This document shows positions 1-64,000 of a stretch of DNA of 64,000 nucleotides, piece by piece. The notes under the pieces were generated by a model. That model was not told where the DNA came from and ran no database searches. It worked only from the letters and a program-made list of their open reading frames with translations. Each line of letters begins with the position of its first letter. Positions within the stretch are counted from its first letter, which is position 1. Source of the stretch: an uncultured virus (IMG/VR IMGVR_UViG_3300035505_000652). Taxonomy: Duplodnaviria > Heunggongvirae > Uroviricota > Caudoviricetes. The DNA lies in the IMG/VR virus record IMGVR_UViG_3300035505_000652. The stretch is one strand, 5' to 3'. The position numbers and the translations under genes are program-made.

Positions 1-3000
1 ATACCTTGGTTGTATATCCTACAAGATAATTTACATCATTGTTCCTGTAATGGGTTGGCAATTCATCAAATACATAGTATCCATTATTGTCTGTCAAAGT
101 TGTTTGAACTTCATCCATGAGTATCCACTCATTTCCAGACAAGTAATACTTGTTCAATGTGATTTCAACATTTGCAATACCAAGTTCGCCTGAATCCTGC
201 AAACCATTGTAATCCTTGTCATCCCAAATAGTACCGCTTATTAAGCCAGTCATGTATTGTACCAAGCCTCCATCATAGCCATCCTTGTCAACACCCTTGA
301 CAACGTTGTAAGAAACGCCATCATATGTGAAGTCATATGGATTTGTTATGATTACATCAGAACCGTTTTCTGCCTTGGCTTTCGCCCTTGCATATGTGGA
401 AGCCTTTGAAGCAGTATCTTCTTCATTGGTTTCCTTTGCCATGATGATATACTCATCATCAGCGACAAGATACATATCCTTTAAGGAATCTTCATAAACC
501 ATATCGCTATTGTTTACATTTGCATCCTCAACCCTGTATCTTGTAACAGTGTAGATGTCTTCAATCTCATCAACCCTTACCTTGTAAGAAGCCAAGTTGA
601 TTGTTCCATCTTCATCCATGATGTATGTTGGAGGATTGATGAACTCCCAATATCCATCAGCATCTGTAGCAGTGTGTGCAAATTCATCATTTACAAGCAC
701 GAACTCATCATCAACTAGTACATATTGTGAAAGGGTTATTCCGATATTCTCCATGTATTTATTGTCATTCATAAGACCATCATAGTCTTCATCAAGCCAA
801 ACAATACCGCTGAGAATGTATTGGTTCTCCAAATTTGTATCAAATTTGAGTACACCGCCATCATAACCATTCTTATCAACACCCTTGACTACATCGTAGG
901 TTTCGCCTTCATAGACAAATTCATAAGGATTATAATTTGTTGAAATGTTGTCAGACACGTTCTTCGCCATGATGATGAACTCATCATCAGCTACAAGGTA
1001 CATATCCTTCAAAGCCTTGTTATAAATCAAATCACTGTCTGCATATTCCATTGTTGTTACAAGGTAGTTATCCAAGTAACCCTTGCTTGTTTCCAAGTTA
1101 ACCCTGTATTTTGTAACAGCATATGCCTTGTCTATTTCATCAACCCTTACCTTGTAAGATGCAAGACTTACTGTTCCATCCTCATCCATAATGTAGGTTG
1201 GAGGATTTACGAACTCCCAATATCCATCAGCATCTGTAGTAGTGTGTGCAAATTCATCATTTACAAGCACGAACTCCCCATCAACCAATACATATTGTTC
1301 AAGCGTGATGCCTATATCTTCCATGCATCCATCTTCATTCATAAGACCGTCATAATCCTCATCATACCAGATTATTCCACTAAGGATGTATTTGTCTGCA
1401 TCTCTGTCGGACTTGCTTGCGAATTTAAGCACGCCTCCGTCATAGCCATTCTTATCCACGCCTTTTACAATGTCATATACATTGTCATTGTAATAGAATG
1501 TATATTGCTCATTGTAGTAAGCCTTTTGTTCTGTCACATCATCTGCCATAATGATATACTCATCATTTTCAACAAGATACATATCTTTTAATGACTTGTT
1601 GTAAATCAAATCACTATTGGCAAAAGCTTCGCTCTCTACATGGTATTTTGTAACAGCATATGAATTATCTATTTCATCAACCCTAACCTTGTAAGATGCA
1701 AGGCAGTATGTATTGCCATCCATGATATAGGTTGGAGGGTTCAAGAAGCTCCAATATCCATCGGCATCTGTAGTAGTGTGTGCAAATTCATCATTTACAA
1801 GCACGAACTCACCATCAACCAATATATATTGTTCAAGCGTGATGCCTATATTTTCCATATACTCATCATCATTCAATAATCCATCATAATTTTGGTCATA
1901 CCAGATTATTCCGCTTAATGTATACCAATCATCTTCATTGCTTGAATTTGTTGAGAAGTATAACATACCTCCATCAAATCCATCAAGGTTTGTTCCCTTT
2001 ACAATATTGAAGATGCTGTTTCCATATACAAATTCATAAGGGTTTCCATCATGAGGGGCAGCGGTTACATCCCTTGCTGGGATTATAAACTCATCATCCT
2101 CAACCAAGTATAAGCTTTCAAATGTGTCATTGTAAATCAAATCGCTATCATTGATAAGTGATTTAATCCTTGAATTTGAATTTACCCTATACTTTGTAAC
2201 AGCCATTTCCTTGTCAACCTCGTCAACCTTTACCATGTAAGAAGCAAGGTACATTGTTCCATCCTCATCCATGATATATGTTGTTGGGTTAACGAACTCC
2301 CAATATCCATCAGCGTTTGTAGCAGTGTGTGCAAATTCATCATTTACAAGCACGAACTCTCCGTCAACCAATACATATTGTTCAAGCGTGATGCCTACAT
2401 TTTCAAAATACTCGTCATCATTCATTAATCCGTCATAATCAACATCATTCCAAACGATACCGCTTATAATGTACATGTCTCCATCTTCTGGGGTTTCATT
2501 ATAAGTATCAAACCTTACAACTCCACCATCATAGCCGTTCATGTCATTTCCCTTAATTATATTGTATATTTTGCCTTCATAAGCAAATTCGTATTGTGTT
2601 TCATTATAAGATGCCTCAACAGCATTTATAATGTACTCATCATCTGCAACAAGGTACATATCCTTCAATGACTTGTTATAAACCAAATCGCTGTCTGCAT
2701 ATTCATCACTTGCCACATGGTATTTTGTAACGGCATACTTGCTGTCGATTTCATCAACCCTAGCCTTGTATGCAGCCAATGAATAACTTCCATCTTCATT
2801 TACAAGGTATGTTGTTGGATTTACAAACTCCCAATATCCATCAGCGTTTGTTGCAGTCTTTGCAAACTCGTCATTTACAAGGACAAATTCACCATCAACC
2901 AATACATATTGTTCAAGCGTAATTCCAATACCTTCCATGTATCTGTCATCATTCATCAAACCGTCATAGTCTGCATCATACCAGATAGAACCGCTTATTA

Positions 3001-6000
3001 CATATCTATCGTCATCTCTGTCGGAGTTTGAAGCGAACTTCAAGATGCCTCCATCATAACCATCCCTGTCAACACCCCTTACAATGTCATACAATGTTTC
3101 ATCATATTTGAATGTATAAGGTGCATTTTCAATAGTTGAAACTTCTTTAGCCATTACAATGTACTCATCGCTTGTAACAAGATACATATCCTTCAATGAC
3201 TTGTTATAAACCAAATCACTATTTGAATACTTGCTTGAAATTACCTTGTATTTTGTAACAGCGAAATCTTGTGGTATTTCAACCACCCTTACCTTGTAAG
3301 ATGTGAGGTAATAACCGTTTTCATCATAGATATAAGTTGAAGGGTTTTCAAATTCCCAATATCCATCAGCGTCTGTAGTCGTCTGGGCTATTGCATTGTC
3401 TGCAAGCACAAACTCCCCATCAACTAATTTATATTGTTCAAGCACGATATGGATGCCGTCAATGTATGAATTATCATTCATTAATCCATCATAATCAAAA
3501 TCATGCCAAATCACGCCACTAAGCTTGTAAGTTTCCTTGCCGCTTGGGTCTTCATCTGTTGATATGAACTTTAAGATACCTCCATCATAACCAGCCTTTG
3601 CATCTCCCTTGATGACATCATATGATTGTCCTTCATAAGAGAATGTATAAGGAGTGTTTACAATATCAGTTGCAGCCTTTGCCGCAATGATGTACTCATC
3701 ATCCTCGACAAGGTACATATCAACCAAGTCTTTATTGAATATCAAATCGCTGTTTGCATATTCATTGCTTGGCATACGGTACTTTGTAACTGCATAAGCC
3801 TTATCAACTTCGTCAACCCTTACCTTGTAAAATGCAAGGTGTATTGTACCATCCTCATCCTTTAAGAATGTTTCAGGTCTTGCAAATGACCAATATCCAT
3901 TGTTGTCTGTTGTTGTGGTTGCAAATTCACCATTTACAAGCACGAACTTTCCATCAACCAATTCATATTGTTCAAGTGTTATTCCAACACCTTCCATGCC
4001 GTAAGAAGCCAAATCCTCATCCATCAAGCCGTCATAATCTGCATCATACCAAACCATGCCTGTGATGTAATATGAATCGTCATATTCTGGGTCTTCTGGG
4101 ATGCCGTTTTCATTTAATGAAGCAGGCTTCAAAATGCCTCCATTAAAATCAACCTTTGAAGAACTTGAAATGATGTCATACTCAACGCCTTCATATGTGA
4201 ATACATAGTTAGGATTGCTGTCTTCATCTTTTGTACTTGCAATAATGATGTATTCATCATCAGCCACAAGGTACATATCTTCAAGCTCTTTATTGTATAT
4301 CAAGCCGCTGTTTGCATATTCATTGCTTTCAACTTTGTATTTTGTAACCTCATAACCTTCAGGGATTTCATCAACCCTTACCTTGTATGATACAAGATAG
4401 TAGTCATCTCCATCCTTGATGTATGTTGGAAGGTTTTCAAATTCCCAGACACCGCTTGCATTTGTAAAAGTTTTCGCATACTCGCTGTTAACAAGCACAA
4501 ATTCTCCATCAACAAGCTTGTATTGTTCAAGGGTGATGTTTATATCCTTCATGAATGCATCCTCATCCATCAAGCCGTTATAGTTGTAATCGTTCCAAAT
4601 CGTACCGCTAATCTTATAGCCTCCATTTGGATTTGAATTGTCAACTATCGTGCTGAACTCAACAAGTCCGCCATCATATCCAGTCTTCACTTCATCCTTT
4701 ATTACATCATAGCTTACTCCCTCATATGTGAATATATAGTTAGCATTGCTATTAGTGTCTGCTTTTCCAGCAACGATTATATACTCATTGTCCTCAACAA
4801 GGTACATATCCTTCAATGACTTGTTGTATACCAAATCACTGTTTGCATATTTGCTTGAAATTACCTTGTATTTTGTAACAGCGAAATCTTGTGGTATTTC
4901 AACCACCCTTACCTTGTAAGATGTGAGGTATAACGTACCATCATCCTCCAAGATGTAGGTTGGAACGCTTGTAAATTCATAATGACCGCTTATATCAGTC
5001 TTTGTATTTGCAAAGTTCTTGTTTACAATTTCAAACTCGCCATCAACCATCTTGTATTGTTCAAGGATTATGCTTATATTTTCAAAATATGAAGTTTCAT
5101 CCATTAAACCATTGTAATCCTTGTCATTCCAAATCGTGCCTGTAATGGCATTGCAATCATCATAACTATAGTTTACAACACCGGCATCATAGCCAAGCTT
5201 GCTTATTGTCTTAATGATGTCATAATCAACATCCTTGTATGTGAATGTATATGCCGCTTCGCTGTTATAATCAACAACATCTGCCACGATTATATATTCA
5301 TCATCCATTACAAGGTACATATCCTTCAATGCCTTGTTATATACCATGTCATTGTTCCTGTATAAGTCGCTTTGGATATGGTATTTTGTAACAGCATATT
5401 TATTGTCTATCTCGTCAACCCTTACCTTGTAAGATGTAAGGTATAATGTACCGTCCTCATCTAAGATGTAGGTTGGAGGCTCCATGAATTTAAACACTCC
5501 ATTTGCATTTGTTGAAGTATGCGTATACTCGTCATCAACAAGTACGAACTTTCCATCAACAAGCTTATATTGTTCAAGGGTTATGCCGATATTTGAAATA
5601 CCAGTATTCTCCTCATTCATTAAGCCGTCATAATTGCTGTCATACCAAACCTTGCCCTTGATTGCATATGTATCACTTGATACCTTGTCATCATCCCCGT
5701 CATTATCTTCAATGTCTGGGTTGATTACGCTTGAATATCTTACAATACCTGCATCATAACCAAGTTTGTTTATTGTCTTGATAATATCATAGTCAACATC
5801 TTCATATGTGAATGTATATGCTGCCTCGCTGTTACTATCAACAACATCTGCCACAATGATGTACTCATCATCTACAACCAAATACATATTGGTTAACAAC
5901 TTATTGTATATCATGTCATTGTTTGAATATGCCTCACTTGATACACGATATTTTGTAACTGTGTAAGGACTGCTTATCTTATCAACCCTTACCTTATAAG

Positions 6001-9000
6001 ATGCAAGATATAATGTACCGTCATCATCCTTGACGTATGTTGGAGGTTCAAGGAATGTGTATGTGCCGTTTGAAGCTGTTGTTGTATGAGCGTAATCCCC
6101 ATTAACAAGGATGAACTCGCCATCAACCAACTTATATTGTTCAAGTGTCACTCCTACTTTGCCAACCCCGTATGAAGACAAGTCTTCATCCATTAAGCCG
6201 TCATAGTTTATATCATTCCAAACCGTACCCTTAATTCCATAAGAATCTTCAGGGATTTCATCATCCTTAACGTCAGGATTTATTATGCTCGAATACTTGA
6301 CAACGCCGCCGTCAAAGCCATCATTTGACAAGCACTTGATAATATCATAATCGACATTATTGTAAGTGAATACATATTTTGTATTGCTGTCTTCATCCTT
6401 TACGTCTGCAACGATTATATATTCATTTTCAGCATTAAGGTCCATGTCAACCAAAGCCTTCTTATAAATCAAATCACTGTTGCTGTATTTTGATGAGACA
6501 ACCCTGTACTTGGTGGTTGTGAATTTGTCTGGTAATTCTACAACCCTTACCCTGTAAGATGCAAGGGAGTATTCGCCATCCTCCAATACATGTGTTAGAA
6601 CATCCTTGAAGGTGTATTGTCCTGTAACGCTTGTCTTTGCAGTCATGTAATTGCTGTTTACAAGTACAAATCCATCATCAACAAGCTTGTATTGTTCAAG
6701 AACTATGCTTATATTGGACATTCCATATGAAGATAAGTCTTCATCCATCAATCCATCATAATTCTTGTCATTCCAAATTATACCGCTTATATCATCATTG
6801 CCATTATTGTATGAACCAAACTTAATCAAACCAGCGTCATAATTGCTTATATCAATGCTCTCGATAATGTCATAAACATCATCATATCTTGTTTGGATAG
6901 AATATTCATCCTTTAATGCAGCGGTTACAATGTAGCCATCCAATTCATCACCCTTTGTAAGTTCAAGGGTATTCAATAATGCACTGTCATTTACCCCGTT
7001 GTTAAGAAGGTATTTTGTAATGGCCAAGCCATTAGTGCTGTCCATAAACAACTTGTATCCTGCAAGGTATTTTACTCCATCAACCTCAACAAATGTTGGA
7101 ACGCTTCCAAAACTATAAGTTCCATTTGAACCAGTCTTGATATTATATGAAGTGCTTGTAGCAATCCATTCATTTCCATCATAATAGTATTGCTTCAATG
7201 TTAATGGGATATTGTTCCAATAAAGGTTGTCATTGTTTAATCCATCATAATTGATATCATTGAATATCGTGCCGCTTACTGTTGATGTATGGTATTTCAA
7301 GATACCCACATCAAGTGCTGACTTTGTACAGCCCTTTGTAGCGTCATAAACCTTTCCATCATATTCAAATGTATAGATGTCATTTGAATTGTACTCATTG
7401 TCTATAGCCACTACATATTTGGTGTCTCCGTCTACAACTTTCAATCCATCAAGAACCAAATCACTATTAGTGCCGTCTGATGCCACCTGATACTTTGTAG
7501 CTGTATAGCCGCTTGGTAATGAGTTCACATCAATTGTGTATACTGCAAGGTAATTTGTTCCATCAATGGTAATGTATGTGTCAACATCCAAAGAATATTT
7601 TCCATTCTTGTCTGTCTTTGCTTGCAATGTCTTGTTGAATACAAGGTCTGTTCCATCATAGTAGTATTGGTTAATGTTGATTACAACATTTGCAACACCG
7701 CTTTCATTGGAATCCTTGATACCATTGTAGTTCACGTCATCCCAAACAACACCATTAAAGTTGCCTTTTACATATGAGGTTATTCCTGCATCATAAGATG
7801 TCTCATCCCTTGCCGTCAAGAGGTCATAATCCTCATTGTTATATTGTCTGATATATGACTTGCCATAAACATCATCAGTTGTCTCTGTTATAGTCACATA
7901 GTCTTCAGTCAAGTATAAAGTGTTCCTGTTCAAATCACTGTTTACCGTCGCATTTAATAATGGGACATGGTATTTTGTAGGAAGGTAGTTGCTTGGCAAT
8001 GTGTTGAGCTTAATCTTGTAACCTGCAAGATACCTTACATCGTCAACAATCACATATGTTGGAACGTTGCTGAATGTATAAACACCCTTGCTTGTATTTA
8101 CAACTTTATAGCTCTTGCTGCTTGCAACCCATTCACTTCCATTGAAGTAATATTGTTCAAGGGTGAATGCTGCTTCCTTGTAATTTGCATCATTCAAATT
8201 CAATAAACCGTCATAGTTTACATCATTGAATATATTTCCCTTAATTGTACTAAGTTCAAATGTCTTTAATGCTATAGTAATAGTCAAGTCATTATTTATT
8301 GTCGCAATATCATATTTATCAAGATAAATATTATTCTTGCTTGTTTCATCAGTCAACTCTGTGCTTGCTATCACTACATATCCATTGTCTGCTTGTGGAG
8401 AAATGATTTCCAATGCATAAGGGTCTGTGCCATCTTCATTCAACGTGAACTCGCCCATGTTATGTGTGAGGTCTTCGCTGTATTCATAGTAGCTTTCTCC
8501 CAATGTTGCTGGGATATTCTTCAATGAGAATTTATATCCAGTAAGCATCTTTTCCCCATCTATTGTTACAAATGTAGGGAGCGTAGTCAAGCTTATATTT
8601 CCCTTTGTGACAGTAAATGTAATATCCTTGTAGAATACCCATTCCCCATCAACATTGTAATATTGGTGTGCAACCAATGTCACGTTTTGGGTTATATTGC
8701 TTTCCTTCTCATAAATTCCATTATAATTCGTGTCATCAAAGATAACGCCCTTTATATTGGAATTTGTATAAGCTATAAGTCCAATATTGTATGCGTTTAC
8801 AGTTCCAATCGCTTGTGCGATATCATATGTAACGCCTTCAATTTCAAACTCACAAAGGTTTGTATCATTTCTTGTAGAAACCTCTGCAAGAATGATGTAT
8901 TCATCATCAAGAGTAAGTGAGAGATTGTCATATCTCAAATCATTGTCAACAACATCATCTTCCCCTACCTTGTATTTTGTTATTGCATATACATCGCTAT

Positions 9001-11975
9001 TGAATGAAACGACATTGACCTTGTAAGAAACAATAGTCTTAACATCATTAATATTGATGTATGTTGGAAGGTTGCTGAATGCATAAACGCCTTTTGAGTT
9101 TGTCGTGGTTGTATTGGAATATCCTTCAACCTCAACCCATGCCTTATTGGTTACATCCCAATAATACTGTACAAGTTCAACCTTAACTCCAGACACATAT
9201 GCCTTATCATCATTCAATCCATTGTAGTTGTTGTCCTTGAATGCCACGCCGGTGATTATACCCTTTGTAGCTTCCAACAATCCCGCATCATAGTCTGTAT
9301 AGTTCCTGCTTAACAATAAATCATAGCTTACCCCGTCAACAACCTCAACATATGGGATTGTTTCATCCTCTGTAGGACATGCTGGGATAACCACTTCATT
9401 CTCGGTCAAGGTTTCCTCTATGATTTCAAGTTTGCTTTGGTATTCATAGGCAACTCCATCCTGCTTATATTTTGTAATAATGTACTTGTCTGGAACTGTT
9501 GCAAAAACAGTATATCCCATAAGGTACTTGACACCATTAATTTCAATGTATGTAGGAAGGTTCCTGAACATATACTCGCCGACATTCAAGTAATAGCTGT
9601 TCAATGAAGTCAATGCAGGATTGAACAATATTGTATTGTAAATGTTGGTTTTGCTTGATACGCTTGTTGTAGTCGTATCAAATGTTACATATTCTTCTGG
9701 AAGCTCAACCCATTCCCCGTCAACATGGTAGTATGGAACCAATGTCAATTCAATTCCACCAATACCGACATTGTTTTGATGGCTTCCATCATAATCAACG
9801 TCATTGAATACCATGCCTGTAATAAATCCTGTTTGGATTGTCTTAATACCTGCATAGTGGGTGTCATCCTCGACCTCATCCTTAACTTTTAACGTGCTGT
9901 ATACGCTGTCTCCCCTGTAAATCAAGTGGAGGTCATAATCAAAGTCATCAAGGACTTCTTCTGACAAAGTGAAGAACTCATCTTCTTCAACCATGTATAA
10001 AGTTCCATCAAGTTCAAGGTTGCTGTCTATTACAATGTTGTCGCCTTGTTTGTACTTGGTTTCAACATATTTCTCATCAAGGCTTTCATCAAGCCTCAAC
10101 TTATAAGCATACATAAGGTTTGTTCCGTCAATTGTAACATGGTCTTCAAGGTCTGCAAAGGTATAAGTCCCGTCGCTTGTGGTTTCTTCAATGAAGCTTG
10201 TATCATATACCCATTCAGTAGAATATTCTTCTTTTTGAATATATCTTTCAAGCACCACTTTGATGCCTTCAATACCATCCCCATCAGCATAAAGTCCATC
10301 ATAATCATCATCAAGGAATACCTTGCCGGTCAATGTACTTAATTCGTCCTCGGTAAATCCTGCATAGATGTCATTAATTACAAGGACTTCATCAAGGTCA
10401 AATCCATAAAGGTCATGTCCCTTGATTGTGGTATCTGAAACTTTGCTTAATGGAATTATATATGTTTGGGTTTCATCCATGTATTCAACAGGCATAAGCA
10501 TGTCTGTCAATGAATTATAGTCGTTATTCTCATTCAATAAATCTCCACGATAGTATTTTGTTACCTCGCTTGTAGTTTTATTGATTGTAGGATAATCTTC
10601 CACATAAACCTGATAACCCAAGATATATGTTGTGTCATCATCAACCTCATAGGTTGTTGGAAGGCTCTTAAATGAGTAAGCTCCTGAATTGGTTGTTGTT
10701 ACTGTCTTGGTGTATTGAACGCCGTCAACCAAATATTCATGCCATTCGCTTCCATCATAATAGAAGCCTTTTAATGTTAATGTTACATCTGCTATACCAT
10801 ACTCGCTTGTAAGGTCATAGATGCCGTCATAGTTTGTGTCATCCCAAACAAGGTTTCCAATATACGCCCTTCCTTTGTGGATTAATCCAAGTCCAAAACT
10901 GTTATCCAATAAATATCCTTGGTTGTCATCATTTAACAAGATGTTTCCATTTGAATATCTTTGTTCCACGCTGAATGGTCTTGTAACATATCCATAAGAG
11001 GATTTAACAAGGTCATTATCATCTTCCCTTGCAAGAGGGTTTGTTTCATATGTGTAAGGAGTGACAATCAAGCCATCTTCTGGTTCGCACATAATCACAT
11101 ATTTGTAGTTTGGATTTAACCTGAATTGGAAGTATCCATTTTCATCTGTATAAGTAACAGCTTCAAATCCATCCTCATCTATTGCAATTGTGTCAATGTC
11201 ATCTGCATATCTTACAGTTATCCTTGTATTTGTAAGAGGGCTTTCTGTTGACTGTCTGATGCCGTCATCGCCAATGTAGACGATTTCACCATCTTCCATT
11301 GTCTCGGTCTCATCCAACCAAGCATAACCGCCGAATGTGTAAGGTCTTGCTACGCCTACATTGAAGGTTGCCATTTCATGGTTGTATTCAACTTCGTTTT
11401 CATATTCGCTTAATGCCTTTACTTCAATAACATCAGTTTCAACTATAAGCTGGTCTTTTGTTATCTTAGTTCCATTATACTCCCTAACCCTGTCAACTAC
11501 TTGGAAGCTGACACCGTTTTGTTCAAGGGTTGTAAGCGCATATTGAGACATATTATCAAGCGTGTATCTTATTGTGTATTTGCCAGGTTCAAGATTTGAG
11601 AACAAATAGTAACCAGCATTTCCATAATAGTCATAAGTTGTGTATGCCGTCATTGGAGCGAGGTTTGTGTATAAATGGTCGCCATAGTCATCATAGAGGT
11701 ATTCGCCTGTAACCTCGTCTATAAGGACATATTTGCCTTCTTCTTCAAGGTATGTACATGCTTCATGGTCCCTGTTAACCGGCTGTCCATATTCATTGAG
11801 CAATTCAACATATACATTATTGATACCAGGGTCATTAACCTCTCCATCAAAGTCTGTGTCGGTTGTCAATTCTGTCAAGATATATCTGCCATATTCATCT
11901 TCTTCATATGTAGCTTCATCTTCAATTGCATTTTGATTATAGTCATCCCATACATATGAGCCGATAAAGCCCTTG
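1..11975 (-). repeat. Tandem ~160-210 aa SdrD-B/CnaB-like domains (at least 23 units) inside the giant ORF
   Basis: Units begin with (S/T/K)GxxWxDxxYDGL-like motifs at about 11970, 11340, 10865, 10335, 9820, 9255, 8755, 8245, 7755, 7277, 6788, 6232, 5660, 5142, 4608, 4063, 3520, 2995, 2465, 1915, 1380, 812 and 240. They are followed by TTDADGYWEF-like and YDGG-like motifs. Confidence 0.85.
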
Positions 11976-14900
11976 TCAGACAATGCGGTTCCATAAGCTC
12001 CTGCTTTGTTGCTTTCTGCAGGCATACCAGAGGTTACAGATACGACATCTGTATTCCAAATTGTGTAATCCTTTGTCATTTCGATGATTTCAGTATCCTC
12101 GCCAACAGCCGTTCCATAATACAATGGAGTGTTGATTGGCATATGCATTGTGTATGATACCTCATACCTTGTCCTTGAAGATACCGTAGTGTCATAGAAC
12201 TCAACAAGGAACTCCCTTATGCCTCTATTTAGCACATACCATTCATATTCTGAATATGAATTTTTCATTGCCATTAATTTGTTCAATGGCACTAAATTGA
12301 TGTTTGCCAAATTTGCTTCTGACTTGTATAGCTTTCTATACCAAGCATTTGAACGTCTGTCTGTTATTGATGGGAATGTTGTATCAACTAATTGGTACTT
12401 TCCATTTACAAGCTTCAAAGGTCCAACATAGATTGTGTACTTGTTGCTTGCAACTGTTTCCGCACCAAGGCTTTCCTCATCATAATATACCACTTCAAAT
12501 GAATCAAGGTTTAAATATGGCGTCCACATTGAACCCCTGCTTCTTGCACTTCCACTTGTATCAACATTGTATATTTCAGTGTCGTCTGTATATGGAAGTA
12601 TATCATAAAGGATTGGGTTTATAAAGTCTCCATCTGTGTTTCCTGGATTTTGTACAGATACCATAAATTCAACATCTGTATTCTCTGGCATTGCTGCAGG
12701 CCTATTCTCTGTAAGACCTGAATCCAAGTCAGTCGAGGCTTTCTTTGTCTTTTGTAATACTGTATTTGCAATAAAGCTATATGACTTTCCTTGTCTTGTG
12801 ATTGTCATATCTGTCTTATTGCCGTCAAGGTTGATGTCACGTGTATCGATTTCCAATGCTATATCTGTACTTGAATACTCGCTCTTTGTGATGAATGGCA
12901 TAAAGCTTCCATCCTTGTATCCATAAGCTTTAAACGTCATAAGATATGCTGAAATCAATCCTATATCTTTAATGTTTAATGGAAGAGTAAATTCAACCAC
13001 GATAGTCTCATTTGGTTCAAGCCTTCCTTCAAAGTTCCAATTGATAATCTTCCTGTTGTAGCTTGAAAGGTCAACATTCTTATAATCAAACTCAACTTCA
13101 ACATCAAATCTTGAACTTGAATCCTCTACAACCTCGCCTGTATCTGTATTGATTATGTAATATGTCCAAACAGGGTCTTGGAAGTTCAATGTCTTCTTGC
13201 TTGTGTAGCTTGGGTCAAGGAAGCTTCCTTCATATTCTGTTTCATAATCAATATATTTAAAGTCTGCTTCATAAAGCTTTTCAAAGTAAGGAAGTGTTAC
13301 TGAAATCTCTGGATTTGAGCAATAATCTTCAAGATTATACTCACCATATTTTTCATATAGCTTTTCCTCTCCAATATTGGAGAACTCAACCTTGTATTTC
13401 AATACTTGGCTGTAATCTGGGTTTATTACCAAGTTGGAAGTCCACTCATAATGGGTTGATTCATCCTCTTCTGTAACCGAATCAAAGTAATTTGCCTCTA
13501 TATCCAATGAAATGTATGGAAGTTCTGGGTTTATATAGAAGCCAGCCCTGTCAATGGTTGAAATGGTCGCATATTTCGTGTCATCATATTTTGCCCATGC
13601 TTGTGCGAAATAATTGACATGTTTCTTGTATCCATTTTCATCAACCAATGCTGTCTGCATTTCAATGTATGGGGCGTTTTCCTTGACGCTGGAGCTTAAC
13701 TCATTGAGGTTCAACCTTTCTGGGTCAATATCATCCATTTCCTGTATGCCAAGGCTTGCCTTGATTGTAGCTTTTTCCTCACTTGTCAAAGTTGAAGCAT
13801 TTGCTATTTTAGCCAAATCATCCTTTGTCAATGTTGTGGAATTTAAGATATCCTCAATTGTATCCTCATCAACATATGTTTCCAATATGGTTGGTGTAGT
13901 CTTTCCATTTGCAAGTATCTTTTCAACTTCATCATATGTAAGGGTTGAGGTTGTATCATCATCCAAATCAACATAGAAGTCTGACTTGTATTCATCTATA
14001 TATTTCAAAGTTGAAATAATAGAATTTAATTTATTGGTTAAATATTCCTCTTCATCAATGTCATCAATTGCATCAACAGCCACCCTTAACGTATCCAAAA
14101 CGGGGTTTGTATATTGAACCCTTCCTGAACCGTCATCATTTTCATCATAGGCTTTGATTACATATTGAATTTGCATTATTGAAGATTTATATTCTTTTGG
14201 AACTGTTATGGTTTCATTTGCATCAAGTTTATAGCCGTCTTCATTTCCAATAAGCACCCATTTTTCAAGGTTGTAATTTGTAACATTTTCATAGTATGCA
14301 GAATATGTATCGTTTTCAACCTTTGCATAAATGTATACCCTGTAATTGTCAAGCAAATCCATGTACTCTTCATTTGAGAACTCCCATTTACCGGTCCTAA
14401 TTGAGGACATAATGGTTTGTACCTTGTAATCGCTTGAAGTTGCTTGCCTTGTTGCATAATATCTTGTTCCATAAGATGGAACTTGGATGTCTACAATAAA
14501 CGTATTGACATTTGTATTGTTATTTACTTGGTCAAGGTATAATTTCATCTTTGTAACACCTTTGATGTAAACGTCATCAGTCAATTCCCTGCCTGAATCC
14601 AAGTTATTCAATACAATTCTTGCAGAACCCGTATCAATACGGACATTTGCACTTGGCTTGTCGATATTGATTGTAGGTGAAACATCATAAGAATAAGTAT
14701 CTGATGTTCCATTATTGTTGTAATCAACATTGTTGTTTAAGTTGTCGATTATAGAGTTATAGTAATAGAATGTATAATTTCTTCCTGCAGCCAAAGGCTC
14801 ATCATTTAAATGCAAGGTAAGATAATCAATAGCCTTAAATCCACTCCAATATCCATCCCCAATATTAAATGTTGTTTCTTCTGGAAGGTTGTCAATTCTT

Positions 14901-17900
14901 GTCTTAATTCTAAAATAGATTGTAGAATTTTGGGCAAAATAACCTGTAGGGTATTCACCAGTCAAATAAGAAAGAAGTGTTCCATCCCAATTGTCTGATG
15001 ATGGTGTTGTTATATCATAAGTTATAACCTCTTCATCATTTTCATTGATGTAGTTGTTTACTTCTGTTATAACCCATCCCTCATTCTCCAAAGTTTCCAC
15101 GTCCTTTGTAACAAGAACAGTTTCCCCGTCAATTGTGTCATAGTATGAAATATAGCATAACTTGTCATCTTGATAAGTGACTGTATTAGGCAATACAAAT
15201 GTAACATTAAATGTTTGGTAAAGCACATCTCCATTAACATCCTTATCATTCACGCTTAAAATCTCATTGGTTATTTGAGATGAATAATATAACACATCTG
15301 AATATTGATGGTTTTTGGTTGTTCTTGAAGTACTAAATTTGCCGTTTAATTGTCCAATTTCATCCAATGAACTTGAAACATACAAATAGTTTTGGATTTG
15401 AGGAATTGCAACCCTTACATCCAAATGGTTTGTAACTCCAGAATCATTTACTACATTTGTAGTCGTGTCTTCAATATGGGTTGTATCACCATTCAAATTG
15501 AAGTCTTTATTATCATCATCCAGCAACAATTTATATCCACTGTTATGCTGCAAGTTAATATCATTAACTTCATAATATCTATGGTTATAATTTATCAAGC
15601 TGTATGAGTCCGTTGATGAACTCAATGTGTAATTTGGTGTCCATCCACCAGTAAAGGTTACGCTTCTATAATTCTCTGAAGTATGAGCGCTTCCCCTTAC
15701 ATACCAAGAATAAGTAAATGTATTGTATATCAAGGATTTTCTATAGGAAGGAACAGTTACATTGAAAATGTTGTAATATACCCCTCCAACCCTATAATAA
15801 TTAAATACATTGTTGTAAACGGTATTCTTGTCTGGGTCTGAATACAATGAGCTGCCATCATAAATAAGTCCAAAGTTGTTAGTATTGCTGTTTATTGACT
15901 TGCTGTTCATTTCAGTCATAAGGCTGTAAACATCATCATCAGTTATAAATTTAAAGTTTTTCAATGTACTTGAAACATATGCATTTATAGGTCTTATTAT
16001 TGAATACGTCTTGCCATTTGTAGCAATTATATCCTCATAATCAGTATGGACTTTGAACGTCTTGATTGAGAAAATATTTGTTGAACCGCTTGAAATTCTA
16101 GCTTCTTTTTCTTTTTCCCCAAGATAAGTTTCATCTGCCCAAATTGTTACTTTATATCTACCTTCAACTTCAATGCTTCCATCCTCGTTATAAACATAAG
16201 AGCCGTCACTGTTGGTCTTTTCGACTTCAACATATTCAACTTTTGATTTATACTTGGATTGTTCATCTTCCAAGACATCTCCATTTGCATCATACAATGT
16301 CCAATCCAATTCCTTGGTCGCATTTACTTCATTATCTGTAGTAAATATTGTATTGCCTTCTGTTGTGACTGGAACTAATGCTTCTGGTAAATAGGTTGTA
16401 ACAACTGGAAGGATGTAATCACCCTTGTTGCCTCCTATTGTCTCATCATTATATTTGAATCTAGTGTTATATGTGTAAGGTTCATAAGCAGTACGTGCAT
16501 TCAAATATGTAGCTGCATCTTCAGGCATATATGATGTCAAGTAAAAGCTATTTTCAACAACAACATTTACCGTATTTGTCACACCTTCATCAGATACATA
16601 ATAATCTTCAATATTCTTGCCTGCATTTGCAACATTACCATTCTCATCACTTCCATAAGTAATCCATGTATTAATGTATGGCTTTCTCATTGAAACCCTT
16701 GTACCTGTAACTGCATAGAATTTTACATTTGATACATCATTGCTATAAAGCTCATGCAAGTTTGAACTGGTCTCACTATAATATGTTCCATTTGTGGAAG
16801 AAGAACCATTTGTTACAAACGCCATATTTCTAATATTGTAGCCGTTAATGTATGGAGTATTGATTGAAGAACCATTATAAGTAAATGCCGTGTCATATTC
16901 ATTCCATACGCCATAAAGGAAATCTTGTCCCAAATTTTGAACATTCTTGATTTTTGTCCTACATGAACCAACAAGCTGGGTATCATTATAGATTTGATAG
17001 TATAATGAATTTTCACTATCAATTGGCTTAACCATGACTTCATCATACCAACCCTCATTTTTATTTGTTTCAGATACTATTGAATCAAATCTAACCCTCA
17101 TACTGTATCCAAAATTTGAACCCCTGTTAAACCACTTATCTAATGGATAGTTAATTGTGATTTTAAGGACATAGCACTTGTTGTTAATATCATCTTCATC
17201 ATTTGAATAATATTCATTAATGTAATCTGTATTCCAAATAGGGTCAACCACGCTATATGGACTTAAATATCCCTTATAATCATCTGGTGTCTGTATTACT
17301 TCAAAAGTCGCATACTCTGTAACATCTATATCCCATGTATTATAATTGCTTAATGAAAGAACTTGGAAATTCTTAAGGTTTCCATCCTCATCAAAGAGAG
17401 GGGTAATTCCTTTTGGAACAACATAAGTTATCTCAATGCCATCAACGCCCCAGTCTCCATAGTTGTAAACACCTATTTCATGGGTTGCTGTCTGGTTGTA
17501 TTCCAATACAGGTGAATTGTCATCAAATATAAATGTCTTATATAACCATGACCTTCTAGCTTTGAATGTGCTTCCATTTGCTGTATTGTAATAGTTTGAG
17601 GTTCTTTGGTTTGCATACTTAGGGCTTCCAAAATCATATTTGTATATAGTGGAAGAATCATTTGGAATTATTTCAGTGCTTGCTGCAAGCCATGCCTTTG
17701 TTAAATGCATTCTTGTTTCAGACCAAATAATATTTGTTCTTTCGCTATTTGAAGTCCCTTCTTCTGCTCCATCCCAATATTTTCCATATGCAATTCTTTT
17801 TGATAAGATAAAATTAAAATAGTCTCTGCTACTATAAGTATAGCTGCTTGGCATTGAATCATAAGCCCTATTTGAAACATATGGAGTATATGTTGTTTGT

Positions 17901-20900
17901 TGGATATAGTTTCCAACATTGGCATCATAATCATCAAATCTTCCATTAGCGCCGCCATAGTTTGAATCACTGCTTGAAGTTCCTGGGAAGTATGTAACTG
18001 AATAGTTTAAATACTCCCAATTCTCACATTGAGGGTTTACCGTACCAGACACGCCTGCATCAAGCATCAAATAATCCATATCCATTGCATAGCTTTCATT
18101 TGCAAATCTTGCATATGAACCATATGATTGTCCATAATATTTTGTGGACTGGTATGGATAATAAACAACAGAGGTATGGTAGGAATTTGAATATGTATAA
18201 TATTCTCCATATTTAGGGAAATATCCATTCTGCATATTATTTCCACTTTTGGTATATGTCATAGGCAAACCATTTTGCCTTATTTGGGCATTGTATATAA
18301 TTTCAATACTGTCATCAATTAGCAAATCTTCATTAAATACAAACTTATATACATAAAAGCTTATTTCATATGTGCTTGACACTGAAAGGTCGCTGAATGT
18401 ATAGCCTCCAATATTGGAAGCGCCGCTTGCGCTTTGGGAAACAACTTGGTCTCCACCAAAGTCATTGTCAACAACTTCATACTTTTCAAAAGTAAAATCA
18501 TCACTTGTCAAAGTAACCGCTTCGCCATTAATGTATTTTATAACGGTAAAATCATCACTTTCATATTCATCATAACCGACAAGGTATTCTGGAAGCTTAA
18601 TGTACATTTCTGGATTAAGTAAAACTCCCTGTAAAGTATCATATGATGTTGATTTTACATTGTGGAGGTAAACCTTATTCCATAAAGTGTCATTAGGCCT
18701 ATAAGTTGTCTTTTGTGAAGCATATGCATTATATGAAGCAAATGCCTCTTCTTTTGTTTCAAAGTTTTGTATTTGGATTGAAACTATAGGATTTTCCCTT
18801 AATATATTCTTTGTTATTGATGTGCTTTCAGTCAATGTATAGGTTGTGTCATTATCATCAATAAATGTATGAAGGATGTTGCCGCTTACCTTTGCCATGT
18901 AATAGTTTGACATTGAAGAAGTCCTATTGTCAAGGTTTCTTATATCCTGCCATCTACCCACGCCATGGATTTCAACATTAGGCAAAGCTGTTTCATCTTT
19001 TGTTACTTGGTAATATGTCCATCTAACTGATGTAGCCTTAACCAATGTATCAATATCATTATCTGTAGTCCACTCACCATCAACAAGGTATTCGACCAAA
19101 ATATCATCATGTTCGTTGTCGTCATCTGGATAAGTTGGAACTACCGGCTCCTGTATTTCAAAGCCCTTATATCCACTTGCATCCAACAAATTGATTGTAA
19201 CCATGATATTGTCATTATATCTTCCTGTCTTGTTTACAATGTTTGAAACATTTATGGTTGCAGCTTGTCCGTCATAATGGGCATAGTCTGTTGAATTTGC
19301 AACCTCCCTGTCAAACGTGTAAGACAAGTTAATAGATTCACTGTCATAAGTTGACACGCTTGATGTAAGTTTTGTTACATAATCACTTCTGCTTGTACCT
19401 GTAAGGTCTCCAAAATAAGTTGATTTTGAAATACTTCCATAGGAATCCCTATAACTTGTATTTTCCAAGCTATAAGCATTGAATTGGTGTCTTTGTTCTC
19501 CAAAAGCCTCAACTACTTGTGATACAGTCACACCTTCAAGTGAGCTTGAATCTTTTATTATTTTTGTTGTAATAATAAATTGCACGCTCTCTCCTGGCAT
19601 CAACATTGCATCTTTTTCAATATTATCTTCGCCAAGCTTTAATACCAAAACCTTGATATTGTCATCAGATACTTCACTCTTGTCAATATCTGTTGTATTG
19701 TTCAACAAACCTGTAATCTTGTCATCTGGAATACTTGAATTGTTATTTAAAATATCCCACAAAACAATTCTTTGGTTTGTTCCTGTTGTAAATTTAATGT
19801 CTGGGCTGTAAATTGGAATTATAGTACTTGTTGTATTGGAAATTGTAATCGTATAATCAATATAATCTCCACCCTTTAACTGGCTTGTACTTATTCCAAC
19901 TTTTTCACCATTTGCATCTTTATAATAAGCAAGATATTTTGTTCCATCAATGATTGTTCCTCTTTGCTCATTTAAATTTAAAGTTGCATATCTTGAATAG
20001 TAACTATAATAATTGCTATGTGTTGACGAAAGTTCGCTATAAACACCCGCATTCAAATCAACGGTTGTAGGGGTTACTTCCAAGCTGTTTGTTACAGTTG
20101 TGCTTAAATCCCTATTTGCTGTATTTGAGAAAGAAGAAGATGTCACACGAGATTCAAGTGTATACTCACCATTTTCAATCTCCTCAACTGTCCTATCGAC
20201 CATAATGCCTGTGTATGTTATAGTGTATCCATTTGTCCTGTCACTTGTCAAATACTCGCTTGCTGACAAGTTATCCTCATCCTGTAAGGATGTTTTTAAA
20301 GCCTTCATGACAAACTTGAAATTGCTTACATACACTTTCACATAAGTATTGTTGTATGTATACTTTGCAAGATTTGCATATTGCTCTTTTAATAGATATT
20401 TTTCAACATTGAATACATAATCATCACCATCTTTGGCAATATATGTGCCGTCATTAATCATCTCAACCAATTCTTCATGTGTGAATGATTTTGTCTTGCT
20501 GTTTCCATATGTTAATGTAAATGTGTCAACATTAAACCAATCACCATCAATTAAGAAGGTTGGAATGTTTATAGTTGTAAGTCTGAATTGTGAATCCAAT
20601 GAATTATTAATAGTAACTTTATTAATGTGTGCTGGGTCTTCAACAATGGTGACTGTTTGTGTTGAAGATGTTCCATCTTCACCTTCAACCACCTGTGTAA
20701 TATTCCTGTTATATTTGCTTGTGTTCCAAATCTTAACACCAAATGACATCGTTGTTGGCGTAACCAAATCATCTTGGTAATAAGTCTTGGTTCTTGTCTC
20801 CAATATATCAAGGGAATGTCCCATATTGTAATTCAACAAATATCCCAATAAGTAAGAACCGCTTGAACTACTTCTTGTAGTTCCATCATTATTCTTATTT

Positions 20901-23900
20901 GTATAGGAAACTGTATTTGTAGCTTCTGAAACTGGTGTTATATCCTTTATGGTGTAAACATTTCCAACAACTATAATGTCTTGAGTTGTTGAATTTAAGG
21001 TATTATATTTTAATGCATGATTGTATTGGCTTGCATTGTCAACAGTTCCCCTAATGTTTACAATGTCAAAAGTATAGCTCTTTGGATATGTGTTTTCTGG
21101 AAGAAGAATATCTTGTTCATTTTCCTTTTCCTCTCCAAGCTCTGCATACTTGATATTTATAACATAGTTTCCATCACTTCCAAGAAGCAAATCTTCCTTC
21201 TTTATTGTAAGGGAATCCCCATCTTGTCTTGAATATGTTCCATCCCATGTCTTTGATAAGATTATAGGCTCGCCATTTTCATCAAGCTTGTTTACTACTT
21301 TTGTAGTGACAACACCTTCTTCATCTTCAACCTCGACTTCTTCTGTTTCATAAACTATATCATAATTCTTGTCAAAAACTTGAAGTTTAAGTGTCAATGT
21401 AGAATCCAACAAGCTATAGATTTCTGGGCTTACCTTTAATTGCCTTACAAGGAAGCCGTCATATCCCAACTCTTCTATTGCATTCTTCTCAATGTTGGGG
21501 AATGTATCAATAAAAGTTATCTTGTCAACAAAGTCATATTCATTATCATAATCAAAAGGATTTTCTGCATATGAAGGCAAGCTTCCAGTAATCCTCAATC
21601 CTGACTTATAATAAGAGCCATATGAACTTGTGTAATTTGCATAAAATTGTGCTTTTGTATATGGGCTTCTTCCAAAGTTAACAACATATTGGTATTCATT
21701 TGAGAACTTGCAATTGTCATCAAACTTGGTTGTAACGCTTTGATGAACGCCTGCTTGCACTGTTTGGTTTGTGTAGTTATCAACATATGCAATATTTTTT
21801 GAATAAACTATACCAGACATACTTTGATAATTTGTCCATAAATAAGCAGAATGATAACAGCCACCACCAGAACTATGTGTATGGTAATCATATGATGAAG
21901 CAATCCATACAGAATACATCCAATCACTGTCTGTTGTAAGGTCTTTTGAGCCAACCAAGGTTCTTTCCTTTGCTCTTTCAGACGTTCCAATGGTGATTGT
22001 CGCATTTGCTGTAACCTCAACTTTTCCAGTTTTGATATAACGACCAGTTACTTGGAACATACCCCAAGTGGTCTCATCTGCTTCATCATACCATGTATCA
22101 TAATCTGGAACATTTAAGATGACATTGCCATCCTCATCCATTGTCCATTGGTCTTCATTCATTGTTAAATGAACAACTACCTTTGAAACTCCATTTGTTT
22201 CCAATTCATCAAAAGCATCCTTGAAGTAAAGGTTTTCTTCATTGTCAAACAATTTATCTATATCTTCCGTTACAAGGTTAATCCTTGTTGATGTGCCGTC
22301 AGCTGCATTTGCTACAAAATCCTTGCTTTGCAATGAGAAAGATGTTCCATCCTCCCTGTATACTTCAAGACCAGTAATCCAATCAAACGCCCTTGAATCA
22401 ACCAAAAGGTAATAAGCATTGAAATATTCGCTTGGTATCGTTATGGTTAAATCAACATCCATTGCAGTATTTAAAGAAGGAACTTTTACCTCTGCAGCGC
22501 TTGTTTCTTGGTCATGATATCCAAAATTGTATATCCAACTTTTTCCATTGTTATTACAACCAAATTTAGGAATGTCATAAAGCTTGTCAATATGGTTTGG
22601 AAGGTTGCTTCCAACATTCAAGTATTGTCTAAAATCAATATAATATGTTCCTATTGACTTATAGCCTATTTCCAATTCAGTATTGTCTATCTCAATATCT
22701 TTGCTCTTCTCACCATTATTATAAGTATAATATTCCGCACTAGCACCATCTTTTGAAATAAGATTCCAAGTAAGAGTTGGATGATGAGAACAACTATATC
22801 CCCTATACCAAAGCCTTGTATCTTCAACTGGCATTCCATAAACATTTTTGCCTTTGATGTCTGACTGGTATCCAACCCTGACAACTGTATCTATATATAG
22901 TTTTGCTACCTTGTTAATAGAGTAATCCTGCTTGTTGAATTGAACAAGCTTATCACCATTTAAGTTGTTTACAGTTTTGGTTAAATATTTATTTGAAGAA
23001 TTAAGCGGTGAATCTACATAACCATATACTTGGACAAGTTTTGTTGTCTCTGCCAATGCCTTATAGTCATTACCTTCAATATATATGCTTGAAATATTGT
23101 CAAGGGAAATATCATCTATTTGTATTGTTGAGACACCATCCTTGAAAGGATAAAGTGTTCCTTCAATAAGCAATCCATCTTCCTGATACTTGACATCCAA
23201 ATAATCTCCATTTACATCATAAAGCTTGAAGCTTGTGATTTCTTTAAACAAAGTAAATGCTTCTTTTGTAAATTCAAATGATGTAACATGCATACCAGAA
23301 TCATCGCTATTCCATGCAGGCATGGTTATTGTTATTTCAGGATTATCCAAAATGGAAATCGTTTTGTTTTCCAAATAAGTGCTGAATGAAAAATCCCTGT
23401 CATAAGGTATCGCCAAGATTGTATAGCTTCCATCACTATTCTTTGTATCTGTATAACCAGCCTCTGTTTCATCACCATAATATACATGGGTGTAAGGAAT
23501 AAGGTATGGGTCATCAATCCAAAATCTCGCGCTTATGCTCTTATTCATATTTGCAAAGCCTGAATTTTGATACTTAAACGATAATGTACTTGTTAAATAA
23601 TCTTCGCTATTGTCTGGTTCTGTGTAGTTGGAAATACCATAGATTTTAACATCCACGTTATTATCGCTTGCAATTGTTGTATTTCCAAGGATATTATTTG
23701 CAACAATTGTTATGGATTTAACCTTTTCAGGCAAATCAATGTAATAATTGCCATCATTGTCAACTTTTAAATCCTTGACGCTTATAGTGGTAGCAGTTTG
23801 ACTTCCATATTGGTATAACAATACTTCTTTAATGTCAATAATGTCCTTGTCATTTGTTACAACAAACTTAGTTGCATCAAATCCAGTCACAAGGCTTCCC

Positions 23901-26900
23901 CTTTCATCTATATCAATAGATATTTCAAGGTTGACCTCATTTGTACTGCTGTCGCTCTTGTTTTCAATTTTATACTCATAATAAGATTCATCATGTAATG
24001 CAACTTCAAGTGTTGGAACGCTGCCATTTGTGGAATCTTTGGATAAATCATTATAATGAACGCTTGATGTTAAATAAACATCTGGTGACAATAATTGAAA
24101 ACTTGCGCTTCTTGATTCGTTGCCGGTTGTGTAGTATAAGTTGTTAAATCCAAAAGACACTTTTGAAGTCAAAACATTTTGAGAAGTCTCTTTTGTATTA
24201 TCAAATCTTACATATCCATCAACAATGATATCAATATTGTTTCCATTTGCAATTGAAAGATTTCCATAGACATCTGCAACTAGGATTTTTATATTGTTGG
24301 TTGCATCTTCCAATTCAATAGTCAAATATCCATCATTATCAATATTTGAGAGGTTTGTAATGGTCTTATATGGAGTTGTTTCTCCATCTTTATATAATTC
24401 TATTCCCTCAATATCCACAACGTCTGGGATTTTAATTTTTAATTTCTTTGCATCAAAACATAATGCTTCATCCACATAAGGGATGTTGATTGAAATAGTA
24501 GCATCATCCATCTTGTAGTTGTTGCTTATTTCAACTTTATAATTATATGAAGCCTCTTCATCCATAGGCAAGGTTATGCTTGGAACATCCTTTGATGTTG
24601 AAGTGCTTTTTGTATTTGTCTTATAATTTACACTCTCAACAATATTGGCTGTTGGCTTAATTAAATTAAGTCTTGCAATATTTGGATTATTCAAATCAGC
24701 CAAACAAGATGTCAATGGTTGGTAAGTCAATGTTCCAACTATTGTCTGAGCGCTGGACTTGCTTATATCAAAACTTGCCTCACCATAAACCTTTATATCA
24801 AGATTTGTGCCATTGTTGATGGTCGTATATCCATACATATTGTTGGCAACAATCTTCATAGTTGAAATGTCACTTGTTAATTCAACAACAATATTTCCAT
24901 CTTCAATAACAAAATCTTCTTTACCAATAACAACTACTTCTTTTGTTGTAAGAGAGGTTAATTGGATTTCCTCAATGTCTGCAATATTTGTGATGTCTCC
25001 AATAACCATTTTCGTAGGAAGGAAACCTTTTACATTTCCATTAACAATTGAATTGTTTAATGTGATGGTAAGGTCAACATTATTGGTTGGGGCTTCTGCA
25101 TCATTTTCAATACTCCATTGAAGGTAAGTGTCTTGATGGTTGTACATATTGAGTGATGCATAGTAATATGTGCCTGTAGACCTATTTATATCCGTACTCA
25201 CAACTGTGTTTTGATTTGAGCTTGAAACATAAGCTGTTGTTCTTATAATAGGATTCATGCGTGTAACTGTAACACTTAATTTGTCACTTCCAGACACGCT
25301 TATATTTGTCTCCTCATACAAAACTTCATTTTTTGCATTTATTGTAAAAGAGTTGTAATAAACAGCATTGCCAATAAAATCCAAATATAACTTACCAAAA
25401 GAGGTCTCGCTTTCAATCATTGTTAAATGAAGCTCTATATTGGATAAATCTCCACACTCATCATACCAAACATTTTTTGGAATAAGCGCATTTCCATCCT
25501 CATCAAGATATTTCTTTATATCTTCCAAGGATAATTCAAAGTCGCTTGAATTGATTGTCAAGCTTTCAAATCTATCTAAAACATCTTTTGAAATGAATAA
25601 TTTTTCAACTTCAAATTTATCTGCAAATCCATTTATTGTTATAACAGGATATTCAGCCATGCTTTCACCTGTATTTCCCAAATAAGCCCTTACATACTCA
25701 TTATCTATATACATAGGGAATGAGGATGTTGCTTTTAAAGTTCCATCAATATTTCTATATGAAACCAAATCAACAACTGGTCTTGCTGGGGATGTTGTCA
25801 ATGAAGCTGTATCCTTATCAGTATTGAAATCTGTATACTTATAAGAGGCTTCCGAGGCATCCAATTCTTGGTGCAATAGCTTTCTTTGCCAATAAATTGA
25901 AGCAGAGTTTGTTAATGTCGCAACCTTGTTTGCATATCCCCTGATTTGGATATTTCCATCCCAAGAAATATTCTTTGAAAACTTCTCATTAAAGTTTATC
26001 TTAATCTTTCTTGTAAATGTCGCATTATTTGCTTTTTCATAAGTTGAGATTAAAGTATCAACATCCGATAATGCGAAAGACGCATCATATCCATTATCAT
26101 AATCTTCCAATAATCCCAATGACACCCATAAAGTGCTTCCATTTTTGCTGAACTCAAACTCTAAAGGGTTTGTAAAATCCAAACATTCATTATAATCATA
26201 ATTTTTGTATACAACATAAATTATATCATCATTTGAATATTCCTCAACAACCTCACCGTCAGTCCAAGCTTCTTCCTTGAATTTGTTTAAATCAACATCA
26301 TCTTCACTTGATACTTCAACGCTTCCAAGATAATTAATCGGGGTGATGGAATTGACATAGTATTCCACACCTGTTTTGTTGTATTCATTGTCAGATAAAA
26401 CAGTTGTGTAATTTTTACCTATTGAATTATTAAAGTTAAAGATAATATCATTAAGGACAAAGTTTTCGGGAAGTTCCTCATAGATGTAAGTATTTGTGCT
26501 GTTAAGATTTCCAGTATATTTTATATCTCCAATGTAATAAGAATCTATTTTAAATAAAGCTATTTCCTTGTTTTCCAACCTTGTAGTTCCATTAAGGACG
26601 TATTTTTGAAGAGACCAATCCATAGCTGGGGTTTTTAAATAGCATTCTACATTGCTTGTCCTCTTTGACCATGAATACTCACTATAGCTTCCAAAATAAA
26701 CCGTTGGAATTAAATGGGATGTAATGGCAAAATCTGTATCCATTGTTGCTGGATATGGCACGCTTATATAATAGACCTTCTTGTTATTCTTTCCTTCTGC
26801 TTTGGCAACTGCTTCATTATATAGGGTTCCTTTTGTATCATCCTTCTCGATTGGTACAGTTATATCTCCAGCCAATGAATACAAATATGGCAAAGATTCA

Positions 26901-28000
26901 AACGTACTTGGAACATTTTCCAATGTACCCCAATCAATTTCCTTTAATACTATAGCATCAACATCTGTAACATCATAAATAAGAACACCGCCATCATTAA
27001 CCTTACCAATAAAATAGTTTTGGACTGTTCCTATTTGGTAATTGTCATTCTTATAAATGTTGCCTTCGTCATCTATGCAATTCGCCATAATTGTGGAATT
27101 AAGTATTCCATAGGCGCTTGTCAATTCGCTTTGGGTGAATAAGTTTAAATCAAAGCTGTTAATTGCAGCTGCATCTTTTTCAGAGATATTTTCTATCTCA
27201 ACCTTATATGTAACATAGTTGTTGTCTGTATAGCAAACAGATGTATCAACCACGCTTAAATCCGCAGTCCATTTAAGGTTTGAATATACATACATATTCT
27301 TTGCTGTTGATTGTTCTCCAAAAGAGGATTCATAATTAATGCTATATGCATCACCAGTTGATGTATAATAGGTTTCATATGCACATGCTAACAATACATT
27401 TCCACCTATATTCTCTGGTATCTCATTGTCTGGGCCATAAAACCTTACTTCCAATTGAACAACTTGAGGCATACCAGGCTTTAAAGTACCGCCACCCTTC
27501 ATTTTGAAGGCAAGCTGGGAGCCATGATACCATTCTGTATTCTTATCAACATCATCATCAGGGTTTGTATCATAAAATTCAAAGTTTCCCCATGATGATA
27601 CATGAACTTCTATACCAAGCTCATCATTGTCAGGCTCATTATATGTAGCTATCGCATTATTATTTTCATCATAAATAAAATAAGGCAAACGCACATATAT
27701 GATGGGTTCCTCCACCTCACCAGATGTGTACATTGCCTCTAATTGAACATCTACATAAAAGGTTGAATCTCCTCTAATCAACCATGTTTGCGAATCAACT
27801 TCCACATCATTAGTATATTGCGTCATCTTCTCACCACCTTGCTGGTTTTGGAAAGATGCTCTAATCTCTGGGGTATAGCCCAAAGACGTGTTTGTAGCCG
27901 TATATGCTATAGCCGTAATGCTTGAAATGTCTATATTGGTAAACATTATCAAGACAGCCAATAACAAGGCTATAATCCTTTGTTTTCTTGAATAGTTCAT
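1..28000 (-). CDS. Giant secreted/surface protein (>=9,333 aa, 3'-truncated by window edge) with >=23 SdrD-B-like repeats
   Basis: ATG at 28000 with AGAGGAG RBS upstream. N-terminus MNYSRKQRIIALLLAVLIMFTNIDISSITAIA is signal-peptide-like. The same frame is open at position 1 (PTHYRNNDVNYLVGYTTKV) and at the internal points I translated. The ORF track lists nothing in this frame, as expected if there is no in-frame stop in the window. Confidence 0.9.
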   Translation of the reverse strand, partial: MNYSRKQRIIALLLAVLIMFTNIDISSITAIAYTATNTSLGYTPEIRASFQNQQGGEKMTQYTNDVEVDSQTWLIRGDSTFYVDVQLEAMYTSGEVEEPIIYVRLPYFIYDENNNAIATYNEPDNDELGIEVHVSSWGNFEFYDTNPDDDVDKNTEWYHGSQLAFKMKGGGTLKPGMPQVVQLEVRFYGPDNEIPENIGGNVLLACAYETYYTSTGDAYSINYESSFGEQSTAKNMYVYSNLKWTADLSVVDTSVCYTDNNYVTYKVEIENISEKDAAAINSFDLNLFTQSELTSAYGILNSTIMANCIDDEGNIYKNDNYQIGTVQNYFIGKVNDGGVLIYDVTDVDAIVLKEIDWGTLENVPSTFESLPYLYSLAGDITVPIEKDDTKGTLYNEAVAKAEGKNNKKVYYISVPYPATMDTDFAITSHLIPTVYFGSYSEYSWSKRTSNVECYLKTPAMDWSLQKYVLNGTTRLENKEIALFKIDSYYIGDIKYTGNLNSTNTYIYEELPENFVLNDIIFNFNNSIGKNYTTVLSDNEYNKTGVEYYVNSITPINYLGSVEVSSEDDVDLNKFKEEAWTDGEVVEEYSNDDIIYVVYKNYDYNECLDFTNPLEFEFSKNGSTLWVSLGLLEDYDNGYDASFALSDVDTLISTYEKANNATFTRKIKINFNEKFSKNISWDGNIQIRGYANKVATLTNSASIYWQRKLLHQELDASEASYKYTDFNTDKDTASLTTSPARPVVDLVSYRNIDGTLKATSSFPMYIDNEYVRAYLGNTGESMAEYPVITINGFADKFEVEKLFISKDVLDRFESLTINSSDFELSLEDIKKYLDEDGNALIPKNVWYDECGDLSNIELHLTMIESETSFGKLYLDFIGNAVYYNSFTINAKNEVLYEETNISVSGSDKLSVTVTRMNPIIRTTAYVSSSNQNTVVSTDINRSTGTYYYASLNMYNHQDTYLQWSIENDAEAPTNNVDLTITLNNSIVNGNVKGFLPTKMVIGDITNIADIEEIQLTSLTTKEVVVIGKEDFVIEDGNIVVELTSDISTMKIVANNMYGYTTINNGTNLDIKVYGEASFDISKSSAQTIVGTLTYQPLTSCLADLNNPNIARLNLIKPTANIVESVNYKTNTKSTSTSKDVPSITLPMDEEASYNYKVEISNNYKMDDATISINIPYVDEALCFDAKKLKIKIPDVVDIEGIELYKDGETTPYKTITNLSNIDNDGYLTIELEDATNNIKILVADVYGNLSIANGNNIDIIVDGYVRFDNTKETSQNVLTSKVSFGFNNLYYTTGNESRSASFQLLSPDVYLTSSVHYNDLSKDSTNGSVPTLEVALHDESYYEYKIENKSDSSTNEVNLEISIDIDERGSLVTGFDATKFVVTNDKDIIDIKEVLLYQYGSQTATTISVKDLKVDNDGNYYIDLPEKVKSITIVANNILGNTTIASDNNVDVKIYGISNYTEPDNSEDYLTSTLSFKYQNSGFANMNKSISARFWIDDPYLIPYTHVYYGDETEAGYTDTKNSDGSYTILAIPYDRDFSFSTYLENKTISILDNPEITITMPAWNSDDSGMHVTSFEFTKEAFTLFKEITSFKLYDVNGDYLDVKYQEDGLLIEGTLYPFKDGVSTIQIDDISLDNISSIYIEGNDYKALAETTKLVQVYGYVDSPLNSSNKYLTKTVNNLNGDKLVQFNKQDYSINKVAKLYIDTVVRVGYQSDIKGKNVYGMPVEDTRLWYRGYSCSHHPTLTWNLISKDGASAEYYTYNNGEKSKDIEIDNTELEIGYKSIGTYYIDFRQYLNVGSNLPNHIDKLYDIPKFGCNNNGKSWIYNFGYHDQETSAAEVKVPSLNTAMDVDLTITIPSEYFNAYYLLVDSRAFDWITGLEVYREDGTSFSLQSKDFVANAADGTSTRINLVTEDIDKLFDNEENLYFKDAFDELETNGVSKVVVHLTMNEDQWTMDEDGNVILNVPDYDTWYDEADETTWGMFQVTGRYIKTGKVEVTANATITIGTSERAKERTLVGSKDLTTDSDWMYSVWIASSYDYHTHSSGGGCYHSAYLWTNYQSMSGIVYSKNIAYVDNYTNQTVQAGVHQSVTTKFDDNCKFSNEYQYVVNFGRSPYTKAQFYANYTSSYGSYYKSGLRITGSLPSYAENPFDYDNEYDFVDKITFIDTFPNIEKNAIEELGYDGFLVRQLKVSPEIYSLLDSTLTLKLQVFDKNYDIVYETEEVEVEDEEGVVTTKVVNKLDENGEPIILSKTWDGTYSRQDGDSLTIKKEDLLLGSDGNYVINIKYAELGEEKENEQDILLPENTYPKSYTFDIVNIRGTVDNASQYNHALKYNTLNSTTQDIIVVGNVYTIKDITPVSEATNTVSYTNKNNDGTTRSSSSGSYLLGYLLNYNMGHSLDILETRTKTYYQDDLVTPTTMSFGVKIWNTSKYNRNITQVVEGEDGTSSTQTVTIVEDPAHINKVTINNSLDSQFRLTTINIPTFLIDGDWFNVDTFTLTYGNSKTKSFTHEELVEMINDGTYIAKDGDDYVFNVEKYLLKEQYANLAKYTYNNTYVKVYVSNFKFVMKALKTSLQDEDNLSASEYLTSDRTNGYTITYTGIMVDRTVEEIENGEYTLESRVTSSSFSNTANRDLSTTVTNSLEVTPTTVDLNAGVYSELSSTHSNYYSYYSRYATLNLNEQRGTIIDGTKYLAYYKDANGEKVGISTSQLKGGDYIDYTITISNTTSTIIPIYSPDIKFTTGTNQRIVLWDILNNNSSIPDDKITGLLNNTTDIDKSEVSDDNIKVLVLKLGEDNIEKDAMLMPGESVQFIITTKIIKDSSSLEGVTVSQVVEAFGEQRHQFNAYSLENTSYRDSYGSISKSTYFGDLTGTSRSDYVTKLTSSVSTYDSESINLSYTFDREVANSTDYAHYDGQAATINVSNIVNKTGRYNDNIMVTINLLDASGYKGFEIQEPVVPTYPDDDNEHDDILVEYLVDGEWTTDNDIDTLVKATSVRWTYYQVTKDETALPNVEIHGVGRWQDIRNLDNRTSSMSNYYMAKVSGNILHTFIDDNDTTYTLTESTSITKNILRENPIVSIQIQNFETKEEAFASYNAYASQKTTYRPNDTLWNKVYLHNVKSTSYDTLQGVLLNPEMYIKLPEYLVGYDEYESDDFTVIKYINGEAVTLTSDDFTFEKYEVVDNDFGGDQVVSQSASGASNIGGYTFSDLSVSSTYEISFYVYKFVFNEDLLIDDSIEIIYNAQIRQNGLPMTYTKSGNNMQNGYFPKYGEYYTYSNSYHTSVVYYPYQSTKYYGQSYGSYARFANESYAMDMDYLMLDAGVSGTVNPQCENWEYLNYSVTYFPGTSSSDSNYGGANGRFDDYDANVGNYIQQTTYTPYVSNRAYDSMPSSYTYSSRDYFNFILSKRIAYGKYWDGAEEGTSNSERTNIIWSETRMHLTKAWLAASTEIIPNDSSTIYKYDFGSPKYANQRTSNYYNTANGSTFKARRSWLYKTFIFDDNSPVLEYNQTATHEIGVYNYGDWGVDGIEITYVVPKGITPLFDEDGNLKNFQVLSLSNYNTWDIDVTEYATFEVIQTPDDYKGYLSPYSVVDPIWNTDYINEYYSNDEDDINNKCYVLKITINYPLDKWFNRGSNFGYSMRVRFDSIVSETNKNEGWYDEVMVKPIDSENSLYYQIYNDTQLVGSCRTKIKNVQNLGQDFLYGVWNEYDTAFTYNGSSINTPYINGYNIRNMAFVTNGSSSTNGTYYSETSSNLHELYSNDVSNVKFYAVTGTRVSMRKPYINTWITYGSDENGNVANAGKNIEDYYVSDEGVTNTVNVVVENSFYLTSYMPEDAATYLNARTAYEPYTYNTRFKYNDETIGGNKGDYILPVVTTYLPEALVPVTTEGNTIFTTDNEVNATKELDWTLYDANGDVLEDEQSKYKSKVEYVEVEKTNSDGSYVYNEDGSIEVEGRYKVTIWADETYLGEKEKEARISSGSTNIFSIKTFKVHTDYEDIIATNGKTYSIIRPINAYVSSTLKNFKFITDDDVYSLMTEMNSKSINSNTNNFGLIYDGSSLYSDPDKNTVYNNVFNYYRVGGVYYNIFNVTVPSYRKSLIYNTFTYSWYVRGSAHTSENYRSVTFTGGWTPNYTLSSSTDSYSLINYNHRYYEVNDINLQHNSGYKLLLDDDNKDFNLNGDTTHIEDTTTNVVNDSGVTNHLDVRVAIPQIQNYLYVSSSLDEIGQLNGKFSTSRTTKNHQYSDVLYYSSQITNEILSVNDKDVNGDVLYQTFNVTFVLPNTVTYQDDKLCYISYYDTIDGETVLVTKDVETLENEGWVITEVNNYINENDEEVITYDITTPSSDNWDGTLLSYLTGEYPTGYFAQNSTIYFRIKTRIDNLPEETTFNIGDGYWSGFKAIDYLTLHLNDEPLAAGRNYTFYYYNSIIDNLNNNVDYNNNGTSDTYSYDVSPTINIDKPSANVRIDTGSARIVLNNLDSGRELTDDVYIKGVTKMKLYLDQVNNNTNVNTFIVDIQVPSYGTRYYATRQATSSDYKVQTIMSSIRTGKWEFSNEEYMDLLDNYRVYIYAKVENDTYSAYYENVTNYNLEKWVLIGNEDGYKLDANETITVPKEYKSSIMQIQYVIKAYDENDDGSGRVQYTNPVLDTLRVAVDAIDDIDEEEYLTNKLNSIISTLKYIDEYKSDFYVDLDDDTTSTLTYDEVEKILANGKTTPTILETYVDEDTIEDILNSTTLTKDDLAKIANASTLTSEEKATIKASLGIQEMDDIDPERLNLNELSSSVKENAPYIEMQTALVDENGYKKHVNYFAQAWAKYDDTKYATISTIDRAGFYINPELPYISLDIEANYFDSVTEEDESTHYEWTSNLVINPDYSQVLKYKVEFSNIGEEKLYEKYGEYNLEDYCSNPEISVTLPYFEKLYEADFKYIDYETEYEGSFLDPSYTSKKTLNFQDPVWTYYIINTDTGEVVEDSSSRFDVEVEFDYKNVDLSSYNRKIINWNFEGRLEPNETIVVEFTLPLNIKDIGLISAYLMTFKAYGYKDGSFMPFITKSEYSSTDIALEIDTRDINLDGNKTDMTITRQGKSYSFIANTVLQKTKKASTDLDSGLTENRPAAMPENTDVEFMVSVQNPGNTDGDFINPILYDILPYTDDTEIYNVDTSGSARSRGSMWTPYLNLDSFEVVYYDEESLGAETVASNKYTIYVGPLKLVNGKYQLVDTTFPSITDRRSNAWYRKLYKSEANLANINLVPLNKLMAMKNSYSEYEWYVLNRGIREFLVEFYDTTVSSRTRYEVSYTMHMPINTPLYYGTAVGEDTEIIEMTKDYTIWNTDVVSVTSGMPAESNKAGAYGTALSDKGFIGSYVWDDYNQNAIEDEATYEEDEYGRYILTELTTDTDFDGEVNDPGINNVYVELLNEYGQPVNRDHEACTYLEEEGKYVLIDEVTGEYLYDDYGDHLYTNLAPMTAYTTYDYYGNAGYYLFSNLEPGKYTIRYTLDNMSQYALTTLEQNGVSFQVVDRVREYNGTKITKDQLIVETDVIEVKALSEYENEVEYNHEMATFNVGVARPYTFGGYAWLDETETMEDGEIVYIGDDGIRQSTESPLTNTRITVRYADDIDTIAIDEDGFEAVTYTDENGYFQFRLNPNYKYVIMCEPEDGLIVTPYTYETNPLAREDDNDLVKSSYGYVTRPFSVEQRYSNGNILLNDDNQGYLLDNSFGLGLIHKGRAYIGNLVWDDTNYDGIYDLTSEYGIADVTLTLKGFYYDGSEWHEYLVDGVQYTKTVTTTNSGAYSFKSLPTTYEVDDDTTYILGYQVYVEDYPTINKTTSEVTKYYRGDLLNENNDYNSLTDMLMPVEYMDETQTYIIPLSKVSDTTIKGHDLYGFDLDEVLVINDIYAGFTEDELSTLTGKVFLDDDYDGLYADGDGIEGIKVVLERYIQKEEYSTEWVYDTSFIEETTSDGTYTFADLEDHVTIDGTNLMYAYKLRLDESLDEKYVETKYKQGDNIVIDSNLELDGTLYMVEEDEFFTLSEEVLDDFDYDLHLIYRGDSVYSTLKVKDEVEDDTHYAGIKTIQTGFITGMVFNDVDYDGSHQNNVGIGGIELTLVPYYHVDGEWVELPEEYVTFDTTTTSVSSKTNIYNTILFNPALTSLNSYYLNVGEYMFRNLPTYIEINGVKYLMGYTVFATVPDKYIITKYKQDGVAYEYQSKLEIIEETLTENEVVIPACPTEDETIPYVEVVDGVSYDLLLSRNYTDYDAGLLEATKGIITGVAFKDNNYNGLNDDKAYVSGVKVELVQYYWDVTNKAWVEVEGYSNTTTTNSKGVYAFSNLPTYININDVKTIVSYKVNVVSFNSDVYAITKYKVGEDDVVDNDLRYDNLSLTLDDEYIILAEVSTRNDTNLCEFEIEGVTYDIAQAIGTVNAYNIGLIAYTNSNIKGVIFDDTNYNGIYEKESNITQNVTLVAHQYYNVDGEWVFYKDITFTVTKGNISLTTLPTFVTIDGEKMLTGYKFSLKNIPATLGESYYEYSEDLTHNMGEFTLNEDGTDPYALEIISPQADNGYVVIASTELTDETSKNNIYLDKYDIATINNDLTITIALKTFELSTIKGNIFNDVNYDGLLNLNDANYKEAAFTLEQYYFNGSEWVASSKSYKVVNTSKGVYTFSNVPTYVIVDDVRYLAGYKIKLNTLPSNYLPTKYHVPLLNATVNSDLNRNTLYLTEDYVTITETTDDVYGKSYIRQYNNEDYDLLTARDETSYDAGITSYVKGNFNGVVWDDVNYNGIKDSNESGVANVVININQYYYDGTDLVFNKTLQAKTDKNGKYSLDVDTYITIDGTNYLAVYTIDVNSLPSGYTATKYQVASDGTNSDLVLDGLKVVDGDTKYVVAIDNEYNSNDIYTFEYDGKVYDATKGCTKSALDVGILKYHTSTVSGTIFNDINYDGLNNDNLYWNNIPLTLKQYYYDGNEWIATSTSYNIKTGSNGTYSFGSVPTFVEVDGVKYLAGYKLFMDSTNGLAITKYLLNNGVNDSALLNTLELTKGDELDGYIVTAALKDEYSIQTRYDDVYDIIESIDISNYDAGLIKFGSYNNGNDDISGIIWNDKNYDGLMDEDLSSYGMSNISIVLEQYKLVDDGFVLVNSNYMTAKTSVTGQYTFKDVLTHVLEDGEYSLASYRVRVVELPDKFTTTKYRVVSSKYSNSDLIYKKALVDMDLNAENEYIIVADVKDEDSNTKYVFTYNNVDYDIIKCLSNDGFDGGVVKYSSIINPDVKDDEIPEDSYGIKGTVWNDINYDGLMDEDLSSYGVGKVGVTLEQYKLVDGEFILVNGDYAHTTTASNGTYTFLEPPTYVKDDDGTLYLASYKVRVDKISSPYTVTKYRVSSEAYSNNDMIYNKLLTNMYLVVDDEYIIVADVVDSNSEAAYTFTYEDVDYDIIKTINKLGYDAGIVRYSSVINPDIEDNDGDDDKVSSDTYAIKGKVWYDSNYDGLMNEENTGISNIGITLEQYKLVDGKFVLVDDEYTHTSTNANGVFKFMEPPTYILDEDGTLYLTSYKVRVDEIDNKYAVTKYHIQSDLYRNNDMVYNKALKDMYLVMDDEYIIVADVVDYNSEAAYTFTYKDVDYDIIKTISKLGYDAGVVNYSYDDCNAITGTIWNDKDYNGLMDETSYFENISIILEQYKMVDGEFEIVNKNFANTKTDISGHYEFTSVPTYILEDDGTLYLTSYKVRVVEIPQDFAVTKYKVISSKYANSDLVYNKSLKDMYLVEDNEYIIVAGKADTNSNANYIFTYEGVSYDVIKDEVKTGYDGGLVEFSTIVDNSNPNGGYKISGTIWNDYNYNGLMDEDAFMKDINITLEQYKLVDGEFVLVNSEYAKTFTNASGVWEFENLPTYIKDGDDYYLVSYKVRVDEIPEGYEVTKYKVESNEYANSGLIYNKELEDMYLVADDEYIIIASTKDEDSNPNYVFTYEGVEYDIISSSSKVDFNGGILKPASLNENGIPEDPEYDDSYYITGMVWYDADYDGLMDEDLASYGMEGVGITLEQYELVDGKFVLVNGEFATTTTDNNGYWSFARPETFLKDEDGTIHLAFYKVRVDEVDKAYAVTKYRMPSNEYANSDLIFNKDLVDMYLVEDDEYIIAAKAATDIVNTPYTFSYEGQSYDVIKGDAKAGYDGGILKFISTDEDPSGKETYKLSGVIWHDFDYDGLMNDNSYIDGIHIVLEQYKLVDGEFVLADNAIAQTTTDADGYWEFENPSTYIYDENGYYLTSYKVRVVEIPQDFAVTKYKVISSKYSNSDLVYNKSLKDMYLVTSDEYIVMAKEVSTIENAPYTFKYDETLYDIVRGVDRDGYDGGILKFASNSDRDDDRYVISGSIWYDADYDGLMNDDRYMEGIGITLEQYVLVDGEFVLVNDEFAKTATNADGYWEFVNPTTYLVNEDGSYSLAAYKARVDEIDSKYAVTKYHVASDEYADSDLVYNKSLKDMYLVADDEYIINAVEASYNETQYEFAYEGKIYNIIKGNDMNGYDGGVVRFDTYNETPEDGDMYIISGIVWNDVDYDGLMNDDEYFENVGITLEQYVLVDGEFVLVNDEFAHTATNADGYWEFVNPTTYIMDEDGTMYLASYMVKVDEVDKEMAVTKYRVNSNSRIKSLINDSDLIYNDTFESLYLVEDDEFIIPARDVTAAPHDGNPYEFVYGNSIFNIVKGTNLDGFDGGMLYFSTNSSNEDDWYTLSGIIWYDQNYDGLLNDDEYMENIGITLEQYILVDGEFVLVNDEFAHTTTDADGYWSFLNPPTYIMDGNTYCLASYKVRVDEIDNSYAVTKYHVESEAFANSDLIYNKSLKDMYLVENDEYIIMADDVTEQKAYYNEQYTFYYNDNVYDIVKGVDKNGYDGGVLKFASKSDRDADKYILSGIIWYDEDYDGLMNEDGCMEDIGITLEQYVLVDGEFVLVNDEFAHTTTDADGYWEFVNPPTYIMDEDGTVSLASYKVRVDEIDKAYAVTKYRVNLETSKGYLDNYLVTTMEYADSDLIYNKALKDMYLVADDEFIIMAKNVSDNISTNYNPYEFVYEGETYDVVKGVDKNGYDGGVLKFDTNLENQYILSGIVWLDEDYDGLMNDNKYMENIGITLSQYVLVDDEFVLVNDEFAHTATDADGYWEFINPPTYIMDEDGTINLASYKVRVDEIEDIYTVTRYRVEDANVNNSDMVYEDSLKDMYLVADDEYIIMAKETNEEDTASKASTYARAKAKAENGSDVIITNPYDFTYDGVSYNVVKGVDKDGYDGGLVQYMTGLISGTIWDDKDYNGLQDSGELGIANVEITLNKYYLSGNEWILMDEVQTTLTDNNGYYVFDELPTHYRNNDVNYLVGYTTKV

Positions 28001-29207
28001 TTGAAAAATCTCCTCTTAAGTTTTTCTAAAAAACTTATCTCAAAGTAAAAATCTATCGTAATTTGTTATTTTTAAATGCATCAATATATGGATTGATTTT
28101 AAGCAATAAAATAGCCTTTCTTTTAAAAGAACAAGGAAAGGTTATTTGGTTGGGACTTAAAATCAAGTAAAGTGAAGTGAAATATTTTATCAATGGTAAC
28201 TTAAAAATATTTCATAACAATTTCCATATGTCTTATTATACACTATAGCTTTTAAAAAATCTCAAAAAAAATTGCATGAGCTTGAAAAATTTTTGAGCAA
28301 GCAAGTAATCCTTGAATATTCAGATAATATGCAAATAAAACTAAAAAATGTTGCAATATTGAAACTAAATCAATAAAGCCTATAATTGAAGGACTAAGTT
28401 TATTACATTAACCAACCTCTTTTAAAAAACACAAATGCCTTTAACTATATAGGATTTATCGCATTTAAAGCATTTTCTTGATATTGCTTTGCCATAATTG
28501 CATAATATTCACTTTTAAAATGAGTGAACACAATATTGCAAGATAATATCTTTAAAAATGAACTCAAATAAAGTTAATTTTGCATAGTAAATGCACACAC
28601 AACTTTAATGATTTTGCATACATATTTAAATATTTTGTATCCCATCAATAAATAAAGAATTTCTTCAATATTATATGGAAACTAAAAGGACTTTTCCATG
28701 ATACATTATCCAATCCAATATGGCAAGATAAAAATTGTACAACCACGAAAAATATTTATCTAGAAAAAAAATACATAAAGAATTTAACTAGATAAAAACA
28801 TTTGAAATAAGCAAATTCAAAATTACATTGCTTTAATTGGAAGGATGATATATGGACTAAATCATTGATATAATTTAATACCTATCCCAAGACATTTAAA
28901 TTAAGCTTGATATATGCCATCCTTTCAAATTATAACTTAAACCAAACTGGTAATTTTTAATTTTATACAAACCAAGCCACCCTATCGCTTATCAAATATT
29001 ATTTAGATAAAGAAAAAAAATTTGTTTTATGAATTGATTTTATAATATATTTCCAACATTTTAAAATAATATAACATAAGTTATTTTATTTAAAGCAAAA
29101 TATTGGCATAAAATTGAAATCTAGGCATTTATTTAAATTAACAAAGATAATATTTCTTAAACTGGCTTTAGGATTGCATGGCTTACCACCTTATTTTTGA
29201 AGGCATA

Positions 29208-29228
29208 AATATTCTCAGAGAGAATATT
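29208..29228 (+). repeat. Dispersed hairpin repeat, short type
   Basis: AATATTCTC-AGA-GAGAATATT followed by CCATTAAATAAAAA. Confidence 0.65.
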
Positions 29229-30822
29229 CCATTAAATAAAAAAATATCATAGGTTATCTTATCTTCAATATTTATTGAGGAAAATTGATTTAAAAAGAGT
29301 TTTTGAAAAGTATTGAGTGAGAAGGAAATTTTATGGGATTATATGACTAAACCCATTGTTCTTTAAATGTGAAAAACAAGACTAAGAGGTTGGATTGGAA
29401 ATGAATATTAGATTGGAAATTGAATATTAAAAATCTTGATTTTATTAATAAAGTGGAAATATAGTTTTGAAATGGCAATACAAAATTTCCTATTTTAGTA
29501 ATGAATAAAATCCTCCAAGAAATTTTATATAATAAAGGCAAGTATTGATAAATTTTCTCTTTTACAAAGGAGGCTAACAATAACAAATATTGCTTATAAT
29601 AGATGATATTCTTTATTTTAAGCTTGTTAAATAATTAACAATTTTAAAATATCCATGACAAAAATTCAAAAATATAAAATTCACTTTGAAACTTAAAAAT
29701 CCAATATTATAGAGTAATCGAATAATCCTTTTATATGTTATGATAAAGCATATCCATTGCTTCTTATATAATGTAATATGGAATTTCCTTTTAAAATTAA
29801 TAAAATAAAGTATTGAAAAACCTTTCATGGATATAAGGTTTTCAATGATATTTTCCCATGATATAAAAGTAGAAACTTTTACAAATATTATATAATTCCA
29901 ATAGCTGCATCTTAGCAATCATAGTCACAAAGCTAATTAATATTTTATCTTGGTAAAATATTTCTTTTAATGTCTGTCTTGCAAGAGCTTTAATTTTGAA
30001 ATACAAAAATAATTGTGATAATTTTCAACCATATGTATAAGATGGTTAATTATTTCTTGAAAATCAAATTTAGCCACTTTGCAAAATTTCTTAGCTTACA
30101 ACATTTTATTGGACTACCTCTTATCATAAATTAAAAACCAAACATCTTCCAATCCCCCTTTATATTCATATAAAAAGCTTTGACCATACCAAGGTACATT
30201 AAACCCATCTATAATAGATTAGACCTATCCAGTCAACTTATATTGTTTTAAAAATTGTATCTTACAAAATGAAACCCTACTAAATATAACATGGCTCATC
30301 TTTCAAAAATTTTAAAATTCAAGCAAGCTATTTTTAAGCAAACTTCTTATATATAAAATTCCCCTCATCTTTATTTTTAAACAAAATGGTTATTAATAAA
30401 AAACTATCATAATAAAAATAAAAAAGCCACATTTATAATAAATAAAATCTGTCAAACCTTATATATTGAAATTTTCATCATTGCTTGGATAATCTTTAAA
30501 ATAATTTGAAAGCCTTTCTAGAAAAAATGAAATAAAAATATATTGTCTTCTTTAAAATAAAATCACTTGTTATTTAATTTGATTAAAAATTTTTTGAATT
30601 TATATATAAACTTCTTTTCTAATTTATTAAAATCAAACCCATGTATATATTATTACAAAGCAAATATCTTGTTCTGATTAGCTTTAATCCAAAATAAATT
30701 ATCCTTTATATTATTAAAGCTTCAATCTTTTTAAAAAGCAAATCCCTTACAAACAAACCAATCCATTAAAAAACATTTTCCACTTTAAAAAAATCAGGGA
30801 TGTCCTTCTTGTTTATAAAGCT

Positions 30823-31190
30823 TTATACTACTTTACATTAAGGTTCTTAAGAAATGAGGGATGAAAATGCCATTTTAAATAAAATCCACACAATCCTATA
30901 AAAATTTAAAACCTTCCTTTTAAATTTAAAGCCATACCTTATATATATTCAAAGCTTCATATGCTTATTTAAAACAATAAAAGGAAATCCTTTACCATTT
31001 AAATAAATACAAACTCCATTTTCTTCTCAAAATTAAAAGCACCTCCTTTAATTTAGAAGGATGCCATATCTTTAAATTTAATAAGAGCTTCCCTTTTATT
31101 TTGAAAAAAGTTATTTATTTACCGCAGGGGCTTTCCCTATCCCAATGGATTGTTATACTACTTTACATTAAGGTTCTTAAGAAATGAGGG
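30823..31190 (+). repeat. Perfect 38-bp direct repeat downstream of rep (candidate origin element)
   Basis: TTATACTACTTTACATTAAGGTTCTTAAGAAATGAGGG at 30823-30860 and 31153-31190. Confidence 0.85.
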
Positions 31191-31445
31191 TTAAAAAGAG
31201 TATTTTTAGCAAAAAGAATAAAAACAAATGATTATAAAAATTAAAAATGAGGTTGGATTTGGAATTTTAAAGAATGATTTTGACTTGGAAATTGACATGG
31301 TTTTAAAAGCAAGCACCAAAACAAAGCCTTAGTGCTTGACCAAAACTTAAATAAACTTTTCCTTTTTATTTTTTTGAAAAATTTTAAAAAGAAAATCCCA
31401 TATTAAATTATATGATAGGCTGGAAGCCTATCCCATAAAAGGGTA

Positions 31446-32957
31446 TCACGCTGCCTTGTAAGCATTTTCCTTGATAAGGGCTGTCACATATCTCTCAACA
31501 GACTTGAGCGACAAGGTAAAGCCTTTATCCTTTAAATCCTCAACAATGTCCTTGTTTCTTTCCCCACGCAGCTTGGCTTTAAGGATAATCTGCTTTATCT
31601 GCAAGGTCTTATTCTTCCTGTTCTTTCCATGGTGGGCTTCATAATAATCCCTCAAATACTGTTTCCTGTCCAAGCCTCTTGAATAGAAATATAAGGAATC
31701 ATCCAATACCTCTTCAAACATATCCCTTAATGTCTTCTTCTTATATCTATAGCTCTTCCTTATAAGATTGTTGGTTTTGCTTAAAACTTCCTTCTCTTGT
31801 AAAGGACATACAAAGTTCTCATTGAATTTAAGCACCATGGCTTCCGAATCAAGGAAGCTTACCCCTGAAAGGATGCAATAGTTTCTATAAAGGTAGCACA
31901 AAATCTCCCTGTGTCCATAGTCTTCAAGCTCATTATATTTCTTTTGGAGCGTGACTATATCTTCAAGGATTGACTTGCTGTGCGTCTGCCAATTGATTGT
32001 ATGCTGGGGCTTCTTCACCCCATTCTTTTTATTTAACTTGGCTTCCAATTTAAGCTGCTTCAAGCTTTTCTGCCAAGCTGGTTTTGCCACGAACTCATCT
32101 GCTATCTCTGCAAGAGTCCACTTTACACTTGAATATGGCTCCCATTTAACCATTGGGATATTGTCATGCTTTGTATTGATGGAACGTGGAAGCCTTACAT
32201 ATGAGTTGATAATCTGGCAATCCCCTCCCAAGGAAGAAAGCTTCTTTGAAAGCAAATCCTGCATTGTCTTTACAAACTTCCTATAAGCCTCATTTTTTGG
32301 AATATACACAGGCTCTTCCAATACATATATAAGACGCATATTGTTGCCATGCTCTATATAGTTTGGAGCTGGGATTTCCTTGCCTATTATACCATCACTT
32401 TCCAAGAAGTATAAAATCTGTTCCCAACTGTCAAAGCCAGCCTTGTGGTAATCCACATCAAGCACGATGCAGTTAACACTGAATATATGGGATTGCAAAG
32501 CCCTTCCATCTGTAAAGGTATTGAATGACATTTGAAGGTCTACCTTTGAAAAATACTTAAGGAAGAATGATAACTTCTCCTTATCCAAGGCATCTGCCAC
32601 TGTAATGAACCTATAATCATTCCTGAAAGAATCCCTAAAGATTATTTTTCCGTCATTTGGCTTTTCCTTTGCTGTTCCAACATAAATCTTTTCTGGAAAA
32701 ATCTCCTTAATGACTTCATGGATTGCATTGACATCAATAGGCAGGAGGTTTGCATGTTTTGGAATAGCCTTGTATTTTCTTGGGTCATCATTGTCCAATA
32801 CAAGGGCTTCAACATACTTCTCTGCACATTTTCTTGATGGGAATGAAGCTGGATATGTCAGGTTGGGGTCATTCTTTAACCTTTCAATATAAAACTCACG
32901 GGTTTTAATATCTTCCTCGGTCATATCCTTTCGTTTTGTAAATTCAACCTTCCTCAT
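31446..32957 (-). CDS. rep: Plasmid replication initiator protein (Firmicutes theta-type Rep, primase-like/PriCT-like C-terminal half)
   Basis: Motifs SFNTF, IVLDVD, PAPNYIEHGNNMRLIYVLEEP, LGGD...YVRLPRSINTK, GHREILCYLY...FNENFVCPLQEKEV and a C-terminal HTH-like SLKSVERY resemble clostridial/bacillar plasmid Rep proteins. AAGGAG RBS present. Confidence 0.7.
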   Translation of the reverse strand: MRKVEFTKRKDMTEEDIKTREFYIERLKNDPNLTYPASFPSRKCAEKYVEALVLDNDDPRKYKAIPKHANLLPIDVNAIHEVIKEIFPEKIYVGTAKEKPNDGKIIFRDSFRNDYRFITVADALDKEKLSFFLKYFSKVDLQMSFNTFTDGRALQSHIFSVNCIVLDVDYHKAGFDSWEQILYFLESDGIIGKEIPAPNYIEHGNNMRLIYVLEEPVYIPKNEAYRKFVKTMQDLLSKKLSSLGGDCQIINSYVRLPRSINTKHDNIPMVKWEPYSSVKWTLAEIADEFVAKPAWQKSLKQLKLEAKLNKKNGVKKPQHTINWQTHSKSILEDIVTLQKKYNELEDYGHREILCYLYRNYCILSGVSFLDSEAMVLKFNENFVCPLQEKEVLSKTNNLIRKSYRYKKKTLRDMFEEVLDDSLYFYSRGLDRKQYLRDYYEAHHGKNRKNKTLQIKQIILKAKLRGERNKDIVEDLKDKGFTLSLKSVERYVTALIKENAYKAA

Positions 32958-33130
32958 AAATCTCTCTCTCCTTTCGTTTAAAAAAAGTTTTGCATAACTT
33001 TAATCATGGATAATAAACCATAAATTGCATGGTTTCCTTTTTAATGACTGTTGGTTAAACAAAACTTCTTTTTATATATATGTTTAAATCTCAAAAGATT
33101 TTATCTTCAAAAAAATTTTACATCTTCAAC

Positions 33131-33159
33131 TTGACTTTTTTAGCTGTTTGAGGTATAAT
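33131..33159 (+). promoter_or_regulatory. sigmaA promoter for antisense RNA
   Basis: TTGACT(33131-36)-17 nt-TATAAT(33154-59). Confidence 0.8.
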
Positions 33160-33165
33160 TATTAT

Positions 33166-33328
33166 TGAATTTAAGGCAAATGCGTATTGCCATCTTCGTT
33201 GATTTAAACAATTTGTTCTTGTTTAACCAATTAACCATTTTAGGTTTGACTTGAAACCTTGTGGTCAATATCTGAAAGCCAAAGGCTTTATAGGTAGCAA
33301 AGGATTTTTATATCCTTTGTTTTTCTTT
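33166..33328 (+). ncRNA. Predicted counter-transcribed (antisense) copy-number control RNA, ~160 nt
   Basis: Near-consensus promoter upstream. Several hairpins (GGCAAATGCGTATTGCC, AAAGCCAAAGGCTTT). Intrinsic terminator GCAAAGGAT...ATCCTTTGT-TTTTCTTT at 33297-33328. No ORF. Fully overlaps the rep leader. Confidence 0.65.
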
Positions 33329-33332
33329 ATTC

Positions 33333-33361
33333 ATTATACATCATCCAAAAACAAAATGCAA
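33333..33361 (-). promoter_or_regulatory. sigmaA promoter for rep (about 370-nt leader)
   Basis: Minus strand TTGCAT(33361-56)-17 nt-TATAAT(33338-33). Confidence 0.7.
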
Positions 33362-33459
33362 GAACTTTTTTATTAAAATAAAAAATTTTTCAAACAAAAA
33401 GAAGAAGATGATTAACAATATCATCTCCTTCCCATATGGTTGAATTTTAAAGTTATAAT

Positions 33460-34404
33460 TTACATCCCCATAAGGACATTTTTCTTTTTTTCTTCCTTGA
33501 AATAATTGTAGAACCTATCCTTCAAATCTTTTGACACATCACTGTGTTCCAAGTCTTTATATTTCAACAAGCAAAGCATAAAGTCAACATCCATCCAAGT
33601 AGGGTTCTTGTCCTCAAATTTTTCCAATTCAAGATGGGTGTTGTTGTTTTGGTTGAATTTATACAATAATGAGCAGATATAGTCTGCTTGGTTCTTCGTC
33701 ATAGGCCTGTTGTAATAAGCGTCAACCTTTTCCTTGAACCAAGACTTTAATTCATTTAACTCTTTTTGGCTTGCATCAAACTTCTCTTCATGGTCGCATC
33801 CGCAATAGTATATTGTAAGGTCTTTATTCTTATTGATATATGAATGGAATTTTGCAAACGTGCATTCGCCCTCGCATTTCCTTCCATAAGGAGATTTGAG
33901 GCTAACACCATCATATATGTCAGACAAATATATATCGTCAATGTCATCCTTGTGGTCTATGCTTGTAACTGGGCATAGGAATTGATATGCGCAAGGTGAA
34001 GGAAGCTTTACCTCGTCTTTGTGGGCTTCATAGTATTGGAGGAAGATTTGTTCTTTTACATTGTAATAGTTCTCGCCGGTCTGTTCAACCAATCTTTCTA
34101 TCTCCTCATCCATTTCATCCCCATACTCATAAAGGATGCTTTGGCTTATATATTCCTCCTTGTAATGCTCCCATATAATATATCTCAAATTCTTTCTTGA
34201 AAAATACAAGTCAAAATCCTTTGGCTTTTCCAACCTTGTATCTTTAAGATATGCAATAAACTCATCTGCCATACCCATAGTCATATAAAAAAACAATAAA
34301 GTATATCTTCTGCTTGTTAAATCCATTATGGTTGTAAGTTGTTCTTTTGTACATAATTTTTTAACCTTGGTCATAACCATCATCTCTCCATTTTTAAATT
34401 TCAC
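33460..34404 (-). CDS. Hypothetical protein
   Basis: 314-aa ORF. True start probably one of the Met codons at 34383-34374 after GGAG. No recognisable motif. Confidence 0.75.
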   Translation of the reverse strand: MKFKNGEMMVMTKVKKLCTKEQLTTIMDLTSRRYTLLFFYMTMGMADEFIAYLKDTRLEKPKDFDLYFSRKNLRYIIWEHYKEEYISQSILYEYGDEMDEEIERLVEQTGENYYNVKEQIFLQYYEAHKDEVKLPSPCAYQFLCPVTSIDHKDDIDDIYLSDIYDGVSLKSPYGRKCEGECTFAKFHSYINKNKDLTIYYCGCDHEEKFDASQKELNELKSWFKEKVDAYYNRPMTKNQADYICSLLYKFNQNNNTHLELEKFEDKNPTWMDVDFMLCLLKYKDLEHSDVSKDLKDRFYNYFKEEKKKNVLMGM

Positions 34405-34671
34405 ACATTTTAAAAAGTGTGGTGAACAATTAACAAATTTTTCTGTCTAAATTAAATCTTTAAAATATTATTTTATAAGCATATTGTACCACAAAAGTGT
34501 GCGTTTGTCTTGTATTTTTTTGCACTATAAGGCACTTTTTTATAAAAATTTAAGAATTGGAGTATTGACAAAATTAATTTTTGAAGCTTTTGCTTACAAA
34601 TAACCTTATTTTCTGTTGAATTTCTGCATATAATAGTGTATGATAATAAAAGAAAGGATGGTTTTAAAAAA

Positions 34672-35517
34672 ATGAAGGTTTTAGAGGTGTTTAAAAATAT
34701 AGATAAAAATACATTAATCCAAGGATTGATGGAAAGGCATCCAAGCATCTTTACAAAATATGATGAAGAGGGTGCAAAGGAACATTCCCCAAAATCAATC
34801 GAATACACAACCAACAGCGTTGAGGTATTCTTGAATGACATTTTTAATGATGTCAAGCCTTACAAGGATGATGATAAGGAGTTCAAGGAGTATAGGGATT
34901 TTGTCATATTGGTTAATGAGCTTTATGATGATGACGAGTATGACGGCAAAAGCATATTTGACGTATACCATGACCATATAGACATTGAGGATATGGATAT
35001 AAACAAGGTTGGAAAATCAATCTATGTTGATGCAGCCCATATGGGTACGATTAAATCCCATACCCATTTATTCGATATGCCTTATGAGGAATATAAAAAG
35101 CTTGGAACAGAGGACTTTGAGAAGAACTTTATAACCACATATGGCTTGGATTTCCTTTCAAGGAGGATATTGTTAAACCTTGAAGTCGCAGAACCATGCA
35201 TTGAAAGATATGGCTTGGATGTCGTGGCAATAGAGCTTTATTTTGAAATGACCTTTTATGGCTTGACAGAGGAAAGCATAAAAGAGAGGGAGCAGGAGGT
35301 TTTTGACAGGGTTGACAACGTGGAAGGCGTGGATATCACGAAAGACCTTAACTTGGAACTTATAAAGGCAGATGACCTTCTTGAAGACAAGGAAGCGATT
35401 GACCATAATGAAATAGATTATTCCATTAAATTCTCTTATTGGTTGGCAGAGTACAACTATAATTTAAAGAATGAGTATATGAAGGAATACTATGAATGGG
35501 GCAAGAACAAATTTTAG
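34672..35517 (+). CDS. Acidic hypothetical protein (possibly DUF6557-like)
   Basis: GAAAGGA RBS before MKVLEVF. The C-terminal YGLDF...LYFEMTFYG..EE pattern recalls DUF6557 from memory only. Terminator follows. Confidence 0.75.
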   Translation: MKVLEVFKNIDKNTLIQGLMERHPSIFTKYDEEGAKEHSPKSIEYTTNSVEVFLNDIFNDVKPYKDDDKEFKEYRDFVILVNELYDDDEYDGKSIFDVYHDHIDIEDMDINKVGKSIYVDAAHMGTIKSHTHLFDMPYEEYKKLGTEDFEKNFITTYGLDFLSRRILLNLEVAEPCIERYGLDVVAIELYFEMTFYGLTEESIKEREQEVFDRVDNVEGVDITKDLNLELIKADDLLEDKEAIDHNEIDYSIKFSYWLAEYNYNLKNEYMKEYYEWGKNKF

Positions 35518-35525
35518 ACAAAAAC

Positions 35526-35551
35526 AAAACCACAAGGAAACTTGTGGTTTT
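35526..35551. terminator. Bidirectional intrinsic terminator
   Basis: AAAACCACAAG-GAAA-CTTGTGGTTTT between convergent genes. Confidence 0.8.
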
Positions 35552-35559
35552 TGTTATTG

Positions 35560-35808
35560 TTATTCTTTTTTCATGGAAAGCTTGAAATTTGATTTAAAGC
35601 CTTCCTTCCTTAAAATCCCAATCAATTCATCAACATCATAATCATTGGATGCAAGCTTGATTTTCTCAATATTTGCAAGCATCATTTCCTCCCTTTTGGT
35701 TTCTTCTTTAAATTCCTTGGATAAAATTCCAAATTTATGAAACAAATAAATGTTTATTAAAACCAACATTATTATTGAAGCAATACAAATCATGTCCAAT
35801 ACAGCCAT
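35560..35808 (-). CDS. Small single-TM hypothetical protein
   Basis: GGAGGG RBS, N-terminal hydrophobic helix, charged tail. Confidence 0.7.
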   Translation of the reverse strand: MAVLDMICIASIIMLVLINIYLFHKFGILSKEFKEETKREEMMLANIEKIKLASNDYDVDELIGILRKEGFKSNFKLSMKKE

Positions 35809-35924
35809 TATATTTTCCCTCCATTATTCCATTAATTATTTTTTCTTTTTATTATACAAAAAATCCTAACCATTATCAAGGGTAAAGTTTATTTAAATAT
35901 GTAAAATCTCTATGGCTTTATACC

Positions 35925-35950
35925 ATAAATTCCCATCCATGGGAATTTAT
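35925..35950 (+). repeat. Dispersed hairpin repeat, long type
   Basis: ATAAATTCCCA-TCCA-TGGGAATTTAT. Confidence 0.85.
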
Positions 35951-36243
35951 TCATTAAAAATAAAAAAAATATATATTTTATCCTTCATTTTTGTATCTTG
36001 AAAGAATAAGCATGGAAGATATAAAAGAAGAAAAAGGAAAAGAATAATAACTAATATAAGGATAATTTATCATAAATTTTTAGAAGGACTTCTTTGTATT
36101 TTGAACCACTCATCACTAAAGTGACGAGTGCGATGATTTTCTTTATTTTTTTAATCAAATTCCTCTCTTTTTATCCTTCATCTTTACTCACTTAATGGAT
36201 TATCATAAAGCTTAAAAAATATATTAAATATATTATTAAAAGG

Positions 36244-36269
36244 ATAAATTCACAAGGATGTGAATTTAT
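36244..36269 (-). repeat. Dispersed hairpin repeat, long type (inverted partner of 35925)
   Basis: ATAAATTCACA-AGGA-TGTGAATTTAT. Confidence 0.85.
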
Positions 36270-37147
36270 AAAAGATAACATAAAGACATGGAAGGCTTTA
36301 CACGCCTAAATAATCCCTGAACATAATAAGGAATTTCATTAAAGCAGTTTATCTTGCATCCCATAATGCTACAATGCAACACATCATGTCTTTTATATAT
36401 TTCTATTTTTTACCCTATTTCATCTCATCGTTTCTTGTCTTATTCCATTTCCATCCATCTAAAATATTTCCATTTTACATTTCAAGGCTTTAACTCTCGC
36501 CTTCCCCAAATATTAAATCTAAAAAATTTTCAACATTTCATGGAGGATATGCAAATTTTAAAAATAATAAAAGGAATGGGATAATATAATGATTATGTTT
36601 GCATCTTTAGTAGACTATGTGTTATTTGTTTTTGGTAAACAAAAATAAAAATGGTTGATTTTTAAGGAGAAACCAACCATTTTTATAAAAAAGAAAAGAA
36701 ATTCTTTTTTTTAGTAGAACAATATTTTTCAAACAAATTTTTCAAGAATAAGGAAATTCCTTTTTTGTGAAGAAATCCTTTTATCCTTATGTTTATATTA
36801 TATGCCCATCCTTTTTAAAGATTTTAAAAAAAATGAATGAGGCTTTAAGAATTTGAACCATGTTTGGAAATTGTTTTTGCCAATTCATTTTTGCATTGGT
36901 TGTCTTGGAAGTGTTGCCTAGCACACAATTTTCTCCATTTATTAAAAAAAATAGGAGATAATGCAAAAATTTGCAAATTATCACAACCAAATATCATATA
37001 TTATATTATGAAAACCCTATATTTTAAATATTTTTTGTAAATTATGTAGGGAAGATGCATTAATTAAACAAATTTGTATAGGCTTGTCCATGCAAATTTA
37101 TTTTATAAAAAAAGAAAAGGAATAAGAAAAAAAGAAAGGAGCTTTTT

Positions 37148-37933
37148 GTGATGAAATATATCGCACAAACCATAGCGGATGCTAGTCATTATACGAAAGA
37201 TAAATTAGAATTTGACTATCTTAAACCAAAGGATTTTGATGCCTTGAAGGAAACAGATGGTGATATAAAGTCGATTGGATATATTAAGTTCAAGGAAACC
37301 AATGACAATAGTGTTGACACCGTTGAAATTGAAAGTAATTATTGCACGTTCAAGTATGAGCTTTTGAAAGACAAGACACCAAAAGCAACAGGTTATATCA
37401 AGGTTGGGGACAAGGAATATGTCGCATTCACCAAGGGTGGATTGTTAATCCCAATACTTATTGCTCTTGGTGTTATCGTCATTATTGGCGGGATTGTTGT
37501 TTTCTTTAATAAAGGCAATGGTGATGATGATGTTTCTGCAAATCCAGTAAACGATTCGGTCAACCTTGAGTTTGAAAATGGTTCTGATTGGGATGGTTCA
37601 ATGCCTCAAAACGGCGAGCAAAGCCAAGCAAGTGCAGAATCAATTGAAATTCCTGGATATGCAAACCTTTATGTATCAACAAGCAATCCAGAAATCCAAT
37701 TAATCAATCCAGAAGGAAACACTGTATACTTTATATACACTATTATGAATGGTGATGAAATCCTTTATGAAACAAAGGCTATCGAGCCTAACAAGATGGT
37801 TTCCTTAAACATTAAGGATTTATTGGATGTAGGCGAATACAATCTTTCATTTGTAATCTCTACATATGATGTTGAGACACAGACACCTTGCAACGGCGCA
37901 ACACAGGAAGTAACCGTGACTGTAAGGGAATAA
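37148..37933 (+). CDS. Membrane-anchored hypothetical protein with C-terminal beta-rich extracellular domain
   Basis: AAAGGAG RBS. Central TM LLIPILIALGVIVIIGGIVVFF. C-terminal IEIPGY...LINPEGNTVYF...GEY...CNGATQEVTVTV. Confidence 0.8.
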   Translation: MMKYIAQTIADASHYTKDKLEFDYLKPKDFDALKETDGDIKSIGYIKFKETNDNSVDTVEIESNYCTFKYELLKDKTPKATGYIKVGDKEYVAFTKGGLLIPILIALGVIVIIGGIVVFFNKGNGDDDVSANPVNDSVNLEFENGSDWDGSMPQNGEQSQASAESIEIPGYANLYVSTSNPEIQLINPEGNTVYFIYTIMNGDEILYETKAIEPNKMVSLNIKDLLDVGEYNLSFVISTYDVETQTPCNGATQEVTVTVRE

Positions 37934-37955
37934 TTTAAAAATTGAATATATATAG

Positions 37956-37985
37956 AAAAAGTGATGGAATTAACCATCACTTTTT
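37956..37985. terminator. Bidirectional intrinsic terminator
   Basis: AAAAAGTGATGG-AATTAA-CCATCACTTTTT between convergent genes. Confidence 0.8.
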
Positions 37986-38398
37986 GTTTTTCTTGAAAAT
38001 TTTTCTTTTAACAAATAATATAAAAGCTCCCCATCGCTTCCATTGATTGGGATTAAGTTGATTAGCAAGATAAGAAGGGCTTCCACTCCAAACATGATTG
38101 AATAGCTTGTATCAATGCATATGCACAATATGCCTGTAATGAAATTTACGAGCAATCCAATCCCAAAAAACAAAATCAAGCCTTTTGTCGTATTGGGTGT
38201 GCATTTGATATAGCTGCATAGTTTAAACCTTATCTTTAATTTCCTCTTTTTAAAATCATACAGGAAGCATAAAATGGAGGCTTCCTCCATGTCATATTTA
38301 TTAAGCAGGGCTATAGCCAAATGCCCCAATTCATGGGGAACGGCCACGCATAAATATATAAATATACATGAAACAAACAGGTCGAAAATTATCTTCAT
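37970..38398 (-). CDS. Small M50-family (site-2 protease-like) membrane metallopeptidase
   Basis: HELGH (HExxH) after a TM segment plus INLIPINGSDG (NxxP...DG). GGAGG RBS before MKIIFD. Confidence 0.75.
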   Translation of the reverse strand: MKIIFDLFVSCIFIYLCVAVPHELGHLAIALLNKYDMEEASILCFLYDFKKRKLKIRFKLCSYIKCTPNTTKGLILFFGIGLLVNFITGILCICIDTSYSIMFGVEALLILLINLIPINGSDGELLYYLLKEKFSRKTKSDG

Positions 38399-38570
38399 AA
38401 ACATGCCTCCTTCCAAAAAATTCCCTTAAATATAAACAATCCCTTTCTTTAATTATAGCACTTTTAAAGTTTTAGTCAAGGTTTTGGATTGGAAATTGTT
38501 TTAATTTTATAAACAATAAAAGAATACCTCCAAAAATTGGAGGCATTCCTTTTTTTATATTAAGAAGAAA

Positions 38571-41500
38571 TTAATCTTCTTTATTTTTGTGGATTTTAAA
38601 CTTTTTAAGGCTTAAGAACATTCCAGCAATCGCCGTCATTCCTGCACCAGCCATGGCGAAAATGTTGTTATTGTCGCCAGTTTGTACTGCAGTTGTCTTA
38701 TTCTTTTCAAGTTCAAAGATTACAGTTGTCTTCACATTGTTCTTGATTGTGATGGTTTGGTCGCTTGGAGCTTTGTATCCTTCTGGAACACTAATAACCT
38801 TAATTGTATAGTCTCCAACAGGAAGCTTATCCTTGCTTACCTTTCCATTTTCATCAGTTGTAGTTGTAAGGATTACATTGCCGTCCTCGTCAACAATCTG
38901 CACTGTCGCATTAGGAATTGGGTCTTTTGTATCCTTATCTCTTACAATGACATCCAATGCGCCTGTATTCTTTTCAAGTTCAAAGATTACATTTGTTGTT
39001 GTGCTCTTTTCTACAGTCGCTTTTTGGTCATCTGGCTTGTTATATCCATCAGGCACTTCTGTAACCTTGATTGTATATTCTCCAATTGTAAGGTCATTCT
39101 TTACAACTTTTCCATTAGCATCTGTCTTTGTTGTGGCTACAACATTGCCGTCCTTATCAAGGATTTCCACTGTAGCATTAGGAATTGGCTCTTTTGTATC
39201 CTTGTCTCTTACAAGCACGTCCAAATTGCCTACGCCCTTTTCAACCTCGAAAATAAGGCTTGTTGTCTTGCCCTTTTCAACTGTACAAGGCGTGTCTGCA
39301 GGTCTTGAATATCCATCAGGAACCTTTGTTACCTTTACATTGTATGAGCCGATAGCCATATTCTCCTTGGTGTATTTGCCCTTTGAATCTGTTGTGGTTG
39401 TAAGGACTACATTGCCGTCCTTGTCGCAAATCTCAATAGTCGCATTTGCGATTGGGTCTTTTGTATCCTTATCCCTTACAAGCACATCCAAATTGCCATA
39501 GCCTTTTTCAAGTTCGAAGATGGTTGTGGTTGTTTCATTGTTCTTAACAGTTGCTGTCTGGTTGTCTGGAATTACATATCCATTAGGTACTTCTGTAACC
39601 TTGATTGTGTAATCCCCTGCAGGAAGCTTATCCTTGCTTACTTTTCCATTTGTGTCTGTCGTTGTTGTAAGCACAACCTTGCCATCCTTGTCAAGGATTT
39701 CCACTGTCGCATTAGGGATTGGCTTCTTTGTATCCTTATCCCTTACAATGACATCAAGATTTCCAACAGCCTTTTCAAGCTCAAAGATTACTTCCTTCTT
39801 ATCTCCAGCTTCAATTGTAACTGTTTGGTCATCTGGCTTGTTGTATCCATCAGGCACTTCTGTAACCTTGATTGTGTAATCCCCTGCAGGAAGCTTGTCT
39901 TTCTCAACCTTGCCGTTTTCATCAGTCTTGACTGTATCAATGACCTTGCCATCCTTGTCAAGGATTTCCACTGTCGCATTAGGGATTGGGTCCTTTGTAT
40001 CCTTGTCCCTTACAATAACATCAAGGTCTCCAGTATTCTTTTCAAGTTCAAAGATTACCTCTTTTGTATCATCAGGGATAATTGTAACTGTTTGGTCATC
40101 TGGCTTGTTGTACCCGTCAGGCACTTCTGTAACCTTGATTGTGTAATCCCCAGGTGGAAGCTTGTCTTTCTCAACCTTGCCGTTTTCATCAGTTTTGACT
40201 GTATCAATAACATTGCCATCCTTATCAATGATTTCTACTGTCGCATCAGGGATTGGGTCTTTTGTGTCCTTATCCCTTACAATAACATCAAGGTCTCCAG
40301 TAGCTTTTTCAAGTTCGATAACAACAGAAGTCTCTTCATTCTTCTTTACTGTTGCAGTCTCATCATCTGGCTTGCTGTATCCATCAGGTACTTCTGTAAC
40401 CTTGATTGTATAATCTCCAAGAGGAAGGTCTTTTTCAGATACTTGGCCGTTCTCATCTGTCTTGACTGTATTGATAACGTTGCCTTCCTTGTCAATGATT
40501 TCCACTGTGGCGTTAGGGATTGGCTCTTTTGTTTCCTTGTCCTGTACTGTTACAAGCAAGTCGCCTACGCCTTTTTCAAGTTCAAATTCAAAGTGTGTAT
40601 TCTCATTTTTATTAACAGTCTTGGTCTGGTCATCTGGAGTTGAATATCCTTGTGGAACATCTGTTACCTTCAAGGTGTAATCGCCTATAGGGAGCTTATC
40701 CTTGCTTGCCTCTCCATTCTCATCAGTTACAACTGTATCAACAAGTTCTCTATTCTTGTCATAGATTTCAACTGTAGCATTAGGGATTTTAATGGTTGGG
40801 TCGTCTTTATCATAAACAACAATATCCAAGCTGCCCTTGCTCTTTTCAACTTCAAATATAAAGGTTTTGTTTTGGCCGTTTGAAATTGTATCATCTTGCG
40901 CTTCTGGAAGCTCATATCCATCAGGAACATCTGTAACGCTTACTGTGAAGTGGTTTGGTTCAAGACCGTCCACGCTGTCAGTTCCATCTGTATTTGTTGT
41001 AAGGTCAAATTTGTCAGCATTATCTGGCAATACCTCTACAGTTACATCCTCTATAAACTCCCCTGTATCCTTATCTTTAACAATAACTGTCAAGGCGCAC
41101 TCTTCCTTATCTGCTAGGTCTACATACAAGTAAAGTGTTGTTACCTTTCCATCTGTTGTAGCAGCTTCCAAGGTTTCAGTGCATGTTTCTGTATTGATTT
41201 TATATCCTTCAGGAACAGATACAAGCGAAGCTGTATATGTGCCTGCCAATACTGCTTTCTGGTCTGCATCCCCAGACTTTGATGTTCCAGTATAAGAGAA
41301 ATCTGCATCCTCTTTCTCTTTAACCTCAAATTCTGCACCAGCAATAGCCTTATCAGTTGTTCTATCCTTTACAACAACCTGAATGCTTTGAGCCACCTCT
41401 TGTGGTTCTTGATTTTTCGAATCATCCTCTTCTGGGATTTTATACAACTCAATATACTGCGTCACTGTTCCATCTTTTTCAACAACAAAATTAAAGTTTT

Positions 41501-42572
41501 CGTCATTGTCTGGGTCTGCAAGGGCATAACCTTCTGGGATTTGGGATACAGTCATGGGAATAGTTTGGAGAATGACACCATCTGCCTCGGCTTCGCCTTT
41601 AGCATCTGTTGTCATGTTTGAAACTTTTCTCACATCAACATAATTCGCCCCAAAAGTTGTTCCCATTGAAATTTGACTTGCAGCATATCCATCATCATCA
41701 CCATACCAAGTTGAAAAAGAATCTCCTAACATTTTCTTAGCGCTATCTATTTGTTCTTGCGTGATAGCCAAGCTTTCATCTACATTAGGGGAAACAACCA
41801 CGCCTTCAACATAGTTGCCTGTTTGGATAAAGCTTCCATCTACAGTGGTTGTTGGGCCTTCGCTTGTGCCCTCAACTTCAACAGCTACAACTTTTACATT
41901 GCCTGTTGAAACGGAACTGCTTGGTTTCTTTATTGTTTCAGCACATTCAACGTCAATGCTTGTCATTCTCCCACTTTTTACTTCAAATGGAATATGCTGG
42001 TAATAACCGCTTTCTCCAAATCCACCATCATCACCGTTTGCATATACCAATATATATTTACCAACTGGCAATTCAATGTATGTAGGCTTTCCTGTATCAA
42101 TACCAACCTCAGCATCATATTCCTTGACATTTCCTTTAGCATCAACCCAAATTTTATCATCCCAACCAATTGTATGGAATGTTGTAACATATGTTGCATT
42201 TGATAAATCATAATTATCTGCAGCCTCGCCATTGATTGTGGAAGATTTTTTGCTGCTAGAGATTTCATCATCATCAGATATTTTATAAACTTGTACTTGA
42301 CGATTAATATAGCCGGTACCACCACCTGAAGCATCTTGTATTTGAAGCGAAAGACCAGTGTTTGTTGTAATTTTTTTATTCGTTCTACAATCATTAAGCT
42401 CCCCGTATGTAACCTTATCTGCATTTTCAGCAGTCATATGTTGTTCTATAATTGCTTTGTTTGATGCAGATTGAGATGCTGCATATACAACAACGCTTCC
42501 CATTTGAGCCATGGCAGGCGCCATTACTGTTGAAGCTGCAAGCATTGCAGCTGTCATTTTTTTCTTACTCAT
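38571..42572 (-). CDS. Sortase-anchored surface protein with CnaB/SpaA-type repeats (1333 aa)
   Basis: Signal peptide. Eight conserved 89-aa repeats plus about two diverged ones (GDLDVIVRDKDTKDPIPNATVEI...TDENG...LPxGDYTIKVTEVPDGY...FELEK). C-terminal VQTGD, hydrophobic stretch and Lys-rich tail. Confidence 0.9.
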   Translation of the reverse strand: MSKKKMTAAMLAASTVMAPAMAQMGSVVVYAASQSASNKAIIEQHMTAENADKVTYGELNDCRTNKKITTNTGLSLQIQDASGGGTGYINRQVQVYKISDDDEISSSKKSSTINGEAADNYDLSNATYVTTFHTIGWDDKIWVDAKGNVKEYDAEVGIDTGKPTYIELPVGKYILVYANGDDGGFGESGYYQHIPFEVKSGRMTSIDVECAETIKKPSSSVSTGNVKVVAVEVEGTSEGPTTTVDGSFIQTGNYVEGVVVSPNVDESLAITQEQIDSAKKMLGDSFSTWYGDDDGYAASQISMGTTFGANYVDVRKVSNMTTDAKGEAEADGVILQTIPMTVSQIPEGYALADPDNDENFNFVVEKDGTVTQYIELYKIPEEDDSKNQEPQEVAQSIQVVVKDRTTDKAIAGAEFEVKEKEDADFSYTGTSKSGDADQKAVLAGTYTASLVSVPEGYKINTETCTETLEAATTDGKVTTLYLYVDLADKEECALTVIVKDKDTGEFIEDVTVEVLPDNADKFDLTTNTDGTDSVDGLEPNHFTVSVTDVPDGYELPEAQDDTISNGQNKTFIFEVEKSKGSLDIVVYDKDDPTIKIPNATVEIYDKNRELVDTVVTDENGEASKDKLPIGDYTLKVTDVPQGYSTPDDQTKTVNKNENTHFEFELEKGVGDLLVTVQDKETKEPIPNATVEIIDKEGNVINTVKTDENGQVSEKDLPLGDYTIKVTEVPDGYSKPDDETATVKKNEETSVVIELEKATGDLDVIVRDKDTKDPIPDATVEIIDKDGNVIDTVKTDENGKVEKDKLPPGDYTIKVTEVPDGYNKPDDQTVTIIPDDTKEVIFELEKNTGDLDVIVRDKDTKDPIPNATVEILDKDGKVIDTVKTDENGKVEKDKLPAGDYTIKVTEVPDGYNKPDDQTVTIEAGDKKEVIFELEKAVGNLDVIVRDKDTKKPIPNATVEILDKDGKVVLTTTTDTNGKVSKDKLPAGDYTIKVTEVPNGYVIPDNQTATVKNNETTTTIFELEKGYGNLDVLVRDKDTKDPIANATIEICDKDGNVVLTTTTDSKGKYTKENMAIGSYNVKVTKVPDGYSRPADTPCTVEKGKTTSLIFEVEKGVGNLDVLVRDKDTKEPIPNATVEILDKDGNVVATTKTDANGKVVKNDLTIGEYTIKVTEVPDGYNKPDDQKATVEKSTTTNVIFELEKNTGALDVIVRDKDTKDPIPNATVQIVDEDGNVILTTTTDENGKVSKDKLPVGDYTIKVISVPEGYKAPSDQTITIKNNVKTTVIFELEKNKTTAVQTGDNNNIFAMAGAGMTAIAGMFLSLKKFKIHKNKED
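38700..40840 (-). repeat. 267-bp tandem coding repeats (8 units)
   Basis: Near-identical units with a 267-bp period, e.g. 39895 vs 40162. Confidence 0.85.
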
Positions 42573-42883
42573 TAAGAATATTTCCTCCTTTTAAAATATA
42601 TATAAAATTGGTTCTTTTTGTTTCAACAAAAAGCTTTTAAATAATATTTTAAAGGCACATTTAAATGCCTTTAATTGTTTTTAATTTAAAATGGATGATT
42701 TCTAATGTTAAATTTAAAGACAAATATCCTCCATTTTAAAAGCTTAAAAACTTTTCTCTTATAGAATACTCAAAAAATATGCAAATTATAATTTAATTTA
42801 GAATGATAAAATTACCCTTTGCATAAAATAAAAATAAATATACATAAAAGGAAAAGAGATTTTATTAAAAAAAAAGGAGGAAA

Positions 42884-43495
42884 TTGAATATGATAAATTT
42901 AATCAAGAGATATATGAAGTACGATATAAGGAAGATAAAAAAGACAAACAGAAGGATGAAGAAGGCATGTTTGAATATAAAGGATGTCAACATCTTTTGG
43001 GATTTGGACAATACCTTATATATGTTTTGTGAAAAAGGCAAGGATAAGGAAGCCGTAGCAAAAAGCATGGAGGAAGGATATTATTACAACATTCCAATTT
43101 TTGACGGTGCGGCCGCATTCCTTAAATTCCTTATGGGGTTATGCCCAAATATCTACATCTTGTCCAAGTATCCAAGAACCGGCGCGGATATAGAAAAGAT
43201 AATGAGCATTGAGAGGGATATGCCGTTTTTCCCAAAAAAGAATATCCTTTTAATTGGACTTGATGAGGATAAGGGGGAGGTTATTAAGAGCATTTGCGAC
43301 CCAAGCAAGGCAATCATCATTGATGATTATTGTGCAAACATTGTGGATGCCTATAATCAGGGTGTTGTCGGTATCAAGAAGACCTATTCTGGCAAAAAGA
43401 GACCTTGTTACCAGATAAAAGAGTTTTATGATTTGCTTGATGTTTTTAAAAAGCTCAACATTTCCCTTGAACCAAAAATGGAAAAAATTTCATAA
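42884..43495 (+). CDS. HAD-superfamily 5'(3')-deoxyribonucleotidase-like protein
   Basis: IFWDLDNTL (DxDxT), YILS and IIIDDY motifs. Start codon uncertain. Confidence 0.7.
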   Translation: MNMINLIKRYMKYDIRKIKKTNRRMKKACLNIKDVNIFWDLDNTLYMFCEKGKDKEAVAKSMEEGYYYNIPIFDGAAAFLKFLMGLCPNIYILSKYPRTGADIEKIMSIERDMPFFPKKNILLIGLDEDKGEVIKSICDPSKAIIIDDYCANIVDAYNQGVVGIKKTYSGKKRPCYQIKEFYDLLDVFKKLNISLEPKMEKIS

Positions 43496-43572
43496 CTAAG
43501 AGCCATCATCCCAGATGGTTCTTTTTCTTGTTGTAATGTCATGGCAAATCCATATCTGCCATTTAGAAATCC

Positions 43573-43592
43573 ATATTCCCGTCAGGGAATAT
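43573..43592 (+). repeat. Dispersed hairpin repeat, short type
   Basis: ATATTCCC-GTCA-GGGAATAT followed by TTCATTAAAAATAAA. Confidence 0.75.
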
Positions 43593-44086
43593 TTCATTAA
43601 AAATAAATAACAAGGAAAGCTTTCAATATATTAAAATGAAAATCCTCATCCCTGTTCCAATAAGAATTTACTAAAGAGTGAAATTGTTTTAATAAGGAAG
43701 TAAAAGAAAAATATTAAAGGAGATGGAAAAGGAATAAATAAGGATATATACGATATATGATAAATGATAAATACAAAATACAAGATATAAGAGATATGGA
43801 ATGATTATTGTTGTTTTGGAAGCGTATAGTGCATATTCAATGATTGTGATTATTATATATAAATCTAAATTAAAATCTTGTATTTGACAATAAAGAAAAA
43901 TAAAAGATAAAGATAAGGATAAAAATAAAACAAGGATAGGATAAATTATAATTGTTATTCAAGTATAAGACTTCAAAAATTCTTCTTTAAGATTTTAAAT
44001 TTTCTCTTTTTTTCTTCCTTCTTTTTCATCATCATTGTTTTCTCTCCTTGGAATATTTAAAGAATTTAATAAATTTTAATTAAAGG

Positions 44087-44112
44087 ATAAATTCACATGG
44101 ATGTGAATTTAT
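44087..44112 (-). repeat. Dispersed hairpin repeat, long type
   Basis: ATAAATTCACA-TGGA-TGTGAATTTAT. Confidence 0.85.
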
Positions 44113-44275
44113 AATACAAGATTAACTAAAGAAACTATATGCTTGGATGATAATAAATTTTATTAAAATAAAAAAGGATGGGGAAAGTTGACTACCCATC
44201 CTTTTAAAATAAATTATAAATTGTATTTAAATTATTGACAGTCTAAAACCCAATTTTTTTTGCACTTTTAGACGA

Positions 44276-45571
44276 TTATTTTTTAGCTTTGGAGGAATCA
44301 GCATCTTCCTTGGTTGTTTCATCTTCGGTCGAGCCTTCTTCCTCATCTGTTAAGGTTTCTTCTTCAACTTCCTCTGGTTCTTCCAATAATTGGAATTTGG
44401 CATTCAAAGTATCCTCAATTGCTTTTGTAGTCTCGCTTGTATAAATCAATGAATTGAGGTAATCTCCCACCATGGTCTTTAATTCATCACTGTATACCAT
44501 TTCATTTGCTTCAATTGCAAGGGTGGTCTTTTCCAATACATCTGCAATAGTGGTATCTTCATTTGCTTCCTGTATTTCAATATATTTTTCCAAGATTTCC
44601 TCATTGAATGTGTTTGTTGAATCAACAAATTGGGTATGGGACAATCCAAGCAATAATTGGTAATAATAAACCAATGATGAGGTATATTTGTCTATCATTA
44701 TATTGTAATATTCTTCATCAAGCTTCAATCCGTCTTCTAACATATTAATCCTTGTAACAATTTCATCAAGGTCATAAAGGTTGTTGCTTGACAACAATGT
44801 TGTATTATTCATTTCATAATTATTAAACTCTATATAGGCAATCATGCTTGGGGATATATAATCCCTATATTTTTCCAAGAAATTTGACAAATCCAAGTCG
44901 ATATAGAAATCCTTGTTGTCATTGAGGCTGTTCATAAAGAAGCCCTTTTCCTTTACCTCCAACAAAAATCCCTTTACCGTTCCATAATTGTTTGGAATGC
45001 TTTCTATGCTTGTTTTGTCATTAACTGATATATTATAGGTTTCGACAACAGTTTCCAAATCATATCCGACAACGCCCAAAATGGAGTTCAAGTTATTCAT
45101 CAAATCATAAAGGGAGTTTATATATTTCTTAATCATCATATCCCTCTCCCTTAAATCAAAGCTTGCTATGTTGGAATCTATCAAAGTAACCAAGTCATCA
45201 AGCTCTTCTTTGTTTGTAACCTTCCTGTTGTCAATGGATTTCAAAACCTTGTTTTTTTCATCCTTGCTCATGACTTTAGCATCTTCAATTTTGCTTGCTT
45301 TTTCAATAGTGTTGCTTGTGCTGGCAATATCCTCGACAGCTTCCCTTGCTTCCTTTGTTGCAGTGGAGGCTTCCGTCTCTGCCTCGACTTCTATCTGATG
45401 GCTTGCATCTTTAGCTATAGTCATTACAGACGGGGTTTCATAATCCAATACCATTGCATTTTCATCTATATCCAATGAGACGGTTTCAATTTCATCTTCT
45501 GCGGCATTTCTGCATCCAGCAAGCGTCAATATCATAATGCCGGTTATTATAAGTAAAGAATGTTTTTTCAA
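44276..45571 (-). CDS. Acidic lipoprotein, unknown function
   Basis: TTG start with AAGGAAGGTG RBS. Lipobox LAGC at residue 20. Acidic C-terminal tail. Confidence 0.8.
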   Translation of the reverse strand: MKKHSLLIITGIMILTLAGCRNAAEDEIETVSLDIDENAMVLDYETPSVMTIAKDASHQIEVEAETEASTATKEAREAVEDIASTSNTIEKASKIEDAKVMSKDEKNKVLKSIDNRKVTNKEELDDLVTLIDSNIASFDLRERDMMIKKYINSLYDLMNNLNSILGVVGYDLETVVETYNISVNDKTSIESIPNNYGTVKGFLLEVKEKGFFMNSLNDNKDFYIDLDLSNFLEKYRDYISPSMIAYIEFNNYEMNNTTLLSSNNLYDLDEIVTRINMLEDGLKLDEEYYNIMIDKYTSSLVYYYQLLLGLSHTQFVDSTNTFNEEILEKYIEIQEANEDTTIADVLEKTTLAIEANEMVYSDELKTMVGDYLNSLIYTSETTKAIEDTLNAKFQLLEEPEEVEEETLTDEEEGSTEDETTKEDADSSKAKK

Positions 45572-45572
45572 A

Positions 45573-46499
45573 TTATTGCACCTTCCTTATTTCCAATTTT
45601 TTTATCTTGTTTCTGCTTACCTTTATATTATATGCAAATTTTTCCACGTTGAACAGTCTTAATGGTTCAAGCAGATGTCTTGGATAGTTTGGCATTATTA
45701 CAAACATCCTTATATTTTTATGGGGGTATCTTTTTTGTATCTCCATGGGGTAATATGCGCATTGCCAGACAATTCTTTTGTCTGCCTTTATCTTTAATTC
45801 TATTATAACTATTCCATCATTTGCATCTTTTGCAAGGATATCAATTCTTCCCTCATCAAGGATAATCTGCCTTCCCATATAGGTCAAACCTTCCTCAATG
45901 TCTTCAAGATGTTGTATGATGTAATCCTCCAAGTCATTTTCAAACACCCCTTCAATAACATCATCCTCTCCTAAAACCCAGCTGATTTCATCTTCCAAGG
46001 ATGGGTTTATTGATTGGGAGAAGCCTTTGATGGTTATATTCTTAATTTCATTGACATCATACAGTTCATTAAGCCTTTCCAATTTAAATAAAATCAAATA
46101 TTGCTTTTCCTTGTTTTTATTCTTTCCAAACATTATGCTTGAATATTTTTGCTTTGCATATTTGGAAATCCCAATTAATTCCTGTTCCACATCCGCTGTA
46201 TGGTTCAAGTGCCATGAATACAAGATGTTTTTAAGGTTGTTTATTGGGGGGATAAAGCCTATCTTGCATTTTTTGTATTCATAGGATGTTATATTAAGCT
46301 CATTGAATATAAAGTCAAAAAATATTTGGCAATTAATATCTGTATACTTATATGACTTGATTGGATTTTCCTTGTATTCCATAAAAATAAAAAACCTCTC
46401 CATAATGAATGGAAGCAGACTGTCGTCATCCAATCCAAACCTTCTTTTCAATCCCTTCCATAAAACCTCTTCCAATTCATCTTCATAATTTATATCCAT
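45573..46499 (-). CDS. NucS/EndoMS-like (DUF91) PD-(D/E)XK endonuclease domain protein
   Basis: C-terminal ENDLEDYI...GRQ...GRIDILAKD...IVIIELK...Q...Y. The N-terminal half is unrecognised. Confidence 0.7.
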   Translation of the reverse strand: MDINYEDELEEVLWKGLKRRFGLDDDSLLPFIMERFFIFMEYKENPIKSYKYTDINCQIFFDFIFNELNITSYEYKKCKIGFIPPINNLKNILYSWHLNHTADVEQELIGISKYAKQKYSSIMFGKNKNKEKQYLILFKLERLNELYDVNEIKNITIKGFSQSINPSLEDEISWVLGEDDVIEGVFENDLEDYIIQHLEDIEEGLTYMGRQIILDEGRIDILAKDANDGIVIIELKIKADKRIVWQCAYYPMEIQKRYPHKNIRMFVIMPNYPRHLLEPLRLFNVEKFAYNIKVSRNKIKKLEIRKVQ

Positions 46500-46549
46500 A
46501 TAAAATATTCCTTCCATTTTTAAACAATTATCAAACCTTTAAATTAAAG

Positions 46550-46578
46550 ATAGGGGGAGGCTTTAAGCCTTCCCCTAT
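46550..46578 (-). terminator. Hairpin after secE
   Basis: ATAGGGGGAGGCT-TTA-AGCCTTCCCCTAT directly after the secE stop. Confidence 0.6.
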
Positions 46579-46581
46579 TAA

Positions 46582-46767
46582 TTAAAACAAACTTAGTACT
46601 GATGCCATTAATAGGTTTATAAGCTCTATAAACCCTATGCTTATAATTGAAGCAACTGCGACTATTATATATTCTTTGCCGACCTGCTTTTTGCTTGGCC
46701 AAACAACGCTTTTAAATTCATTGACAAACTCAACCAAGAATGCTGGCTTTTTAAATTTTTTCTTCAT
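46582..46767 (-). CDS. secE: Preprotein translocase subunit SecE
   Basis: EFKSVVWPSKKQV (ExxKVxWP motif) followed by a single TM. GGAGGG RBS. Immediately downstream of secY. Confidence 0.85.
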   Translation of the reverse strand: MKKKFKKPAFLVEFVNEFKSVVWPSKKQVGKEYIIVAVASIISIGFIELINLLMASVLSLF

Positions 46768-46781
46768 TATAAAACCCTCCA

Positions 46782-48107
46782 TTAAAATAAGAAACTTGAT
46801 GAAGAGCTTTCAAGCTGCTCTGATTCAATTATCTTATATGTTTCCAAAATAACGCCTACAACAATTATAATTGAAGTTCCTCCAAATGAGAGGCTTGAAA
46901 CATTAAACAATGATGAAATAATCATTGGAATTGTAGTAACCACTATAAGACACACGCTTCCCACGTTCCTTAATGTTTTTAACTTCTTGTCAAGATATTC
47001 CTCTGTAGGCTTTCCAGGCCTAATTCCAAGAATTACCCCTCCAGACTTCCTTAAATTATCAGCAACCTCTTCTGGATTGAATACCAATGTCGAATAGAAA
47101 TAAGCAAATGCGAATATCAATACGCAATAAAGGATAAATCCAAGATTATATAATGGATGGGTTATCTGGAACCAATTGCTTGAAGATAACGCTTGTGAAA
47201 TCTTATAGAAGATATTGCTTGAATCTACTCCAATCAATGTGACTATCAATATATACATTTGGAATAAGCTGTTTGTAAAGATGATTGGCATAACTCCTGC
47301 GATATTCACTTTTAATGGGATAAAGTTGCTTGCCTTGCTTGTGAGGCTCTTCATTCCCTTTACCTGTGACGAATATTGGGTTTTAACCCTTTTCTCACCG
47401 TCTTGAAGATATATAATTCCAATCAATGTGATTGATACAACCAAGAAGCATACGACTATTGTGGCTATCCAGCCGATTATGCCGTTATCCTTTATAAACA
47501 TTTCATATATGGTGCTTATATCTCCAGGAAATCTTGAAAGGATGTTCATTAAAAGTATTAATGAAATGCCATTTCCAAGCCCTTTCTTGTCTATAAGGCT
47601 TCCAAGAAAGATTTCAACTATTGAACCTATAACCAATGAAACTGATACTATTGTAATATAAAATGCATTGTTTTCAACAAGAAGACCATATGAGGCAAAT
47701 CCCAAAGTGATTGGAATTGCTTGGATAATCGCCAACACTCCAGCTACTATGTAATTCAACCTTTTGTATTTATCCTGTCCAACCTTGCCGTCTTTTGCCA
47801 TTTCATCCAATGCAGGCACGATTACCCTTAACAATTGCAATACGATTGACGCTGAAATATATGGGGTGATGCCTATAACGAAAATGGACATTTGTGAAAA
47901 CGAGTTACCAGAAAACATTGCAAACAAGCCAAACGCATTTCCTGTCTCAGAATTTAAGAATTGTGTCAATATCTCCCTGTTTATACCAAAGGTGGGGATA
48001 TTTGACAATATTTGGATAATGAATAATATTACCAAAGTAAACAATATCTTATGGGTTAGTTCTTTGTTTGAAAAAATATTGCTCTTTTTAGTTCTTTTTA
48101 CTGACAT
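46782..48107 (-). CDS. secY: Preprotein translocase subunit SecY
   Basis: KILFTL, SIFVIGITPYISASIVLQLL, KGLGNGISL, IPLKVNIAGVMPIIF, GIRPGKPTEEYL, FGGTSIIIVVGV. Start set to MSVKR after GAAAGGA. Confidence 0.95.
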   Translation of the reverse strand: MSVKRTKKSNIFSNKELTHKILFTLVILFIIQILSNIPTFGINREILTQFLNSETGNAFGLFAMFSGNSFSQMSIFVIGITPYISASIVLQLLRVIVPALDEMAKDGKVGQDKYKRLNYIVAGVLAIIQAIPITLGFASYGLLVENNAFYITIVSVSLVIGSIVEIFLGSLIDKKGLGNGISLILLMNILSRFPGDISTIYEMFIKDNGIIGWIATIVVCFLVVSITLIGIIYLQDGEKRVKTQYSSQVKGMKSLTSKASNFIPLKVNIAGVMPIIFTNSLFQMYILIVTLIGVDSSNIFYKISQALSSSNWFQITHPLYNLGFILYCVLIFAFAYFYSTLVFNPEEVADNLRKSGGVILGIRPGKPTEEYLDKKLKTLRNVGSVCLIVVTTIPMIISSLFNVSSLSFGGTSIIIVVGVILETYKIIESEQLESSSSSFLF

Positions 48108-48280
48108 ATAAAAATTCCTTTCTTTTTTAATACTTATCAATATTATAGCAAAAAATTGCATAATAGTAAAGCTTTTTATGCATGATTAAGATTTTTTTAT
48201 TAAGAAAAAATTTTAGGGGATTGGAATATAAAAGAAAAAGAAGCTTGAAAAACAAGAAATTCAAGCCTCTTTGGGTTTAA

Positions 48281-48496
48281 TTAAAAACCATGTGGTCCTC
48301 TTGGTCTGCCGCCATGTCCTGGTCCTCCATGTCCATGTGGACCTCCCTGGCCTGGACCTCCTTGTGGTGGAGGTGGCATTCCTGGTCCTCCATGTCCATG
48401 TGGACCACCTTGGCCTGGACCGCCAAAGCCTGGTCCTCCCTGTGGTGGTGGAGGTGGTGTTCCTGGACCTCCATGTGGTCTGTGATTTCCAAACAT
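48281..48496 (-). CDS. 71-aa Gly/Pro/His-rich low-complexity peptide
   Basis: GAAAGGA RBS then MFGNHRPHGGPGTPPPPPQGGPGFGGPGQGGPHGHGGPGMPPPPQGGPGQGGPHGHGGPGHGGRPRGPHGF. A/T-ending Gly/Pro codons fit this frame. Confidence 0.6.
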   Translation of the reverse strand: MFGNHRPHGGPGTPPPPPQGGPGFGGPGQGGPHGHGGPGMPPPPQGGPGQGGPHGHGGPGHGGRPRGPHGF

Positions 48497-48636
48497 ATAA
48501 TCAAATCCTTTCTTATTTATTTTTTTCGCACACAAAATAATTATATGTGCTGCAATTAAATATTATCATTTAGAAGCATTTCAATCAATGTAAAAATTGA
48601 ATTATGTCATATAAAATTATTTTTAGTTTGTTAAAA

Positions 48637-49158
48637 TTATGCCAATCCTAAATGATTTTTCAAGGCTTGATTAAGTTCAACCATACCCTCTTCATTCAAT
48701 GTCGCTATCTTGTATCCCAATTGAGCCTTACTGACAGTCCTAATCTGCTCTGCCTTTGCAGTCCCGCTTACAGATTGTTCTGAATCTGCCTTAACCTTTA
48801 TTATTTTTGAATCATTTATTACAAATTGCGTCTTGAAGTTGAACTCCGCCCTTGTAATAGGGATTATGGTGGTACAATTGCTGTTGTCATTAAACTCATC
48901 ATAGGAAACTATAATGCATGGCCTAACCTTGTTCATAACATCCCCCACATTTATTCCAAGGTCAACGCTCCATATCTCCCCTTTCTTGGGGACAGCCTGC
49001 TTGTACATTCTTTCTTCAATATCATAACTTATAATCTTTAATGCCCACTTTTCCAAATCAACAATCTTATCCTTGTCTTTTTGATTCATATAAAGCATTG
49101 TTTCCAATTTGTGTTTTACTTTATTATGTTCAGTTAAATCAAATTCTGGTCTATCCAT
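48637..49158 (-). CDS. PemK/MazF-family endoribonuclease with N-terminal extension
   Basis: KKGEIWSVDLG.NVG...KVRPCIIVS...TTIIPIT...AEQIRTVSK. GGAGG RBS before MDRPEF. Confidence 0.85.
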   Translation of the reverse strand: MDRPEFDLTEHNKVKHKLETMLYMNQKDKDKIVDLEKWALKIISYDIEERMYKQAVPKKGEIWSVDLGINVGDVMNKVRPCIIVSYDEFNDNSNCTTIIPITRAEFNFKTQFVINDSKIIKVKADSEQSVSGTAKAEQIRTVSKAQLGYKIATLNEEGMVELNQALKNHLGLA

Positions 49159-49218
49159 TAATACGTCCTCCGTAAATCTCTCCCAATTGATAATGTTAAG
49201 ATGCAACCTTGTGGATTA

Positions 49219-52200
49219 TTAATCCACAAAGTTGAATATATTCTTAACAATGTCTTTCTTGATGTTGTAATTCATATTTTCAAATAATTGGAAGCCTTCT
49301 TTTGCATAGAGCCTTACAGGGTCTTCCCCTCGATAAGACATTAATTTTATATCCTGTTTCAACTCATTCATGTCAACCAAGTGCTTAATCCAATAATTAT
49401 CAACAACAGTCAAAATGATTGTTGATGGGCTTGGCACCGGCGTATTTGCATTTTCAAGCTTTTCCTTGTATTTTTCAAATAATGATTTGCCGTAAGCTAA
49501 AATTTCTTCAAATGACTTTCCAGTAATTTCATTCTCCTTCATATGAAATTCCTTGACAAAATACTTCACAAAATCCTCATTGCTGATTTCATTATACTCC
49601 CTTGTAAGAACAACCTCGACCATGTTATCTATCAAAGGGGTGCAGTCATGGGTAAGCACGTAATCCCTTTGCTCATAAATGTCAATTCTCTGGTTGTTTA
49701 GGATTTTATCATATTTTGTTGTATTCTTCCTTGTTTCAAAGTGCTGGCTTTCAAGCTTTTTCTGACAGTTGCTTATAATGTTTGAAAACAACTTATTGCT
49801 GACAGGAAGCTCATCGCTTTGGTCAAGGTTTTCAATCTTTTTGAGTTTGTCTGATGTGATATAGGTTATAAGCTCGTCTTGGAATGAAAGATAGAATTGG
49901 GATTCCCCTGGGTCTCCCTGCCTTCCGCTTCTTCCCTTCAACTGGTTGTCAATCCTTCTATTTGACGCCCTTTCTGAAGCTATAATCTTCAATCCTCCAA
50001 GCTTCCTTGTCTCATCAGTAAGCTTTATATCTGTTCCACGTCCAGCCATGTTTGTCGCAATCGTGACAGCTCCCTTCTGCCCCGCGTCTGCTACAATCTT
50101 GGCTTCCCATTCAATCTGCTTGGCATTCAATAAATGGTGGGGTATCCCTTCCTGCTTCAACAAGTTTGACAATTCCTCGCTTTTCGCTATATCAAGGGTT
50201 CCAACCAATACAGGTCTGCCAATCTTATAATTTTCTTTTATATCCTCAATAATGGCTTTGTTCTTAGCCTTCTCTGTCACGAATATTATATCATGCTTGT
50301 CATTCCTTATACATGGCTTGTTTGTCGGGATGACGACAACCTTCAATCCATAGGTTTCCTTAAACTCCTTCTCCTCCGTCTTGGCGGTACCTGTCATTCC
50401 AGAAAACTTTTCATATTGCTTGAAGAAGTTTTGGTATGTGATGCTTGCCATTGTAATGGATTCTTCTTTTACATATACGCCTTCCTTTGCTTCCAAGGCT
50501 TGGTGGAGGCCGTTTGAAAACCTTCTTCCCTCTGCAATCCTTCCTGTATGCTCATCAATAAGGATTACCTGACCGTCCTTGACGATATATTCCTTATCCT
50601 TCTTCATATCAAGGTTCGCCCTTAAAGATTGTTCCAAATGATGCCTTAACAATGTATTTTCAATATCAGAATAATTTTTTAATCCAAAAAACTTTTCTGC
50701 CTTGGTTACTCCAATCTCAGACAATGTTATAAGCTTTAATTGCTTGTCGATTTCATAATCATCTGGCTTTAAGTGCTTTACGAATACATCACAAATGGTG
50801 TAAAGGTCATTTGCAGACCCGCTTGGTGATGATATAATCAAAGGCGTTCTTGCCTCGTCTATAAGGATGCTGTCCGCCTCATCTATTATGCAAAACGAGA
50901 ATGGCTTGCATTGGACTTTATTGTTGATGTTCTTAACCATGTTGTCCCTTAAATAGTCAAATCCCAATTCAGAGTTGGTTATATAGATGACATCCTTTGC
51001 ATAAATATCCCTTCTGTCTGCGCTGGGCGTGTCATGGATTATACAATCCACGCTCAATCCAAGGAACTCATATAACGGCTTCAATGTCTCCATATCCCTG
51101 TTTGCAAGATAATCATTTACCGTCACTACATGGACCGACTTGCCGCTTAATGCATTCAAGTATGCTGGGGCGACTGTTACAAGGGTATTGTGTGTTACGA
51201 CATATTGCCCTACAAGGAACAAATGCTCGTCATTATCAACCTCAAAGCAAACCTGCTCTTCCATTCTATTGAGGTATTCAATGCTTACAATTTCAATTTT
51301 TGAAATATCCTCTTTTGATGAAGCTTCTTTGTCTGCAAGGGCTTTGAATTTATCAACATCATTTGTAAATATGCTTACAATGTATTGTTCATTTTCATCC
51401 TTGCCGCAACTGCATGATAATCCCAAGGAATAAACGACTTCCATGAAATCATCCTTTAAATCCTCTGAATATGTTGAGAATGTCAAAGCCTCATTTTCTT
51501 TAATGAAGTTGATGTTGCCTGAAGCCTCCAGCATACCCTTAACCAAATCCCATCTTTGCTCAATTGATGAAACCTTGTAAATGGAAGGGATTCTTCTTTC
51601 CTTCAAAATAGTCCTTGTCATTTCATCATTTTCTATTTTGAAATCATAATTGCTTTTTGTCTTTGAAATGCTTGAAACAAGGCTTCCAAGCTGATAAGAC
51701 GGATATGGAAGTTCCTGCTCATCATATTCAACAGCTGAACATAATGGAATATAAAGCTTCCCATGTCTTTTCATTAATTCCTGCGTAGTAAATGTCAATA
51801 AAGCGTTCCCTTCATAAATGCTCCATAAATGCTCGCCTGCGCACTCAATCTCTCTGCTGTCTGCCAAAGTAACCTTATAAACGCCAATCATTCCCTGCGG
51901 ATATACTCCAATAACCTTTGTAGGCTTTCCAAGTCTGTCAAATAAATAATCCCCAACTTTGATATCCCCTACAACCTTCCATCCTTTTGGCGTCGGGATT
52001 GGAGTGTTTATTGGATTTGCTTTTCCTTCTCCAGTCTTCATTTCAGCAATCTTTCCTTGGTGGAGGACTACCCCGCCAATCATTTGTACATCATAAGGCC
52101 TCATTCCTAAAACCCTGTCACTTGCTTCTCTTACAACTGCGAATGCTTCTGGGAGGATTTGCTCCAGTTTTTTACCCTGTTTAATCTGTTCTTTAAAATA

Positions 52201-52305
52201 AGGTGTCTTGGCTTGCAATTCTTCATCAGACAAATTCTTCATTTCATCTGCATAAGAATTAATTTTTTTAACGTATTTTCTTGTTATGTTGCTAACCTGA
52301 CTCAT
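49219..52305 (-). CDS. secA: Preprotein translocase ATPase SecA, intein-containing, lacking C-terminal SEC-C zinc finger
   Basis: AFAVVREA, IAEMKTGEGK/TL, VHVVTVNDYLA, DEADSILIDEARTPLIIS, GMTGTA, ATNMAGRGTDI, RRIDNQLKGRSGRQGDPG. GGAGGT RBS before MSQVS. Confidence 0.95.
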   Translation of the reverse strand: MSQVSNITRKYVKKINSYADEMKNLSDEELQAKTPYFKEQIKQGKKLEQILPEAFAVVREASDRVLGMRPYDVQMIGGVVLHQGKIAEMKTGEGKANPINTPIPTPKGWKVVGDIKVGDYLFDRLGKPTKVIGVYPQGMIGVYKVTLADSREIECAGEHLWSIYEGNALLTFTTQELMKRHGKLYIPLCSAVEYDEQELPYPSYQLGSLVSSISKTKSNYDFKIENDEMTRTILKERRIPSIYKVSSIEQRWDLVKGMLEASGNINFIKENEALTFSTYSEDLKDDFMEVVYSLGLSCSCGKDENEQYIVSIFTNDVDKFKALADKEASSKEDISKIEIVSIEYLNRMEEQVCFEVDNDEHLFLVGQYVVTHNTLVTVAPAYLNALSGKSVHVVTVNDYLANRDMETLKPLYEFLGLSVDCIIHDTPSADRRDIYAKDVIYITNSELGFDYLRDNMVKNINNKVQCKPFSFCIIDEADSILIDEARTPLIISSPSGSANDLYTICDVFVKHLKPDDYEIDKQLKLITLSEIGVTKAEKFFGLKNYSDIENTLLRHHLEQSLRANLDMKKDKEYIVKDGQVILIDEHTGRIAEGRRFSNGLHQALEAKEGVYVKEESITMASITYQNFFKQYEKFSGMTGTAKTEEKEFKETYGLKVVVIPTNKPCIRNDKHDIIFVTEKAKNKAIIEDIKENYKIGRPVLVGTLDIAKSEELSNLLKQEGIPHHLLNAKQIEWEAKIVADAGQKGAVTIATNMAGRGTDIKLTDETRKLGGLKIIASERASNRRIDNQLKGRSGRQGDPGESQFYLSFQDELITYITSDKLKKIENLDQSDELPVSNKLFSNIISNCQKKLESQHFETRKNTTKYDKILNNQRIDIYEQRDYVLTHDCTPLIDNMVEVVLTREYNEISNEDFVKYFVKEFHMKENEITGKSFEEILAYGKSLFEKYKEKLENANTPVPSPSTIILTVVDNYWIKHLVDMNELKQDIKLMSYRGEDPVRLYAKEGFQLFENMNYNIKKDIVKNIFNFVD
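51187..52020 (-). mobile_element. Class-3 intein (278 aa) with degenerate LAGLIDADG endonuclease, inserted in SecA Walker A
   Basis: GEGK|ANPINTPIPTPKGW...ECAGEHLWSI...QVCFEVDNDEHLFLVGQYVVTHN|TLV. Removing it restores GEGKTL. Confidence 0.92.
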
Positions 52306-52879
52306 AAATATAAAATTACCTCCAAAAAAATTCCTTTCACAATTTTTTTTATTATACAAAATTTTTTTTAAACTTTCAAGTGTTTTTTTGTTTGAACTTT
52401 AACATATTTGTCAGTTTTTAAAAGATATTGTCTTAAAAAAACTTTTAATAAGTAAAATTTTAAAAAGTTTGCTTGAATAAAAATTGTGGCTTGTTCTAAA
52501 ATTGTAGATTTTGCTATTTTAATATATAACCTACATTCACCAGTTTTACAAAAGCATCATTCCATAAAACCAATGAAAGTAGGTTGTCTTTTTTTGTTTT
52601 AAACTATAGGGAAACAATACAGCTCAAATTGAATAAGTTGCAATTCAAGCTTAAAGATGTTTTTCTTATATTAATATATGCTTTTAATATAGGGGAATTT
52701 GGAAAATTTTGCCTTATAATGGGATTTTTACAAAAATATTTTGTAAACAAAATTCTTTTAATAAAAAAGTTCTAGACATTATTGGCATGTTTTATATGGT
52801 TTTGCGTATAATTAAATTGAAACCTATAAACATAAATAAGGAAAATCTAAAAAGATTTATTAAAGAAAGGAGATTTTTT

Positions 52880-53338
52880 ATGTTGCAGGAGAAGATTAAT
52901 AATTTGCAGGAAAAATTAAATAGAAAGGAGAGGTTTGTCTACAGACATAACGGCAAATTTGTACTCGCCTCTTTTGTCCTGATGATGATGTTCATTGTAG
53001 GCATTGTAAAGCTGGGATTTGTTCCAGTATCGGCTACCGGCGTAAGCAAGACCGAAATAGCGCATATTGATGGGCTGAATGATGCTCGAATGAAGTCAAT
53101 ACAATATGTATTTGATTTTGATAAGAGTATATCAAAAGAGACAAAAGAGAAAGTGTATAATTATATGTACAGCACCGTTTCTGATGAAGACTTGCTTCAT
53201 ATGGTAAACATGCGTGAGCATGTGGTGTTTGGAAACAATTATACGTTGGGGATAAAGGATGATGACCCATACACTCTATACAGTCCAATAGACGTATCTA
53301 TAGACGATATAGAAAATGCAATGGCAAATCTCCCCTAA
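52880..53338 (+). CDS. Single-TM hypothetical protein
   Basis: GAAAGGAG RBS before MLQEKIN, one hydrophobic segment, terminator at about 53346-53375. Confidence 0.75.
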   Translation: MLQEKINNLQEKLNRKERFVYRHNGKFVLASFVLMMMFIVGIVKLGFVPVSATGVSKTEIAHIDGLNDARMKSIQYVFDFDKSISKETKEKVYNYMYSTVSDEDLLHMVNMREHVVFGNNYTLGIKDDDPYTLYSPIDVSIDDIENAMANLP

Positions 53339-53591
53339 ATCATTCATACAAAGCCATTACCAATGGCTTTGTATATTTTTTAAAGGCATAGTATGATGAA
53401 GGAATTCACCCTCCTTCATCCACTATAAACATATTCAATTCAACTTTTTTGGGAGGAGGCATCCTCCCATTATTCTTAAGAAAAATTTTTCTCAAATCAA
53501 AATATTCAAATTTTATTTTTATATAATTTTAGAAACCCATTAATGTAAAATAAAAAATGACTATATGTATAAAAATAATCTAATATTTCTC

Positions 53592-53620
53592 TTGACTTCA
53601 TAAGAACTTTGTAGTATACT
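53592..53620 (+). promoter_or_regulatory. sigmaA promoter
   Basis: TTGACT-17 nt-TATACT. Confidence 0.7.
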
Positions 53621-53806
53621 ATGTGTATAATAAATATATACACGATTGAACAAGCATATTTTGCTTGAAATATCAAATTAGTTGGGCAACAATGTATTCA
53701 CAAAATTGTTATTGCCAACCATTGAAAATCACTTATATGAAATTTTAAACCAAGTATCAAAGGAGAAAGGGTTTACTAAAAATAATAAGGAAAGGAAAAT
53801 TTAAAC

Positions 53807-54016
53807 ATGAGACCAATTGATGCAGACGCTTTAAAACAAGAAATCCTCACCATGTTAGATGAAAACCATAGCATGAGCAAAAAGAAAGTACATGAAGTGT
53901 TGAACAAAATTGATGACGCTCCAACTCTAAATGAAACAAATGGGGTTTACACTGATGACAAACCAAAAAATATGCCTTTTATTTTGACGGAGGCACTTAT
54001 TATGATGTTTTGTTGA
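53807..54016 (+). CDS. Small phage-like hypothetical protein (MRPIDADAL... type), possibly the 5' part of a frameshifted gene
   Basis: AAGGA RBS. The MRxIDADAL...IDDAPT pattern is one I recall from Firmicutes phage/mobile proteins. Confidence 0.6.
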   Translation: MRPIDADALKQEILTMLDENHSMSKKKVHEVLNKIDDAPTLNETNGVYTDDKPKNMPFILTEALIMMFC

Positions 54017-54633
54017 TGAATGAGGATGGCTATATTGACAGTTCATTTTGCAATGATGGGTATGATAATTCTGTACCAGAAGATTATGCAGGTGCAATAA
54101 TCAAAGGCTTCATTGGCAACAGTGGGGGAAAAGTATATTATTATGATTTACCCCACCAAGACTTCAACAACATAGTTGGGAAGATACACAACAAAGCAGA
54201 AATAAGCAACAAATTAGAAGATGCTCCAATTAAAAGATTAGGTAAATATCTTAGGGATATAGTGTCCAACAATGAGCATCTTGACATTGAGGAATTTAAA
54301 AACAATGATGAAAATGACAAACCCTTAAAGTATGTATTTTTCTTTAAGTTCTTAAGCTTTTGCCATACCCATCAATGCCATTACACAATTCTAACATACG
54401 AAAAAGGCAAGTTGATAAATAGGAAAGATGTAGAAGCAGACAAGAGTAGTTACCAAGGAAAAGGCTGGGAGTTGGAGGATGAAATTATCAAAACCTTGGA
54501 TTGGGATGAAAATGTATACATTTATGCATTACCATCAATATCTTTCTTGGATGAGGTAAATAAGCTTGGAGACTTAGAAGACAAACCATTAGAGCAATTC
54601 AAACAATATGAAAGGGAAGATTTCTACCATTAA
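54010..54633 (+). CDS. Hypothetical protein, possibly the 3' part of a frameshifted gene
   Basis: 207-aa ORF, poorly placed RBS, terminator at about 54658-54692. Confidence 0.7.
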   Translation: MLMNEDGYIDSSFCNDGYDNSVPEDYAGAIIKGFIGNSGGKVYYYDLPHQDFNNIVGKIHNKAEISNKLEDAPIKRLGKYLRDIVSNNEHLDIEEFKNNDENDKPLKYVFFFKFLSFCHTHQCHYTILTYEKGKLINRKDVEADKSSYQGKGWELEDEIIKTLDWDENVYIYALPSISFLDEVNKLGDLEDKPLEQFKQYEREDFYH

Positions 54634-54814
54634 GGAATAATCTCTTTTATCTTTATAAAAAGCTATGAATAATCACTCATTCATAGCTTTTGTTTTATTT
54701 AAAAATGCTTAAAATATTTATTTGAATTTATTTTGAATTAAATGAAATAATATTTTACATATTTCCCTCTCATCATTTTTATTATTTTTATCCTCTTACT
54801 ATTCCTATTTTCTC

Positions 54815-54838
54815 CAATATTCCCTTCAGGGAATATTG
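54815..54838 (+). repeat. Dispersed hairpin repeat, short type
   Basis: CAATATTCCC-TTCA-GGGAATATTG followed by TCATTAATAAAA. Confidence 0.75.
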
Positions 54839-55251
54839 TCATTAATAAAAATTAAAATCTTTCTTATTAATAAAAGCCATTCAAAACTTAAATCCAACCA
54901 GATTATTTTTGACCAATTATTGAGTGAATTTGATAACAAGAAATTAATAAAGGAATTTTTACATATTGTTAATCCATGAAGAATTTCTTATATTGAACAT
55001 CTTTATCTAATCCATGACATATAAACACATTAGATAATAAATAAAATTCAAAAAATTAAAGCAATAGACATATTCATATCATCTAATATAAATCATTAAA
55101 AATTTTAAAACAAATAAATATATATAAGCCTTATTGTCTTCATGCCATAATCTTAATCTTAATTATTTTAAATCTCCTTTTTAAATCATTCATCTTCATC
55201 TTTTATTCCTATTAATGAATGATAATAAAATTGGAATATTTTGATTAATGA

Positions 55252-55277
55252 ATAAATTCCCAAGAATGGGAATTTAT
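55252..55277 (-). repeat. Dispersed hairpin repeat, long type
   Basis: ATAAATTCCCA-AGAA-TGGGAATTTAT. Confidence 0.85.
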
Positions 55278-55358
55278 AGGATGGTATAAAAACAAGCATC
55301 TTGTGTAAACAAATTTTAAATGGTAAGAACTTGTATGGATTATTCCCATCCTTGTGTT

Positions 55359-56552
55359 TTAATCCTTTTGTTCTTTTTCCAAGCCTTCATCATTGGATTT
55401 AAATTTGTCAAGCAACCCGTCTTTTTGGAGCTTCTTTTCTATATCCTTGTTTATAAGGTTTAATATCATGGCGATAATTGGAGTTCCAAGAAACATTCCC
55501 ATTACACCTCCAAAAGCACCGCCAATCAATAATGAAACCAATATCCATAAAGGCTTGACCCCGACTTTGCCTCCAAGTATCTTTGGTCCAAGTATATGTC
55601 CGTCAAATTGCTGGAGTATCAATATTATAATAAGGAATATAATGGCGTTTTTAGGGCTTGTGCTTAATAACAAGACCATGCCTATCGCACCTCCTATAAA
55701 CGGACCGATATATGGTATCATATTTGTAATCCCGACAATCACGCTTATCAATACTATATAGTCAAGTTTGAATATCGCCATGGATATTGCACACAATATC
55801 CCTACAATAAATGAATCCAATAATTTCGCCATTATGAATTTATTTAATATCTTTTCGCAATCCTTATACACTTCAATCAATTCATTTGTTTTCTTTTCCT
55901 TTAAATAGGCAAGGCTTGCCTTTTTTATGCCCCTCTTTATATTCCCCTTTTCATACATTATATAAATAGAAAACACTATTGCCATAAGCCAATGGAGGCT
56001 AGACTTGAATATATTCGTTATATAAGTTAACACGTTTGGCAATATTTGTGTTAAATACTCTGATAATTTATTAAAAAGGTTGTCTAATCCATCATTATTG
56101 CTTATAATTGATAGTGACCCGTCACCTAACAAGTTTTTTGAAAGGGAGGAAATAAAGCCTCCATTTTGCTGGTTAGCCCAATCAATGAAATTATTGTACA
56201 GGTATGGGACTTGTGTAATTAAATCACTCAAACTATTTATAATTTGCGGCAAACATATGGCTATTAATATGGAGACAATGCCTATAAATATTATGTAGGT
56301 TATGGTTATCGAGAGCATTTTGTTCCTATTCTTGTTTTTTAGGAGCTTTTTGTTTTCCAATTTCCTCTCTATAGGCGACAATATATATGCTAAAAGTACC
56401 CCGTATAGGAATGGGGTGAGAATTTTGGTCCAAAAAGAGAATATGCTGATTAAATGGTCTTTGTTGCTCAAAGCCCCCATTATGACCAGCAAGGCAATTA
56501 TAATGGTAAAATATTTTTTTATCAATTTTGTCAATTCTTCCAAATGTTTCAT
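55359..56552 (-). CDS. AI-2E family transporter (PerM-like)
   Basis: LTPFLYGVLLAYILSP, GITNMIPYIGPFIG, LQQFDGHILGPKILG, GGAFGGVMGMFLGTP. Confidence 0.9.
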   Translation of the reverse strand: MKHLEELTKLIKKYFTIIIALLVIMGALSNKDHLISIFSFWTKILTPFLYGVLLAYILSPIERKLENKKLLKNKNRNKMLSITITYIIFIGIVSILIAICLPQIINSLSDLITQVPYLYNNFIDWANQQNGGFISSLSKNLLGDGSLSIISNNDGLDNLFNKLSEYLTQILPNVLTYITNIFKSSLHWLMAIVFSIYIMYEKGNIKRGIKKASLAYLKEKKTNELIEVYKDCEKILNKFIMAKLLDSFIVGILCAISMAIFKLDYIVLISVIVGITNMIPYIGPFIGGAIGMVLLLSTSPKNAIIFLIIILILQQFDGHILGPKILGGKVGVKPLWILVSLLIGGAFGGVMGMFLGTPIIAMILNLINKDIEKKLQKDGLLDKFKSNDEGLEKEQKD

Positions 56553-56731
56553 CTCCTTTTCTTTGGTTTTATTTATATCATTATATAAATTGAATTTTTA
56601 ATTTATAGTTTTTATTTGTTTAGATATATATTTTTGAAGATTTTTCCATATAATAGTATATATGCAGAAATGCATCTATAATTGCGCAATTTTTATTAAA
56701 AATTTTCTTAAGAAAGGAGAGTGTACACTGA

Positions 56732-59700
56732 ATGAAGATTACACTAAATAACGAAAAACTGCTTGAGAATATAAGGAAGGAATTAGATGAGGCGAATGCC
56801 AACGTCAAAAACCCGAATGAATTTCTAACATGCAGGAAGGAAGGAGATACAATAAATGTGTACCTTAATGTAAACAACAACAAGGTGATGAGCTTCCCAG
56901 CGAAGTATGCTCCATGTTTTAATTACAAAGACACATTTGTTGGTAAGATAGATTTTGAAAAGGATGCCTTACAAATTGTTACGTTTGCAGACCTGCATAC
57001 GCATACAGAGTATTCCATCCTTGACGGTGCGAACAGAATAAAGGACTTGTCCAAGAAATATGCATATTATGGAGCGATAACAGACCATGGCGTTATGTAT
57101 GGCGTTGTTGATTTCTATAAGAAAATGCATGACCAGCATAAGCATCCAATTATTGGATTTGAAGCCTATACCGATTCTTGGGAGGCTTTCACAATGCTTC
57201 CATTGGATGAGACAAGTGCAGACGAGAAGTTAAAGCTTACAAAGGTTAACAAAGACTGCAAATACCATCTTATTCTGCTTGCAAAAAATGAGACAGGATA
57301 CAAAAACCTTGTCAAGTTATGTTCATTTGGCCAATCCCATAAGGGAGGGGCTTATACCCAGAGGCCGAAGGTTTACTATGAAGAACTTCTCGCACATAAG
57401 GAAGGCATTGTAGTATTATCTGCTTGTATCGCAGGCGAGCTTCCAACATTATTAGCTTATGGAAAGTATGATGAGGCTAGAAAGATGGTTGCATTCTTCA
57501 AGGAGAATTTTGGGGATGACTATTATCTTGAAATCCAAAGACATGCTTATTCCAAAAGCGAATTTGAAAGCAAATATATTGAAAAGCTTTCGCTTGAACT
57601 TGGGCTTCCAATTACTTATGATGAGGTTGAAAAAGCCTATCTTCAAGTTTTGGATGGAACAATGACCAAGAAGGATTTCAAAGCCCGTTATACCAAGAAA
57701 ATCTATGATGAGATGGAGCTTGTTGTAAAAGAGGATAGAACCAACAAGGGAATTGAGCAGCTTGCAAAAGAGTTTGATGTTAAGGTTGTCGCTACTACAG
57801 ACGCGCACTACCTTAATGAAGATGACGCTTATATGCATGATGCTTTGCTTTGCAACCAGGTAGGCAAAAAGATTACAGACACAGAGCGTTTCCAATTCAA
57901 TGGAAAAGGATATTATGTCCATACCGTTGAGGAAATGGAGCAATTATATAATGACAAGCCTGAAGTTTTAATCAATACCCTTGAAGTTGCAGAGAAGTGT
58001 GTATTTGATTTCAAGTTTGGAGAATACAAGCTTCCAAAATTCCCAATCCCAGCCGGCTATACTGACAAGGAGTATCTGAGAAAGTTAGCTTATGATGGAT
58101 TTGAGGAGAGGTTCAAATGGCTTCCAACCAAAAAGAAGGAAGAATACAAGGCAAGGCTTGAATTTGAGTTAAGCGTAATCTTCAAGATGGGATATCAGGG
58201 ATATTTCTTCATTGTTTGGGATTACATCAGATATGCAAAGCAGAATGGAATATATGTAGGTCCAGGACGTGGTTCTGGCGCCGGCAGTATTGTTCTATAT
58301 TGTCTGCATATTACAGAGAACCTTGACCCAATCAAGTATGAGCTTCTGTTTGAGAGATTTTTGAATCCAGACAGAATAAGCATGCCTGATATTGATGTTG
58401 ACTTTGAGTTTGAGCTTAGAGAAAATGTTATAAGCTATTGCAAGCAGAAGTATGGTGAGGAATGCGTGTCAAGAATTATCACTTTTGGTACAATGGCAGC
58501 AAAGGCAGCTGTAGCTGATATGTGCAGGGTTTTGGATTATCCTATTGAGCTTGGAACAAAAATCAAGAAATTGATACCAAATGACGTAGGAATGACAATC
58601 AAAAAGGCAATGCTTGAAAACCAAGAATTAACAGACCTTTACAATTCAGACCCACAGGCTAAAGAGGTTATAGACCTTTCAATTAAGGTTGAAGGCTTAA
58701 AGAAGAACACATCAGTTCATGCTTGCGGCGTTGTTATCTCTGATGCGGACATCACCAATTATTGTCCTCAGACATTCACAAAGGATGATGATACAGGCGA
58801 ATATATCCGTACAACCCAGTTTACAATGGGAGAGTGTGAGGAGATTGGACTTTTAAAAATGGATTTCCTTGGCTTAAGAACAGAATCCGTAATCAAGGAG
58901 GCTATCAATGACATAAAGGCTCATTATGGGGTATCCATAAATCATTATGACACAACCAGCCTTCCATTGAATGACGTGTATGTTTATGCAAACGTACTTG
59001 CCACAGGCAAAACGGTTGGAGTATTCCAGCTTGAGTCCAGTGGAATTACAAGCACGATAATGCAGTTATACCAAGACATCCCAGCAAAGGTAAAGGCTAT
59101 AGATTCCAGCAACGTATTGACAGAGGAGGCAAAGCAAAAGCAGAGGGAGGAACTTGGAGACCAGTGTTTTGAACGTTTGATTGCCGGTATTTCATTATAC
59201 CGTCCAGGTCCCATGGATGAAATCCCTAATTACATCAATGGTATGTTGGATGAGAAAAACATCCACTACGATTGCAAGCAATTAGAGCCAATCCTTAAGA
59301 ACACATACGGAGTAATCGTCTACCAAGAGCAGGTTATGCTTATAGTAAGGGCTTTAGCTGGATTTACACCAGGTCAGTCTGATACCATCAGAAAAGCCAT
59401 GGGTAAGAAAAAGCAGGAAATCCTTGATGAGTACAAGCCATATTTCATCAATGGTTCTGGAAATGATATTGACCCCCATACTGGAAAGCCATATGGTATT
59501 GTAGGATGTAAGGCTAATGGAATTAATGAGATAGTCGCCAACACAATTTGGAGCAAGATGGAGAGCTTTGCAAAATATGCATTCAACAAGTCCCATGCTG
59601 CTGCTTATGCCGTTGTAGCTATACAGACTGCTTGGCTTGCATACTATTATCCTATAATATTCCTTAAAGCGAACTTAAACGTTTACAAGGGAAACCATGA

Positions 59701-60811
59701 CAAATTAAAGTTCTACTTGAATTATGGCAGCAAGATGGGATTCCAGATTTTACCGCCATCTATAAACCAGTCAGATGTAAACTTCACATTAAGTGAGGAT
59801 GCTAACAGCATTATTTTTGGTTTAAGCGGAATTAAGTGCGTGGGCAAGATTTCCAAGAATATCATCCTTGAAAGAAAGGAAAGAGGTTTGTTTACGACAT
59901 ACCAAAACTTCCTTGAAAGAATGATTAAGTATCAGGGAATTAATAAGAAGGCAGTTGAGGCATTAATCAAGGTTGGAGCTTTGGATTGTTTCGGAGGTTC
60001 AAGAAAGAGCAAGATGGATTATCTTGATACTTTTATAGCCTTGGTAAAATCCGACAAATCAATTGCAATGCCTGGTCAGGAGACGATTTACGAGCTTGCA
60101 GAAGAGACGCTTGAAGCTGAGAATGTAAAGCTTCTTAAAAATATAGAAATCCCAAACGAGGATGTCGAATATGAAAAAGGTCAATTCCTTGATTTCGAAT
60201 ACGAGTTTGCTAGTTTCTATATTACAGAGCATCCTCTTGATGAATACAAAGCTGTAATCACTCTTAATAAGTGTGAGGATATAGCAACAATACTTGACAA
60301 GGGTGAAAGCCTTAATGCAAATGAGGAATTTGAAAGCCAGATTTCAGGTATTATAACAAGCGCGCAAAAACGCTATGGAAGGAACAACAAGCCATTCATG
60401 ACATTTACTATAGATGATGCATCTGGTTCAATGGGCGGCGTGGCTTGGAATAATGTGCTTGAAATGGATGAAAGTGCATTTGAAGAAGGTACAAAGGTTA
60501 TCCTTTCTGGAAGGATTTCCAAAAATGATTTTGGAACACAAATTGCAGTTTCAGATGTAACAAAGCTTGAGTCTTTAAATAACAGCCATATTACATTGGA
60601 ATTATATGCGTTTGAAGATTCGAATCTTGTAGCAGCTCAATGGTACAAAATTTATGACCTTTGCAACAGTGTGCCTGAAGGTCCAATGCATATTTCATTT
60701 ATCAAGGATAATACAGCATTTCCTATGAAATCATGTCCTTGGAGCATAGACTTATATACAAAGCTTCGAGATATATGCACTGAGAAGAATATTAAATATT
60801 CTGTTCGATAA
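56732..60811 (+). CDS. dnaE: DNA polymerase III alpha subunit (DnaE)
   Basis: PHP domain (LHTHTEYSILDGA, AITDHG, HLILLAKN, TTDAHY), GPGRGSGAGS, PDIDVD, LLKMDFLGL, AFNKSHA and a C-terminal OB fold. AAAGGAG RBS. Confidence 0.95.
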   Translation: MKITLNNEKLLENIRKELDEANANVKNPNEFLTCRKEGDTINVYLNVNNNKVMSFPAKYAPCFNYKDTFVGKIDFEKDALQIVTFADLHTHTEYSILDGANRIKDLSKKYAYYGAITDHGVMYGVVDFYKKMHDQHKHPIIGFEAYTDSWEAFTMLPLDETSADEKLKLTKVNKDCKYHLILLAKNETGYKNLVKLCSFGQSHKGGAYTQRPKVYYEELLAHKEGIVVLSACIAGELPTLLAYGKYDEARKMVAFFKENFGDDYYLEIQRHAYSKSEFESKYIEKLSLELGLPITYDEVEKAYLQVLDGTMTKKDFKARYTKKIYDEMELVVKEDRTNKGIEQLAKEFDVKVVATTDAHYLNEDDAYMHDALLCNQVGKKITDTERFQFNGKGYYVHTVEEMEQLYNDKPEVLINTLEVAEKCVFDFKFGEYKLPKFPIPAGYTDKEYLRKLAYDGFEERFKWLPTKKKEEYKARLEFELSVIFKMGYQGYFFIVWDYIRYAKQNGIYVGPGRGSGAGSIVLYCLHITENLDPIKYELLFERFLNPDRISMPDIDVDFEFELRENVISYCKQKYGEECVSRIITFGTMAAKAAVADMCRVLDYPIELGTKIKKLIPNDVGMTIKKAMLENQELTDLYNSDPQAKEVIDLSIKVEGLKKNTSVHACGVVISDADITNYCPQTFTKDDDTGEYIRTTQFTMGECEEIGLLKMDFLGLRTESVIKEAINDIKAHYGVSINHYDTTSLPLNDVYVYANVLATGKTVGVFQLESSGITSTIMQLYQDIPAKVKAIDSSNVLTEEAKQKQREELGDQCFERLIAGISLYRPGPMDEIPNYINGMLDEKNIHYDCKQLEPILKNTYGVIVYQEQVMLIVRALAGFTPGQSDTIRKAMGKKKQEILDEYKPYFINGSGNDIDPHTGKPYGIVGCKANGINEIVANTIWSKMESFAKYAFNKSHAAAYAVVAIQTAWLAYYYPIIFLKANLNVYKGNHDKLKFYLNYGSKMGFQILPPSINQSDVNFTLSEDANSIIFGLSGIKCVGKISKNIILERKERGLFTTYQNFLERMIKYQGINKKAVEALIKVGALDCFGGSRKSKMDYLDTFIALVKSDKSIAMPGQETIYELAEETLEAENVKLLKNIEIPNEDVEYEKGQFLDFEYEFASFYITEHPLDEYKAVITLNKCEDIATILDKGESLNANEEFESQISGIITSAQKRYGRNNKPFMTFTIDDASGSMGGVAWNNVLEMDESAFEEGTKVILSGRISKNDFGTQIAVSDVTKLESLNNSHITLELYAFEDSNLVAAQWYKIYDLCNSVPEGPMHISFIKDNTAFPMKSCPWSIDLYTKLRDICTEKNIKYSVR

Positions 60812-61003
60812 ATTAAAGCACCCTTTCCTATTGGATGGGGTGTCTTTTATTTTGTAAGTGATTTGGAATGTGAATTTAAATGATTGTTAAAAAATATAAC
60901 AAAAGCATCTTATAATATTCAAAATTATTTAAACATAATGCCTCTTGAAGCTTATCAATAATAAACTTTATTTAAATATGTAAGATTTCCATGGTTTTAT
61001 ATT

Positions 61004-61029
61004 ATAAATTCTCATCCATGAGAATTTAT
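61004..61029 (+). repeat. Dispersed hairpin repeat, long type
   Basis: ATAAATTCTCA-TCCA-TGAGAATTTAT. The ~40-bp left flank closely matches that of the 35925 copy. Confidence 0.85.
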
Positions 61030-61156
61030 CTTTTAAATAAGGTATCCTTTGTTTCTTTTATTCCATTGGTGAGTAAAGAGATGAATAATAAAAAGAAGAA
61101 AACTCTAAATTATAAAGAAAACTTATCAAAGCCTTATTTTTGTTTTTATATCTTTT

Positions 61157-61182
61157 ATAAATTCACATCCTTGTGAATTTGC
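61157..61182 (+). repeat. Dispersed hairpin repeat, long type
   Basis: ATAAATTCACA-TCCT-TGTGAATTTGC. Confidence 0.8.
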
Positions 61183-61276
61183 CTATTAAGATGAAATATA
61201 TTGGACTTTATTAATTTAAAATTATAAAATATTCTTTAATTCCAAGGCATAAAATATAAGGAAATGGAGGGATTGT

Positions 61277-61804
61277 ATGATGCTTAAAAAAAACAAACGA
61301 ATTGAAACAAAATTTAAACCCATAAACGACCAATTAACTTTAAAAAATAGGCTTTTATTGGAAATTAATCCATTAAGAGATGCTATTAAAATAAACTTGT
61401 ATATGATGTATCCATACTTCCAATTTATTGAAGATGGAAATTATAAAAATTTTATCAAACAATGTTATAGTGATTTTTTGCATTATCTTGATACCGGAGA
61501 ATATACAGAAGAACAAAAAAAACAAAAAGATTATAAGGAAAAATGTTCGTATGAATCATGCATATATACTGATATTAGAATCCCTCCACAATACAAAGCA
61601 TTCATTGGCACAACTTGCAATAGCATTTTATTAATTCCCAAAATTCCAATACCATTATCCAAAAAGAAAGAAATTACAAACAAATTAGTTGAAATTTCAA
61701 TAGCTTTCTCAAAATGTCAAGATGATAATAAAAATAAAAATTATAAAAGAATGATATCGCCAACAGATGTAAAAAAAATGTATGAAGATATTATTAATAA
61801 TTGA
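61277..61804 (+). CDS. Hypothetical protein
   Basis: GGAGGG RBS, 175 aa, hairpin after the stop. Confidence 0.65.
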   Translation: MMLKKNKRIETKFKPINDQLTLKNRLLLEINPLRDAIKINLYMMYPYFQFIEDGNYKNFIKQCYSDFLHYLDTGEYTEEQKKQKDYKEKCSYESCIYTDIRIPPQYKAFIGTTCNSILLIPKIPIPLSKKKEITNKLVEISIAFSKCQDDNKNKNYKRMISPTDVKKMYEDIINN

Positions 61805-61955
61805 TTTTCTAAAGCCCAGCTTATTTAAGCATGGGCTTTCCTATTTTTTAATGGTGTTTTAAATTGAAGATTGGATTATTAAATTTTATATTAAAAGAGT
61901 TAAAAGCATATAATAATATGATTAAAAAGCACAAGTGTTGAAGGGATTGATTTTT

Positions 61956-62207
61956 ATGATTTATGAAGTTAGAAAAGAACCACATTCAGATATGCAGATA
62001 AGGGAATTTTTAGCAAAATATGGGTTGGAGGATGCTTGGGTTTGGATAAGGACAAATATCCTTGGACAACCTATAACATTTATAAGTGCCTTGATGGTTT
62101 GCTTGATATTGTTTTTAATTGCCAGAAAGTGTGACAGTTTATTCATGCAGATATTATGTGGTTTTGCTTTTTTCTTTTTGCTTATAGCAAAAGTATTTAT
62201 CGTTTGA
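61956..62207 (+). CDS. Small membrane protein (paralog 1)
   Basis: MIYEVRK start, two hydrophobic helices, similar to the next ORF. Confidence 0.65.
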   Translation: MIYEVRKEPHSDMQIREFLAKYGLEDAWVWIRTNILGQPITFISALMVCLILFLIARKCDSLFMQILCGFAFFFLLIAKVFIV

Positions 62208-62225
62208 TTTAAAGGGGGAATTTTT

Positions 62226-62477
62226 ATGAATAGAAGTTGGCAAAATTCTTTAAGGAATATTAATTTGAAGGAAACATTTGAAAGTTGGGGATTGGGAGGC
62301 TTTTATGAATTTATGAGAAGCCAAATCATAATGAACAACATGAGGTTTATGTGTATATGCGCATTCCTATTTATTATGGTATTTATGGGGTTCTACTTGG
62401 ACAGCACCCCGATAAAGATTATAGCTACAATCCTATTGTTATTTATGATATTCTTTCGATTTACAATTCTTTTCTAA
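62226..62477 (+). CDS. Small membrane protein (paralog 2)
   Basis: AAGGGGG RBS, two hydrophobic helices. Terminator AAGAACCTCT-AAAAA-AGAGGTTCTT follows. Confidence 0.7.
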   Translation: MNRSWQNSLRNINLKETFESWGLGGFYEFMRSQIIMNNMRFMCICAFLFIMVFMGFYLDSTPIKIIATILLLFMIFFRFTILF

Positions 62478-62565
62478 AACAAGAAGAACCTCTAAAAAAG
62501 AGGTTCTTTGTTTTATTTTTAAAATCTTAAGTATATTCTATTTTTATCCAAACATATCTTAAAAC

Positions 62566-62608
62566 AAAAAAAATGCACAAGACAAGCCCATACGTCAAGT
62601 CCTGCACA
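62566..62608 (-). terminator. Intrinsic terminator of predicted ncRNA
   Basis: Minus strand TGTGCAGGAC...GTCTTGTGCA-TTTTTTTT. The stem works with G-U pairs only on this strand. Confidence 0.7.
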
Positions 62609-63075
62609 CCTTATAATATATCTGCGAATTTTTATAAATGTCATTGGGAAATAAACACTCATTTGATGGATGTAAAGGTTTTGGTTATTTTGCTTTAGTG
62701 TGTTAAAAGTATGTCTTTTGTAATGCTGCTTGGAAATTCTTGGGGGGTGTTCATCTCCAAACCTTATCTTTAGTAAAGCTCATCTTTTGTAAAATTTATC
62801 TTTAGCGAAACCGCATATTGTGAAATATGCAGCAGTTTTGTCTTTTGTAAGCAAGATTTCTTTCGTGTACAAAATGTTTAATTCTTCATTTGTAAAAAGA
62901 TTATCATTTGTAAGTTGTCTTTGGTATGTTTAAAATCTTAAATTATCTTTAGTAAGTCCCATACTTTTTGGGAAATTTGTCTTTTGTATAAACCAACCTT
63001 TGTATTTTTTCAATTCCATTAAATGTCATTTGAATTTATCTGTTGCATTTTGATAGTCCATCAAACGGTGTCTAT
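62566..63075 (-). ncRNA. Predicted ~510-nt non-coding RNA with 11-12 copies of UAC(A/U)AA(A/U)GA(C/U)A
   Basis: Promoter, 5'/3' closing stem, internal hairpins, U8 terminator, no ORF >=60 aa (see findings). Confidence 0.6.
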
Positions 63076-63081
63076 GTATAT

Positions 63082-63110
63082 ATTATATTATATGATGGGA
63101 TATTTTACAA
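63082..63110 (-). promoter_or_regulatory. sigmaA promoter of predicted ncRNA
   Basis: Minus strand TTGTAA(63110-05)-17 nt-TATAAT(63087-82). Confidence 0.7.
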
Positions 63111-63229
63111 TAGATTTACCCTATTTGTAATTTACATTTTTGCTAATTTAAAATAACAGTTTTTAGTTAGATAAAATCAATAAAAACTATTAAAAGGATG
63201 ACAATATGCCATCCTTTCACTTTTTTAAT

Positions 63230-63880
63230 TTAATATTCTTTTTGTTTCATAAATTTTACACTCAATTTATATGATACATAAATGATAATAAAGAATGCAG
63301 CCATTCCAAGAATGCCTCCCCATTTCATGAGGAAATCATTTAATTTCAAGATAATCTCAACTGTATGGTCAGACACATTTGTTACACTGTTTAAGAAATA
63401 TGTAAGGACGGCCGTTATACCCATTATAACCGCAATACATGACAAAAGCATAATCCTGCTCTTTTCGCCGCCATACTTGATTTGGAATGGGAGCATTATG
63501 CATTGGAACAACATCATGGACATGAATATTACCAAGGCTTGTACGACATATTCTACCAAATCCCCATTATATACAAATCCAAGGATAATCGTGGAAGCAA
63601 GCCATCCAACAAACGTGGTTATCGTGGCAAACAAATATTTTTCCTGAACATAAACCTTTCTATCCAAAGGCATTGTCAAGAAATATTCTATACAATTGTC
63701 ATATTCTTCCAATGACAATGAATTAAATCCCAACAAACAAAACACCATTGTTATATATGTCAATACCATCACTATGGAATCTGGCTTTACAAATCCATAA
63801 AAAAACATACAAACCAATGGGAACATAAGCTTTTTGCTTCTAAGCATCAATCTAAAATCCTTATAAATTAATTCCTTCAC
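63230..63880 (-). CDS. ABC-2 type transporter permease
   Basis: MKELIYKDF, YFLTMPLDRKVYVQEKYLF and LPFQIKYG motifs, six TMs. Followed by a hairpin at about 63193-63217. Confidence 0.85.
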   Translation of the reverse strand: MKELIYKDFRLMLRSKKLMFPLVCMFFYGFVKPDSIVMVLTYITMVFCLLGFNSLSLEEYDNCIEYFLTMPLDRKVYVQEKYLFATITTFVGWLASTIILGFVYNGDLVEYVVQALVIFMSMMLFQCIMLPFQIKYGGEKSRIMLLSCIAVIMGITAVLTYFLNSVTNVSDHTVEIILKLNDFLMKWGGILGMAAFFIIIYVSYKLSVKFMKQKEY

Positions 63881-64000
63881 CCTTATCCCCCCTCATAACT
63901 ACTTCAATCATATCATCAATATCAAAATTGCTTCTTATATATGGAAGGTAAGCATCTTTCTTTTTGATTATCAATGAATAAAAATCATCATCCTTCAATT
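63861..64000 (-). CDS. C-terminal fragment of probable ABC transporter ATP-binding protein (5'-truncated)
   Basis: Open frame LKDDDFYSLIIKKKDAYLPYIRSNFDIDDMIEVVMRGDKGEGINL* overlaps the permease start. Identity inferred from context. Confidence 0.55.
   Translation of the reverse strand, partial: LKDDDFYSLIIKKKDAYLPYIRSNFDIDDMIEVVMRGDKGEGINL

Follow-up and report, generated by a model that had tools for sequence, protein, structure and literature searches.

A zinc-finger-less SecA with SecY and SecE on a putative plasmid-like element that encodes giant surface proteins

Why do secA, secY, and secE stand together here, away from ribosomal-protein genes and close to genes for giant surface proteins? 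They could be the housekeeping Sec genes of a chromosome, an accessory system of the SecA2/SecY2 kind, or export machinery that belongs to a mobile element. Below, the window means the whole 64-kb stretch of DNA that was analyzed. We consider it fairly probable that the window is part of a very large plasmid-like element, low in GC and rich in ORFans, from a Gram-positive gut bacterium (Bacillota), with its own Sec machinery exporting its own cargo.

Gene content and layout of the sec set

The secA gene (positions 49219 to 52305, minus strand) encodes a 1028-aa precursor that is matched by the Pfam families SecA_DEAD, P-loop_SecA, SecA_PP_bind, and SecA_SW and passes the NCBIfam models NF009538 (score 919.7, cutoff 814) and TIGR00963 (888.7, cutoff 800). 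The DEAD, GRGTDI, and GRSGRQGDPG stretches, which we take to be the named motifs of SecA, are read as intact in the translation. The Walker A loop is interrupted by an intein. From the translation, which runs GEGK/ANPIN...VVTHN/TLVT, its edges are set at positions 51187 to 52020 (minus strand; GEGK/intein/T), giving 278 aa, and its removal from the precursor would leave a spliced SecA of 750 aa, the length of the nearest SecA relatives. Against PDB, phmmer matches the DnaB intein 6bs8 (E 1.6e-12) and the gp41-1 intein (E 3.5e-12), aligning H-x-W, C-x-EVDN, and THN with PDB inteins; EHLW, VCFEVDN, and VVTHN/T fall at matching positions of 6bs8, which is presumably a class 3 intein. The Pfam model Intein_splicing matches weakly (E 0.0033), and the first residue is Ala. 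We take class 3 inteins to be those with no Cys or Ser at position 1 and with Trp in block B, Cys in block F, and Thr in block G, and by its sequence the SecA intein would fall in this class and is predicted to splice. Because the intein splits the Walker A loop, the precursor would be inactive, and splicing would restore GEGKT and hence the ATPase.

The spliced length and the absence of a SEC-C zinc finger both agree with the initial annotation: PF02810 finds no match in SecA, whose C terminus reads ...NIFNFVD, where housekeeping SecAs finish with a CPCGSGKKYK.CC motif. A promoter-like site lies 5' of secA (52351 to 52379, minus strand; TTGAAA-17-TATAAT, 11/12), a consensus match only, as 47 such sites were found in the region against a chance expectation of 42.8.

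The product of secY (46782 to 48107, minus strand; 441 aa) matches PF00344 (E 5e-83) and scores 325.2 against TIGR00967 (cutoff 253.6). Its longest ORF spans 46782 to 48161; the start at 48107 is the likely one, given relatives of 436 to 451 aa and a promoter-like site at 48142 to 48170. Directly behind it, as first described, lies secE (46582 to 46767, minus strand; 61 aa; ORF 46582 to 46782), whose product matches PF00584 (E 7.5e-10) and TIGR00964 (38.6 bits, cutoff 27.55). Its likely start (46767) is preceded by a GGAGGG ribosome-binding site that overlaps the secY end, and a hairpin lies 3' of the gene. The sec genes are co-oriented, all on the minus strand, though the set is not contiguous: two ORFs on that strand separate secA from secY. 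One, directly 3' of secA, is a PemK/MazF-like gene (48637 to 49206; 189 aa; PF02452 E 7.5e-21; phrog_1936 of PHROGs E 6.2e-21), and the other is a 71-aa Gly/Pro/His-rich ORF built on a 15-nt tandem repeat (48281 to 48496), with a hairpin and T-run at its 3' side. No SecG was detected among the ORFs of at least 60 aa at 28 to 64 kb (Pfam, NCBIfam, and PHROGs), in line with the earlier description.

Contigs from RNA libraries of four animal-gut runs agree without a single difference with secA and its intein, secY, secE, and dnaE, and they do not cover the AT-rich spacers. This pattern is a hint, not proof, that the set is transcribed.

Relation to housekeeping Sec and to SecA2/SecY2

SecA, SecY, and SecE all score above the curated housekeeping equivalog cutoffs. 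Together with the nearby dnaE, the passing SecA and SecY models favor a reading in which an uncultured low-GC lineage of the Clostridia, evolving fast and with the spc and secE-nusG linkages lost from its chromosome, has these as its only housekeeping Sec genes; we nevertheless regard this reading as very unlikely. Housekeeping secE adjoins nusG, and L15 and/or adk stand beside secY in 89 of the 91 SecY loci from metagenomes and genomes. At the window secY both are absent, and no ribosomal-protein, adk, or nusG gene occurs among ORFs of at least 60 aa at 28 to 64 kb (Pfam, NCBIfam, and PHROGs), as the initial annotation had stated. Housekeeping placement by context, which would call for spc-operon (L15-secY-adk) or nusG neighbors, was set aside, as was membership in a housekeeping clade: SecA and SecY both branch outside in our phylogenies, and SecA has no zinc finger. 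The loss of this finger also argues against the sole-housekeeping reading, as does a coding density of 75% with mostly ORFans. The coding fraction is 0.75 at 28 to 64 kb, compared with 0.90 to 0.91 in two IMG/VR records (G792 and G793), and the majority of window ORFs are without any family match in Pfam, NCBIfam, or PHROGs. L15 and adk are likewise absent at 27 of the 28 SecY loci on large IMG/VR contigs.

The window SecY falls in its own metagenomic clade (99 SH-aLRT, in a tree with long branches), outside Lachnospiraceae housekeeping SecY. Its relatives comprise about 30 clusters at 45 to 81% identity, with 63 invariant columns in an alignment of 22 sequences, and those of SecA about 62 clusters at 52 to 84%. 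Six SecY/SecA cluster pairs have longest contigs of equal size (13077, 10067, 12064, 17943, 61863, and 151967), from which secA and secY appear to travel together, and the longest contig with relatives measures 464,774 bp. Such a diverse clade, with its secA-secY linkage kept on contigs of this size, would also suit a chromosome. The same holds for the absence of the SecY clade from our IMG/VR scan, though the scan patterns fit 30/30 clade members, and for the lack of a plasmid hallmark, as no plasmid partition, relaxase, type IV secretion system (T4SS), or transfer gene was found in the 64 kb. Against a chromosome of this kind, no close SecY was found in the 399 Clostridia genomes sampled (best 43% identity), and none at E <= 1e-115 in 401 sampled genomes from the family of the best-matching genome. 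We conclude that the sec genes are probably not a chromosome's housekeeping copies.

Accessory systems are the other known comparison. SecA2/SecY2 of streptococci and staphylococci and the SecA2-only systems of Listeria, Bacillus, and Mycobacterium likewise provide a second motor, with or without a channel; they too are without the zinc finger and are linked to large surface proteins. However, all corresponding NCBIfam models score below their cutoffs. This applies to SecA2 with an Asp system (TIGR03714, 754.6 against 930) and to the SecA2-only types (TIGR04397, 821.6 against 1085; NF012136, 629.5 against 1100; TIGR04221, 554.4 against 725), and the two SecY2 models give the window SecY 127 to 130 against cutoffs of 250 to 353 (TIGR02920, 127 against 249.6; NF009082, 130.5 against 353). 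Asp1-3, glycosyltransferases, and a serine-rich repeat substrate, which mark SecA2/SecY2, were not found among ORFs at 28 to 64 kb (Pfam, NCBIfam, and PHROGs). The second SecAs of Bacillus sp. N5-665 and Listeria, which we take to be SecA2, also from their length and missing zinc finger, branch with Bacilli, away from the window, and placement as a SecA2-only type was rejected. Judged by sequence, the window genes are not SecA2/SecY2, in agreement with the initial annotation.

Kinship with megaplasmids

In two SecA trees the window clade and the SecAs of BTB_502p, pJFP838A, and a Jeotgalibacillus plasmid form one group (100 SH-aLRT), none of whose members has a zinc finger. Housekeeping SecAs of Clostridia, Lachnospiraceae, and Bacilli and the second SecAs of Bacillus and Listeria all fall outside it. 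The window dnaE (56732 to 60811, plus strand; 1,359 aa), identified with Pfam and NCBIfam, is of a megaplasmid type by its tree. There its product joins those of BTB_502p, pSC2, pJFP838A, and a plasmid record of Clostridioides difficile BI1 with 100 SH-aLRT, and the housekeeping DnaEs of Lachnospiraceae and Bacilli branch elsewhere. Every tree in this analysis comes from a quick search and has SH-aLRT as its only support measure. In addition, when all window ORFs were compared by tblastn with 100 kb of the 502 kb of BTB_502p and 80 kb of the 404 kb of pJFP838A, four genes had homologues on both: secA, dnaE, and the genes for the PemK-like protein and the lipoprotein. The PemK/MazF-like homologue on BTB_502p (40% over 102 aa, E 1e-20) is annotated as a PemK/MazF toxin and adjoins ParM/StbA, and that on pJFP838A shows 37% identity (E 6e-19); the lipoprotein homologues reach 27% over 265 aa on pJFP838A (E 5e-19) and 23% on BTB_502p (E 5e-11). 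These four common genes, and the grouping of SecA and DnaE with isolate-megaplasmid genes and with no housekeeping clade, further weaken the sole-housekeeping reading. On quick trees and a partial plasmid search, the window thus appears to belong to a megaplasmid-type SecA/DnaE lineage, a grouping of our own.

BTB_502p (Bacillus thuringiensis 407, 501,911 bp), pJFP838A (Clostridium perfringens JFP838, 404 kb), and the 603-kb Jeotgalibacillus plasmid carry a zinc-finger-less SecA of 46 to 51% identity to that of the window. The window and the isolate megaplasmids are also alike in their DnaE lineage and in a low-GC, ORFan-rich backbone, with 70.2% hypothetical genes given for pJFP838A in the available part of PMC4747519. 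They differ in that BTB_502p and pJFP838A have no SecY, whereas the window has one, and in that the plasmid SecAs, judged by their 722 to 798 aa, have no intein at this site. With identities of just 23 to 51%, they are distant relatives. In the parts of the two genome papers available to us, the chromosomes of B. thuringiensis 407 and C. perfringens JFP838 are separate from the megaplasmids (PMC3569317, PMC4747519), and secA, already annotated in the plasmid records, has no mention and is undiscussed.

The closest described system is the SecY-SecG-SecE module of the “Hodor” elements, conjugative megaplasmids of the human gut (Yuan et al., bioRxiv, February 2026, PMC12934698). The consulted portions of that preprint give SecY in 38 of 38 genomes, DnaE (about 1,380 aa) in 27 of 38, and giant secreted proteins of 7,309 to 7,704 aa, which the authors propose to be exported by the sec module. 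Like the Hodors, the window has a stand-alone secY and secE without ribosomal-protein genes nearby, giant signal-peptide surface proteins (here >9,333 aa) with sortase substrates, and an AT-rich noncoding region adjoining the replication gene, on what we infer to be a giant Bacillota plasmid-like element. However, the Hodor module has the order hyp-SecY-SecG-SecE and comes with trigger factor and sortase B, and the window contains no SecG, trigger factor, or sortase. The window set includes SecA, a name that does not occur in the Hodor main text or the searched part of the supplement. As far as these sources go, the two also differ in GC content (about 33% in the window, 44.6 to 47.1% in Hodors), in source (animal gut for the window runs, human gut for Hodors), in replication gene (RepB'-like, Rep_3), and in the giant protein (SdrD_B-type repeats, S-layer/MBG domains). 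Hodor-like SecYs (L097, taken as Hodor from gene order, L107, and L111) branch with Oscillospiraceae and Monoglobus, outside the window clade, at 31 to 34% identity to the window SecY. Hodor-type elements are classed as viral, unlike the window SecY clade.

The initial annotation proposed a distinct mobile accessory translocon. Its accessory and mobile character is favored by the position outside the housekeeping and SecA2 clades and by the megaplasmid ties, while the word “distinct” calls for some moderation, since a SecY(G)E module on plasmids with giant secreted proteins had already been described (PMC12934698) and secA is annotated on isolate megaplasmids. The set extends the type of plasmid-borne export module first described in the 2026 preprint, with SecA added.

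A further comparison is IMG/VR record G793, a conjugative plasmid-like element whose complete sequence of 199,477 bp has terminal repeats. It encodes a T4SS coupling protein, TraG-like, PrgI, and ParM-like proteins, two signal peptidases, LPXTG pilins, SecA, SecY, and DnaE; three sortases were counted in the scan of this record. It lacks both an L2 gene and tRNAs. This pairing of motor and channel with genes for surface display on a single mobile element recalls the window, but in G793 SecA and SecY lie far apart, and the two sequences have in common only SecY (39%), SecA (45%), and DnaE (30%). Unlike the window SecA, that of G793 branches from within the housekeeping SecAs of Lachnospiraceae, a placement that suggests it was captured separately and more recently.

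Candidate cargo, replication gene, and proposed role

The surface proteins and lipoprotein noted nearby in the initial annotation do bear export signals. A giant open frame (2 to 28000, minus strand; >9,333 aa, its 3' end beyond the window) starts with a Sec-type signal peptide and contains SdrD_B-like repeats toward its C-terminal part; a 1,333-aa SpaA/SdrD_B-repeat surface protein (38571 to 42572, minus strand) combines a signal peptide with an LPXTG-type anchor; and a 431-aa predicted lipoprotein (44276 to 45571, minus strand) has the lipobox LTLAGC. All three are candidate substrates. Between the lipoprotein gene and secE lies a gene for a 314-aa NucS-like PD-(D/E)XK nuclease-domain protein (45573 to 46517, minus strand; PF01939 E 5.8e-11, PF14281). 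No sortase, signal peptidase, or trigger factor is encoded in the window.

We propose that the element, a distant relative of the isolate megaplasmids BTB_502p and pJFP838A, carries a “megaplasmid-type” SecA motor that lacks the zinc finger, together with a channel of SecY and SecE. Spliced SecA would push signal-peptide preproteins through the element-encoded SecY-SecE, with signal peptidases, lipoprotein processing, sortase, and YidC coming from the host. The likeliest cargo would be the >9,333-aa protein, the LPXTG protein, and the lipoprotein, and the Sec set would serve as an export pathway, private or supplementary, that moves along with the proteins it exports. That secY-secE lies within 4 to 19 kb of these three predicted substrates, and that both the window and the Hodors combine sec genes with giant secreted proteins, speaks against a functional accessory set that is not dedicated to its giant neighbors. 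In such a case it might raise the general Sec capacity of the host, or free the secretome of the element from host Sec compatibility across distant Bacillota; jointly, we consider these variants unlikely, though of some weight. They fit a megaplasmid SecA group that spans plasmids of Bacilli and Clostridia hosts, and the G793 SecA and SecY, which are distant from each other and not beside a single cargo gene. They also fit BTB_502p and pJFP838A, whose SecA comes without a SecY and must therefore be able to use a host channel.

The plasmid-like reading also bears on replication. The element had been called Rep-bearing, which holds in part: no Rep family of Pfam or NCBIfam matches the 503-aa ORF at 31446 to 32957 (minus strand), while its modeled fold is of the RepB'/PrimPol type. 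The AF2 model (mean pLDDT 86.2) retrieves from PDB by Foldseek the PrimPol archaeo-eukaryotic primase (AEP) domain 6zp9 (E 7.2e-6) and RSF1010 RepB' 3h20 (E 1.8e-5). On this basis the product, which has a C-terminal helix-turn-helix, would be a RepB'/PrimPol-like (AEP) primase and a candidate replication protein. An AT-rich stretch without ORFs (29919 to 31445; 1.5 kb, 24% GC) adjoins the gene and is a possible origin region; no iteron array was found.

The 64 kb show no contig end or circular junction, and an element integrated in a chromosome (a genomic island, an integrated megaplasmid, or an ICE-like element), with the Sec set still accessory, has a slight chance in our view. All SecA and DnaE relatives of known context lie on deposited plasmid records or on the terminally repeated record, and no integrase was seen in the window, nor any tRNA or Rfam match in the 64 kb. 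Analogues in PLSDB and IMG/VR, on the other hand, show that such gene sets move, and the primase fits nested mobile DNA: its relatives occur on contigs of at most 32 kb, none of which, by size, is the same contig as that of SecA/SecY relatives, so that the gene may be part of a small insertion. The primase family comprises 295 representatives with conserved DxD and RxPGSxNxK motifs, D167 and D169 being near-invariant across 60 sequences, and the closest Atlas cluster is named “putative plasmid replication initiator.”

Arrangement of the Sec genes and the SecA intein

The sequence is best explained as a megaplasmid-like element that carries an accessory SecA together with SecY-SecE. The listed ORFs and the family matches place secA (49219-52305), a PemK/MazF-like gene (48637-49206), the secY ORF (46782-48161), and the secE ORF (46582-46782) on the minus strand, which confirms the co-orientation of secA, secY, and secE in the initial annotation and adds the PemK/MazF-like gene as a fourth member. 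The start of secY is most likely at 48107, giving 441 aa, as a promoter-like TTTACT-17-TGcTATAAT lies upstream and this length fits relatives of 436 to 451 aa. For secE, the most likely start is 46767; the preceding GGAGGG shares bases with the end of secY, and a hairpin lies 3' of the gene. SecY and SecE are a textbook pair. Between the PemK-like gene and secY we observe a 71-aa minus-strand ORF (48281-48496) of nearly all Gly, Pro, and His, with about eight copies of a 15-nt tandem repeat, a ribosome-binding site, its own terminator-like hairpin, and no apparent signal peptide; RNA-library contigs span it, and the bin 48308-48791 ranks second in depth in run X1. Because this ORF carries its own terminator-like hairpin, the "cluster" first described seems to comprise two or more units, one holding secA and the PemK-like gene and another holding secY and secE. 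Family scans of the ORFs at 28-64 kb found no ribosomal-protein, adk, nusG, Asp, glycosyltransferase, or secG genes, in agreement with the neighborhood first reported, and among small or unknown ORFs no SecG, Rep, or sortase turned up in Pfam even at E <= 1.

A 278-aa intein (51187-52020) interrupts SecA after the GEGK of the Walker A loop. Translation and family scans agree with the earlier estimate of about 750 aa without the intein: once spliced, SecA has 750 aa, and no SEC-C zinc finger is found in it. The intein matches the solved DnaB (E = 1.6e-12) and gp41-1 (E = 3.5e-12) inteins; its first residue is Ala, and Trp, Cys, and Thr occupy the positions that define class 3 inteins. A junction that omits 151 nt within the intein region occurs in one RNA contig only, where one of its sides is 28 nt long, and is too weak to interpret. 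Splicing would restore the SecA P-loop, and the restored SecA would in turn export the giant surface proteins of the element. A typical export signal is present on the giant ORF (2-28000, minus strand; >9,333 aa), whose SdrD_B-like repeats are limited to the distal part, on the 1,333-aa LPXTG protein (38571-42572, minus strand), and on the 431-aa lipoprotein (44276-45571, minus strand). Contigs of four animal-gut RNA libraries are identical to secA (with the intein), secY, secE, and dnaE (56732-60811, plus strand), which hints at transcription of these genes without proving it; the same contigs leave the AT-rich spacers uncovered, and uncovered stretches prove nothing.

Relation to housekeeping SecA and SecY

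The Sec translocon is regarded as part of the core machinery encoded by the chromosome. By the NCBIfam curated models, secA, secY, and secE are all of the canonical type. All SecA2 and SecY2 models score below cut-off, consistent with the distinction from the SecA2/SecY2 system drawn at the outset. Both genomic context and phylogeny nevertheless argue against ordinary housekeeping copies. Among the matches listed, 91 SecY loci come from metagenomes and genomes, and in 89 of these secY has L15 and/or adk as a neighbor; the two exceptions are on contigs of 1.4 kb and 3.7 kb. Both genes are missing beside secY in the window and in 27 of 28 loci on large IMG/VR contigs. On the 3,727-bp metagenome contig L006, the flanks of a SecY 41% identical to that of the window lack L15 and adk, and this may be another stand-alone secY.

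The window SecY has about 30 close relatives (45 to 81% identity), all metagenomic, and beyond this clade follow housekeeping SecYs of Lachnospiraceae at 43 to 44%. In the SecY tree these relatives make up one clade (support 99) that lies outside the housekeeping SecYs of Lachnospiraceae and is adjoined by long-branched SecYs from IMG/VR contigs; Hodor-like SecYs (of the gut megaplasmids discussed below) branch apart from it. Every tree in this work comes from a quick search, with SH-aLRT as the sole measure of support. For SecA we observe about 62 related clusters (52 to 84% identity, 726 to 823 aa), none with SEC-C, followed by housekeeping Clostridium SecA at 48 to 51%. In six pairs of SecY and SecA clusters the longest contigs are identical in size, and the linkage of secA and secY therefore appears conserved; two of these pairs are on contigs of only 10 to 12 kb. 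The long contigs among those carrying SecY or SecA relatives measure 464,774, 284,299, 229,853, and 151,967 bp.

Further searches for close SecY relatives included a single-SecY pattern scan of genome contigs, which returned housekeeping loci only, at 40% identity; its patterns are present in only 3 of 29 clade members, making the scan uninformative on absence. A metagenome scan gave identities of at most 43% among the matches listed. In IMG/VR, neither SecY on its own nor DnaE as the query retrieved a relative, and no close SecY turned up in samples of 399 Clostridia genomes and of 401 genomes from a single family.

Kinship with isolate megaplasmids and other elements

The top SecA match of a tblastn search against PLSDB is BTB_502p of Bacillus thuringiensis 407 (51% identity). 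Its dnaE lies about 8 kb from secA, surrounded by hypothetical genes, and ranks among the top two DnaE matches (41%). The Clostridium perfringens plasmid pJFP838A has the same secA and dnaE pair (50% and 40%). In two quick trees the window SecA clade groups with the SecAs of BTB_502p, pJFP838A, and a 603-kb Jeotgalibacillus plasmid (100 SH-aLRT). The zinc finger is missing from all members of this group; the housekeeping SecAs of Clostridium, Lachnospiraceae, Bacillus, and Listeria lie outside it, as do the second SecAs of a Bacillus and of Listeria. Phylogenies had been proposed in the initial annotation as a check, and in them SecA joins the megaplasmid group and SecY forms its own clade, neither falling within housekeeping sequences. 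This suggests a distinct plasmid-associated SecA lineage across Bacillota classes. Likewise, the window DnaE groups with those of BTB_502p, pSC2, pJFP838A, and a Clostridioides difficile BI1 plasmid record (100 SH-aLRT), apart from the housekeeping DnaEs of Lachnospiraceae and Bacilli. In pJFP838A and the BI1 record, the annotation divides the megaplasmid-type dnaE into two CDS about 660 to 770 nt apart; the gene is therefore split or interrupted at a similar place in both.

A comparison of all window ORFs with 100 kb of BTB_502p and 80 kb of pJFP838A showed that, along with secA and dnaE, these portions share homologues of the PemK-like gene (40% and 37%, respectively) and of the lipoprotein gene (23% and 27%). 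On BTB_502p the PemK-like gene adjoins ParM/StbA. No SecY was found on either plasmid. The hosts of both have separate chromosomes, and the plasmids were characterized as novel, with mostly hypothetical genes; the term "secA" does not occur in the available text of the two papers (PMC3569317, PMC4747519).

Other mobile elements also carry Sec genes. Hodors are human-gut conjugative megaplasmids of 211 to 389 kb, and the available text of their preprint shows that gut megaplasmids can carry a Sec channel, describing hyp-SecY-SecG-SecE with trigger factor and sortase B, as well as two giant secreted proteins that its authors propose to be exported by the sec operon (PMC12934698). Supplementary table ST2 of that preprint gives SecY in 38 of 38 genomes and a 1,380-aa DnaE in 27 of 38, and "SecA" has no match among the rows listed (PMC12934698). 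A Hodor-like SecY locus is also present in IMG/VR (L097). G793, a 199,477-bp IMG/VR record with terminal repeats, encodes SecA, SecY, and a 1,390-aa DnaE, together with T4SS genes, a ParM-like gene, sortases, two signal peptidases, and LPXTG pilins, with no L2 gene or tRNA; only SecY (39%), SecA (45%), and DnaE (30%) are common to it and the window. Its SecA nests within the housekeeping SecAs of Lachnospiraceae, a placement that suggests it was captured independently. The window, G793, and the isolate megaplasmids together suggest that the SecA motor ATPase also moves on such elements. Among the papers covered by our literature search, none was found that discusses secA on a plasmid or phage.

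Stand-alone Sec sets were further observed on two "viral" IMG/VR contigs, secY-60aa-secA on the 202-kb L116 (9863-13464) and secA-thioredoxin-secY-secG on the 87-kb L121 (6798-11458), both very divergent with long branches in the SecA and SecY trees. A jumbo-phage-like IMG/VR record of 290,311 bp (L094/G792; 27% GC, 399 ORFs, a 33-tRNA cluster) shares only SecY with the window (41%), and its SecY neighbors are GyrB/GyrA, a flotillin-like protein, FtsH, and a 1,727-aa BspA-type LRR protein.

Tentatively, and with more doubt than confidence, these data could reflect an old, horizontally mobile, zinc-finger-less SecA lineage on giant Bacillota plasmids (Bacilli and Clostridia), joined in the large unbinned gut clade of the window by an element-borne SecY-SecE to give a full export pathway that is portable and reserved for the giant adhesins of the element, with the P-loop intein making the motor conditional on splicing. 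If the set serves the giant surface proteins, mobile elements could remodel the surface of a host independently of host export capacity or compatibility, with relevance to plasmid host range, gut colonization, and export of >9,000-aa proteins. Since BTB_502p of B. thuringiensis 407 bears a member of the SecA lineage, the question is open to test in a culturable strain.

Primase-like gene, spacers, and other ORFs of the window

The element had also been called Rep-bearing. A 503-aa RepB'/PrimPol-like ORF (31446-32957, minus strand) is part of a family (295 representatives) in which DxD and RxPGSxNxK are conserved and a helix-turn-helix lies at the C-terminus; the predicted model of the ORF (pLDDT 86) matches PrimPol and RSF1010 RepB' primases, and the closest Atlas cluster is named plasmid replication initiator. 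PDB sequence searches matched the helix-turn-helix only. The description is thus supported in part. No Pfam Rep family matches the ORF, and its relatives are on contigs of <=32 kb, none equal in size to those of the Sec relatives, so the gene may be part of a nested small element. Three clusters of its relatives are on contigs of 31,370, 32,058, and 32,229 bp, which may represent a plasmid or phage family of about 32 kb. No iterons were found beside the gene. DnaA boxes are unclustered (27 observed versus 28.6 expected) and GC skew tracks the coding strand; neither indicates an origin.

Outside the giant gene (28-64 kb), coding sequence makes up a fraction of 0.75, and the AT-rich spacers have 21 to 27% GC and reach 1.5 kb. 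Unusually long AT-rich stretches (21 to 24% GC) without ORFs are at 28001-31445, 43496-44275, and 54634-55358, and no alternative genetic code fills the spacers. The window has no tRNA or Rfam matches, and most of its ORFs have no family match. A 62-nt direct repeat (85% identity) occurs at 30823 and 31153. Finally, a 148-aa ORF (37970-38416, minus strand) weakly matches the N-terminal part of peptidase M50 (site-2 protease) and may be a fragment.

Follow-up and report, generated by a model that had tools for sequence, protein, structure and literature searches.

A repeat-bearing minus-strand RNA unit, apparently one member of a class of UACWAAAGA arrays in gut Clostridia

What is a compact, repeat-rich interval with no evident gene doing near the end of a contig catalogued as viral? 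The window analysed here is a stretch of 64,000 nucleotides filed in IMG/VR as IMGVR_UViG_3300035505_000652, and the interval lies at 62566-63110 on its minus strand. A preliminary description, made from the letters alone, took it for an element-encoded decoy RNA that sequesters a protein, with a transcribed DNA iteron or centromere array as the alternative.

The unit comprises about 450-500 bases on the minus strand with no plausible open reading frame (ORF), in a region that is AT-rich and of low complexity. As described earlier, it is self-contained: no ORF of 60 aa or more was found, and a promoter-like site and a strand-specific terminator are present. Two small ORFs within it, one of 30 aa with a TTG start and one of 47 aa running through the terminator, have no Shine-Dalgarno sequence and were judged non-coding. 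The boundaries and neighbouring features are as follows.

63230-63880, minus strand: ABC-2 permease gene (Pfam PF13346), upstream of the unit
63191-63219, minus strand: terminator of the upstream ABC-2 permease gene, 13 pairs, separating the unit from that operon
63082-63110, minus strand: promoter-like site, TTGTAA (63110-63105), 17-nt spacer, TATAAT (63087-63082), predicted start at about 63075
62566-62612, minus strand: intrinsic terminator, a 14-bp G-U-rich hairpin (62612-62570) leading into a U8 tract
62483-62509, both strands: two-way terminator downstream of the unit, closing the convergent small ORFs at 61935-62477

The promoter is present at 63110-63082 with 10 of 12 matches, but such sites are not enriched in this AT-rich region (15 seen versus 14.2 expected). 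The terminator is more distinctive. Its hairpin and U run reach -16.6 kcal/mol on the minus strand, a value equalled in 0 of 200 shuffles, whereas the same site read on the plus strand gives -4.2 kcal/mol, equalled in 72 of 200; the U8 terminator claimed for the end of the unit is thus a strand-specific one. Folding of the whole unit also differs between the strands (z of -1.99 on the minus and +1.11 on the plus strand), although the minus-strand value is modest, with 7 of 100 shuffles folding equally well.

The repeat itself is enriched. Across the 64-kb window YRTCWTTWGTA matches at 12 places, every one on the plus strand and seven of them within 62712-62988 (280 nt), while shuffled sequences average 1.29 (sd 1.23, largest 4) and reach 12 in 0 of 100 cases. 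Twelve positions had been proposed as copies. Seven of these match the pattern exactly, and four more (62797, 62857, 62884 and 62916) are one-off variants scoring 11.5-16.5 bits by matrix, a score that is circular because the matrix was built from the array's own copies. The earlier count of 11-12 same-orientation copies with irregular spacing therefore stands at 11 good copies, seven exact and four variant, and the copy placed at 62995 (below 8 bits) drops out.

62709-62991, minus strand: array of 11 copies, RNA sense YUUACWAAAGAYAA, start-to-start spacing 14-53 nt
62975-62991, 62941-62957, 62913-62929, 62899-62915, 62881-62897 and 62854-62870, minus strand: array copies 1-6
62836-62852, 62794-62810, 62778-62794, 62762-62778 and 62709-62725, minus strand: array copies 7-11
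62687-62703, minus strand: weak twelfth copy, ACACACUAAAGCAAAAU, 10.4 bits

Start-to-start spacings are 53, 16, 16, 42, 18, 27, 18, 14, 28 and 34 bp, and TRF recovers from the unit only 2.5 copies of a 16-nt repeat unit. Nine copies in the window fit the relaxed core UACNAAWGA, and 11 are found by matrix.

Around this array, the two ends of the predicted RNA can be joined by helices, listed here with the internal hairpins.

63057-63075, minus strand: 5' arm of closing stem P1, AUAGACAC followed by CGUUUGAUGGA, partner 62651-62670
62651-62670, minus strand: 3' arm of closing stem P1, UCCAUCAAAUG, a bulged A and GUGUUUAU
62991-63001, minus strand: 5' arm of inner helix P2, AAAGGU+UGGUU, partner 62674-62686 (MFE structure, single-sequence prediction)
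62674-62686, minus strand: 3' arm of inner helix P2, AACCA..ACCUUU
62810-62833, minus strand: internal 10-bp hairpin, GCUGCAUAUU-UCAC-AAUAUGCGGU
62728-62762, minus strand: internal 10-bp hairpin, GUUUGGAGAU...AUUUCCAAGC, -10.8 kcal/mol, as good in 1 of 200 shuffles

In a single-sequence prediction, P1 pairs 63075-63057 with 62670-62651 over 19 bp with one bulge and with pair probabilities of 0.83-1.0. Its duplex energy is -23.9 kcal/mol compared with -11.8 ± 1.9 in shuffles, and 0 of 500 are as good. The stem is therefore real by this measure and longer than first claimed. Its two G-U pairs make the plus-strand analogue weaker, at -17.7 kcal/mol. The small hairpins reported between the repeats also fare unevenly. 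That formed by GCUGCAUAUU and AAUAUGCGGU (-10.4 kcal/mol, z of -3.07) is matched in 3 of 200 shuffles, whereas UCCCA/UGGGA (-5.6 kcal/mol) is unexceptional, with 28 of 200 as good. Motif positions have a predicted unpaired fraction of 0.66 versus 0.44 in the spacers.

RNA libraries contain this sequence. Metatranscriptome contigs from four of four gut runs, belonging to four studies, cover 62624-63060 with 0 differing letters; the contigs do not give the strand, and finding a sequence in an RNA library does not by itself prove that it is transcribed.

62624-63053, 62667-63060, 62742-63060 and 62693-63059, strand not given: extents of the metatranscriptome contigs

Contigs of 430, 394 and 367 nt from three runs lie wholly inside the unit, and in run X3 319 of 320 nt do. 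The count is of these four runs, with X5-X8 (shares 0.12-0.06) outside it. All four upstream contig ends fall at 63053-63060, 15-22 nt inside the predicted start; these shared ends, none of them loose, are a weak hint of a true RNA end. The deepest contig ends at 62624, short of the predicted terminator. Depths of 6.8-26.5 are of the same order as at the 3' end of dnaE (0-32.6) and only about 2-4 times those over the covered parts of the adjacent permease gene. Such values fall short of the great abundance typical of sponge RNAs, although contig depth is a poor measure of it. The interval 61202-62605 has no contigs in any of the four runs, and such a gap in cover does not count as a silent-DNA control.

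The surroundings of the unit do not bear out the view that it is encoded by a mobile element. Its neighbours are DnaE, three small ORFs with no assignment and the ABC-2 permease, and the window ends 900 bp beyond it. A PemK-like ORF lies 13 kb away. No phage or plasmid hallmark is present in the window, and blastn of 62500-63230 against phages and plasmids gave no match. Searches through the ABC-2 permease, a 175-aa ORF and DnaE in genome, viral and metagenome contigs confirmed no relative of the unit. Viral contigs align to the DnaE clade at no more than 41% identity; members of that clade (99, 66, 66, 65, 59% identity and below) were found in Logan and ENA assemblies only.

The motif does occur elsewhere. 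Arrays were sought in metagenomes with a pattern taken from the window's motif, so that the identity of their core is partly by construction. Requiring three copies, the scan gave at least 119 loci. Of the 119 listed, 69 had fewer than five core copies and were left out of the count; among the 50 richer loci, 21 were judged irregular and non-coding and represent 15 distinct arrays. The other 29 comprised the 45-nt tandem L266, the ORF-like KRPTKETYKRDLQ repeats at about 0.4 G+C (L283, L290, L352, L353), L272 (unclear) and otherwise coding or regular tandem repeats. Contigs of gut Clostridia thus hold at least 15 distinct irregular, non-coding UACWAAAGA arrays with 5-9 copies each, and motif-bearing contigs span 23-45% G+C.

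Their locations recur. Among the arrays listed, seven lie between mraZ and rsmH in the cell-division (dcw) operon: Pfam confirms both MraZ (PF02381) and RsmH (PF01795) beside L237, L246 and L312 and one flanking gene each for L288 and L289, while for L330 and L322 the position follows from the translated ends of the flanking genes. In L314 the array sits in the mraZ 5' leader, after the GTGG MraZ boxes and before the start of mraZ. Two more (L264, L325) are flanked by a thioredoxin gene on one side and, downstream, by an Ldh-like gene, a setting confirmed by Pfam for L264 and assigned to L325 by 82% DNA identity to it. L305, L300 and L304 stand alone, each with a promoter-like site, the array and a strong hairpin plus U run on the same strand, and the L247 array comes after fliS and has a terminator at its end. 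The free-standing units other than the window's show no evident closing stem.

In every listed array with a callable flanking gene, the A-rich strand is the sense strand. The best hairpin plus U run 3' of the array reaches -13 to -28 kcal/mol on the sense strand in 8 of the 15 distinct arrays listed; the antisense values for these eight are -1.5 to -6.3 kcal/mol in seven and -12.6 in L247. In the mraZ-rsmH arrays, the hairpin that follows the array is conserved. Across three orthologous mraZ-rsmH spacers, identity is 81% in motif columns versus 65% elsewhere. Position 4 of the core is A in 74% and U in 19% of 103 copies. At bases beyond the core used for searching, the window and the other arrays show the same preferences: those for U at -1 and A at +10 and +11 are 0.78/0.78/0.89 in the window (9 copies) versus 0.55/0.60/0.78 in the others (103 copies).

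The unit shares the traits proposed for this class: at least five same-strand copies within about 300 nt, irregularly spaced and outside an ORF, a motif strand that is predicted to be transcribed with a hairpin-and-U terminator 3' on that strand, and the flanking-base preferences. From sequence comparison, it is apparently one member of an undescribed class of UACWAAAGA-repeat RNA elements. No known Rfam family matches the unit, in line with the preliminary description (0 matches at gathering score in the window), and none was found above gathering on the 15 related loci. Searches with motif strings and for mraZ/rsmH repeats returned no relevant paper among the entries listed.

In motif scans of viral contigs, 119 loci were 9-nt coding tandem repeats and chance pairs, and 36 loci were Phage_rep_O repeats, giant-virus tandem repeats and simple sequence (L128, L122). 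Among the 118 viral loci listed, 16 have at least four clustered copies, all regular or coding except L426 and L390, two irregular sets that lie inside ORFs; none is an irregular non-coding array. With no such array among these loci, no hallmark in the window and related arrays in chromosomal contexts (mraZ-rsmH), 'element-encoded' is not supported. The 12-nt core TGTCTTTTGTAA is identical to a 15-bp repeat that Phage_rep_O genes of IMG/VR phages contain in 3 to 4 copies; of 18 loci with a period of 15, 15 lie in an ORF of 236-417 aa, and the four tested are all PF04492. These repeats are probably DNA iterons, as their codons are kept identical across diverged proteins, which is expected of origin iterons.

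How, then, might the array work? We give about even chances to a stand-alone minus-strand non-coding RNA of the UACWAAAGA class, whose motif binds a conserved factor and whose free-standing copy is a multivalent decoy. Transcription would start at about 63075 and stop at about 62566, where the intrinsic terminator would end the unit; 62624-63060 is the part of this primary transcript seen in RNA libraries. Its two ends would be joined by the 19-bp closing stem and the inner 11-bp helix, enclosing an A-rich, weakly structured domain in which about 11 UACWAAAGAYA copies, mostly single-stranded, would be separated by a few small hairpins. The motif is a candidate binding site for a conserved sequence-specific factor, and a protein is likelier than an RNA as its binder because either A or U is accepted at position 4. 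An mRNA with an embedded array would come under the control of this factor, for example through read-through of the hairpin 3' of the array or through mRNA stability, and the free-standing stem-closed RNA would titrate the factor that also binds the dcw and ldh mRNA arrays. The case for function at the RNA level is strengthened because at least 15 further arrays, all sense, lie in mRNA leaders, operon spacers or promoter-terminator units. Of the preliminary description, the self-contained minus-strand non-coding RNA with many same-sense copies of a new motif is supported; protein sequestration is something we only infer, its binder being putative.

The leading guess for that binder, and nothing more than a guess, is a KH/R3H pair of the KhpA/KhpB type; the accessible part of a 2026 preprint defines no sequence motif for KhpA/KhpB. 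A fuller and more doubtful version, which we put forward tentatively, is that the arrays are the platform of a conserved RNA-binding regulator (KhpA/KhpB-type guessed) that gates dcw at mraZ-rsmH and a few metabolic genes, with the free-standing RNAs as CsrB-like antagonists. Other candidates were set aside. MazF/EndoA has a UACAU site that differs at the fifth base, Hfq would find at most two consecutive A-R-N triplets, CsrA would find no GGA in the motif, the array is not C-rich as for Rho, and the boxes of MraZ are GTGG. For cold-shock protein GTCTTTT/G sites and NusB/E boxA, the resemblance is to the T-rich strand opposite, and the strand evidence speaks against them. Counted against an RNA platform are the length of the invariant core, since 9 nt is much for a single bacterial RNA-binding domain, and the 12-nt core shared with the probable DNA iterons in the phage replication protein O genes.

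The shared core leads to the alternative that the repeats are DNA sites, that is, iterons, a centromere-like or copy-control array or a roadblock, bound by a double-stranded-DNA-binding protein such as an initiator of the replication-protein-O type, with a transcript that is incidental or site-activating. A motif this long, with about 12-13 informative bases, is in keeping with DNA-binding proteins; the copies all share one orientation, several neighbours are 14-18 bp apart, and the core TGTCTTTTGTAA is that of the Phage_rep_O-gene repeat, whose codons are kept across diverged proteins. However, that match came from searching with the window's own pattern, and the spacing of the array (14-53 bp) is irregular and out of helical phase. 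The ORFs scanned in the window (which on the far side of the unit extends for 900 bp only) include no Rep or Par gene, and the window contains no Phage_rep_O relative. A strand-specific terminator belongs to the unit itself, its closing stem is of RNA type and includes G-U pairs, the related arrays are always sense in operon transcripts or promoter-terminator units, which is not required of DNA sites, and the irregular type of array is in none of the 118 viral loci listed. We therefore regard DNA sites as unlikely, and the transcribed iteron or centromere array offered in the preliminary description is weakened by the irregular spacing, the lack of Rep/Par among scanned ORFs and the RNA-type signals, with the core identity to the Rep_O repeat still in its favor.

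Base pairing would also suit a terminator-bearing small RNA. Here the motif would be a multi-copy seed or sponge site for an RNA carrying UCUUUWGUA and not for a protein; a conserved single-stranded motif of 9-12 nt has the length of small-RNA seed pairing, and the C/U variation after GA would be tolerated opposite G. But a single pairing partner cannot fit both the A (74%) and the U (19%) at position 4 of the 103 copies, and no complementary RNA was found, plus-strand PWM matches in the window being scattered with two at 12 bits or more. We rank this reading just below DNA sites, as unlikely too. Lowest comes the possibility of no dedicated function, an A-rich minisatellite-like repeat or MITE-like insertion transcribed by chance, which we consider quite improbable. 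A 19-bp terminal inverted repeat would account for the closing stem equally well and the region is AT-rich and of low complexity, but no target-site duplication is visible beside the inverted ends, and the stem was accordingly rejected as MITE ends. Moreover, the orthologous spacers retain the nine core bases although the distances and sequences between copies turn over (81% versus 65%), orientation is consistent, a terminator follows most listed arrays, and the same motif recurs across contigs of 23-45% G+C.

Compared with known systems, the proposed decoy RNA is closest in design to the CsrB/RsmY/RsmZ sponges that titrate CsrA/RsmA: a free-standing small RNA with its own promoter and terminator, many irregular motif copies and, in the proposed logic, the motif also present in target mRNAs. 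The motif differs, being UACWAAAGA and not GGA (5 GGA and 2 ANGGA in 510 nt, none in the repeat), and the copies here are predicted to lie in single-stranded spacers, whereas those of CsrB/RsmZ lie in hairpin loops. CsrB/RsmZ models are absent among 18 sub-threshold Rfam matches in 62300-63400, none of which reaches gathering score. CrcZ/CrcY of Pseudomonas, which titrate Hfq/Crc, are likewise small RNAs of about 400 nt with an A-rich, single-stranded repeated motif. Their motif is AAnAAnAA, which occurs 0 times in the 510-nt RNA; the taxon differs and there is no Rfam match. The preliminary description was thus right that the motif resembles neither CsrB/RsmZ nor CrcZ.

Decoys of the Rli55/EutX type are small RNAs that share a protein-binding element with regulated mRNA leaders. 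The present arrays resemble them in that the site precedes a terminator-like hairpin in cis and is carried in trans by a free-standing RNA. The Rli55/EutX site, however, is a structured ANTAR two-hairpin element present once, whereas the present motif is linear, 9 nt long and repeated 5-12 times, and the cis and trans forms are seen in different organisms. In Bacillus leaders, the TRAP and HutP arrays are (G/U)AG triplets at 2-4-nt spacing that fit a ring protein. They control read-through as arrays of a short motif just 5' of a terminator hairpin, and in this recall the mraZ-rsmH arrays and their hairpin, but the present arrays have a 9-nt core and a spacing of 13-60 nt. The type III antitoxin RNAs (ToxI and relatives) are also repeat-bearing non-coding RNAs, and neutralize a protein. 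Their tandem units are exact, about 34-45 nt long, and lie immediately 5' of a toxin gene, whereas TRF here gives only a 16-nt unit 2.5 times with motif spacing of 14-53 nt, and no gene follows the unit on the same strand, two terminators and convergent small ORFs lying downstream. Iteron arrays at plasmid origins, in copy-control loci and at lambda-type phage origins in the O gene share the same-orientation direct repeats of about 12-15 bp; the differences are the irregular, unphased spacing, the lack of a nearby initiator gene, the strand-specific RNA-type signals and the related arrays in operon transcripts.

Clostridia dominate the gut, and their post-transcriptional control is poorly charted. 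To our knowledge, no sponge-RNA circuit comparable to Csr/Rsm or Crc has been established for them. If the proposed platform is correct, it would be a new Csr-type global post-transcriptional circuit that uses another protein and another motif and acts mainly on cell division, and if the arrays gate read-through from mraZ into rsmH, ftsL and beyond, they would form a new control point for cell division. The motif can now be searched for, and the embedded arrays at the entry to dcw together with the free-standing RNAs offer a route to the binder and to prediction of its regulon. The window RNA is present in metatranscriptome assemblies of at least four studies.

Direct repeats at the start of the dcw operon are also bound by MraZ, namely three copies of GTGG[A/T]G with 4-nt spacers and thus a 10-nt period (bioRxiv 10.1101/2022.02.09.479790). 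The UACWAAAGA arrays are unlike these in sequence, spacing and place. No GTGG series occurs at or upstream of the window's promoter. In L237, L246, L288 and L312, the GTGG boxes are upstream of mraZ and the UACWAAAGA array is downstream of it, and in L314 the two lie side by side.

The unit spans 63110-62566 on the minus strand and consists, in that order, of a promoter-like site, a 5' segment, a long A-rich motif stretch, the complement of the 5' segment and a hairpin followed by U8. It contains no ORF of at least 60 aa. Because the upstream permease gene has its own terminator and a two-way terminator lies downstream, the unit is bracketed as a separate transcription unit. This confirms the preliminary description, which had taken it for a self-contained minus-strand element, and the reading as a non-coding RNA is well supported.

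Features of the unit and its neighbours
63230-63880, minus strand: ABC-2 permease gene (PF13346), upstream of the unit
63219-63191, minus strand: terminator of the ABC-2 permease gene
63110-63082, minus strand: promoter-like site TTGTAA-N17-TATAAT, 10/12 matches
63075-63057 with 62670-62651, minus strand: closing stem, 19 bp, predicted pairing
63001-62991 with 62686-62674, minus strand: inner helix, 11 bp, extending the closure; single-sequence prediction only
62687-62703, minus strand: weak extra motif copy, from the matrix
62483-62509, both strands: two-way terminator downstream of the unit, closing convergent small ORFs

The promoter-like site is a plausible promoter of the unit, though by itself it carries little weight, as such sites are equally common in shuffles. 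The signals at the other end are strand-specific. The terminator hairpin reaches -16.6 kcal/mol on the minus strand (0/200 shuffles as good) versus -4.2 on the plus strand, bearing out the proposed U8 terminator. The proposed pairing of the 5' and 3' segments likewise holds: the closing-stem duplex has an energy of -23.9, compared with -11.8 +/- 1.9 for shuffles (0/500 as good) and -17.7 for its plus-strand analogue, and pairing this good is reached by only one of 500 random 24-mers drawn from the window. Its pair probabilities are 0.83-1.0. The fold of the whole unit gives z = -1.99 on the minus strand (7/100 shuffles as good) and z = +1.11 on the plus strand, with a predicted unpaired fraction of 0.66 for motif bases versus 0.44 for spacers.

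The repeats of the unit are real. The pattern YRTCWTTWGTA has 12 matches in the 64 kb, all on the plus strand and seven of them within 62712-62988, whereas shuffles average 1.29 and none of 100 gets to 12. Aligned in the RNA sense the copies read YUUACWAAAGAYAA, and a matrix made from them scores 11 copies at 11.5-17.5 bits, a circular result for copies that went into it. Elsewhere in the window, only four minus-strand and two plus-strand sites reach 12 bits. Start spacing is irregular (14-53 nt), and TRF reports only 2.5 copies of a 16-nt unit. Thus, of the 11-12 same-orientation, irregularly spaced copies originally counted, 11 stand by the matrix and the one at 62995 is unsupported.

Eight gut metatranscriptome runs, each from a different study, contain parts of 60500-64000. 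Four of these (X1-X4) were compared in detail, each having one contig on the unit, with no letter differing from the window.

Metatranscriptome contigs on the unit (strand not given by the contig)
62624-63053: X1, 430 nt, wholly inside the unit
62667-63060: X2, 394 nt, wholly inside the unit
62742-63060: X3, 319/320 nt inside the unit
62693-63059: X4, 367 nt, wholly inside the unit

All four upstream ends agree within 8 nt, without loose ends. They coincide with the inner edge of the 5' stem arm and are 15-22 nt short of the predicted start; this pattern weakly hints at a true or processed RNA end. Contig depth on the unit, 6.8-26.5, is comparable in magnitude to that at the dnaE 3' end, and where the permease gene is covered the unit exceeds it a few-fold, although contigs inform on neither the strand nor a reliable level of the RNA. 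On the dnaE 3' end, the X1 contig stops at 60823, 12 nt past the stop codon (60811-60823), and runs straight into Illumina adapter, suggesting that a sequenced fragment ended there.

No known family matches the window at the Rfam gathering score. Most of the 18 sub-threshold matches within 62300-63400 fall on the terminators nearby, and two very weak ones cover part of the unit itself (snR10, 19.4 bits; L13-Bacteroidia leader, 18.0 bits). The motif also differs from those of known sponge RNAs, as had been stated, since the unit RNA has only five GGA (CsrB/RsmZ type) and no AAnAAnAA (CrcZ type). The window's DnaE is about 41% identical to enzymes of Lachnospiraceae and other Bacillota, closer relatives (99% to 59%) being found in Logan and ENA assemblies only, and no phage or plasmid hallmark was seen in the window.

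The main new result is that the unit belongs to a wider class of arrays, which we propose to call UACWAAAGA-repeat RNA elements of gut Clostridia, and that this class is tied to the dcw operon. When metagenomes were scanned for three motif copies spaced other than 15 nt apart, at least 119 loci came up. Among the matches listed, 50 have at least five core copies, and 21 of these were judged irregular and non-coding, giving 15 distinct arrays; the other 29 were left out as regular or coding repeats, or unclear. Seven of the 15 (again among the matches listed) lie in the mraZ-rsmH spacer, as assigned by Pfam hits to both genes (L237, L246, L312) or one (L288, L289), or by translated gene ends (L330, L322). 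Between each of them and the rsmH start come a conserved hairpin, CAGYUGGUA...UACCARCUG, and then a U-rich GCUAUUU stretch. In L237, L246, L288, L312, L330 and L322, conserved hairpins flank the array on both sides, the first being an AU-rich stem over the mraZ stop codon (UAUAUAACUUGCAAAAGUYUAUAUA; loop GCAA, or GAAA in L288 and L322). In L246 and L330, the stretch that separates the array from the second hairpin contains a possible mini-ORF of 8-10 codons (MKNT..KILK).

The remaining contexts vary. L314 (45% G+C) carries eight copies in the mraZ 5' leader, with four GTGG boxes on one side of them and the start of mraZ on the other. Two arrays precede an Ldh-like gene and follow a thioredoxin gene and its terminators (L264, by Pfam; L325, by 82% DNA identity to L264). 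One follows fliS and has a terminator at its end (L247), and one lies between two co-directional reading frames (L342). Three are stand-alone (L305, L300, L304), with promoter-like site, array and strong hairpin plus U on one strand, and resemble the window unit. Every array with a callable flanking gene has the A-rich strand as its sense strand. Beyond the searched core, the window (9 copies) shows the same base preferences as the other arrays (103 copies), and across three orthologous spacers identity is 81% in motif columns versus 65% elsewhere. Rfam assigned no family to 15 of the related loci. MraZ of L246 belongs to uncultured gut 'Clostridia bacterium' MAGs. Canonical MraZ boxes are GTGG at a 10-nt period, according to a preprint (bioRxiv 10.1101/2022.02.09.479790). 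Such boxes sit upstream of mraZ in L237, L246, L288 and L312, separate from the arrays, so the arrays are something else. Nothing relevant turned up in literature search listings on the motif strings or on mraZ/rsmH repeats.

Could the repeats instead be DNA sites of the iteron type? In many IMG/VR phages, the core TGTCTTTTGTAA does recur within Phage_rep_O genes, where three to four tandem 15-bp copies (TGTCTTTTGTAATAG) occupy a linker coding for TKD(T/N)I and a second repeat set follows.

Repeat array in phage replication protein O genes (IMG/VR)
About 1501-1537: L011, L120, L124, L126, L127, L129, L133-L135, L137, L140, L143, L145, L147, L150

PF04492 was found in 4/4 of these genes tested. 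The repeat codons stay identical across diverged proteins, so the repeats are probably in-gene origin iterons, as in phage lambda. However, this match was obtained by searching with the very same pattern, and no relative of Rep_O is encoded in the window. A DNA role is made less likely by the operon contexts and by RNA signals that are specific to one strand. Two intergenic simple-sequence or tandem arrays on large virus contigs, both with ACAAAAGA-like words, were judged unrelated to the Clostridia arrays: an (ACAAAAG)n-like run in L128 (380-kb contig, 1480-1830) and a 28-nt unit in at least six copies in L122 (1490-1730).

We argue that the motif acts at the RNA level because the arrays are consistently in sense orientation and lie within operon transcripts or between promoter and terminator. 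The class takes two forms: arrays that precede a hairpin within an mRNA, and array RNAs that stand alone. The same layout occurs in systems where a factor has its binding sites on mRNA leaders and is titrated by a decoy RNA that bears these sites too. By this analogy, a putative factor would bind the arrays in mRNAs and the window RNA would be a stem-closed multivalent decoy titrating it, the two forms coming from separate genomes so far. The binder is more likely a protein than a single pairing RNA, since core position 4 accepts both A (74%) and U (19%). Thus, what stands of the sponge originally proposed is a non-coding RNA with many same-sense copies and relatives in RNA contexts; titration itself we infer, and the mechanism is plausible. 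KhpA/KhpB as the binder is a guess, prompted by published links of the pair to cell elongation and division and by a KH/R3H groove that holds a 10-mer, described in a 2026 preprint whose available passages define no sequence motif.

Elsewhere in the window, a single ORF of more than 9,333 aa (2-28000, minus strand), a giant protein gene, runs off the window start. Adjoining its start, 28001-31400 has very low G+C (0.23-0.28) and one ORF of at least 90 aa (29613-29918). An accessory-secretion-like cluster (38571-52359, minus strand), away from the ribosomal operon, encodes a 1,333-aa LPXTG protein with about 10 SpaA/prealbumin-like repeats, SecY (46782-48161), a PemK/MazF-like ORF (48637-49206) with a 73-aa N-terminal extension, and a 1,046-aa SecA, the DEAD domain of which is interrupted by an insert weakly matching an intein (E = 0.005).
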